Positions 1-27,564 of a DNA stretch of 27,564 bases are shown here, in pieces. The position numbers and the translations under genes were made by a program. How positions within the stretch are numbered: the first letter of the stretch is position 1; every line of letters begins with the position of its first letter. The notes beneath the pieces were generated by a model. The model did no database searches, was not told where the DNA came from, and saw only the letters and a list, made by a program, of their open reading frames with translations. Origin of the DNA: Oscillospiraceae bacterium (GTDB lineage: Bacteria; Bacillota; Clostridia; Oscillospirales; Oscillospiraceae); NCBI GenBank assembly GCA_051867655.1, contig JBJDYV010000102.1, positions 1 to 27,564 of the forward strand. The letters run 5' to 3'.

Positions 1-3
1 AAG

Positions 4-40
4 TCAAAGAGGGCCGCTGTTCAGCGGCCCTCTTTGGGGT
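4..40. terminator. Intrinsic terminator-like hairpin (AAAGAGGGCCGCTG-TTCA-CAGCGGCCCTCTTT). It is followed by TTTGG and sits at the window edge downstream of an off-window gene.
   Basis: A perfect 14-bp inverted repeat with a 4-nt loop is seen directly in the sequence, with a short T-run after it. Confidence 0.6.
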
Positions 41-235
41 CAGCACATAGGTTTCAGCGCTTCTCATACTAACCTCTGATAAAAATACAACTTTTTATCA
101 GAGCGGCACCGCATAAATGCGTTGCCCTTTTGCAAGCATACATGCTTGCAAAAGCCGTCTCATAAATTTCATACGCGCTTTGCGCTATAAAAAGTATACA
201 TTTTTTAAATGTACACTTTTTAAATGAAATTAGTA

Positions 236-1462
236 TCAGTCGCCGTACGCGGCGTTCAGCCACTCAATACCGTCGATCTGCAGAGCGAAGTAGGGGGCGG
301 ACTGAGCCTCGGACTCGTGATACGCGCCGTCGTGCACGGCCTCCACGGAGTCGGGCACAAAGTCGCCGTCGGTGTCCAGAGCGAAGGAGGTGGTCACTTC
401 CTGGCCGCCCACGGTGAAGGTGGAGGTATCGAAGACCTGCAGCTCGCCGGACTTGATGGCCTCTTCCACCTCGGCCAGCTTCTCAGCGGTGCCCGCGGCG
501 GCGATCTTCTCGTTCAGGCCGGTCATCACAACGGCGCCCTCATTCATGCCGGCGCACCAGTCCTGCTCCAGCTCACCGCCGTTGGCGATGGTCTCGATGG
601 CATGGACAAAGTAAATTTCCCAGTCGATGCGGGTGCTGATCAGGGAAGCCTCGGGGGCGATGCTGCTCATATCGTTGTTATAGCCGGTGTGGAACACGCC
701 GGCGCTCTGGGCGGCGGTGGCGGGGGTGGAGTTGTCGGAGTGCTGGGAGATCATGACGCAGCCCAGATCGCACAGGGCGGAGGCGGCGTTGGCCTCCAGA
801 GTGGCGTCACCCCAAGAGCCCACGAACTGCACCTTCATGGTGGCGGAGGGGCAGACGGACCTGGCGCCCAGATAGTAGGAGGTAAAGCCGGAAATGACCT
901 CGGCGAAGGAGAAGGCACCCACATAGCCGATGACGGCCTCGTCAGCGGTGATCTCGCCGTTGTCGATCATCTCCTGCATCTTCATGCCGGCGACCACGCC
1001 CGCCAGATAGCGGCCCTCGTAGATGTCGGCGAAGGCGTTGTGGGTGTTGTCCAGGTCATCGGTCGCGGAAGCCTGGTTGGTGCAGGCGATGAAGGTGGTT
1101 TCGGGATAATCGGGAGCGACCTTCAGCATGAAGGGCTCAAAGCCGTAGGAGTTGTTGATGATAATGTCGCAGCCCTCTTCGGCCAGCTCGATGTTGGCGT
1201 CCTCGCAGGTGGAGTTCTCGCCAATGTTCCACTTCACGACCCATTCAACATCGATTCCCTTGGCCTTCAGGGTCTCGGTGGCGGCCTCCTTGCCGCGGAT
1301 GAAGTTGTAGGTATAGCCTTGGTCGTTCTCGTCGCCGATGCAGATCAGGCCGACCTTGATGGTCTTGCCGTCCCCGGCTTTGTTGTCACCGGAGCTGGAA
1401 CAGGCAGCCAGGCCGAGCATCATGACACCGGCCAGCAGCAGGGCTAACACGCGTTTTTTCAT
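236..1462 (-). CDS. BMP-family ABC transporter substrate-binding lipoprotein (basic membrane protein/PnrA-like nucleoside-binding protein).
   Basis: The ORF track protein has a signal peptide with a lipobox (LGLAAC) and the Bmp-family motifs GLICIGDENDQGY...NNSYGFEP. A GGGAGGA RBS lies 9 nt upstream of the ATG at 1462 (MKKRVLALL). The in-frame upstream extension to 1480 is probably not used. Confidence 0.85.
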   Translation of the reverse strand: MKKRVLALLLAGVMMLGLAACSSSGDNKAGDGKTIKVGLICIGDENDQGYTYNFIRGKEAATETLKAKGIDVEWVVKWNIGENSTCEDANIELAEEGCDIIINNSYGFEPFMLKVAPDYPETTFIACTNQASATDDLDNTHNAFADIYEGRYLAGVVAGMKMQEMIDNGEITADEAVIGYVGAFSFAEVISGFTSYYLGARSVCPSATMKVQFVGSWGDATLEANAASALCDLGCVMISQHSDNSTPATAAQSAGVFHTGYNNDMSSIAPEASLISTRIDWEIYFVHAIETIANGGELEQDWCAGMNEGAVVMTGLNEKIAAAGTAEKLAEVEEAIKSGELQVFDTSTFTVGGQEVTTSFALDTDGDFVPDSVEAVHDGAYHESEAQSAPYFALQIDGIEWLNAAYGD

Positions 1463-1548
1463 TTGTTTTGTTCCTCCCATTTCAATCCATACTTTTTGTA
1501 TTTTTACACGGCTTGATTGCCAAATGTAAATCAGAATACGGCCCGGGC

Positions 1549-1644
1549 GCTGTTCCGCTCACGCCTCGCCCACTCGCGACGGCTCAGACGCTGTTCCGCT
1601 CACGCCCCGCCTGCTCGCGACGGCTCAGACGCTGTTCAGCAGAA
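1549..1644. repeat. Tandem direct repeat of a 41-bp unit (GCTGTTCCGCTCACGCC[T/C]CGCC[CA/TG]CTCGCGACGGCTCAGAC). It has two full copies plus a partial third copy that runs into the xpt 3' end.
   Basis: Copies at 1549-1589 and 1590-1630 differ at 3 positions. A partial copy, GCTGTTCAGCAGAA, follows at 1631-1644. Confidence 0.8.
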
Positions 1645-2208
1645 CTCGACACCGTTCTCCTCGCTGAGGGACTTGATCCGGGCCAGGGATTCTACCCGCA
1701 CGCCCATGGAGCGGATCAGCTCGCCGCCGGGCTGGAAGGCCTTTTCGATGCAGATGCCGGCGCCCACCAGGGTGGCGCCCGCGTCGTTGACCAGCTTGAT
1801 CAGGCCCTGCAGGGCGCTGCCGTTGGCCAGGAAGTCATCGATGAGCAGCACCCGGTCTTCGGGATTCAGGAATTCCTTGGCCACAATGATGTCATAGACC
1901 TTGCCATGGGTGAAGGACTCCACTTTGGAGGTATACACATCCCCGGCAATGTTTTTGGTCTTATTCTTTTTGGCAAAAATAACAGGTACGCCGAAGGGTC
2001 GGGCAACGGCACAGGCGATCCCGATCCCGGACGCCTCGATGGTCAGGATCTTGGTCACATTGCAGTCTCCGAACAGGCGGTAAAACTCCTTGCCGATCTC
2101 GTCAAACAGGGCAACATCCATCTGATGATTCAGGAAGCTGTCCACCTTCAGCACGTCGGTGCCGCGGATCTTTCCGTCCTTACGGATGCGGTCTTCCAAA
2201 AGCTTCAT
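1636..2208 (-). CDS. xpt: Xanthine phosphoribosyltransferase.
   Basis: The 190-aa protein has a PRTase fold (VLLIDDFLANGSA PRPP-binding loop). Its N-terminus, MKLLEDRIRKDGKI...VLKVDSFLNHQMD, is typical of Xpt. Confidence 0.9.
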   Translation of the reverse strand: MKLLEDRIRKDGKIRGTDVLKVDSFLNHQMDVALFDEIGKEFYRLFGDCNVTKILTIEASGIGIACAVARPFGVPVIFAKKNKTKNIAGDVYTSKVESFTHGKVYDIIVAKEFLNPEDRVLLIDDFLANGSALQGLIKLVNDAGATLVGAGICIEKAFQPGGELIRSMGVRVESLARIKSLSEENGVEFC

Positions 2209-2451
2209 ATCCGGCCCTCCAAACGAAATATCCGCCCGGAAAAATCCCCGCGCGGACTTCTTTGTCGATTATGTGTGCTATTCTACAGGAAAACCGCGCC
2301 GTCTTCAAGTCCTAAAATACAAAAAAATACCCTAAAATTTTTACAAACGGCCCGTCGTTTTGGACGGTTGTTTTTTCTCCGGCTATCCGCTATAATCACA
2401 CCAGGAAGGGAAGGGCCGAGCCGGTCCCTCTGATCAAAACGCCGCAGGCGC

Positions 2452-3000
2452 ATGGAGGTTTCAAAATTGAGTAATATTTGGCATGATATTTCCCCCAAGC
2501 GGATTTCCCCCGAAGACTTTATCGCGGTCATTGAGATCCCGAAAGGCAGCAAGAAGAAATATGAGCTGGATAAGGAGACCGGCCTGATCATTCTGGACCG
2601 CGTCCTTTACACCTCCACCCACTATCCGGCCAACTACGGCTTCATTCCCCGCACCTACGGCGATGACAACGACCCCCTGGACGTGCTGGTGCTCTGCTCC
2701 GAGGCCCTGGACCCCCTGACCATGGTGCGCTGCTATCCCATCGGCTATATCTCCATGCTGGACGGCGGCAAGCACGACGAAAAGATCATCGCGATTCCCT
2801 TCTCCGACCCCACCTACAACGGGTATCAGGACCTGATGGACCTGCCGGCGCACATTTTTGACGAGATGGCCCACTTTTTCTCGGTCTACAAGGCCCTGGA
2901 GGGCAAGGACGCCGTGGCCGGCGATGTCAACGACCGCGCCGCCGCCGTCAAGGTCATCGAAGCGGCCATGGAGCACTATGTGGAGTGCTTCTGCAAGTAA
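2452..3000 (+). CDS. ppa: Family I inorganic pyrophosphatase.
   Basis: The protein contains YPANYGFIPRT...DGDPLDVLV, the signature of soluble family I PPase. An alternative TTG start at 2467 (LSNIWHDI) with a well-spaced GGAGG RBS is plausible. Confidence 0.9.
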   Translation: MEVSKLSNIWHDISPKRISPEDFIAVIEIPKGSKKKYELDKETGLIILDRVLYTSTHYPANYGFIPRTYGDDNDPLDVLVLCSEALDPLTMVRCYPIGYISMLDGGKHDEKIIAIPFSDPTYNGYQDLMDLPAHIFDEMAHFFSVYKALEGKDAVAGDVNDRAAAVKVIEAAMEHYVECFCK

Positions 3001-3107
3001 AACGCCTTCCGCGCAATTTTAAGAAAAAATTAATAGAATAGTCCTGTTTCCCCCCAAAAACCATGCTAAAATTTTCTTATCCTCAAAAATCAGAAAGGGC
3101 GTGAACC

Positions 3108-4322
3108 ATGCCTCAATTTGACTGTCTGGTTATCGGCGCGGGCTTTGCCGGCGCGGTGGCCGCCCGGGAGCTGGCCGAGCGCGGCGGCAGGCGGGTGCTT
3201 TTGTGTGAGCGGCGTGCTCACGTGGGCGGCAACGCCTATGACTGTCCGGACAGCGCAGGAGTGCTGATCCACCAATACGGCCCCCATATCTTCCACACCA
3301 ACAACCGCCGGGTGTTCGACTACCTGTCCCGGTTCACCGCCTGGCGGGACTATCAGCACCGGGTCATCGCCGACATCCCGGTGGAAAACGGTGCCCGGAT
3401 GACCTACCCCGTGCCCTTCAACCTGACCTCGCTGGAGACCGCGTTCGGCGCGGAAAAGGCCGCCGGGCTGGAACAAAAGCTGTTGGACGCCTACGGCGCC
3501 GAAAAGAAGGTCACCATCCTGGAGCTGCGCCGGAACCCGGACTCCGAGATCGCCGCTCTGGCCGACTATGTCTACGAACATGTCTTTGTCCACTATACCA
3601 TGAAGCAGTGGGGCCAGTCTCCCGAGGAGATCGACCCCAACACCACCGCCCGGGTGCCCGTGTTTCTCTCCCGGGACGACCGCTATTTCCAGGACGCCTG
3701 GCAGGGCCTGCCTCTGGAGGGCTATACGTCTCTCTTTAAAAAGCTGCTGGACCACCCCAATATCACCGTGCGTCTGAACACCGACGCGGCCCAGGTGCTG
3801 GAGCTGGGCGAGGACGGCGGCGTAAAGGTGAACGGAGAAGCCTTCGGCGGCCCCGTCATCTACACCGGAGCGGTGGATGAACTGTTTGGCTGCCGGTTCG
3901 GCCGACTTCCTTACCGCACTCTGGATTTCGTCTTTGAGACTTACCCCGTGGATCACTGGCAGACCCACGGCACGGTGAACTACACCGTGGACGAAGACTA
4001 TACCCGCATCACCGAGTTCAAGCACCTGACCGGCCAGGAGCTGCCCGGCGTGACCACCATCATGAAGGAGTACTCCAAGGCTTACACCGGCGCCGAGGGG
4101 GAAATCCCCTACTATGCCATCATCAATCCGGACAACAACGCGCTGTACGGGCAGTACAGGGCCCTGGCCCAGCGCTGCCCCAATCTGTACCTGCTGGGCC
4201 GCCTCGCAGAGTACCAGTATTACAACATGGACGCCATCGTCGCCCGGGCGCTGGAGCTGTGCGATGAACTGACGATGCGCTGCTTCTTCGATCAAAAACA
4301 TGTATTTTTGATCGAAGAATAG
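3108..4322 (+). CDS. glf: UDP-galactopyranose mutase.
   Basis: An N-terminal FAD-binding GxGxxG (CLVIGAGFAGAV) is followed by conserved Glf blocks (NAYD...HQYGPHIFHT, YTxKQWG). Confidence 0.9.
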   Translation: MPQFDCLVIGAGFAGAVAARELAERGGRRVLLCERRAHVGGNAYDCPDSAGVLIHQYGPHIFHTNNRRVFDYLSRFTAWRDYQHRVIADIPVENGARMTYPVPFNLTSLETAFGAEKAAGLEQKLLDAYGAEKKVTILELRRNPDSEIAALADYVYEHVFVHYTMKQWGQSPEEIDPNTTARVPVFLSRDDRYFQDAWQGLPLEGYTSLFKKLLDHPNITVRLNTDAAQVLELGEDGGVKVNGEAFGGPVIYTGAVDELFGCRFGRLPYRTLDFVFETYPVDHWQTHGTVNYTVDEDYTRITEFKHLTGQELPGVTTIMKEYSKAYTGAEGEIPYYAIINPDNNALYGQYRALAQRCPNLYLLGRLAEYQYYNMDAIVARALELCDELTMRCFFDQKHVFLIEE

Positions 4323-4331
4323 TGTGAAAGG

Positions 4332-5369
4332 ATGAAACCGTTGGATAAACTCATTACCTTTGCCGTTCCCTGCTATAACTCCGCCGCCTACATGGACCAC
4401 TGCGTGGAGACCCTCCTCCAGGGCGGTGACGACATCGAGATCATCCTGGTGGACGACGGCTCCACCAAGGACGACACCCCCGCTATCTGCGACCGCTACG
4501 CTGAGCAGTATCCCGACATCATTCGGGTCATCCACCAGGAAAACGGCGGCCATGGCGAGGGCGTCAATCAGGGCATCCGCAATGCCCGGGGTGTCTACTA
4601 CAAGGTGGTGGACTCGGACGACTGGGTGGACGTTCCCGCTCTCCACAAGGCCCTGGACCGGCTGCGCCAGTTCATCCGGGACAACAATCCGGTGGACCTG
4701 CTCATCTGCAACTATGTGTATGAGCACGCGGAGGACAACACGCAAAAGTCCATGGGCTACCGCAATGTATTCCCCGAGGGGACGGTATTCACCTGGGAGC
4801 AGATGGGCCGCTTCGGCCCCTCCCAGTACCTGCTGATGCACTCGGTCATCTACCGGACCGAGCTTCTGCGAGAGTGCGGCCTGGAGCTGCCCAAGCACAC
4901 CTTTTACGTGGACAACATCTTTGTCTACCAGCCCCTGCCCTTTGTAAAGACCATCTATTATCTGGACGTGGACCTGTACCGCTACTTCATCGGCCGCGCC
5001 GACCAGTCGGTCAACGAAAAGGTCATGGTGGGGCGGGTGGACCAGCAGGTGCGGGTGACCAAGCTGATGATCGACGCCCACGACCTGCGCAGGATCAAAG
5101 CCGAGCAGCCCAAGCTGGCCCGGTATATGACCAACTACCTGTCCATGATGCTGACCATCTCCTCGCTGTTCCTGTACATCGCGGACACGCCGGAGGCGCT
5201 GGGCGCGAAGACCGAACTGTGGGAATACTTGCGCACCGTGGACTCGGGCCTGTACCACAAGATGAAGTACCGCTCTCTGTCCGCCGTAGCCACCCTCCCC
5301 GGCTACCAGGGCCGCAAGCTGTCCGTCAAACTCTACCGGCTGGCCCGGCGGATCTACAAGTTTAACTAA
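4332..5369 (+). CDS. Family 2 glycosyltransferase, probably a galactofuranosyl or other glycan transferase acting with Glf.
   Basis: The N-terminus is GT-A type (FAVPCYNSAAYMDHCVETLL...IILVDDGSTKDD, VVDSDDW DxD motif). It sits 10 bp after glf. Confidence 0.8.
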   Translation: MKPLDKLITFAVPCYNSAAYMDHCVETLLQGGDDIEIILVDDGSTKDDTPAICDRYAEQYPDIIRVIHQENGGHGEGVNQGIRNARGVYYKVVDSDDWVDVPALHKALDRLRQFIRDNNPVDLLICNYVYEHAEDNTQKSMGYRNVFPEGTVFTWEQMGRFGPSQYLLMHSVIYRTELLRECGLELPKHTFYVDNIFVYQPLPFVKTIYYLDVDLYRYFIGRADQSVNEKVMVGRVDQQVRVTKLMIDAHDLRRIKAEQPKLARYMTNYLSMMLTISSLFLYIADTPEALGAKTELWEYLRTVDSGLYHKMKYRSLSAVATLPGYQGRKLSVKLYRLARRIYKFN

Positions 5370-5370
5370 G

Positions 5371-5414
5371 AAAAAACGCTGTTGACGCGTACATGCGCCA
5401 ACAGCGTTTTTTAT
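5371..5414. terminator. Bidirectional intrinsic terminator (AAAAAACGCTGTTG...CAACAGCGTTTTTT) between the convergent GT2 gene and the GHKL-like gene.
   Basis: The inverted repeat ACGCTGTTG/CAACAGCGT is flanked by an A-run and a T-run. Confidence 0.75.
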
Positions 5415-6451
5415 TCCTCAAACGCCTGCCAGGGCAGTGCGTCCGACAGGAGGGTCATCAGCGGAGGAAAATCCTCCTCCGGGCCGGAGCGGGGCGTATG
5501 CAGCATCCCCTTGCCCGGTTTTTTCAGGGGCAGCGAGGCCGTAACCAACAACCCCTGGCCCTCCCGGCTTTCCAGCAGGATGGCTCCGCCGTGGGCGGCG
5601 GCGGCGTAGCGGGCGATGGGCAGTCCCAGCCGCAGGCCGGTGCCCGGCTTGGGCAGGCTGTCCGGCGAGGAACCGTCCAGCATGGCCGTCAGGTCGGCCT
5701 GGCTCATACCCGGGCCATTGTCCCACACGGTGATCTGGGCCCGGCTTCCGTTGGTAGCCAGACGGATCCCGGCCTCGCCGCCCTTCCCGGCGGCCTTGAC
5801 CGCATTGGAGATCAGTTCCAGCAGCATGATCTCCAGCAGCTCCCGGTCCCCCACGCTGGGCATCAGGCCTCCGGGTACATCCTCCCGGAACGTGACGCCC
5901 GCCTGTTCCGCCAACCGGGCCGCACCGTAGGACACCTCCCGGCAGAGGTCCGCCAGGTCGATGGTCTGGGCCGCGACCGCCGAAAAGTCCTCCGTCCCGG
6001 CCCGCTCGGCCAGCTCCAAATGGCGGGCCAGCCGCAGCAGGCGGTAAAAGCTCTGGTTCAGCACCGCCAGATTGCGCCGCGCGCGCTCGTCTCCGCTCTC
6101 CTCCGCCAGCGGGGCGAGCAGCCGGGCGGCCGCCTGGATGTTGTTGATCAGCTCCCGCAGCTGGATGGGCAGCGCGGTGAGTACGGAAGCAGGGGGGATC
6201 CTGACCGGACGACGCAGCACCAGCAGCACGCCGTCCTCCGCGCGGGTGGCCGCCGCCTGGAATTCCTGGTTCCCCAGCACGCAGGAGAACACACCTTCCT
6301 CGTCCGGTTCCAGAGCCAGGGCGGCTGGAGCGGCGGTTCCTTTCTTCCATTCCGGCTCCAGAGTCAGGGCTGCCCCGTTGCTGTATTGAATCTGTCCCGC
6401 TTGTATATAAAAAACCGGCTCAGGGAAATGATCAAACAGAGACATTTCCAT
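5411..6451 (-). CDS. Cytoplasmic GHKL (HATPase_c) domain protein, a sensor histidine kinase-like protein with no obvious phospho-acceptor His.
   Basis: G1/G2 ATP-lid motifs are present (VWDNGPGM, KPGTGLRLGLPIARY), and a GGAAGGAGG RBS lies 8 nt upstream of the ATG. The DHp-like region (LRELINNIQAAARLL) has no His, and no TM segments are seen. Confidence 0.65.
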   Translation of the reverse strand: MEMSLFDHFPEPVFYIQAGQIQYSNGAALTLEPEWKKGTAAPAALALEPDEEGVFSCVLGNQEFQAAATRAEDGVLLVLRRPVRIPPASVLTALPIQLRELINNIQAAARLLAPLAEESGDERARRNLAVLNQSFYRLLRLARHLELAERAGTEDFSAVAAQTIDLADLCREVSYGAARLAEQAGVTFREDVPGGLMPSVGDRELLEIMLLELISNAVKAAGKGGEAGIRLATNGSRAQITVWDNGPGMSQADLTAMLDGSSPDSLPKPGTGLRLGLPIARYAAAAHGGAILLESREGQGLLVTASLPLKKPGKGMLHTPRSGPEEDFPPLMTLLSDALPWQAFEE

Positions 6452-6603
6452 CTCCCACGCCTCCTTCCCATGTTATAGGGTGCCATTTCGGGCCATAATC
6501 TTGCGCAAAGACAGTATACAAAATTTGGTGCCGTTCGGCAAGAAAAATGTCGAAACAAGTCGAAGCTGTTTTTGATTTCGCAAAATAAATGTGAAAAAAA
6601 CTC

Positions 6604-6632
6604 TTCCATATCGGCGGCTTTTCCGCTATAAT
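6604..6632 (+). promoter_or_regulatory. Putative sigma70-type promoter for gap (TTCCAT-17-TATAAT).
   Basis: -35 and -10 hexamers with 17-bp spacing lie about 45 bp upstream of the gap start. Confidence 0.4.
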
Positions 6633-6664
6633 TGGGGCGTATTCCTTCCAATATTAAAAAATAA

Positions 6665-7690
<1,026 letters not shown>

Positions 7691-7719
7691 TTTGTTCTCT
7701 TCCAACTGTTTTTAAAAGG

Positions 7720-7773
7720 AAGAAGGCCTCCCGCCCCGGCGATTGCCAGGGCGGGAGGCCTTCTCTACTTTTT
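7720..7773. terminator. Bidirectional intrinsic terminator (GGCCTCCCGCCC...GGGCGGGAGGCC) between gap and the SASP gene.
   Basis: A 12-bp GC-rich inverted repeat is flanked by an A-rich run on the left and CTTTTTCTT on the right. Confidence 0.8.
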
Positions 7774-7821
7774 CTTGCTATTCGGACTTGTCAGCAGTCT
7801 CCGCCCATCGGGGAGAAAGCT

Positions 7822-8025
7822 TTACTGCATGTTGTTCTCGTAGGCCTCGATCATTTTCTTGACCATCTGGCCGCCGACAGAGCCGGCCTCGCGGGAGGTC
7901 AGGTCGCCGTTGTAGCCCTGCTTCAGGTTGACGCCGACTTCCTGAGCGGCCTCCATCTTGAACTTATCCAGGGCCTCGCGGGCGCTGGGGACAACAGGCT
8001 GATTAGAGCTCTTGGAACTAGACAT
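7822..8025 (-). CDS. Alpha/beta-type small acid-soluble spore protein (SASP).
   Basis: The 67-aa protein carries the conserved SASP motifs EAL.KFK.E.A.E.GV and GDLTSREAG.VGG.MVKK. An AAGGAGA RBS is present. Confidence 0.9.
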   Translation of the reverse strand: MSSSKSSNQPVVPSAREALDKFKMEAAQEVGVNLKQGYNGDLTSREAGSVGGQMVKKMIEAYENNMQ

Positions 8026-8209
8026 ACTCGTATCTCCTTCACAAACTTGTTTTCAGGTCTTACTTGACCCGAGCATAGTTTGTTCCGGCGGCATTTTTCT
8101 ATGCCGCGATTTTGTTTCCTGATTTGCGCAATGTTTCCATTTTGAGCGCCGTTTTATCTATGGAACAAACGAAAGCCGGTCTCTTCCGCAGAGGGAGGGA
8201 CCGGCTTTA

Positions 8210-8803
8210 TTATTTGCACTTCAAAGGGATATTGGGGCCGCTCGCTTCGATCACGGCGTTAATATACCGCATCACCTCTTCCGAAAGGGCCTGCGGCGTA
8301 AAGCGGATGGGATGCAGCATCCAGCTTTTCACAACGGAAATGCAGCCAAAAATCGAGAAAAGGCACACATGCTCGTACTCCTCCGCCGAAACAGGCGGGT
8401 CCCTCTGCATCAGCCTGTGGTCGATATAGGGGAGCAAGATGATCTGCATGGTGCGCTTGGGGAGCATGTAGTCCTCCGATTCGCCCACAGAAAACGCCTG
8501 GAACGCCTGGATGTGGTCGAGAATGTATTGAAAGTGCTTCTCCAGAAGCTGTTTGGTGTGCGGTTCATCATGGCAGGTCTCTTTCGAGGCCAGTTCCTGT
8601 GTCTCCTCGATGATCTCCCGCTCGATTGCATTGAGCAATTCATACTGGCTTCCATAATAGGAGTAAAAGGTGGATCTGCTCACGTTCGCGCGCTCACATA
8701 TTTCCTTGATGCTGATCTGACGAATATTCTGATGCTCCAACAGCTCGATCAGGCTTTGCTTCAGCAAGGCCTGTGTCATTTTGACCCGGCGGGAACTTTT
8801 CAT
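8210..8803 (-). CDS. TetR/AcrR-family transcriptional repressor.
   Basis: An N-terminal TetR HTH (ISIKEICERANVSRSTFYSYYGSQYELL) is present, with an AAGGAGG RBS before MKSSRRV. GC content is visibly lower than in the flanks. It is divergent from the 9046 operon. Confidence 0.85.
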   Translation of the reverse strand: MKSSRRVKMTQALLKQSLIELLEHQNIRQISIKEICERANVSRSTFYSYYGSQYELLNAIEREIIEETQELASKETCHDEPHTKQLLEKHFQYILDHIQAFQAFSVGESEDYMLPKRTMQIILLPYIDHRLMQRDPPVSAEEYEHVCLFSIFGCISVVKSWMLHPIRFTPQALSEEVMRYINAVIEASGPNIPLKCK

Positions 8804-8898
8804 ACGGCCTCCTTGCTTTTTCTCCCTTTTGCACAAGCGTTTTTCTTACAAAAAAGCAAAAAATGTTCAAGTCAATGCAAAACAAGGTTTTCTGTTTG

Positions 8899-8927
8899 TT
8901 GTACAGGCGTATCCGCTCTATTATAAT
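8899..8927 (+). promoter_or_regulatory. Sigma70-like promoter (TTGTAC-17-TATAAT) for the TetR-controlled hydrolase/MFS operon.
   Basis: Near-consensus hexamers with 17-bp spacing lie about 120 bp upstream of the 9046 start. Confidence 0.6.
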
Positions 8928-8959
8928 GCCTACTGAACCAAGCGGAAGCATCGTTTTTA

Positions 8960-8993
8960 GTAACAATATTATAAGCGTAACAATATTATAAGC
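8960..8993. promoter_or_regulatory. Two exact tandem copies of the 17-bp GTAACAATATTATAAGC. They are candidate TetR operators between the promoter and the operon start, each with an AATATT palindromic core.
   Basis: An exact tandem duplication is seen at 8960-8976 and 8977-8993. It lies downstream of the promoter and upstream of the RBS, next to a divergent TetR gene. Confidence 0.55.
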
Positions 8994-9045
8994 ACCGTAC
9001 AAGAAAGAAGTCAATCCTTACACCAAAAATTCAGGAGGTACTCCC

Positions 9046-9720
9046 ATGAGAGAATGGAAAATGGAAGGAAAACCCGCGCTGGTCCTGCTGCACTATCAGG
9101 AGGGCATCATCGGCAAGGGAAGCTGGATCCAGGGCTGGTATGAGCCCGCCAAGCAGGCCTGCATCGCCTCGGGTATGTTTGAAAACACAAAGGCCCTGTT
9201 GGACGCCTTCCGGGAGAAGGGCCTGCCCGTCGTCTTCGTAAACGCCATCCCCAACCCCTTCGGCAAGCTTCCCAAATACGGCTACCTGATGGACAAGAAC
9301 CGCGAGCACTACAACCCCGAAGTCATGTTCGAGAACGAAGAGCTGGTCGAGGGTCTGAAGGTCATGCCCGAGATGGAGCGCCGCCCCGACGAGCCGGTTT
9401 TGTACAACTGGCTGCTGGCGGGCTTTACCAACTCCGGCCTGGACGCCGTTCTGCGCGCCCAGGGCGTGGAGACCATCGTGCTCTGTGGCTTCGCCCTGAA
9501 CTCCGTGGTCTACCACACCGCCGTCCAGGCGGGCGACCTGTGGTACAACTGCATCATCCCCAGTGACACCTCCGCCGTCTACATGCCCCGCAAGCCCGGC
9601 GAGAAGCCCGACATCGACGAGATCGTGACCAAAGTAGTTCTGGAGGAAATGGCCCCCTCGCTGTCCCTGGTGACCACCGCCGCAGATGTGATCGCCCACC
9701 TGCCCGACAACAGCAAGTAA
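9046..9720 (+). CDS. Isochorismatase-family cysteine hydrolase.
   Basis: An isochorismatase-like fold with the conserved VLCGFALNSVV (catalytic Cys) is present. An AGGAGG RBS is present. Confidence 0.75.
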   Translation: MREWKMEGKPALVLLHYQEGIIGKGSWIQGWYEPAKQACIASGMFENTKALLDAFREKGLPVVFVNAIPNPFGKLPKYGYLMDKNREHYNPEVMFENEELVEGLKVMPEMERRPDEPVLYNWLLAGFTNSGLDAVLRAQGVETIVLCGFALNSVVYHTAVQAGDLWYNCIIPSDTSAVYMPRKPGEKPDIDEIVTKVVLEEMAPSLSLVTTAADVIAHLPDNSK

Positions 9721-9738
9721 GAGAGGAGCGAGATCACC

Positions 9739-11583
9739 ATGGCAAATTACCCGCAAAACAATCCCCGTGTCAGCATCTATTCCGGCAGCGAGATCCAGGC
9801 CCACGTGTCCGGCTATATCCCCCAGCCCCAGGCCGTGCCCTACGGCACCGACGTCAAGGGCATGTACTTCGACGGCTATCCCCAGATCATCAAGTCCGAC
9901 CTGGCGGAGCCGGCCTACGGGATCAAGGTGGAAAAGGACGTTATGGTGCCTATGCGCGACGGTGTGCGCATCGCTATTGACGTTTACCACCCCGATGTAG
10001 AGGGAGAAAAGTTCCCCGTCATCCTCTGCTGGGGTGAGTGGGGCAAGGACAGCCAGGACATCGTCTCCTGGATGAAGGACACCCCCCAGCTGTATCTGGA
10101 CTCCCCCTTCTGGAACGGCAGCATCGAAGGGTGCGACTACACCTACACCGTCCCCCGCGGCTACATCCATGTGATCGCGGAGCCCCGCGGCCTGGGCAAT
10201 TCCGAGGGCGTCAACCTGGGTGACTCCACCCTTCACGACCGCCGGGACATCTACGACACCGTCGAGTGGATCGCGGCGCAGCCCTGGTGCACCGGCAAGG
10301 TGGTCATGATGGGCCCGTCCTCCTACTCCCGTGCCCAGCTGCAGGCCGGCCAGGAGCCCGCCCCCCATCTGGTGGCTCTGCGCCCCGACGAGGCCCCCGA
10401 GCCCTTTGCCGCCGAAAATTTCACCGGCATCTTTGACCCCCTGCTGTATAACGTTCACGCCGGTATCCACGCCTATGACCAACTGCCCCCGGTGTCCTAC
10501 ACCCAGCCCGAGCAGCGGATGCAGCCCCGGTTTCTCTCTCAGTACACCAAGGAGGAACAGAAGGAAAAGCTCCAGGAGCTGCTGGACGACCCGGATGTCA
10601 AATACAACCTGAAGTTCTATCCCGAGGTGCGCTATCCCGCCAGTTCTTCCACACTGGTGGACGACCTGCTCTACTTCAAGCACCCCACCCCGGTGGATAA
10701 CGGCTTCCAGAATATCAAGGTCCCCCTGTACATCGGTACCGCCTGGAACAACCGCCTGTACGAGTGGGGCACCTTTGAGGCCTTTCGCAAGGCCGATGTG
10801 CCGGAGGACCAGAAAAAGCTGATCGTGTACCCGCCCCTGTTCCCCTCCCGCCCCTACGCCTGGTATCACGACGAGGGCGTGCGCTGGTTCGACTACTGGG
10901 TCAAGGGCATCGACAACGGCATCATGGACGAGCCCCGGGTCAAGATCTTCGTCATGGGCGTCAACAAGTGGAAGTTTGAAAACGAGTGGCCCCTGGCCCG
11001 GACGCAGTACACCAAGTTCTACCTGCATCCCCAGGGCGGCCTGAGCACCGAGCCCGCCGCTGCCGGCAGCGAGCCGGAAACCTTCACCCAGCCCGCCCCC
11101 TACATGGACCCCACCGTCTACTGCCTGCGCTACAGCACGGACGCCTTTACCGAGGACACCGAGGTCATCGGCGAGCTGGCCCTTCATCTGGACGCAGCCA
11201 TCGACATCGACGACACCAACTGGATCGCGGACGTTCTGGACGTGGACCCCGAGGGCAATCGCTTTATGATCAGCTCCGGACACCTGAAGGCGAAGTTCCG
11301 CGCTCTGGACGAGGAAAAGTCCCTGCCTCACCGTCCGGTGCACCCGCGCCAGGAGCCCGTGCCCGTCGTTCCCGGCGAGGTGAACCGGTACGACATCGCC
11401 CTGGTGCCCACGGCCAACGTGTTCCAGAAGGGGCACCGTATGGAGCTCGTCATCCGCAACCAGGACGACATGCTGGGCAAGCTGGCCAAGAACGGCGTGT
11501 ACCTGATGCCCTTCATGCGCACTGCTACCCACTCCATCCACTTCGGCGAATCCCATCTGCTGGTGCCCGTCATCCCCAAGTAA
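9739..11583 (+). CDS. CocE/NonD-family alpha/beta hydrolase (S15 X-Pro dipeptidyl-peptidase-like).
   Basis: At 614 aa it has the N-terminal block typical of the family (PMRDGVRIAIDVYHPD...FPVIL), the VVMMGPSSYS nucleophile region and a C-terminal beta-sandwich. A GAGAGGAG RBS is present. Confidence 0.75.
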   Translation: MANYPQNNPRVSIYSGSEIQAHVSGYIPQPQAVPYGTDVKGMYFDGYPQIIKSDLAEPAYGIKVEKDVMVPMRDGVRIAIDVYHPDVEGEKFPVILCWGEWGKDSQDIVSWMKDTPQLYLDSPFWNGSIEGCDYTYTVPRGYIHVIAEPRGLGNSEGVNLGDSTLHDRRDIYDTVEWIAAQPWCTGKVVMMGPSSYSRAQLQAGQEPAPHLVALRPDEAPEPFAAENFTGIFDPLLYNVHAGIHAYDQLPPVSYTQPEQRMQPRFLSQYTKEEQKEKLQELLDDPDVKYNLKFYPEVRYPASSSTLVDDLLYFKHPTPVDNGFQNIKVPLYIGTAWNNRLYEWGTFEAFRKADVPEDQKKLIVYPPLFPSRPYAWYHDEGVRWFDYWVKGIDNGIMDEPRVKIFVMGVNKWKFENEWPLARTQYTKFYLHPQGGLSTEPAAAGSEPETFTQPAPYMDPTVYCLRYSTDAFTEDTEVIGELALHLDAAIDIDDTNWIADVLDVDPEGNRFMISSGHLKAKFRALDEEKSLPHRPVHPRQEPVPVVPGEVNRYDIALVPTANVFQKGHRMELVIRNQDDMLGKLAKNGVYLMPFMRTATHSIHFGESHLLVPVIPK

Positions 11584-11686
11584 GCCGCTTTTTATGACCG
11601 CTAAATTGCCCGCTTTTTCGCGCACCAAGTTTTTCAGTTTCAAACAGACATACCTTGTGCCGTAAAAAATTAGGAGGGAATTTATC

Positions 11687-13000
11687 ATGTCACAACCCAT
11701 TCAGAACAAACCCCGGGCAAAGACCAATTTCAACTACGGCGTTCACGGCTGGCTGCTGATGATCTACGGCCTGGTCGGCTTCATGACCGCCGCTGCCTTC
11801 TGGACCTCCACCGCCCAGAACACCGCCGTGGGCATCCTGGCCCAGCAGATCGGCGTGGAGGACTCCACCCTGCTGTACTGGTGCTCCGTGGCCGGCGTGC
11901 TGTCCGTCATCGCCATGCTTTTCGTCGGCATGCTCTTTTCCAAGTTCAAAACCCGCAAAATGAATACGATCGTCATGGTGATCACCGGCGCGTTCCTGAT
12001 CGCCTACGGCCGGATCACCACCCTGTGGGCCTATGTGGTGTGCTACTTCTTCATCTATCTGCTCACCTCCACCACCGCCGCCATCGGTATTCCCCAGATC
12101 TACACCAGCTATTTCCCCACCAAGAAGGGTTCCATCATGGGCTGGGCCACCTGCGGCGCTTCCCTGGCCGCGCTGGTCGCCCTGAATGTCCTCAACTGGC
12201 TGGTGGGCAAAGGCGGCTGGGCCATGGGCACCCTGGTCTTTGGTATTTTCTCCATCGTCATGGGTCTGATCAACTGGTTCTTCATCCCCGACACCCCCGA
12301 GCAGATGGGCGTGCTCCCCGACAACGGCGACTTTGACGAGGAGGAGATGCGCCAGCGCAAGGAGGTCCTGGCCTCCTCCAAGCCGGTCTGGACCGTCCGT
12401 GAGGGCATGCGCAACAAGAACTTCTGGCTGCTGCCCATTGCCTACGGCCTGCTGTTCCTGGTCAACGTGGGTATCGTCTCCCAGCTGGTGAAATATGAGA
12501 TCTCCATGGGCCTGACTCCCGCCCAGGCGGTCAAGTTCATGTCGCTCATGCCCCTGTTCGCCGTGCCCGGCAGCATCTTCTCCGGCTGGCTGGACCAGAA
12601 GATCGGCGCCCGCCGCAGCGGCATTGTTCTGGCGATCTTCTTTGCCATCGGCACCTTCTTCGGCGGTTTCGCCCCCTACAACAGCGTGACCAACTGGCTG
12701 TTCTTCGGCTTCTCCATTTTCTGGGGCGGCGCCATCTCCAATCTGCCCCAGAGCCACGCCTGCTCCTGCTTCGGCTTCCGCGACTACCCCGCTCTGTGGG
12801 CCCGCATGAACCCCATCATGGCCCTGATCCGGGTTCTCAGCTCCTCTGTCCTGGCCTTTGCCCTGGCAAATCTGAACGGCTACCGCTCCGCGTATCAGAT
12901 CTTCATGGTCTGCGCCATCGCGGCGGGGGTCATGCTCTTCTTCTCGGACAACCAGGTCTTCAAGAAGCCCGGCGAGGCCCCCACCGGCGCGCTCAAGTAA
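11687..13000 (+). CDS. MFS-superfamily transporter.
   Basis: The 437-aa protein has 12 predicted hydrophobic helices in a 6+6 arrangement with a central cytoplasmic loop (DEEEMRQRKEV). An AGGAGGG RBS is present. Confidence 0.75.
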   Translation: MSQPIQNKPRAKTNFNYGVHGWLLMIYGLVGFMTAAAFWTSTAQNTAVGILAQQIGVEDSTLLYWCSVAGVLSVIAMLFVGMLFSKFKTRKMNTIVMVITGAFLIAYGRITTLWAYVVCYFFIYLLTSTTAAIGIPQIYTSYFPTKKGSIMGWATCGASLAALVALNVLNWLVGKGGWAMGTLVFGIFSIVMGLINWFFIPDTPEQMGVLPDNGDFDEEEMRQRKEVLASSKPVWTVREGMRNKNFWLLPIAYGLLFLVNVGIVSQLVKYEISMGLTPAQAVKFMSLMPLFAVPGSIFSGWLDQKIGARRSGIVLAIFFAIGTFFGGFAPYNSVTNWLFFGFSIFWGGAISNLPQSHACSCFGFRDYPALWARMNPIMALIRVLSSSVLAFALANLNGYRSAYQIFMVCAIAAGVMLFFSDNQVFKKPGEAPTGALK

Positions 13001-13040
13001 TCCTCTCGTTCTTTCATTTGCCCATCAGATCATGCGGCAC

Positions 13041-13086
13041 AAAAACCTCCCGCGCGGCAGAAAGGTGCCGCACGGGAGGTTTTTTA
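13041..13086. terminator. Bidirectional intrinsic terminator (AAAAACCTCCCG...CGGGAGGTTTTTT) between the MFS gene and the dipeptidase gene.
   Basis: An inverted repeat is flanked by A-run and T-run. Confidence 0.8.
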
Positions 13087-14076
13087 CAGCCATTTTTTAA
13101 AAAATGAAAACCAGTTTTCCCCGGCGATCCCGGAGCGTTCCTCCGGCGTATAGCCCCGGTGCGCCAGCTCCCGCAGGAAATCGGGCACCGCGCTGTGGTC
13201 GCTCAGGATATCAAAGGCGGCCATGGTCACGCCCGCGGAGGTAAAGGTGCGGTCCGCGCTGCCGATGCGCTCCATCAGATCCAGCCCCAGGCCCAGGCGG
13301 GCGGACCCAATCCGGGAGCGCAGATAGTCCGTATGGTCCGCCAGGGCGGACACGGTGGCCGCCTGGGTGGTGCCCGCCACCAGGCCGCTGTACCCGTTGA
13401 CGCCGACCATCCCGTCCAAAGCCGCAATGGCCGCGATGGTCCGGTCGCTGAGATTGCGGTCCATGGGCCGCAGGGCCCGGGCGTTGGAGTGGGAGGCGAA
13501 GAAGGGCCGTTCGCTGAGCTCGGCCACATCGGCGCAGCCGCCGTCGTTCAGGTGGGACACATCCACCAGCATCCCCAGCCGTCCCGCCCGGCGCACCAGT
13601 TCCTTTCCCAGCGGCTTCAGGCCGCAGGCGTCCGTGGGCCCGTTTGGGTCGTAGCCGCCGCCGTAGCCCACCCGGTTCTCCCGGCTCCAGCACAGGCCCA
13701 GCAACCGCACGCCTTTGGCGTAGAACTCCTCCATCGTGCCGGGGTCCGCGCCGATGGGCTCCGCCCCCTCCAGGGAGAGCAGCAGCGCCGTCCTGCCCTG
13801 CTGCCTGGCCCGCGCCAATTCCGCGCCGGTGGTGCACAGAACTGCCTTGTCTTGCACCTCCTCCAGTTCGCGCTCCAAAGCGTCGAGCTGTGCCAGAGCC
13901 TCCCGGTAGTAATCCTCATCGCTATTCATGGTGTCCAGATAGACGGCGGCCACGATCAGCCCCACACCCGCCGCCTGCCAGCGGGGGATATAGTAGTCTC
14001 TCAAAACGTGGGCCTGTCCCGCCCGCCGGCAGCGCAGCAGGTCCATGCCCAAATCGAGATGTGCGTCCGAAATCAT
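13084..14076 (-). CDS. M19-family membrane (renal-type) dipeptidase.
   Basis: The N-terminal DAHLDLGMDLL (HxD zinc ligands) and overall M19 layout match. An AAGAGGGAG RBS precedes the ATG at 14076; the upstream in-frame ATG at 14100 lies inside the RBS. Confidence 0.8.
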   Translation of the reverse strand: MISDAHLDLGMDLLRCRRAGQAHVLRDYYIPRWQAAGVGLIVAAVYLDTMNSDEDYYREALAQLDALERELEEVQDKAVLCTTGAELARARQQGRTALLLSLEGAEPIGADPGTMEEFYAKGVRLLGLCWSRENRVGYGGGYDPNGPTDACGLKPLGKELVRRAGRLGMLVDVSHLNDGGCADVAELSERPFFASHSNARALRPMDRNLSDRTIAAIAALDGMVGVNGYSGLVAGTTQAATVSALADHTDYLRSRIGSARLGLGLDLMERIGSADRTFTSAGVTMAAFDILSDHSAVPDFLRELAHRGYTPEERSGIAGENWFSFFKKWL

Positions 14077-14109
14077 GGATACTCCCTCTTTTCGATCCAA
14101 ACGATAAAG

Positions 14110-14150
14110 CCAGCCCGCACCCCGCTCATGGGGTGCGGGCCGCTTTTAGT
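14110..14150 (-). terminator. Intrinsic terminator hairpin (GCCCGCACCCC-GCTCAT-GGGGTGCGGGC) downstream of the SSB-like gene.
   Basis: A perfect 11-bp stem is followed by a U-rich tract on the minus strand. Confidence 0.6.
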
Positions 14151-14172
14151 ATCCTCCGGAAGGGGTTCCTTG

Positions 14173-14784
14173 TCAAGTGTCGCGCTCCACCGGCTCCAGG
14201 GACATGACCGACACCTCAAAGGCCGTGCGGCGCACGCTCTCGCCGTTTTCCTCCTTGGTGTACTCCCGGCTTTGAAGCCGTCCATTCAGCTTCAGCCCGT
14301 CGCCCACCTCCAGCTGACCGCACCAGGCGGCCAGGCCGCCCCATGCGATACAAGGTAAGTAATCCGCCCGCCCGTATTTCCGGTTGACCGCCAGCATCAT
14401 GTCGCAAATCTCCCGGCCCAGGGGCGTGCGGCGCACCACAGTCGGCTTGCACAGCACGCCGGCCAGAGTCAGTTCGTTCTTGTGGGGACCGTCTCCGGGC
14501 TCCAGCGTCCGGGCATAGACCGTGATGACCAGCTTGCTGCCCGTTCCGCTGCGGTTGTTGTAGGAGCGCACCTCGCCCTCCACCGCCAGCGTCACCCCCG
14601 GCTCCACCGCGGTCTGCCGGAGCAGGGGTTCGGCGGCCACAATGTTCAGCACGTCCTCCACACCGGACAAGCGGCTGACCCGCAGGGGAAATTGAAAATA
14701 GGAAACGCCGTGATTCTCATGGGACAGGACTGCGGGGCCGCCTGCCAGCCCCACCAGGGAAATATGGTTTTCATTCCACGCCAT
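14173..14784 (-). CDS. Single-stranded DNA-binding protein-like (two OB-fold-like halves).
   Basis: The C-terminal half resembles an SSB OB-fold (ICDMMLAVNR...LPCIAWGGLA...GDGLKLNGRLQSREYT.ENGE.VRRTAFEV), and the N-terminal half looks like a second divergent OB fold. The start is uncertain between 14784 and 14820. Confidence 0.5.
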   Translation of the reverse strand: MAWNENHISLVGLAGGPAVLSHENHGVSYFQFPLRVSRLSGVEDVLNIVAAEPLLRQTAVEPGVTLAVEGEVRSYNNRSGTGSKLVITVYARTLEPGDGPHKNELTLAGVLCKPTVVRRTPLGREICDMMLAVNRKYGRADYLPCIAWGGLAAWCGQLEVGDGLKLNGRLQSREYTKEENGESVRRTAFEVSVMSLEPVERDT

Positions 14785-14847
14785 CTGCACGTTTGCCACG
14801 CATCCTCTCGCTGTCTGCATGTGGCATTCTATGCGAAAAAGCCCGGC

Positions 14848-14857
14848 GGTATGCCCG
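14848..14857. repeat. Left target-site duplication (GGTATGCCCG) of the inserted element.
   Basis: An identical 10-mer at 21071-21080 abuts the other end. Joining the flanks rebuilds the hairpin AGCCCGGCGGTATGCCCGCCGGGCT, which is present intact at 21568-21598. Confidence 0.75.
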
Positions 14858-14884
14858 CAATGTCAATAAGTTAGGCTGAATCAA

Positions 14885-14909
14885 GGGCCAGATGCTTCGC
14901 ATCTGGCCC
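14885..14909 (+). terminator. Subterminal hairpin just inside the left IR (GGGCCAGATGC-TTC-GCATCTGGCCC). It may insulate the element from read-in transcription.
   Basis: A perfect 11-bp stem lies 27 bp inside the element end. Confidence 0.45.
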
Positions 14910-14995
14910 TTAACACTTTTCTCAAACCCAAGGAGGGCGTTAATTTGTATGCTTTGCTATTGAACTCTGTTCACAAAAGGTTTACATACCACTCA

Positions 14996-15024
14996 TTGAC
15001 AAAATCCTTTTTTCAGTTATACTA
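14996..15024 (+). promoter_or_regulatory. Sigma70-like promoter (TTGACA-16/17-TATACT) inside the element. It drives the leader, the 146-aa ORF and the transposase.
   Basis: It has a consensus -35 and a near-consensus -10. Confidence 0.55.
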
Positions 15025-15142
15025 TGAGTGGCCTTGGTAGCCCAGATAGTTGAGATTTTTGAATTTATTTGTTTTATCGTTTGTTTTATTTAGCCTGAAT
15101 TTTTAAAAACGCCGAGTTGCTATCAATGTGAAGTGTGATATG

Positions 15143-15212
15143 CACCGCGCACGATAAGATGTTTGTCCCGTTGTCGGAGGGGACGCATCTTTCGTGCGCG
15201 GTTTTTGTTTTT
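15143..15212 (+). terminator. Intrinsic terminator or attenuator at the end of a roughly 190-nt U-rich leader. The long stem is CACCGCGCACGATAAGATG...CATCTTTCGTGCGCGG with a nested GTCCC/GGGAC hairpin, followed by TTTTTGTTTTT.
   Basis: An imperfect 17-bp stem is followed by a T-run. It sits between the promoter at 14996 and the RBS of the 15303 ORF. Confidence 0.55.
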
Positions 15213-15302
15213 CCTTTCCAATCACAGGAGCAGACAGGCCTCGGAAGCTGGCTGTCCTGTGCGAGTATCGCTTCCGAATGGAACCAAATGGAGGATAAGT
15301 TG

Positions 15303-15743
15303 ATGAATAAATATAAGATTTTGCGTGTTTTTCTGGCTGTTTTCGTGTCCACCCTCGATGTTTTTGAGAAGGCGGTTTGGGTTGACCTTTCCGCTGATCG
15401 TGACACTTTGGAAGAAGTTGCCGCTGACAAGGCTGCTGTTTTAACCGAGGCTACTAAGGCTCTTATTTGGGAGGCTATCGGTTGCGCCGCTCCTGATATA
15501 AAGGGGGCTTATGTCGAGGTTATGGTTGAGAACCTTGCTTTCGATGGTTACTACAAGGCAGCTGTTCTTCCGCCTGACGTTGCTTTCGATGGTTGGACAC
15601 CTGAACTCAGCGACATGGTGAATGAAAACAGCGGCCTGATAAAAAAAGACTTGACGGCAATGCTGACCGACATGACAACGGCCTACCTCGGTGGTGATAA
15701 CGGAAGGAGCGATCCACATTATGAGATACGTCGCCGCGACTAA
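15303..15743 (+). CDS. Hypothetical 146-aa protein with a hydrophobic N-terminus. Its 3' end overlaps the transposase start by 23 nt.
   Basis: A GGAGGA RBS lies 7 nt before the ATG. I recognise no family signature. The N-terminal hydrophobic stretch (ILRVFLAVFVSTL) suggests a signal or anchor sequence. Confidence 0.45.
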   Translation: MNKYKILRVFLAVFVSTLDVFEKAVWVDLSADRDTLEEVAADKAAVLTEATKALIWEAIGCAAPDIKGAYVEVMVENLAFDGYYKAAVLPPDVAFDGWTPELSDMVNENSGLIKKDLTAMLTDMTTAYLGGDNGRSDPHYEIRRRD

Positions 15744-17013
15744 GGCTGCCCTCGCTGATGCAATCCGCGAGACGGCGGAACAGCATAGCGATGGCAAGCA
15801 GTTCAGTCGTCAGCGTAAGCTGACGCTGGACACCATGCTCCGTTTGCTGATCGGCGCGGAGGGCGGCTCTCTGGCTAAAGTTCTTCGTGAGGCGGGGGTC
15901 GAGGCGACCCCCGCCGCCCTCTCCCAGCGTCGTTCTCAGATTGACCCCAGCGTATTCCGCGAGGTGTTTACGCGCTTCAATGCAGCCTGTACCGATAACG
16001 AAACATTTCATGGCTACCGTGTCCTTGCTGTGGACGGAACCGTGGTTAATATGCCCCGCAACCCAGATGCACCAAGTTTCATACAAAACGACAGTGCGCC
16101 TGCTGGCTACAACCAAATGTTTCTGGTTCCGTTGCTAGACCTTAGAAACTACTGTTATGTAGATGCCGAGGTGACTCCTGCCCCTCAGAAAGACGAAATC
16201 GGTTCCTTGATAACAATGCTTAACCGCAATGACTTCGACAGAAAAACCCTCATTATTGCTGATCGCGGTTATGAGAGCTACAACCTCATAGCACACCTGC
16301 TCAAGAAGCCAAACACGGACTTTCTAATCCGCGTGAAGCAAAATCGCTCTGCAATGCGTGAAGTAGCACGGTTACCCATGCTTGAACTGGACTGCCAGAT
16401 TTCATTTTCCATCTGTACCACTCAAAAAAATTCCGACAAGCAGAACAAAAACTACGTCTTTTTGCAAGTCCCTAAGAAGAGCAAGCCGGAATCAAAAACG
16501 CGCCGTGGGCGCTGGGATCACGATAACTATTTCCCGATGCGGTTTAGAATTTGCCGTTTTCAGCTTGATGCTGGGAACTATGAGACCATTGCGACATCGT
16601 TACCCCAATCCTTCACTTTAGAGGATATAAAGGCCCTTTACCACATGCGCTGGGGCATTGAGACCAGCTTCCGCGATCTCAAGTACACCGTTGGACTTGT
16701 TCATCTTCATGGAAAAAGCGACCAGTTTGTTGAGCAAGAGATATACGCGGCCTTAACCGCTTTTAACTTCGCCAGCCGGATTGTCCGCGAGGTCGTGATC
16801 CAGCAACCGAAAGATGGCGTATATGCTTATCGCGTGAACTTCAAAAACGCTGTGGCGCTTGTGAAAGAGCATATTCGCAACCCGGAATTAGACAACGATA
16901 CACTTGTCCGGGAGATTGCAAAACACACTATTCCGATTAGACCGGGGCGGCAGGATCGCCGCAATCTCAAAGTCAAAGGCTTTGTGGGCTTTACCTATCG
17001 AATTGCAGCCTAA
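15721..17013 (+). CDS. IS4-family (DDE_Tnp_1) transposase.
   Basis: The C-terminus has the diagnostic YHMRWGIETSFRDLK (Y-2-R-3-E-6-K) block. Spaced D, D, E residues (ILAVDGT; IIADRGY) and an N-terminal FSRQRKLT-type motif are present. A GGAAGGAG RBS is present. Confidence 0.85.
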   Translation: MRYVAATKAALADAIRETAEQHSDGKQFSRQRKLTLDTMLRLLIGAEGGSLAKVLREAGVEATPAALSQRRSQIDPSVFREVFTRFNAACTDNETFHGYRVLAVDGTVVNMPRNPDAPSFIQNDSAPAGYNQMFLVPLLDLRNYCYVDAEVTPAPQKDEIGSLITMLNRNDFDRKTLIIADRGYESYNLIAHLLKKPNTDFLIRVKQNRSAMREVARLPMLELDCQISFSICTTQKNSDKQNKNYVFLQVPKKSKPESKTRRGRWDHDNYFPMRFRICRFQLDAGNYETIATSLPQSFTLEDIKALYHMRWGIETSFRDLKYTVGLVHLHGKSDQFVEQEIYAALTAFNFASRIVREVVIQQPKDGVYAYRVNFKNAVALVKEHIRNPELDNDTLVREIAKHTIPIRPGRQDRRNLKVKGFVGFTYRIAA

Positions 17014-17503
17014 CCCGAAAAAAGACAGGGGGCGCTTCCAGACGGAAGTGCCCCCTGTTGGCATTTATTTTTTGAAAACCCTGTTTTTGGCGTTCAAAAG
17101 GGGCTATTTTCAAAAAATAAATGTGTGCCCTATCTCAATAGACCAGAAAAGCCACCGAAATAGTGGAACGCCTGTCAGCCGATTTCAACAAGTATTGCAA
17201 ATCTGGCAGAAAAGAGCCTGTCTCCCTGCAAAACTGAATAGGAATGTCAATCGCAGTTTTTGAGCAAAGAATCAACTAGCCGGACAGATGCAGTAAAAAT
17301 AGAGGTTGTGAGTTTTTAAGGGGTGGGCATTTTTTGAAAAATCAGCCGCTCCGGTGTCCGTTAACTTAAGGAAATCGTAGAACTATCAACTAGCTGGCAA
17401 AAAGTATTAGAAATTAGCGCTGTTTACAAAAAATCGCGATAGCGCACCTCTTTTCAAACTTCGCAATAACTTGCGAAAAAAATAATTTTTTTGAGAAACT
17501 ATA

Positions 17504-17532
17504 TTGAATTTTGTCGCAGATTGGAATATCAT
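17504..17532 (+). promoter_or_regulatory. Sigma70-like promoter (TTGAAT-17-TATCAT) for the cargo operon. A small palindrome, CGCAATAACTTGCG, lies about 30 bp upstream.
   Basis: The hexamers sit 39 bp upstream of the XRE gene start. The palindrome is at 17463-17476. Confidence 0.5.
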
Positions 17533-17570
17533 AAAATTGTCCATTTAACTTCCAGTATGAGGTTTATATT

Positions 17571-17786
17571 ATGAAAATCAGCTACAAGAAATTGTGGATC
17601 ACGCTGATCGAGCGGGATATTAGTCCTGCCACGCTCCGCAAAGACTTGAATATTGCTACCGGAACAATGACAAAGATGCGCCGGAATGAGGAAGTGGCAC
17701 TGTCTGTCCTGTTGCGGATATGCGAGTATCTGGATTGCAATATTGGCGATATTTGCGATGCTGTAAGAGTAACTGAAGAAATGTAA
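17571..17786 (+). CDS. Small XRE/Cro-C1-type helix-turn-helix transcriptional regulator (HTH_26-like, 71 aa).
   Basis: The pattern MKISYKKLWITLIERDISPATLRKDLNIATGTMTKMRRNEEVALSVLLRICEYLDCNIGDI matches short stand-alone Cro-like HTH proteins. Confidence 0.8.
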   Translation: MKISYKKLWITLIERDISPATLRKDLNIATGTMTKMRRNEEVALSVLLRICEYLDCNIGDICDAVRVTEEM

Positions 17787-17811
17787 ATAATGTTTGTGGA
17801 GGAATAATAAA

Positions 17812-18033
17812 ATGAAGAATATTCTGGAATTATTTGGTTCGGAAAGCAGCAAACCCAGTATTACGAAAAAAACTGGGATTTTAACGAAACCGGGAGATAG
17901 ATTGGAAGCATATATCACAAAGTCTGGAAGAAATGTGCTAAAAGTACAAAAAGACAACGGAAATTCCAAATATAGTATAACTCAATACCCAACTGGGACT
18001 ATTGTTGAAACAAAAGTGACAAAAAAGAAATGA
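17812..18033 (+). CDS. Hypothetical 73-aa Lys-rich protein.
   Basis: A GGAGGA RBS lies 8 nt before the ATG at 17812. Coding potential is good and no family is recognised. Confidence 0.5.
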   Translation: MKNILELFGSESSKPSITKKTGILTKPGDRLEAYITKSGRNVLKVQKDNGNSKYSITQYPTGTIVETKVTKKK

Positions 18034-18082
18034 TTTTGATAAGGCTGTTGCAGGGATTTTCGATTGAAGGAGTGAACTTACT

Positions 18083-18988
18083 ATGGCATTTTGCGTTAAC
18101 TGCGGGCATGAAGTTCCAGACGGCGCAAAATTCTGTGCAAACTGCGGTGCGGCGGTAAATAGTGCAAATTCCGGTGCGCAAAGAAAAACAGTCTATGAGG
18201 GTGAAATGCACAAGTGCCCTAATTGTGGCGAAGTTCTCAATTCTTTTGTATCTGTATGTCCAGCGTGCGGATATGAACTAAGAGGAACAAAAGCATCGAA
18301 TTCTGTTCATGAGTTTGCGCTAAGATTAGAGAGGGCGCAATCAGAGGAACAAAGAATTACGCTTATTCGCAATTTCCCTATTCCCAATACAAAAGAAGAT
18401 ATATTCGAGTTTATGATTCTTGCATCAACCAATATTTCTGGAGAATATCAAAAGATTGTTTTCGATGCGTGGTTGGCTAAGTTTGAGCAGAGCTATAAAA
18501 AAGCAAAGCTGGTTTTTAGCAATGATTCTGATTTTGTCAAGTTTCAAAGCATATACGAACAGACCAACAAACAGATTAGCAAAGAGAAAAACATCCGTAC
18601 CGCTAAGACCATAGGCAATACTATTTCCAAATCCGCGCCCGCTTTACCTCGAATTGCTGTGTCTATTGGCTGGCTTATAAGTATCTTTGTTTTGATCCCA
18701 CTATGTGGAAGTAATCTTGATGTTGCTGGAACTAACTCCTATCAATTATTGCTGATAGTCGATTTTATTGCGGGCGCAATCGTATTGCCGTGGATTATTA
18801 GAGGAAAATCAAGTATTCCAGCTCTAATTACAGCGGTTGGTTTGATGATAAGCATAGTTGTGTTAATTCCTTTGTGTGGAAAAAACTTGGATGTCGCCGG
18901 CACAAATGCTTATCAATTAATTTTGATTATTGATATTGTTGCGAGTGTTGTAATTTTTGTTCGGGCCTTTAAAAAGAGAAAAGGATAA
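18083..18988 (+). CDS. Double zinc-ribbon membrane protein with a C-terminal internally duplicated 2-TM hairpin (B. subtilis YdjG/YdjH-like architecture).
   Basis: Two CxxC...CxxC ribbons are present (CVNCG...CANCG; CPNCG...CPACG). Two roughly 45-aa repeats (ISIFVLIPLCGSNLDVAGTNSYQLLLIVDFIAGAIVLPWIIRGK and ISIVVLIPLCGKNLDVAGTNAYQLILIIDIVASVVIFVRAFKK) are about 70% identical. An AAGGAG RBS is present. Confidence 0.75.
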   Translation: MAFCVNCGHEVPDGAKFCANCGAAVNSANSGAQRKTVYEGEMHKCPNCGEVLNSFVSVCPACGYELRGTKASNSVHEFALRLERAQSEEQRITLIRNFPIPNTKEDIFEFMILASTNISGEYQKIVFDAWLAKFEQSYKKAKLVFSNDSDFVKFQSIYEQTNKQISKEKNIRTAKTIGNTISKSAPALPRIAVSIGWLISIFVLIPLCGSNLDVAGTNSYQLLLIVDFIAGAIVLPWIIRGKSSIPALITAVGLMISIVVLIPLCGKNLDVAGTNAYQLILIIDIVASVVIFVRAFKKRKG

Positions 18989-19009
18989 ATCTGCATAGGA
19001 GGATATTTC

Positions 19010-20368
19010 ATGAGTTTATTTGGTAAAAAAACCGGCGGATTCATGGACGAAATCCGCTGTGACGAACCGAATTATTTGATTTGGAAATGGCATCCTGCCG
19101 ACTCTCAGAAAGGCACGAACAACCGGGAAAATGCTATCCGGTGGGGATCTTCTCTGCGCGTAAAAGACGGCGAAGTAGCAGTATTTGTCTATAAGCAGAA
19201 AGACGGCACTATGCAGGATTTCATTGTTGGCCCATTCGACCAGATCATCGAAACCGCAAACTTCCCTGTATTGGCAAGCATCGTCGGCTTGGCCTATGAT
19301 GGCGGCACTCCGTTCCAAGCAGAGGTTTACTTCATCAATCTGGCGCGAATTATCCAAGTGAAGTTTGGCGTACCGTTCTTTGATGTTTATGACCCGAGAT
19401 TTGCCGATTTTGGCGTTCCTGTTGCTGTCAGAGGTACGGTCAGCTTCCAGATTTCCGACTATCGGGAGTTCATCAAGCTACATAGGCTCAACAGCTTCAA
19501 CTTGGAGGATTTCCAGAAGCAAATCCGCGATGCGGCATGCCGCTATGTCAAAGATGCTGTCGCTAACGCACCTGCCGCCAACAACATCCCCGTTGTCCAG
19601 ATTGAAAGCAAGACGGCGCAGATCAACGATGCCGTAGAGTACGATATTAGCGAACGTCTGAAAGAGGACTTTGGCGTCACGGTTTCCGGCGTTGATATTG
19701 GTGCGATTGAGATTGACAAATCCAGCGATGGATATGCTCAGCTTATGGCGATTACACAGCAAGCCACCGCCGCAACTGTGCAGGCACAGACCGCCGCTAA
19801 TATTAAGAATATCCATGATAAGCAGCGGATTGAAGCCGAGAACTACGAAGAAACGCTCCGTATTCAGCGTGAAGAAGCGCAGTATGCCCAGCATAAGCAG
19901 ACGCAGAGCGCCCACTTTACGGCATTCCAAGTGGAAAAACAAGCGGAAGTCGGCGTAGCTGGTGCGGAAGCACTGGGCCAAATGGGCGCAAACGGCGCTG
20001 GAACGGTTGATTTCGGCAGTGGTGGAACTGGCTTTAATCCCGCCGCTATGATGGCTGGCATGGCCGTTGGCGGCGCTATAGGTCAGAATATAGCTGGCAC
20101 GATGAATAACATGATGTCTGGCATGAACCAGCCGACAGGAACTACACCGCCGCCCGTTCCTGTTGTCGCGTACCATATCGCCGTGAACGGTCAGGCAACA
20201 GGGCCGTTTGACCTTGCCGTATTGAAGCAGATGGCCGTTTCTGGACAGCTTACGGCCAGCAGCTTGGTCTGGAAAGCTGGAATGAGCGAATGGGCCAAAG
20301 CAGAAACGGTTGACGAGTTAAACACTCTGTTTGCAAACGCAATGCCGCCTATTCCCCCTACTGAATGA
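19010..20368 (+). CDS. Soluble SPFH/band-7 family protein (B. subtilis YdjI-like, the so-called virion core protein family) with a C-terminal DUF4339/GYF-like domain.
   Basis: The N-terminal block has the family pattern (F.DEIRCDEP...LIWKWH...LRVKDGEVAVFV...GPFDQIIETANFPVL...FQAEVYFINL...FGVPFFDVYDPRF). A Q/A-rich coiled-coil linker and a Gly/Met-rich low-complexity segment follow, then a C-terminal DUF4339 signature (YHIAVNGQATGPFDLAVLKQMAVSGQLT..SLVWKAGMSEWAKAETV.EL). An AGGAGGA RBS is present. Confidence 0.8.
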   Translation: MSLFGKKTGGFMDEIRCDEPNYLIWKWHPADSQKGTNNRENAIRWGSSLRVKDGEVAVFVYKQKDGTMQDFIVGPFDQIIETANFPVLASIVGLAYDGGTPFQAEVYFINLARIIQVKFGVPFFDVYDPRFADFGVPVAVRGTVSFQISDYREFIKLHRLNSFNLEDFQKQIRDAACRYVKDAVANAPAANNIPVVQIESKTAQINDAVEYDISERLKEDFGVTVSGVDIGAIEIDKSSDGYAQLMAITQQATAATVQAQTAANIKNIHDKQRIEAENYEETLRIQREEAQYAQHKQTQSAHFTAFQVEKQAEVGVAGAEALGQMGANGAGTVDFGSGGTGFNPAAMMAGMAVGGAIGQNIAGTMNNMMSGMNQPTGTTPPPVPVVAYHIAVNGQATGPFDLAVLKQMAVSGQLTASSLVWKAGMSEWAKAETVDELNTLFANAMPPIPPTE

Positions 20369-20377
20369 GGGAATTCT

Positions 20378-20938
20378 ATGAAAGTTAAATCATTGAAATG
20401 CCCCGAATGTAGAGCGAACCTTGAAATCGAAGATGATCGCACATCTTGTTATTGTCAGTACTGCGGATGTAAAATCATTCTTGATGATGAAAAACAAGAG
20501 TACACCATCAACAAAAACATCAATGTAAACAAGAACATCCACAAGAGATATACTGATGATGCGGATGTAATCCGTGCCAAAAACGAAGCAAGTAAAGACA
20601 GCAGAGATTTCAAACAAATGCTCATTCTTTTGGGATTTATGATGCTGATTCCCATCAGCATTTTCCTTGGTTTGCATATCAATAAAACAATTGCACAATA
20701 TGAAGGAAAAATCAGCGCCGGCTATTACAAGGACTTAGTTGGCAAGGATTATGAAACGGTCGCGGCTCATTTTGAAGCTGCGGGGTTTACTAATATCGAA
20801 CTGATTGATTTGGATGATTCGGGTCTTGCGTTTTGGAATGAAGGAAAGGTAGATACCATTTCAGTTGGCGGCGATACAGATTTTGAGAGCGTAGACTGGT
20901 TTTATCCAGACACAAAAGTAGTTATTTCGTACCATTGA
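20378..20938 (+). CDS. Zinc-ribbon single-pass membrane protein with a C-terminal extracytoplasmic domain.
   Basis: An N-terminal CPEC...CQYCGC ribbon, one TM helix (MLILLGFMMLIPISIFLGL) and a roughly 90-aa C-terminal domain are present. The start sits 10 nt after the SPFH stop, with a GAGGGA RBS. Confidence 0.7.
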   Translation: MKVKSLKCPECRANLEIEDDRTSCYCQYCGCKIILDDEKQEYTINKNINVNKNIHKRYTDDADVIRAKNEASKDSRDFKQMLILLGFMMLIPISIFLGLHINKTIAQYEGKISAGYYKDLVGKDYETVAAHFEAAGFTNIELIDLDDSGLAFWNEGKVDTISVGGDTDFESVDWFYPDTKVVISYH

Positions 20939-20987
20939 AACTTTCCTTTTCGGAAATTCTCCTGGTTCCGCCAACTGAATAATGAAG

Positions 20988-21040
20988 AAAAAAGCACCCA
21001 CCCTGATTTCCAAGAGGAAAAGGGGGTGGGTGCTTTTTGT
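20988..21040 (+). terminator. Intrinsic terminator of the cargo operon (AAGCACCCACCC...GGGTGGGTGCTTTTTG), just inside the right IR.
   Basis: A 12-bp stem is followed by a T-run, and it sits 50 bp after the last cargo gene. Confidence 0.75.
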
Positions 21041-21051
21041 TAGACGCTCAA

Positions 21052-21070
21052 ATGCTTAAGTTAATGACAT
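21052..21070. repeat. Right terminal inverted repeat of the inserted element (GCTTAAGTTAATGACATTG).
   Basis: Its reverse complement matches the left end (14858-14876) at 16 of 19 positions. It is followed immediately by the GGTATGCCCG TSD (21071-21080). Confidence 0.7.
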
Positions 21071-21244
21071 TGGGTATGCCCGCCGGGCTTTTCTGAGACT
21101 GTTAAAAAAGTCTTTCGGACTTTTCCGACAAAAGAATGCAGCCCGCCGCAGCAATCATCGGGCGTTGCGCTGCTTTTCTTTCATTCTATGTCTGACAGAG
21201 CATTTAAAAATATTGAAGCTGGTATAATTCCCGAATTCACACCA

Positions 21245-21424
21245 TCATTTCTCTGTTTCCGCGTCTGAATCAGAATCCCTGCGTGTCTGACTTTCGGCCT
21301 GTTTCGCCTGTTTTTCCTTTTGGAATTGTGCAAAAAATTTTTCTCCGATCATGCATGTGAGCCGATCCGCCGTGCAAGCATTGCGGCAGCCGGGGCATTC
21401 AAAAAAATCCGGGTCGTACATCAT
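21245..21424 (-). CDS. Hypothetical 59-aa Cys-rich small protein (MMYDPDFFECPGCRNACTADRLTCMIGEKFFAQFQKEKQAKQAESQTRRDSDSDAETEK). It falls below the ORF-track cutoff.
   Basis: A GAAGGAA RBS is present. The protein has a CPGC-x3-C-x6-C metal-binding-like N-terminus and an acidic, Ser-rich tail. Its promoter carries the perfect palindrome TTGCAATAGATTGCAA over the -35 (about 21470-21500). Support comes from these reading-frame and signal cues only. Confidence 0.4.
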   Translation of the reverse strand: MMYDPDFFECPGCRNACTADRLTCMIGEKFFAQFQKEKQAKQAESQTRRDSDSDAETEK

Positions 21425-21567
21425 TCATCGTTCCTTCTCTGTTGAAATGCGCTTTCAAGACATCTTCATTTATAAAATATATCAAGAATTGCAATCTATT
21501 GCAACTGCTGTTTTTTATTTTGTGAAGTTGTTCTTGATCCGCTTTCCGGAAAAAAATTTTTGACAAG

Positions 21568-21600
21568 CTGAAGCCCGGCGGTATGCCCGCCGGGCTTTTC
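21568..21600. terminator. Intact GC-rich hairpin (AGCCCGGCGG-TATG-CCCGCCGGGCT, then TTTTCTTT). It is an intrinsic terminator downstream of eutQ and the second copy of the hairpin that the transposon split at 14841/21071.
   Basis: It is 30 bp identical to the rebuilt target of the insertion, and a T-run follows it on the plus strand. Confidence 0.6.
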
Positions 21601-21601
21601 T

Positions 21602-22036
21602 TTACCCCTGATTTTGCCAATCCGCCGGGTAGACGAAATACAGGAACCGCGCCCGCCCGGTAACGGAAAACTGGATGGACGACCCCTTGGGAATATAGAT
21701 GACCTCCCCCGGTTCGGCGGTGACGCGCTCCCCGCCAATGAGGATGGACAACTCGCCCTCGATGACATAGTCCATCTCATCGTAGTTCAGCTTCCAGGGG
21801 AAGGTGGTGTCCTCCATCTCCATCAGCCCCGCGCCCAGGCGGGGTGACTGCTCCAAAGTAAACAGGTCGTGGGTGTACACCCGGTCGTTCGGGTTTCCCG
21901 TGTCCATGCGGTCGGCCTCGGTGGCGCGCAGGGCGGGGACGGCCACTTTCCGCACGCCCCGCGCCGCGCTGCACTTACAGCCCAGTTTTTCCAGCAGCAC
22001 CTGGCGCACCAGGGCCTCCAATTCGGTCTTATCCAC
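21602..22036 (-). CDS. eutQ: Ethanolamine utilisation protein EutQ (cupin).
   Basis: A C-terminal cupin block is present (DYVIEGELSI...GEVIYIPKGSSIQF), with an amphipathic N-terminus. The GTG start overlaps the eutH stop (GTGGATAA) and an AAAGGA RBS is present. Confidence 0.8.
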   Translation of the reverse strand: MDKTELEALVRQVLLEKLGCKCSAARGVRKVAVPALRATEADRMDTGNPNDRVYTHDLFTLEQSPRLGAGLMEMEDTTFPWKLNYDEMDYVIEGELSILIGGERVTAEPGEVIYIPKGSSIQFSVTGRARFLYFVYPADWQNQG

Positions 22037-23114
22037 GTTCCACGTCCTTTCTGGTAATGAACATGGCCACCGCCACGGCGGTGACGCCGCCCACCAGCTT
22101 GCCCACGATCATGGGGAAGATCATGGTGGAGTCGAACCCGGCGGTAAAGCCCAGGTGGTCGCCGAACACGAAGGCGGCAGACACGGCGAAGGCCACGTTG
22201 AGGACCTTGCCCCGCTCATCCATCTCATGCATCATGCCGAACATGGGAATGTTGTTGGCCAGAGTGGCTACCATGCCGGCGGCCGCCTTGTCATTCATGC
22301 CCAGCAGGTGGCCCAGCTTCATCAGGGGCTTTTGGAACACCTTGGTGATGACATACACCAGCGGGAACGCGCCCGCCAGCACGATGGCGATGCCGCCCAC
22401 GGTCAGGTAGCCCTCGTCCAGGGAGGCCATGCCGGGAATGACCGTGATGCCGGTCAGGGCCTCGATGATGGAGGCGGCCAGGCCGATGGTGATGATGATC
22501 ACAATGATCCTGCCGAACACCTGAAAACCCTTGACCATACCGTTGGGAATCAGCCAAAGGCCCAGGGCGATCAGCACCGCGATGATGACGATGGGGATCA
22601 GGTTGCGCAGGATCATCAGCACGTTGAAGCCCGCCACCAGGCCGCCCACGAAGGAGCCGATGGGGATGGTGATGATGCCCGCCAGCACACCCCGGGCCAG
22701 AGCGCTCCGGTCCTCGGGCCTGATGATGCCCAGAGCCACCGGGATGGTAAACACGATGGTGGGACCCATCATGGCTCCCACGATCAGCCCGCCGAACTTC
22801 CCGGCTTCCTCGGTCTGGGCCAGCTCCATGGCCAGGGGTGCGCCGCCCATGTCGTTGGCCAGGATGGTACCCGCAAACACAGCGGGGTCGGCCCCCACCA
22901 GGTTAAACAGGGGCACCACCACCGGGCGCAGAAGGTTGGCCAGCACCGGCGCCAGGGTAATGATCCCGATCATGGACAGCGCCAGGCTGCCCATGGCGAG
23001 AATGCCCTCTTCAAATTTCTCGCCCAGCCCGAAGTGGTTGCCGATGATGCGGTCAATGGCGCCCAGGGCCATAAAGATCACCATGATATAGATGATGATT
23101 TCATTGATGGACAT
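22029..23114 (-). CDS. eutH: Ethanolamine permease EutH.
   Basis: It is a polytopic membrane protein with typical EutH-family sequence (MSINEIIIYIMVIFMALGAIDRIIGN...). The start at 23114 has an AAGGGGA RBS; the upstream in-frame extension is unlikely. Confidence 0.85.
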   Translation of the reverse strand: MSINEIIIYIMVIFMALGAIDRIIGNHFGLGEKFEEGILAMGSLALSMIGIITLAPVLANLLRPVVVPLFNLVGADPAVFAGTILANDMGGAPLAMELAQTEEAGKFGGLIVGAMMGPTIVFTIPVALGIIRPEDRSALARGVLAGIITIPIGSFVGGLVAGFNVLMILRNLIPIVIIAVLIALGLWLIPNGMVKGFQVFGRIIVIIITIGLAASIIEALTGITVIPGMASLDEGYLTVGGIAIVLAGAFPLVYVITKVFQKPLMKLGHLLGMNDKAAAGMVATLANNIPMFGMMHEMDERGKVLNVAFAVSAAFVFGDHLGFTAGFDSTMIFPMIVGKLVGGVTAVAVAMFITRKDVERG

Positions 23115-23315
23115 GGAACATGTCCCCTTTCTCAGTTGCCTCGCAGAGTTTCCGCCGAAGGCGGAAAAAATAATCCGTCCGGGCAGGACATGCGCCTGCG
23201 CAGGACACCTTAACTTGCGGCCATCGTGGCCGCAACCGCCTTTGCACAGCAAAGGCGAGGGGGGTATCGAAGCCGGGGGCTCCCGGCTTCGTATCTAGGG
23301 GGGACAAAGTCCCCC

Positions 23316-23561
23316 CTAGAGGGAGTCTACGATGCCCACAATGGCGGCGTCCACGGGGATGTCCCGCCCCGCCGCCACCCGGGCCGCGCCGCCGGTGGCC
23401 ACCAGGACGCGTTCGCCCTCCCCGGCGCCCACGCAGTCGGCGCAGATCAGGGTCTGCTCAGACCCGGCCAGGCGCACGGTCAGGAAGGCCTGTCCCACCA
23501 GCCGCGCCGCCTTTTTCGTCGCCCAGAGGTTTCCCTCCACCGTTCCTAACAACAATGACAC
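23316..23561 (-). CDS. eutN: BMC vertex (pentamer) protein EutN/CcmL/PduN family.
   Basis: The N-terminal G-x-V-x7-L-x4-L-x-V pattern and CADCVGAGEGERVLVATGGAAR match EutN/CcmL. Confidence 0.8.
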   Translation of the reverse strand: MSLLLGTVEGNLWATKKAARLVGQAFLTVRLAGSEQTLICADCVGAGEGERVLVATGGAARVAAGRDIPVDAAIVGIVDSL

Positions 23562-23802
23562 CCATCTCCCTCAGCTCCCGCTCCAGCACCACGAGCCGCC
23601 GGTACATCCCCAGGGGCGCGCTTTTGCGGTATTGTCGGTATTCCAGCCCGTCCCGCAGGGCATACACCCGGACCCCCGCCAGCAGGGCGGCGAGCACCTC
23701 GGTCTCCTCCCGCCCCCGGGGGGCGCAGTTCACCAGCCGCCCCATGGCGTCCACCGGCAGCCGTGTGATCCAGAGAGTTCGGCCACGCCATTCGGCTGTC
23801 AC
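23458..23802 (-). CDS. Hypothetical 114-aa eut-operon protein, sitting in the position of the conserved unknown between pduL and eutN in Firmicutes eut loci. Its 3' end overlaps eutN by about 100 nt.
   Basis: Its ATG overlaps the pduL stop (ATGA), which suggests coupled translation. The first 80 or so residues look protein-like (RLVVLERELREMGVIVV). The tail that overlaps eutN is a Gly-rich, low-complexity read-through. Confidence 0.4.
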   Translation of the reverse strand: MTAEWRGRTLWITRLPVDAMGRLVNCAPRGREETEVLAALLAGVRVYALRDGLEYRQYRKSAPLGMYRRLVVLERELREMGVIVVRNGGGKPLGDEKGGAAGGTGLPDRAPGRV

Positions 23803-24410
23803 AGAATGATCATGCTCCGGTCGCCCTTTTTGAAGCCGCAGGCGTTGGCCTCGTCGTAGTCCAGATGGACCATGGTGGCATATTTGGGGGAGACGCGCAC
23901 CACCACGTCGTCAAAGACCAGGGGGCGGGCGGTGAAGGTCTTTAGCTTCACCGTCTGGTTGTCGGACACGCCCCACCGGGCGGCGTCTTCCGGAGTCATG
24001 TGGATGTGCCGCAGGGCCGCGATCAGGCCGTGATCCAGAGTGATCATCCGCTCGCCGTTGCGCACGGTCAGGCCCGGCGTGTTTTTCAGGTCGCCGCTCT
24101 GCCGCACCGGCGGCGTGATGCCCAGAGCCACCGCGTCGGTCAGGGAGATCTCCACCTGGCTCTCGCTCCGCTCCGGGCCGAGCACCACCACGTTTTTCAG
24201 CTCCCCCTTCGGCCCCACCAGAGTCACCCGCTCCTGGCAGGCGAACTGGCCGGGCTGGGACAGGTCCTTGACCGGGGTCAGGCGGTGGCCCGTGCCGAAC
24301 AGGGCGTCCACATGGGCGCGGGACAGGTGGATGTGCCGTCCCGAGGCCTCCATTTCAATGGTCAGCAGGCGGACGATCTCTGCCGCCAGAGCGTCAACAC
24401 TTACGTTCAT
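23799..24410 (-). CDS. pduL: Phosphate propanoyl/acetyl-transferase PduL (EutD-analog).
   Basis: Two PduL repeats with the characteristic RHIH motif are present (GRHIHLSRAHVDALFG and LRHIHMTPEDAARWG). Confidence 0.8.
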   Translation of the reverse strand: MNVSVDALAAEIVRLLTIEMEASGRHIHLSRAHVDALFGTGHRLTPVKDLSQPGQFACQERVTLVGPKGELKNVVVLGPERSESQVEISLTDAVALGITPPVRQSGDLKNTPGLTVRNGERMITLDHGLIAALRHIHMTPEDAARWGVSDNQTVKLKTFTARPLVFDDVVVRVSPKYATMVHLDYDEANACGFKKGDRSMIIL

Positions 24411-24525
24411 ACTTTCCCGCCTCTAAGCAAACCCGCACAATTGCATCTGCGGCGTCTTGCGGGAATTTGCGCGGCATGAATGCGCAACTTTTTCTCGAAA
24501 TACACCAAGTATGTCTTCAAAAAAG

Positions 24526-25092
24526 TTACTTTTCCTGCCGCGAAATTCCTTCGCAATCCGCTCTTGCTGAATCGTGTGGGTTTGCTTTCAATTTGATCAT
24601 CATGATCCAGCACAGGGAAGACAGCCGGTTCATGGCCTGGATGATGTCGGGCCGCTTCACCGAACCGTCGTAATTCTTAAACGCCTCGTACCCCGCCAGC
24701 TCCGCCTGACGCACCACTGTGCGCAGGCGGTTAACGTACAGGATGGCGGGATCGTCGGTGACACTGGCCATGAAGTGGGGCTGCCCGTAATACTTCTCCG
24801 GGTAATGGGAGTGCTCCCGCAGCTCGTCGGCGGTGTAGCCGCACAAGTTGATCTCGCCCACCGGTTTCCCCATGACCTCGCAGGGGATCAGCCCCCGCAC
24901 GAAGTCCAGCATCTCCTGCAGATCCATGGTCAGCTGCACATGGCCGGCCTGCACCGCGTGGTGCTGGCACACCAGGATCTCCGCCTCCAGGCGGTCGATC
25001 ATCCCCCGGAACCGGATGCGGGGGTGGTCCTTGCGCACCAGGGTCTTGTGGTCCAGATGGGTCATGTGCTCGGGCTTCTGCCGCGCCGCCAT
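24526..25092 (-). CDS. eutT: Ethanolamine-utilisation cob(I)alamin adenosyltransferase EutT (short Firmicutes form).
   Basis: The C-terminal block RPDIIQAMNRLSSLCWIMMIKL aligns with E. coli EutT RPDILQALNRLSSTVYVMMI. The start lies 3 nt after the eutM stop. Confidence 0.7.
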   Translation of the reverse strand: MAARQKPEHMTHLDHKTLVRKDHPRIRFRGMIDRLEAEILVCQHHAVQAGHVQLTMDLQEMLDFVRGLIPCEVMGKPVGEINLCGYTADELREHSHYPEKYYGQPHFMASVTDDPAILYVNRLRTVVRQAELAGYEAFKNYDGSVKRPDIIQAMNRLSSLCWIMMIKLKANPHDSARADCEGISRQEK

Positions 25093-25095
25093 AGG

Positions 25096-25398
25096 TTACA
25101 GGTCGCTTCCGGTCTCGCCCTTCCCGTGGGGCAGGATGGCGTCCACCTCGGCGTGGGGGCGGGGGATGACGTGCACGGAGATCAGCTCGCCCACCTTTTC
25201 GGCGGCGGCGGCTCCCGCGTCGGTGGCCGCCTGCACGGCGCCCACGTCGCCCCGGACCATGACGGTCACCAGGCCGCCGCCCACCTGCTCCTTGCCCACC
25301 AGCTGGACGTTGGCCGCCTTCACCATGGCGTCGGCCGCCTCGATGGCCCCCACCAGTCCTCTTGTTTCCACCATGCCAAGTGCGTTGGTATTTGCCAT
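25096..25398 (-). CDS. eutM: BMC-H shell protein EutM/PduA family.
   Basis: [31 protein letters not shown]...VIPRPH is a canonical BMC-domain sequence. An AGGAGGA RBS is present. Confidence 0.9.
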
Positions 25399-25517
25399 TG
25401 TTTCATTCCTCCTGATCGGTTTTGTGTGTTGTTTCTTGATCGTCGTACCCCCGGACCCGGTTTCGGGCTTGGGTTTTTTCGTCGGTTTTTGCGGGGTATT
25501 TTCCCCCAGCAGATCAT

Positions 25518-26969
25518 TTACTGTAATCTCCGGCAGATCTCCTGGACCAGGCTCGAGATCAGTTCGCTGGAGCAGCACAGGTTCGCTGTCCACGCGTCTT
25601 CACCCCCTCTCAGATCCTCCAGCTCCCGGACGCCCCAGGCCACCCGCTTGATGTTGATCAGGTCCAGGGGGCCGATGTTGTTGGAGGAGGAGGAGCCGCC
25701 CACCGCGCCGCACCCCAGGGTCAAAGCGGGGAACAGGTTGGTGGTGGCGCCGATGCCGCCCAGGGCGGAGGGAGAGTTCACCATGATCCGGCTGGCGGGC
25801 ACCGCCAGGGCCAGACGGCGCACCAGGTCGGGGTCCTCGGCGTGGATGGAGTAGGTGTGGCCCGCGCCCTCCCAGGCCAGGATCTCGGCGCTGCGGCGAA
25901 AGACCGTCGCCTCGTCCTCCTCCACGTAGTATGCCAAAATCAGGCCCAATTTTTCATTGGAGAAGGGATAACCCCGGCCCACGCCGGTCTCCCGGGCCAC
26001 CAGTACCCGGGCGGTGGGCGGCACCTTGTCCAGCCCGGCCAGTTTGGCTACCGTCTCCACGCTCTTGCCCACGATGGCAGGATTCATGGTGCCGTTGGGC
26101 CGCAGGATGAATTTGGAAAGCTTTTCGTGCTCCGCGTCGTCCAGGATATAGGCTCCCTGGCGCTTCAGCTCGGCGGTCACGGTCTCCTCCATGGCCCGCT
26201 CCACGATGATGGACTGCTCACTGGCGCAGATGGTGCCGTTGTCAAAGGTCTTGGAGTCCAGGATGCGCTTGACCGCCCGGGGCACGTCGGCGGTTTTGTG
26301 GATATAAGCCGGGCCGTTGCCCGCCCCCACGCCGATGGCGGGGGTCCCGCTGGAGTAGGCCGCCTTGACCATGGCCCCGCCGCCGGTGGCCAGGATCATG
26401 CGGGTGTCGTCGTGCTTCATCAGGGTATTGGTAGCGTCCAGAGTGGGGTTGGTGATGCAGGAGACCGCCCCTTTGGGCGCGCCCGCGCTCTCCGCCGCCC
26501 TGGCCACCACGTCCACCGCCGCGGAGATGCACTTGACCGCGTTGGGGTGGGGGGAGAAGATGATGGGGTTGCCCGCCTTCAGGCAGATCAGGGATTTGTA
26601 AAAGATGGTGGAGGTGGGATTGGTGGAGGGCACCAGACCCGCCACGATGCCCACCGGCACACCAATGTCCATGGTCTTGCGCTCTTTGTCCTCGGCCAGC
26701 ACGCCGACGGTTTTTAAATCCTTGATGGCCTCGTACACCGTGACGGAGGAAAACCGGTTCTTGATCTCCTTGTGCTCCACGATGCCGAAGCCGGTCTCCT
26801 CCACGGCCATCTCGGCCAGACGGCGGGCGTTCTCCGCCCCCGCCCGGGAGACCGCCGCCGTGATGCGGTCCAACTGTCCCTGGTCCATGGCGGCCAGGGC
26901 GTTCTGGGCCTGCTTGGCCTGCTTGATTAAATCGCGGGTCTCCTGAATTGACTGCAGATCCTTATCCAT
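25518..26969 (-). CDS. eutE: Acetylating acetaldehyde dehydrogenase EutE (CoA-acylating ALDH), with a putative C-terminal amphipathic encapsulation-peptide-like helix.
   Basis: ALDH-family blocks are present (FSPHPNA, ICASEQS catalytic Cys). The C-terminal [17 protein letters not shown] is amphipathic. A GGGAGGTG RBS is present before MDKDL. Confidence 0.85.
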
Positions 26970-26974
26970 TCGTC

Positions 26975-27564
26975 TCACACCTCCCTGGGCCGGGCCGCAA
27001 CCGCTTTCACCGTCTCCGCGAAGGCCGCGCAGGCGGCGTTGCAGGCGGATTGGGTGCCGGTCAGCAGACCGCCGCCGTAGTTGGTCTCGGTGGGCGGCTC
27101 AAAGAGCGCCACAAGCTCCACGTCGGCGGCCTTCAGCGCCTCGTCCAGCCCCACCACGGCCTCCAGGGGCGGGGCCACCAGGTAGGCCAGGGCCTCGCCC
27201 TCCCTGACCCCGGCGGTCTTGGACAGGTAGGAGCCGGTGCGGGAGACGGTGTAGGCAAAATAGGCTACGCTGTCGTCCTCGTTGGCGGAGTGGAAGCCCA
27301 CGCCGGAATCCAGAAAGCTGACCGCCGCCCGCAGGCCGGAGGTGACCTCCGACGGGTTGGGCCCGGCCAGGATGCCAATGACCTCCCCGGCAAACTTGGT
27401 GGAAGCGTTGGCCGCCCCGGCGTACAGGCTGCGGCCGTACACCACGGTCACTGCCGCGGCCTTGGTGGCCTCGTCCAAGGCGCAGTAGGTGGGGTCGTCG
27501 CTGTCGGCTGTGATGATGCCGATGGAGCGGAAGTCCCGGGGCAGATTCAGCTTCTTCGCCAGGG
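26975..27564 (-). CDS. eutL: BMC-T shell protein EutL. It is 5'-partial because its start lies beyond the window end.
   Basis: It aligns with E. coli EutL over IGIITADSDDPTYCALDEATKAAAVTVVYGRSLYAGAA...VSRTGSYLSKTAGV...YLVAPPLEA...ETNYGGGLLTGTQSACNAAC. Confidence 0.85.
   Translation of the reverse strand, partial: LAKKLNLPRDFRSIGIITADSDDPTYCALDEATKAAAVTVVYGRSLYAGAANASTKFAGEVIGILAGPNPSEVTSGLRAAVSFLDSGVGFHSANEDDSVAYFAYTVSRTGSYLSKTAGVREGEALAYLVAPPLEAVVGLDEALKAADVELVALFEPPTETNYGGGLLTGTQSACNAACAAFAETVKAVAARPREV

What the first reader, a model, noticed from the sequence alone, without database searches (positions are those of the whole stretch)
14841..21092. Cargo-carrying IS4-family transposon of about 6.2 kb, inserted into a terminator hairpin with a perfect 10-bp target duplication
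This resolves the window's low-GC island into one discrete mobile unit with sequence-visible ends and an intact paralogous target for comparison.
- The sequence left of 14858 ends AGCCCGGCGGTATGCCCG. The sequence right of 21070 resumes GGTATGCCCGCCGGGCTTTTC.
- Joining these and removing one copy of GGTATGCCCG rebuilds exactly the hairpin that occurs intact at 21568-21598.
- The inserted ends are imperfect inverted repeats. The left end is CAATGTCAATAAGTTAGGC. The reverse complement of the right end is CAATGTCATTAACTTAAGC. They match at 16 of 19 positions.
- GC content drops sharply inside the element.
- A 10-bp TSD and a CA-initiated IR both fit IS4-family transposition.
- The element is about four times the size of a plain IS. 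It carries a regulated leader, a 146-aa ORF, the transposase and a five-gene non-transposition operon, so it looks like a transporter IS rather than a composite transposon.
Basis: seen in the sequence. Interest (0 to 1): 0.75.

Follow-up and report, generated by a model that had tools for sequence, protein, structure and literature searches.

The report
Cargo-carrying IS4 transposon in a terminator
A 6.2-kb jumping gene of the IS4 family, carrying a five-gene membrane-protein cargo, has inserted into the loop of a terminator hairpin; it is a sound but fairly ordinary example of a group of gut-Clostridia transposons that routinely target such hairpins and ferry accessory genes.

Summary
The element runs from 14858 to 21072 (6215 bp). 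Its 19-bp terminal inverted repeats match at 16/19 positions. It is flanked by a perfect 10-bp duplication, GGTATGCCCG. Removing the element and one duplicate rebuilds a 31-nt hairpin identical to the intact copy at 21571-21601.

The transposase is a full-length IS4-family DDE enzyme with the YREK motif. There is one transposase and one IR pair, so this is a transporter IS, not a composite transposon.

- **Sibling:** a diverged sibling (transposase 84% identical; same HTH, zinc-ribbon and SPFH cargo) sits in a different hairpin with its own 10-bp duplication.
- **Active relative:** a 68% relative carrying an MmeI restriction-modification gene occurs at five or more sites, each with its own duplication.
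- **Targeting:** across 52 reconstructed sites, insertion into the centre of terminator-like hairpins is a clade property.
- **Own terminators:** most members carry terminator-like hairpins just inside both ends.
- **Cargo variety:** cargo varies between relatives.

No empty site and no second identical copy were found. Verdict: new member of a known kind; moderate interest.

The parts
14848..14857 (.). Left copy of the 10-bp target-site duplication GGTATGCCCG (loop plus part of the stem of the split terminator hairpin).
14858..14876 (+). Left terminal inverted repeat, CAATGTCAATAAGTTAGGC.
   Evidence: (I12). It matches the clade consensus CAATGTCATTAAGTTAAG.
14883..14911 (+). Left-end hairpin AAGGGCCAGATGC-TTC-GCATCTGGCCCTT, followed by a T-rich tract. 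It is positioned to stop transcription entering from the left flank.
   Evidence: Fold. The hairpin is conserved at this position, with different stem sequences, in L168, L001, L002, L003, L075 and L087.
14996..15023 (+). Near-consensus sigma-70-type promoter, TTGACA-16-TATACT (11/12).
   Evidence: This is a consensus match only.
15144..15212 (+). Conserved long hairpin plus T-run (intrinsic-terminator-like) in the leader between the promoter and orf146/transposase. Proposed to attenuate transposase expression.
   Evidence: 27 predicted pairs, 10 of them with compensatory changes across 5 relatives. No Rfam family matches.
15306..15743 (+). 146-aa ORF overlapping the transposase start. No family match.
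   Evidence: the gene is called in the Logan contigs. It is 34% identical to the ORF at the same place in L001. The L168 homologue has an in-frame stop.
15721..17013 (+). IS4-family DDE transposase, 430 aa from the ATG (440 aa from the GTG at 15691).
   Evidence: (24% identity to E. coli IS4 InsG, E 6e-15).
17024..17059 (+). Terminator-like hairpin after the transposase gene.
17062..17123 (.). Perfect 17-bp inverted repeat, CATTTATTTTTTGAAAA/TTTTCAAAAAATAAATG. It is the last block of backbone DNA shared with relatives that carry other cargo.
   Evidence: (I7).
17185..17420 (+). Spacer with repeated TCAACTAG-N16-18-AAAAAT modules and an internal IRL-like sequence (GGTGTCCGTTAACTTAAGG, 17353-17371). 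It is conserved in relatives; its function is unknown.
17504..17532 (+). Promoter-like site upstream of the cargo operon (TTGAAT-17-TATCAT).
   Evidence: Consensus match; conserved in L168.
17571..17786 (+). Cargo gene 1: 71-aa Cro/C1-type HTH regulator (HTH_26).
   Evidence: It is 93% identical to the L168 counterpart.
17794..18033 (+). Cargo gene 2: small ORF (79 aa from TTG; called as 73 aa in the Logan contigs). No family match.
18083..18988 (+). Cargo gene 3: 301-aa protein with an N-terminal double zinc ribbon and a repeated hydrophobic C-terminal half.
19010..20368 (+). Cargo gene 4: 452-aa SPFH (Band_7_1) protein with a C-terminal GYF_2 domain.
20378..20938 (+). Cargo gene 5: 186-aa protein with an N-terminal CxxC...CxxC zinc-ribbon-like motif. 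It is absent from the L168 sibling.
20989..21038 (.). Right-end hairpin with an A-run before it and a T-run after it (terminator-like in both directions).
   Evidence: (I3). It is conserved in L168.
21054..21072 (-). Right terminal inverted repeat (reverse complement CAATGTCATTAACTTAAGC).
21073..21082 (.). Right copy of the 10-bp target-site duplication GGTATGCCCG.
21571..21601 (.). Intact paralogous hairpin, 31 nt identical to the reconstructed empty site. It is a reference for the target, not part of the element.
   Evidence: (D9, D12).

Best explanation
Window 14858-21072 is one transposable unit: an IS4-family insertion sequence that carries passenger genes inside its single pair of inverted repeats (a transporter IS).

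**How it moved (inferred).** The DDE transposase binds the two CAATGTCA...TTAAG ends and excises the whole 6.2 kb by cut-and-paste. This mechanism is inferred from the IS4 family (IS10, IS50, IS231A) and is not shown here. The enzyme then joins the ends to staggered cuts 10 bp apart. Those cuts are centred on the axis of a G+C-rich palindrome, here the terminator hairpin between the Cys-rich ORF and the SSB-like gene. Repair of the staggered cuts gives the GGTATGCCCG duplication.

**Why a hairpin (shown by comparison).** Hairpin-centre targeting is a property of the whole clade. It places the element in intergenic DNA.

**Replacement terminators (function inferred).** Terminator-like hairpins just inside each end plausibly replace the terminator that the insertion destroys. 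They would also shield the transposase gene from outside transcription.

**Transposase expression (inferred).** Expression is probably kept low by an internal promoter followed by a conserved terminator-like leader.

**Cargo (low confidence).** The cargo is an HTH regulator, a small ORF, a zinc-ribbon membrane protein, an SPFH-GYF protein and a second zinc-ribbon protein. It has its own promoter-like site. It most likely encodes a membrane-associated or envelope-stress module. The zinc-ribbon and SPFH-GYF pair is a common chromosomal module that was captured once and has since travelled with this IS lineage.
For: **Ends and duplication**
- Ends, TSD and exact rebuild of the hairpin.

**Transposase identity and integrity**
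- IS4-family assignment and full length.
- The YREK motif is read directly from the translation.
- One transposase and only two IRs in the window.

**Sibling element**
- L168 (5573 bp) has a transposase 84% identical, HTH 93%, zinc-ribbon 55% and SPFH 88%.
- The spacer has 84% mean column identity and the right end is 77% identical.
- Its own perfect 10-bp TSD, CCGACCGGTC, lies in a different hairpin in a different genome.

**Related cargo-bearing elements**
- A 6126-bp element with a 68% identical transposase and MmeI cargo occurs at five or more sites, each with a different perfect 10-bp TSD.
- Other relatives with cargo and perfect 10-bp TSDs: L002, L003, L075, L009, L087, L091, L006 and L010.

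**Hairpin targeting**
- Across 52 reconstructed sites the median MFE is -15 kcal/mol, against -4.2 for random 40-mers from the same loci.
- 75% of sites against 21% of controls have at least 8 pairs centred on the TSD, p about 1e-13 to 1e-16.

**Other features**
- 46 of 53 elements pass the fold-energy cut-off at the left end, and the same number at the right end.
- The leader hairpin shows compensatory changes.
- The element has 45% GC in a 60-63% GC contig.
- A native zinc-ribbon plus SPFH-GYF pair occurs without a transposase in L172.
Against: - **No empty site.** The nearest genomes (SSB 88-91% identical) carry unrelated BlaI/BlaR1-like genes between EutQ and SSB, and they lack the hairpin.
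- **No second close copy.** All four Logan contigs with the exact transposase map to this same site. The nearest other copy is only 84% identical.
- **Nothing is experimentally shown.** Transposition, terminator function, leader attenuation and cargo function are all untested.
- **Imperfect IRs.** The IRs match at 16/19 positions, so present-day activity is not certain.
- **Possible two-part origin.** An internal IRL-like sequence at 17353-17371 and a decayed IRR-like stretch near 17129-17147 leave room for one.
- **Cargo unannotated for defence.** The cargo proteins match no PADLOC model, and their PHROGs matches are all to families of unknown function apart from a weak HTH hit, so the cargo function rests on domain content.
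Confidence: 0.9

Rival explanations
1. Two-part origin. The unit is an IS (IRL to a decayed inner IRR near 17147) fused to a neighbouring mobile insertion cassette (inner IRL-like at 17353 to the outer IRR). The cargo half could still move on its own, mobilised in trans. That would also explain how cargo is exchanged between backbones.
For: - The internal IRL-like sequence has the same orientation as IRL. In L168 it reads CAATGTCCGTTGACTTAATG, with a perfect CAATGTC tip.
- L001 and L005 have an IRR-like sequence, TCTTATCTTAATGCCATAG, about 120 bp after the transposase gene.
- L002 and L075 share cargo (MmeI 68%, DUF6414 84%) although their transposases are only 47% identical, and they show no DNA homology outside the cargo.
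Against: - The TSD flanks the outer ends, not the inner ones.
- In L001 the inner IRR-like sequence is not followed by a copy of the left-flank 10-mer.
- The inner IRL-like sequence is conserved as its own sequence and does not track each element's outer IRs (compare the IRs).
- It is present in relatives with unrelated cargo, so it belongs to the backbone.
- No free cassette (inner IRL to IRR, without a transposase) was seen.
- This rival concerns origin and is compatible with the main explanation for the present insertion.
Confidence: 0.2
2. A plain IS of about 2.3 kb landed next to a pre-existing low-GC island. On this view the outer IRR at 21054-21072 is a chance match or a solo IR, and the 6.2 kb never moved as one piece.
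For: - Plain relatives are 1.55-1.70 kb.
- A terminator follows the transposase gene.
- Backbone DNA homology with relatives carrying other cargo stops near 17123.
Against: - The perfect 10-bp TSD and the exact hairpin rebuild require that both outer ends were joined to one target in a single event.
- L168 carries the same backbone plus cargo, bounded in the same way, at another site.
- The IR pattern has 0.02 expected chance hits.
Confidence: 0.03
3. Assembly or binning artefact: a foreign low-GC contig piece was joined into an Oscillospiraceae MAG contig at a repeated hairpin.
For: - There is a sharp GC drop.
- The hairpin is repeated 500 bp away.
- Two Logan contigs start exactly at 14829.
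Against: - Independent assemblies of other runs cross the junctions with identical sequence. L084 covers 14749-17019. L081 covers 14829-21781. L086 runs from the EutQ side into the element.
- A chimera would not create a 10-bp duplication with IRs at exactly the break points.
Confidence: 0.02

Closest known systems
IS4 of Escherichia coli and the 'IS4 subgroup' of the IS4 family (De Palmenaer et al. 2008, PMC2266710)
   Same: - Single-ORF DDE transposase with the YREK motif.
- The ends fit the subgroup signature -AATR--------WTW-. The IS4 IR TAATGCCGATCAGTTAAGG matches about 14 of 19 positions of the clade consensus.
- The duplication is about one helical turn: 12 bp for the K-12 copy and 10 bp here.
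[quoted passage not shown]
   Different: - Only 24% protein identity to InsG.
- The element is 6.2 kb, against the subgroup's typical 1.40-1.65 kb, because of the passenger genes.
- The host is Clostridia.
IS231 / MIC231 modular elements of the Bacillus cereus group (IS231 subgroup)
   Same: IS4 family with 10-12 bp duplications and target preference. It is the classic case of IS4-family elements that carry extra passenger DNA, reaching up to 5.4 kb (PMC2266710).
   Different: - The 5'-CAT ends are not met here; the ends are CAA.
- IS231 passenger DNA lies between the left IR and the transposase. Here the main cargo lies downstream of the transposase.
- The host group is different.
- MICs lack a transposase, whereas this element has one.
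Transporter IS (tIS) as defined by ISfinder/ISsaga (PMC3129680)
   Same: An IS copy that includes passenger genes unrelated to transposition, bounded by one IR pair and one TSD.
   Different: Nothing essential. This is an instance of the category in an IS4-subgroup-like clade.
Palindrome/REP-targeting IS such as ISRm22 (IS4 family), IS1397/ISKpn1 (IS3) and IS621/ISPpu9 (IS110) (PMC1525189)
   Same: Insertion into extragenic palindromes, which avoids gene disruption.
   Different: - The targets here are diverse, non-repeated terminator-like hairpins rather than one REP family.
- The cut is centred on the hairpin axis with a 10-bp duplication.
- The IS110 elements use a different enzyme and make no comparable duplication (the last point is from general knowledge).
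pspA-ydjGHI module of Bacillus subtilis (PMC8581546), for the cargo only
   Same: A soluble SPFH protein is encoded directly downstream of genes for membrane proteins that, in B. subtilis, recruit it to the membrane.
   Different: - No PspA gene is present here.
- Homology to YdjG, YdjH or YdjI was not tested.
- This SPFH protein has a GYF_2 domain.
- The resemblance is a lead, not a test.

Membership tests
IS4 family | DDE transposase of the DDE_Tnp_1 type that scores above the curated family cut-off. | tested here: met
   NCBIfam NF033592 scores 170.3 bits (cut-off 115) over model positions 11-331 of 332. Pfam PF01609 gives E 2e-23.
IS4 family | Y-(2)-R-(3)-E-(6)-K signature. | tested here: met
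   YHMRWGIETSFRDLK in the translation of 15691-17013. Motif definition from PMC2266710.
IS4 family | Transposase in a single ORF without a frameshift. | tested here: met
   One uninterrupted ORF of 430-440 aa.
IS4 family | Terminal inverted repeats starting 5'-CA, and a duplication of about one helical turn. | tested here: met
   The IRs start CAATG.., match at 16/19 positions, and the TSD is 10 bp.
IS4 subgroup (De Palmenaer 2008) | End signature -AATR--------WTW- and direct repeats of 10-13 bp. | tested here: met
   The clade consensus CAATGTCATTAAGTTAAG and both window IRs fit the signature by direct reading against Table 1 of PMC2266710.
IS4 subgroup (De Palmenaer 2008) | Transposase clusters with IS4-subgroup transposases. 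| tested here: inconclusive
   Only a pairwise comparison with InsG was possible: 24% identity, E 6e-15. No IS231 or IS4Sa reference sequences were compared and no tree was made.
IS4 subgroup (De Palmenaer 2008) | Typical size 1400-1650 bp. | tested here: not met
   This element is 6215 bp. Plain relatives with the same ends are 1554-1698 bp. Size is a description of the subgroup rather than a strict criterion.
IS231 subgroup | Conserved 5'-CAT ends. | tested here: not met
   The ends are CAA. Signature from PMC2266710.
Transporter IS (tIS) | Passenger genes unrelated to transposition lie inside one IR pair with one transposase. | tested here: met
   Five cargo ORFs plus orf146 lie between IRL and IRR. 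There is one transposase and only two IR matches in the window.
Transporter IS (tIS) | The target duplication flanks the whole unit. | tested here: met
   GGTATGCCCG at 14848-14857 and 21073-21082.
Transporter IS (tIS) | The same backbone plus cargo is found at another site with a different duplication. | tested here: met
   This is met by a diverged sibling only. L168 (3878-9450) has the TSD CCGACCGGTC and a transposase 84% identical. No near-identical second copy was found.
Composite (compound) transposon | Two IS copies flank the cargo. | tested here: not met
   There is a single transposase gene and no further IR matches.
Mobile insertion cassette (MIC) | IR-bounded cargo without a transposase. 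| tested here: not met
   An intact transposase is present.

The most novel reading that the evidence does not exclude
The element may represent a so far undescribed, widespread group of IS4-subgroup transposons in gut Clostridia, defined by four features:
1. They recognise the axis of terminator hairpins as their target.
2. They carry replacement terminators at both ends, so that insertion is nearly neutral for neighbouring genes.
3. They have a conserved 'cargo slot' downstream of the transposase: an AT-rich palindrome, TCAACTAG repeat modules and an internal IRL-like site.
4. Through that slot, unrelated modules are swapped between backbones. Examples are MmeI restriction-modification, AbiE, a D-Ala-D-X ligase/racemase cluster, a beta-lactamase-family protein and this SPFH module.
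Probability: 0.25. Interest if true: 0.55.

Novelty: new member of a known kind. Interest (0 to 1): 0.38.

Why it matters
For this contig, the result explains the low-GC island as one foreign unit and marks its exact limits. It also shows that the SPFH and zinc-ribbon genes are mobile cargo rather than core genes.

More broadly, the comparison set points to a sizeable clade of IS4-family elements in Oscillospiraceae and related gut Firmicutes. These elements insert into terminator hairpins and carry defence or resistance-type genes. One 6.1-kb member with an MmeI enzyme is seen in hundreds of assemblies and at several sites. Such elements are easy to miss in annotation because only the transposase gets labelled. 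They are a plausible route for moving small accessory modules between gut bacteria.

None of this changes the current understanding of IS4-family transposition.

Tried and rejected
**Empty site**
- Exact-protein look-ups of the SSB-like gene failed with two different start codons.
- The Cys-rich ORF and EutQ are found only next to the element.
- Homologues of the SSB-like protein (88-91% identical) led to related genomes. There the EutQ-SSB interval holds BlaI/BlaR1-like genes and no hairpin. They are therefore not usable as empty sites.

**Logan contigs starting at 14829**
- I first read this as a k=31 graph branch caused by a co-existing empty allele.
- I rejected it as evidence. A variant just left of 14829 would give the same start, and L081 runs through the right junction without a break.

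**Collection scans**
- The GTDB representative genomes and the JGI metagenomes hold no relative above 69% identity.

**Cargo and RNA searches**
- The cargo proteins have no tblastn match in the first 80 loci.
- PADLOC gave nothing, and the PHROGs hits were uninformative.
- Rfam had no family at gathering score, and only sub-threshold hits in the leader.
- PDB sequence searches found nothing for the transposase and only a GYF-domain hit for the SPFH protein.

**Other ideas tested**
- Upstream small ORFs sit at the same position across the clade, but mostly show no detectable similarity to each other. The L168 copy of orf146 has an in-frame stop. I therefore do not call orf146 a transposition protein.
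- A hybrid-promoter idea was considered: the IR tip contains TTGACA facing outward. The spacing to any -10-like hexamer in the left flank does not fit (direct reading).
- The inner IRR-like sequence in L001 is not a functional end, because no TSD follows it.

Full report
**1. Observation**

The junctions read exactly as described, with coordinates off by one or two bases.

- On the left...AGCCCGGCGGTATGCCCG is followed at 14858 by CAATGTCAATAAGTTAGGC.
- On the right, GCTTAAGTTAATGACATTG ends at 21072 and is followed by GGTATGCCCGCCGGGCTTTTC.
- The element is therefore 14858-21072, which is 6215 bp.
- The 10-bp direct repeat GGTATGCCCG lies at 14848-14857 and 21073-21082.
- The repeat finder reports the inverted pair 14858-14876 / 21054-21072 (I12), which matches at 16/19 positions.
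- The same call shows two 100% direct repeats. 14839-14858 equals 21571-21590, and 21073-21094 equals 21580-21601.
- Together these mean the empty site would be identical over 31 nt to the intact hairpin at 21571-21601 (checked).
- A degenerate IR pattern with up to three mismatches hits only the two ends in the whole window, against 0.02 hits expected.
- The intact hairpin occurs once.
- GC content is 45.1% inside the element, against 59.6% and 62.7% outside.
- Independent Logan assemblies of four sequencing runs contain identical sequence and cross the junctions. This is not a misassembly.

**2. What the parts are**

*Transposase.* The ORF at 15721-17013 passes the NCBIfam IS4 model: 170 bits against a cut-off of 115, with nearly full model coverage. 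It also matches Pfam DDE_Tnp_1. It contains YHMRWGIETSFRDLK, the Y-(2)-R-(3)-E-(6)-K signature that defines the family (definition in PMC2266710). It aligns with E. coli IS4 InsG at 24% identity, E 6e-15.

*Upstream region.* In order along the + strand, upstream of the transposase, there are:
- a hairpin directly after IRL (14883-14911);
- a near-consensus promoter (14996-15023, 11/12);
- a long hairpin with a T-run (15144-15212), conserved in five relatives, with compensatory changes at 10 of 27 pairs;
- a 146-aa ORF with no family match, which overlaps the transposase start.

*Downstream backbone.* After the transposase come a terminator-like hairpin (17024-17059), a perfect 17-bp AT-rich inverted repeat (17062-17123) and a spacer.

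*Cargo.* A promoter-like site (17504-17532) precedes five same-strand ORFs:
- an HTH_26 regulator;
- a small ORF;
- a 301-aa protein with a double zinc ribbon and a hydrophobic repeat;
- a 452-aa Band_7_1 (SPFH) plus GYF_2 protein;
- a 186-aa zinc-ribbon-like protein.

*Right end.* A strong hairpin flanked by an A-run and a T-run (20989-21038) lies 15 nt before IRR.

*Searches that found nothing.* There is no PADLOC hit. Rfam has no family at gathering score.

**3. Relatives and what they show**

*The ends are a clade signature.* Scans of GTDB representative genomes and JGI metagenomes with the transposase gave 160 loci, at most 69% identical. Nearly all carry the same ends, with consensus CAATGTCATTAAGTTAAG. 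Most are plain IS of 1.55-1.70 kb.

*Hairpin targeting is a clade property.* For 52 complete copies I reconstructed the empty site.
- Forty-three have a perfect 10-bp duplication; the rest match at 8 or 9 of 10.
- Most sites are strong hairpins with the duplication at their centre. They often have an A-run before and a T-run after. Examples are L003 gaaccGCCGAAAGGCggttc and L075 aaccaCCCCTCGGGGtggtt.
- Median MFE is -15 kcal/mol, against -4.2 for random 40-mers from the same loci.
- 75% of sites against 21% of controls have at least eight pairs centred on the duplication. The tests give p = 5e-16 (Mann-Whitney, fold energies) and p = 4e-13 (Fisher, at least six centred pairs).
- The hairpin target in the window is therefore the clade's normal target and not an accident.

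*Elements carry their own hairpins.* Forty-six of 53 elements pass the fold-energy cut-off within the first 75 nt, and the same number within the last 100 nt. I read these as replacements for the terminator that insertion splits, and as insulation for the transposase gene. That function is an inference.

**4. Does the 6.2 kb move as one piece?**

Three lines of evidence say yes.

*a. The duplication.* The duplication and the exact hairpin rebuild can only arise if both outer ends were joined to one target.

*b. A sibling with the same cargo.* The closest SPFH homologue with a long contig led to L168-L171. L168 carries a 5573-bp element with these properties:
- transposase 84% identical, HTH 93%, zinc-ribbon protein 55%, SPFH 88%;
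- spacer with 84% mean column identity, right end 77% identical;
- ends CAACGGCAGTGAATTAAGC / CAATGCCAATGAATTAAGG;
- its own perfect duplication, CCGACCGGTC;
- insertion in the hairpin AAAAACAGCCGACCGACCGGTCGGCTGTTTTT, between a LysR gene and a DUF3048 gene of another organism.

Backbone and cargo have thus been inherited together and have inserted at two or more different hairpins.

*c. An active cargo-bearing relative.* A transposase 68% identical (P0280, indexed in 434 blocks of the collection) sits in a 6126-bp element. That element holds a 121-aa ORF, the transposase, an MmeI-type enzyme and a 216-aa ORF, and it has perfect 18-bp IRs. It is found at five or more different sites, each with its own perfect 10-bp duplication, most of them in terminator-like hairpins.

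*Other cargo-bearing relatives with perfect duplications:*

| Locus | Size | Cargo |
|---|---|---|
| L002 (Flavonifractor sp. An82) | 6434 bp | MmeI + DUF6414 |
| L075 | 6145 bp | same cargo as L002 |
| L009 | 9120 bp | two-component system, D-Ala-D-Ala-ligase-family protein, alanine racemase, C39-like peptidase |
| L087 | 6004 bp | beta-lactamase-family/SLH protein |
| L091 | 5608 bp | HTH + AbiEii |

L002 and L075 share cargo (68-84% protein identity), yet their transposases are only 47% identical and there is no DNA homology outside the cargo. This suggests cargo exchange or repeated capture.

**5. Origin and function of the cargo**

The SPFH-GYF protein has more than 8000 homologues; the 120 best listed are 78-88% identical. 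In L172 a zinc-ribbon protein and the SPFH-GYF protein form a two-gene unit in an ordinary chromosomal neighbourhood with no transposase. The cargo was probably captured from such a locus.

The arrangement is a membrane protein followed by a soluble SPFH protein. It recalls ydjG, ydjH and ydjI of B. subtilis, where the SPFH protein is recruited to the membrane and links PspA to it (PMC8581546). I did not test homology, so I give a membrane or envelope-stress role at low confidence only.

**6. What was not found**

- No empty site was found. The nearest genomes have different genes in the EutQ-SSB interval and lack the hairpin.
- No near-identical second copy was found.
- The start of two Logan contigs exactly at 14829 looked like a graph branch at the junction. 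It is ambiguous, because L081 crosses the right junction unbroken.

**7. Comparison with known systems**

- *Family.* The element meets every defining feature of the IS4 family that I could test.
- *Subgroup.* Its ends fit the IS4-subgroup signature (-AATR--------WTW-, direct repeats of 10-13 bp). They do not fit the CAT ends of the IS231 subgroup (PMC2266710; IS4 ends read).
- *Passenger genes.* IS with passenger genes are an established category, the transporter IS (PMC3129680). Within the IS4 family they were first described for IS231/MIC231. The 2008 survey stated that such modularity had not yet been seen in other IS4 subgroups.
- *Palindrome targeting.* This is known for ISRm22 (IS4 family) and for IS3 and IS110 members (PMC1525189). 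The 2008 survey also noted striking target-arm specificity in the IS4 subgroup.
- *Nearest named IS.* One public annotation labels a 69% relative as IS1675.

**8. Verdict**

The element is a new member of a known kind: an IS4-family transporter IS. The clade-level picture is the more interesting by-product. It comprises hairpin-centre targeting, terminators at both ends, and a variable cargo position downstream of the transposase. It rests on comparative sequence evidence only.

Noticed in passing
window 17185-17420; also L002 11442-11740, L005 1500-1640, L168 about 6200-6420: The spacer between the transposase and the cargo holds repeated modules of the form TCAACTAG-N16-18-(T)AAAAAT. There are 2-3 in the window, 4 in L002/L004 and 2 in L005. 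They are conserved in relatives that carry unrelated cargo. They could be promoters, protein-binding sites or relics.
   Followed up: partly
window 17353-17371; L168 about 6360-6380: An internal sequence resembles the left IR and has the same orientation as IRL. It reads GGTGTCCGTTAACTTAAGG in the window and CAATGTCCGTTGACTTAATG in L168. It is conserved as its own sequence and does not track each element's outer IRs.
   Followed up: partly
window 21083-21601: The 59-aa Cys-rich ORF (21245-21424, minus strand) is bracketed by two copies of the same 31-nt hairpin: the interrupted one and the intact one. Related genomes have BlaI/BlaR1-like genes in this EutQ-SSB interval instead. The interval is therefore variable between species.
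   Followed up: partly
window 14829 (start of Logan contigs L081 and L082): Contigs from two different runs begin exactly 30 nt before the first base that would differ between the filled and the empty site. This is as expected for a k=31 graph branch. However, the right junction is not broken in L081, so the cause is unresolved.
   Followed up: partly
L185-L191 (e.g. L185 6216-12341): A 6126-bp relative with perfect 18-bp IRs carries an MmeI-type restriction-modification enzyme. It is present at five or more distinct sites with different 10-bp duplications. Its transposase is indexed in 434 blocks of the public collection.
   Followed up: yes
L009 2331-11450: A 9.1-kb relative carries a response regulator, a histidine kinase, a C39-like peptidase, a D-Ala-D-Ala-ligase-family protein and an alanine racemase upstream of the transposase. 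The layout is reminiscent of D-Ala-D-Ser-type glycopeptide-resistance clusters. The ligase specificity was not examined.
   Followed up: partly
L041 7813-11377 and L051 7809-11378 (Clostridium manihotivorum / Haloimpatiens): Two otherwise plain copies are about 1.9 kb longer than usual. The extra ORF begins MPVRRVEIPKPNGGTRLLGIP..., which looks like a group II intron reverse transcriptase. It may be an intron inside the IS rather than cargo. It was not checked against Pfam.
   Followed up: no
L168 4300-4720: The homologue of orf146 in the sibling element is interrupted by an in-frame TAA. The ORF may therefore be dispensable or decaying. Small ORFs at the same position in other relatives show no detectable similarity to it.
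   Followed up: partly
window 14858-14869 and 21061-21072 (IR tips): Read outward, the left IR tip contains a perfect -35 hexamer (TTGACA) 3 nt from the end. The right tip has ATGACA. No suitably spaced -10 is present in the left flank here, but hybrid promoters could form at other sites.
   Followed up: no
window 14173-14820 (minus strand) relative to 14858: The element lies only about 40-75 nt upstream of the SSB-like (PRK05813-type) gene, depending on the start codon used. It separates that gene from whatever lay upstream. An effect on its expression is possible but was not assessed.
   Followed up: no
window 21602-27564: An ethanolamine-utilisation cluster (EutQ at 21602-22036; an EutH-like membrane protein at 22029-23252, by synteny with L175) runs to the right of the insertion region.
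   Followed up: no

Follow-up and report, generated by a model that had tools for sequence, protein, structure and literature searches.

A transposon-borne cassette pairing a zinc-ribbon membrane protein with a soluble SPFH-GYF protein, possibly related to the YdjGHI membrane system

Results

Transposon and insertion site

The window (the whole stretch of 27,564 nucleotides that was analysed) contains a 6.2-kb transposon of the IS4 family (positions 14858–21072), within which a set of five genes is carried as cargo. The features of the element itself are as follows:

14848–14857, unstranded: GGTATGCCCG, the 10-bp target-site duplication at the left side, where it makes up the left half of a terminator hairpin that has been split
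14858–14876, plus strand: left terminal inverted repeat, CAATGTCAATAAGTTAGGC, with a subterminal hairpin behind it
15303–15743, plus strand: small ORF of 146 aa that precedes and partly overlaps the transposase gene
15721–17013, plus strand: IS4-family DDE transposase, 430 aa from the ATG at 15721, with the longest ORF beginning at 15691
17024–17059, plus strand: hairpin terminator behind the transposase gene, with a 16-bp stem (10 GC pairs) and then a T-run
21054–21072, minus strand: right terminal inverted repeat, reverse complement CAATGTCATTAACTTAAGC
21073–21082, unstranded: GGTATGCCCG, the target-site duplication at the right side

The transposase was assigned with DDE_Tnp_1 (84 bits) and NF033592 transpos_IS4_1 (170 bits, cut-off 115), and has an orthologue in the nearest sister transposon, at locus L011 (L011-13, E = 1e-254). 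No family was found for the 146-aa ORF in Pfam and PHROG searches; fragments of it are kept in L011. The terminal repeats are imperfect: the first 8 nt are the same at both ends, 15 of 19 positions match within the repeat coordinates, and an alignment of the 30-nt end windows matches at 17 of 30. When the flanks are rejoined without the transposon, the resulting sequence, AAGCCCGGCGGTATGCCCGCCGGGCTTTTCT, is identical to an intact terminator copy at 21571–21601; at the insertion site, this hairpin is interrupted by the 10-bp target duplication. Both characterised copies of the transposon sit in terminator hairpins. Sister copies elsewhere occupy different insertion sites with conserved ends. 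The right end is the same in L107/108 but with different flanks, while L011 has a diverged form of it within a homologous end architecture. The GC content of the island is 39–50%, compared with 60–65% for the chromosome. The transposase, the inverted repeats, the 10-bp duplication and the low-GC island confirm that the genes are transposon-borne, as an earlier note on this DNA had claimed.

Organization and regulation of the cargo operon

The cargo comprises the following features:

17461–17476, unstranded: candidate palindromic operator, TCGCAATAACTTGCGA, lying some 28 nt before the −35 box
17504–17532, plus strand: sigma-70-like promoter, TTGAAT-17-TATCAT
17571–17786, plus strand: ORF1, 71-aa Cro/C1-type HTH regulator (HTH_26, 63 bits)
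17812–18033, plus strand: ORF2, 73-aa Lys-rich protein, with a GGAGG ribosome-binding site
18083–18988, plus strand: ORF3, 301 aa, zinc-ribbon membrane protein (Pfam DZR/Zn_Ribbon_1/Zn_ribbon_3)
19010–20368, plus strand: ORF4, 452 aa, SPFH-GYF protein (Band_7_1, 80 bits, cut-off 24; GYF_2, 69 bits, cut-off 25.8)
20378–20938, plus strand: ORF5, 186 aa, with an N-terminal CxxC...CxxC zinc ribbon
20989–21038, unstranded: strong hairpin terminator ending the cargo operon (repeat I3, 23-nt arms, 87% complementary)

The five ORFs (17571–20938, all on the plus strand) are separated by gaps of 9–49 nt, and each ATG is preceded at 7–10 nt by a Shine-Dalgarno sequence (GAGG, GGAGG, AAGGAG, AGGAGG and GAGGG, respectively). 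The ORF, Shine-Dalgarno and hairpin calls agree with the earlier description of co-oriented, closely packed genes having ribosome-binding sites and their own promoter and terminator; the limits given there are corrected, as the unit reaches back to the candidate operator. The two small leading genes, described as a tiny HTH gene and a Lys-rich gene, are both present, although ORF2, from the ATG at 17812, encodes 73 rather than 79 residues. The terminator is kept in L011 and L107. Promoter-like sites in general are no more frequent than in shuffled sequences; the aligned promoter position across 46 loci gives a TTGACA...TATAAT consensus. The operator motif (TCGCAA-N3-5-TTGCGA, up to 2 mismatches) was found in 38 of the 46 loci, no more than 160 nt and mostly 96–126 nt ahead of the HTH start codon, with N4 spacing in 37 of these 38, against a background of 0.023 per 160 nt. 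Its single match within the whole window is the site at 17461–17476. The cassette is best explained as self-contained and XRE-regulated, probably by its own HTH_26 protein acting at the candidate operator. Assignment of ORF1 as a VanU equivalog was rejected (72 bits, cut-off 150), but the protein is VanU-like nonetheless.

Domain architecture of the encoded proteins

ORF3 consists of a double zinc ribbon (residues 1–67), a helical cytoplasmic domain (residues 73–183) and four transmembrane (TM) segments (residues 191–296) in which a 2-TM hairpin is duplicated (55% identity over 49 aa, E = 7e-21). Its AF2 model has a pLDDT of 82. Residues 1–180 represent the conserved part, seen in about 85–100 partner proteins, and DZR/Zn_ribbon domains occur in about 90 of 121 partners. 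The ectodomains are swapped among partners and include DUF6591, DUF4839, PASTA-like and TM2 domains.

In ORF4, the SPFH domain is followed by a long helix (residues 240–325), a low-complexity linker rich in G, M, A and N, a PPPVP motif, the GYF_2 domain (residues 388–437) and a PPIPP tail. TM prediction finds no membrane segment. These results substantiate the central protein as a soluble SPFH/band-7 protein with a C-terminal DUF4339/GYF-like domain. The fold matches prohibitin, stomatin, flotillin, HflK/C and QmcA, and the GYF part matches the GYF domains of GltJ and Smy2, which have been solved with proline-rich peptides. Invariant prolines (PPP and PPxP motifs) are located on both sides of the ORF4 GYF domain. 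The overall confidence of the AF2 model is low (pLDDT 55).

ORF5, which has no Pfam family, contains one TM segment (residues 81–99) and a PASTA-like extracytoplasmic domain (residues 118–186) that matches phrog_29396 (E = 1.3e-13). Other partners carry this domain as tandem copies that coincide with PASTA hits close to or below the threshold. ORF5 is best explained as an accessory second partner with a PASTA-like ectodomain. The domain, TM and duplication calls therefore place zinc-ribbon membrane proteins on both sides of the SPFH protein, one with a duplicated 2-TM hairpin, as proposed earlier.

A conserved two-gene core

Conservation was counted over 80 species-representative (GTDB) loci. 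An ORF3-like zinc-ribbon TM gene adjoins the SPFH gene in 77 of them, and the other three are cut upstream by contig ends; this adjacency excludes chance juxtaposition. The core is a gene pair, encoding the zinc-ribbon membrane protein and the SPFH-GYF protein, that is present in essentially every related locus. The HTH_26 gene is found in 41 of the 80 loci (median identity 86%), ORF5-like genes in eight, and ORF2 and this transposase in none. The full five-gene order occurs only in close relatives of the transposon (about 80%-identical copies), and L011 lacks both ORF2 and ORF5. The earlier note had made conservation of the five genes as a unit its own refutation test, and on these counts only the pair is near-invariant.

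ORF2 has no Pfam family and belongs to a narrow family tied to mobile elements (43 homologue clusters), whose members are found with SPFH modules or with DUF2992/SIR2-HerA-like/GmrSD-HEPN-AbiTii cassettes. ORF2 is an accessory gene outside the core.

Within the pair, the partner has diverged much faster than the SPFH protein (median identity 43% versus 71%), with the SPFH protein the better conserved in all 77 pairs. Relatives are found in at least 589 bacterial species representatives, with identities of 55–80% across Bacillota, Actinomycetota, Bacteroidota and Spirochaetota, and isolates are among the carriers. A serine recombinase, TnpV, Mob_Pre, relaxase or integrase lies within 6 kb in 22 of the 80 loci. 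The membership of ORF4 in Band_7_1 and its zinc-ribbon membrane neighbor recall ydjG-ydjI, so that an ordinary chromosomal ydjGHI homologue, or a set of incidental neighbors, might be considered. This reading has a negligible probability: the genes lie between transposon inverted repeats with a target-site duplication, their GC content is about 15–20% off that of the host, the pair is consistently adjacent, and copies of the cassette are found at unrelated sites and in several phyla. It is refuted by the borders of the transposon and by the distribution over several sites and phyla, which identify the genes as mobile cargo, in line with the earlier note.

Searches of the operon, the window and 93 related loci with approximate probe sequences detected no PspA, which agrees, for these loci, with the claim that a PspA/IM30 partner is missing. 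However, the set is not YdjGHI-like in all but PspA, since no TPM/YdjH partner was found at these loci either. None of the five proteins gave a PADLOC hit, and the arrangement, already suspected not to be a named system, has no published or PADLOC-listed match.

Possible functions

In B. subtilis, the SPFH protein YdjI is recruited by the membrane proteins YdjG, which has two zinc ribbons, and YdjH (PMC8581546; PMC11237479). PspA-independent roles of this system, SamGHI, were reported in a 2026 preprint (bioRxiv 10.64898/2026.02.06.704340). The reading that we favor, tentatively and at somewhat below an even chance, is that the cassette is a mobile variant of the same membrane-scaffold principle without an operon-encoded PspA and with an envelope-protective role. 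Recruitment, oligomerization and a protective phenotype are all inferred by analogy with YdjG/H-YdjI. The conserved cytoplasmic head of the partner (two zinc ribbons and the helical bundle) would recruit the TM-less SPFH protein to the inner membrane face, where the SPFH domain and long helix may build a ring or cage, as in other SPFH proteins. The GYF domain could bind the flanking invariant proline motifs or a host ligand and so cross-link or gate the assembly, while the fast-evolving TM/ectodomain part of the partner would set the place of the scaffold or the triggering envelope signal. The likeliest benefit to the host would be tolerance of membrane or envelope damage, such as that caused by antimicrobial peptides, bacteriocins, bile, alkaline stress or phage lysis-type stress. 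The absence of TPM/YdjH and the low-confidence ORF4 model both count against this SamGHI-like reading.

The fast divergence of the partner speaks for an anti-phage or anti-mobile-element function of the abortive-infection type, in which the hypervariable partner would sense infection or disrupt the membrane, the SPFH-GYF cage would restrain or activate it, and the HTH protein would repress a toxic module. We consider this function unlikely, if still a serious competitor. The exchange of partner ectodomains and the broad horizontal transfer of the cassette on mobile elements are consistent with it, and the ORF5 ectodomain family also occurs in phage proteins. Moreover, membrane partners in B. 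subtilis are left unbalanced, or unleashed, when the SPFH protein is lost (bioRxiv 10.64898/2026.02.06.704340). The 132 nearest neighbors include AbiD/Abi_2 (3), AbiLi (2), AriA-like ATPases (4), PDC-S04/S22/S30, a type IV REase, type I RM and PbeA; in one lineage, the cassette abuts a type I-C CRISPR-Cas system. However, these defense neighbors are a minority, counted without a background control and confounded by the mobile-element context, and in streptococci the module lies between mutS and mutL with no obvious defense island. Relatives of ORF2 lead SIR2_2 plus HerA-like ATPase and GmrSD_N-HEPN-AbiTii cassettes, but others have no defense genes nearby, and ORF2 itself is missing from the species loci. 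The cassette has neither an enzymatic effector nor an NTPase, and a literature search found no paper tying SPFH/GYF modules to defense. The earlier hint at phage defense holds only as an association, through some Abi/RM neighbors and the ORF2 relatives, with the PADLOC result against it. Still, a conflict system accounts for rapid partner diversification and these neighbors no less well than a stress buffer of the housekeeping type.

The strict pairing of the core genes, the tightly conserved repressor-like HTH gene and operator, and carriage by transposons, mobilizable and ICE-like elements would also suit an addiction or stabilization module, whose membrane partner is toxic when unbalanced and neutralized by the SPFH protein, with no gain for the host. 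The samI deletion phenotype in B. subtilis, which requires samH, points the same way (bioRxiv 10.64898/2026.02.06.704340). Such a module is nevertheless improbable: the proteins are large, abundant-type scaffolds unlike typical toxin-antitoxin pairs, features of a labile antitoxin are not evident, and many copies look chromosomally fixed (streptococci, Gardnerella).

Comparison with known systems

The favored membrane-scaffold reading draws mainly on PspA-YdjGHI (SamGHI). Both systems have a TM-less Band_7_1-type SPFH protein with a helix, a low-complexity linker and a small C-terminal adaptor domain, encoded directly behind a membrane protein with two N-terminal zinc ribbons. The proposed likeness of ORF3 to YdjG holds for these ribbons but not for the middle domain, which is an all-helical bundle instead of NTF2-like; ORF3 also differs in its duplicated 2-TM hairpin. 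The adaptor is GYF_2 in the cassette and a zinc ribbon in YdjI. In B. subtilis, YdjH (TPM) is the component contacting YdjI and PspA; the cassette has neither a pspA nor a YdjH/TPM gene. SamGHI is a chromosomal member of the sigma-W regulon, whereas the cassette is mobile across phyla and has its own HTH_26 gene and operator. SPFH localization in Bacillus relies on the membrane partners.

SPFH-NfeD (E. coli QmcA-YbbJ) and HflK/C-FtsH likewise combine an SPFH scaffold with a dedicated membrane partner in two genes, and the SPFH core and long helix of ORF4 match the fold of the cage-forming QmcA and HflK/C. Unlike ORF4, those SPFH proteins carry a membrane anchor of their own, and they are partnered by NfeD (OB-fold) or the FtsH protease, domains that the cassette lacks. 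The best sequence and structure match of the ORF4 GYF domain is that of GltJ from the Myxococcus gliding machinery, in which a zinc ribbon and GYF_2 on the cytoplasmic side of a membrane protein organize a sub-membrane complex. In the cassette, the two domains are on separate proteins with no motility context, and the likeness is confined to the domains.

With respect to mobility, the element resembles IS4-family passenger-gene transposons (transporter IS/unit transposons) in its DDE IS4 transposase, CA-type termini and 10-bp target-site duplication, and in carrying its passengers inside the inverted repeats. In other species, the cassette adjoins Mob_Pre/TnpV or large serine recombinases, as in Tn4451-type mobilizable transposons. 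The passenger here is a membrane-scaffold cassette, not a resistance gene.

Organization of the transposon and its cargo

The element at 14858–21072 is an IS4-family transposon that carries an autonomous, PspA-less and presumably XRE-regulated cassette for a proposed membrane scaffold, built from a zinc ribbon (ZnR) membrane protein and an SPFH-GYF protein, together with two lineage-specific accessory genes. The five co-oriented ORFs claimed by the earlier note are present where it had placed them. A Shine-Dalgarno sequence lies 7–10 nt ahead of every ATG when the DNA is read directly, in agreement with the ribosome binding sites proposed, and the promoter and terminator attributed to the module correspond to a promoter-like site (17504–17532) and a strong terminator hairpin (20989–21038) that flank the cargo genes.

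Features of the transposon and its cargo
14858–14876 and 21054–21072: imperfect terminal inverted repeats
Both sides of the element: 10-bp target-site duplication, GGTATGCCCG
17571–17786, + strand: ORF1, 71 aa; Cro/C1-type HTH (HTH_26, 63 bits)
17812–18033, + strand: ORF2, 73 aa from the start at 17812; no Pfam family
18083–18988, + strand: ORF3, 301 aa; double zinc ribbon (DZR, Zn_Ribbon_1 twice, Zn_ribbon_3)
19010–20368, + strand: ORF4, 452 aa; Band_7_1 and GYF_2
ORF5, + strand: zinc ribbon and one TM segment; no Pfam family

The DDE transposase upstream of the cargo belongs to the IS4 family (NF033592, 170.3 bits versus a cut-off of 115). The element borders read ...CGGCGGTATGCCCG/CAATGTCAATAAGTTAGGC... 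at the left junction and ...GCTTAAGTTAATGACATTG/GGTATGCCCGCCGGGC... at the right junction; they can be moved by 1 nt, in which case the target-site duplication would be 11 bp. When the two flanks are joined, a terminator hairpin is rebuilt that is identical to an intact copy at 21571–21601. The GC content of the island is 39–50%, versus 60–65% for the chromosome, and the flanking genes are ordinary. Those to the left encode an SSB-like protein, an M19 dipeptidase and an MFS transporter; to the right lies an operon for ethanolamine utilisation, whose genes include EutQ and EutH.

That the cargo is internal to the element is confirmed by related copies. In a sister transposon (related loci L011–L013), the transposase (73% nucleotide identity), HTH, ZnR-TM and SPFH-GYF genes lead straight into the conserved terminator and right end, and ORF2 and ORF5 are absent. 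A five-gene version with 80% nucleotide identity is present in loci L107, L108 and L110; in L107 and L108 the right inverted repeat is intact and the flank differs from that of the window. The proposal that the genes are mobile cargo therefore holds, since inverted repeats and a target-site duplication enclose them and the insertions in L107/L108 and L011–L013 are independent. No empty target site was found in the one JGI metagenome collection scanned, and a megablast search of plasmids with the whole element gave no match.

Both characterised copies are situated inside GC-rich rho-independent terminator hairpins, that of the window at 14848–14857 and 21073–21082 and the sister copy likewise (in L011, ~2860–2878 and 8450–8470), which suggests a target preference of this transposon family for GC-rich terminator palindromes. 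The intact copy of the 31-nt hairpin is 490 bp from the split one. Between the two copies (21073–21601) lies a low-GC segment with a 59-aa CxxC ORF on the minus strand (21245–21424) that has no Pfam family; the segment may be a further small insertion or a duplicated terminator. A 146-aa ORF without a known family (15303–15743) precedes and overlaps the transposase start, and pieces of it are kept in the sister element (L011, 3256–3471 and 3619–3744); it may be an upstream ORF that accompanies the transposase. Between the transposase and HTH genes, the spacer contains repeats at 17062–17123 and 17271–17414: a perfect 17-nt inverted repeat (CATTTATTTTTTGAAAA / TTTTCAAAAAATAAATG) and a 30-nt direct repeat (ATCAACTAGC...).

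Conserved unit and distribution

The five genes are not conserved as a unit; only the pair of ORF3 and ORF4 is near-invariant, and the version with all five genes is particular to this lineage of transposons. In a phmmer neighbourhood census of the best 80 loci, an ORF3-like gene is next to the SPFH gene in 77, and in the remaining three the contig ends a short way upstream. ORF1-like HTH genes were detected in 41 and ORF5-like proteins in eight of these loci, and ORF2 and the transposase in none of the 80. Clustering of all neighbours of the 80 loci yielded no other conserved neighbours. The conserved unit is therefore the ZnR-TM + SPFH-GYF pair, often with an HTH gene. The minor neighbours that recur are a large serine recombinase (14 loci), TnpV, Mob_Pre, a MobA/VirD2 relaxase and a tyrosine integrase; 22 of the 80 loci have one or more of these, and 46 of the 80 are cut by contig ends.

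A word-indexed search with ORF4 found at least 8000 relatives at E ≤ 1e-10, the best 120 listed being mostly ~80% identical, and an exhaustive search found 218 clusters (50% identity) at E ≤ 1e-30. A relative is encoded by at least 589 GTDB species representatives. The isolates include Streptococcus sanguinis, S. gordonii, S. equinus, Gardnerella, Collinsella, Adlercreutzia, Ruminococcus flavefaciens and Massilicoli, and the MAGs include some assigned to Bacteroides and Treponema; identities to ORF4 of 55–80% among these organisms indicate horizontal transfer. The core pair is a very widespread, horizontally mobile module. A tblastn search of plasmids with ORF4 returned only distant (~30%) SPFH proteins.

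In S. sanguinis and S. gordonii (L047, L049 and L054), isolates that are genetically tractable, the pair lies between mutS and mutL without an HTH_26 gene. In four other loci (L040, L018, L020 and L034), the cassette directly follows Mob_Pre and/or TnpV, with the order Mob_Pre-TnpV-HTH-ZnTM-SPFH in L040; this is the cargo position held by resistance genes in Tn4451-type mobilisable transposons. Carriage by a phage was considered on the basis of the single tblastn phage match, MT835670.1 (L094; record title 'UNVERIFIED: Bacteriophage sp.'), and was rejected. This record contains the module along with GGDEF, ABC transporter, LytTR two-component, bactofilin and polysaccharide deacetylase genes; since phage hallmark genes are missing, it is probably a mislabelled bacterial scaffold.

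Putative regulator and operator, and the small protein ORF2

When the regions 5' of the HTH gene are aligned, a TTGACA/TATAAT promoter is seen to be closely preceded by a palindrome, TCGCAA-N4-TTGCGA. This palindrome is present in 38 of 46 loci, where chance would give 0.023 per 160 nt, and its sole match in the window, at 17461–17476, is the candidate operator for ORF1 (TCGCAATAACTTGCGA). No other protein of the module is as conserved as the HTH protein (median identity 86%), and we infer that it would serve as the module's own regulator. ORF1 is related to VanU, the glycopeptide-resistance regulator, but is not a VanU itself, as it scores 72.4 bits against an NCBIfam equivalog cut-off of 150.

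ORF2 represents a genuine small-protein family of 43 clusters, which is narrow and has the core PGDRLEA..T.S.R.V.K.QKDNGNSKYSATQYP.GT.VETKVTKKK (window 17812–18033; L095–L102, L111–L113). Its relatives are also found in SPFH modules. Some follow DUF2992 on elements of the integrative or mobilisable kind and there immediately precede SIR2_2 and a HerA-like ATPase (DUF87/HerA_C), and others lie between ParE/Phd and GmrSD_N-HEPN-AbiTii. A description of ORF2 as a 'defence-cassette leader' was softened because relatives also occur behind DUF2992 on elements without downstream defence genes; ORF2 therefore marks cargo regions of mobile elements, not defence as such.

The SPFH-GYF protein

ORF4 matches the Pfam family Band_7_1 (PF13421) over residues 39–235 with 80.4 bits (cut-off 24). 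As the gathering threshold is passed, ORF4 belongs to the SPFH subfamily that the earlier note had equated with YdjI of Bacillus subtilis, which we take to be a PF13421 member itself. The literature consulted terms YdjI only 'band 7' (PMC11237479). The predicted C-terminal DUF4339/GYF-like domain was recovered as GYF_2 (68.8 bits, cut-off 25.8). No TM segment was detected in ORF4, where no hydrophobic 19-mer reaches a Kyte-Doolittle value of 1.6, and its C-terminus has no CxxC motif.

The AF2 model of ORF4, computed from a shallow (~80% identity) alignment, is weak overall (pLDDT 55), with the SPFH core and the GYF domain as its usable parts. The modelled SPFH core and the long helix that accompanies it (residues 240–325) match prohibitin, stomatin, flotillin, HflK/C and QmcA. 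The C-terminal domain matches the GYF domain of GltJ and those eukaryotic GYF domains whose structures were determined together with proline-rich peptides; in a sequence search of the PDB, the GltJ GYF domain was the only match. Prolines flanking the GYF domain (PPPxP before and PPxPP after) are invariant or nearly so among homologues of 38–88% identity, which suggests self-association or gating. In eight loci (L069, L072, L074, L080, L081, L083, L085 and L093), from Coriobacteriia and one Bacteroidetes MAG, a separate ORF of ~116–126 aa that matches the GYF region lies 3–16 nt 3' of the SPFH-GYF gene; Pfam identifies seven stand-alone GYF_2 proteins.

The membrane partners

ORF3 is a membrane protein with a duplicated hairpin, as had been described: it contains four hydrophobic segments arranged in two 2-TM hairpins that are 55% identical (E = 7e-21). 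In a set of 121 partners (ORF3 and 120 proteins from the loci), ~90 have double zinc ribbons, lengths range from 210 to 790 aa and TM segments from one to five. Their outer domains include DUF6591 (20 proteins), TM2 (6), DUF4839 (5) and PASTA (4). Divergence is much more rapid in the partners (median identity 43%) than in the SPFH protein (71%), and the SPFH protein is the more conserved in 77 of 77 pairs.

ORF5 is a second type of partner, in which a zinc ribbon and a single TM segment are combined with a C-terminal domain of ~70 aa. This domain recurs in other partners, often in tandem, where it overlaps PASTA matches that are near or below threshold and exceed the gathering cut-off only in L080. 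The same ORF5 domain matches phrog_29396 (E = 1.3e-13), besides which a PHROGs search with the five proteins gave nothing useful.

Possible roles

A role as an envelope-protective scaffold is our best reading of the module and is put forward tentatively. The main rival, a role in defence or abortive infection, is rather unlikely in our judgement. PADLOC-DB v2 has no match for ORF1–ORF4 and only chance-level matches for ORF5 (E ≥ 0.01), and the literature search found nothing that ties SPFH modules to anti-phage or other defence, nor work on GYF_2/DUF4339 relevant to the module. The 132 closest neighbours, none of them more than 1.8 kb away, include AbiD/Abi_2 (3), AbiLi (2), AriA-like ATPases (4), PDC-S04, PDC-S22 and PDC-S30, a type IV restriction endonuclease, type I restriction-modification and PbeA; one lineage adjoins a type I-C CRISPR-Cas system. 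The defence association of the module is real but modest, and all of these associations, like those of ORF2, are raw ones, uncorrected for background.

The pairing of a conserved scaffold with a fast-changing partner, in mobile or defence-rich contexts, makes the module a reasonable candidate for envelope immunity. It is conceivable, if improbable, that ZnR-TM + SPFH-GYF is a widespread mobile membrane immune module in which the hypervariable partner would detect envelope attack by phages or bacteriocins and the conserved SPFH-GYF cage would execute the response. In this reading, the swapped ectodomains would be the PASTA-like, DUF6591, DUF4839 and TM2 domains of the partners, and the response either protection or an abortive membrane collapse. 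If true, this would constitute a novel type of defence or immunity system, with an SPFH scaffold as its basis and independent of PspA/ESCRT-III. Transposons and mobilisable elements have carried the cassette into at least 589 species of bacteria from the gut and mouth, a spread which implies that a selective benefit travels with it.

Comparison with YdjGHI/SamGHI and other systems

SPFH/flotillin-like scaffolds are ubiquitous and their bacterial roles are poorly understood; to our knowledge, YdjI/SamI is the one studied member without a TM segment, and it has been interpreted mainly via PspA. YdjI depends on YdjG and YdjH for its membrane localisation and recruits PspA (PMC8581546); in YdjG, two zinc ribbons are joined to an NTF2-like domain and a TM segment, whereas a TPM domain is present in YdjH (PMC11237479). 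A 2026 preprint, which introduces the name SamGHI, describes phenotypes that do not depend on PspA and reports that the membrane partners become unbalanced when the SPFH protein is lost (bioRxiv 10.64898/2026.02.06.704340).

The searches agree with the absence of PspA claimed by the earlier note: PspA of E. coli and of B. subtilis, used as phmmer probes, had no match in 93 loci (E ≤ 1) or in the window (E ≤ 10), and Pfam scans of the window contained no PspA family. The module also differs from the SPFH-NfeD pair, whose partner bears NfeD, a domain absent from ORF3, ORF5 and the listed top 25 of 52 families among the 121 partners.

The earlier observation stands as a whole, and its interpretation in part. 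Like YdjGHI, the module has a soluble SPFH protein without a membrane anchor, adjoined by a membrane protein with two N-terminal zinc ribbons, which in ORF3 are combined with four TM segments. Unlike YdjG, ORF3 has no NTF2-like/YpeB-related middle domain; unlike YdjI, ORF4 has GYF_2 in place of a C-terminal zinc ribbon; and a YdjH-type TPM domain was found neither in the five window proteins nor among the top 25 families of the 121 partners. By analogy, the module would function like YdjGHI in outline, several of whose defining features it does not share, and it adds its own regulator and mobility. The finding is not categorically new; it offers, in clean and testable form, a widespread variant of a scaffold system that is poorly understood. 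The principle of a ZnR partner with a soluble SPFH protein is realised here as an autonomous cassette, which has a candidate regulator and operator of its own, lacks a PspA gene in the operon and bears a GYF domain where the zinc ribbon would be, and as a minimal transferable system in which to ask what an SPFH scaffold does alone.
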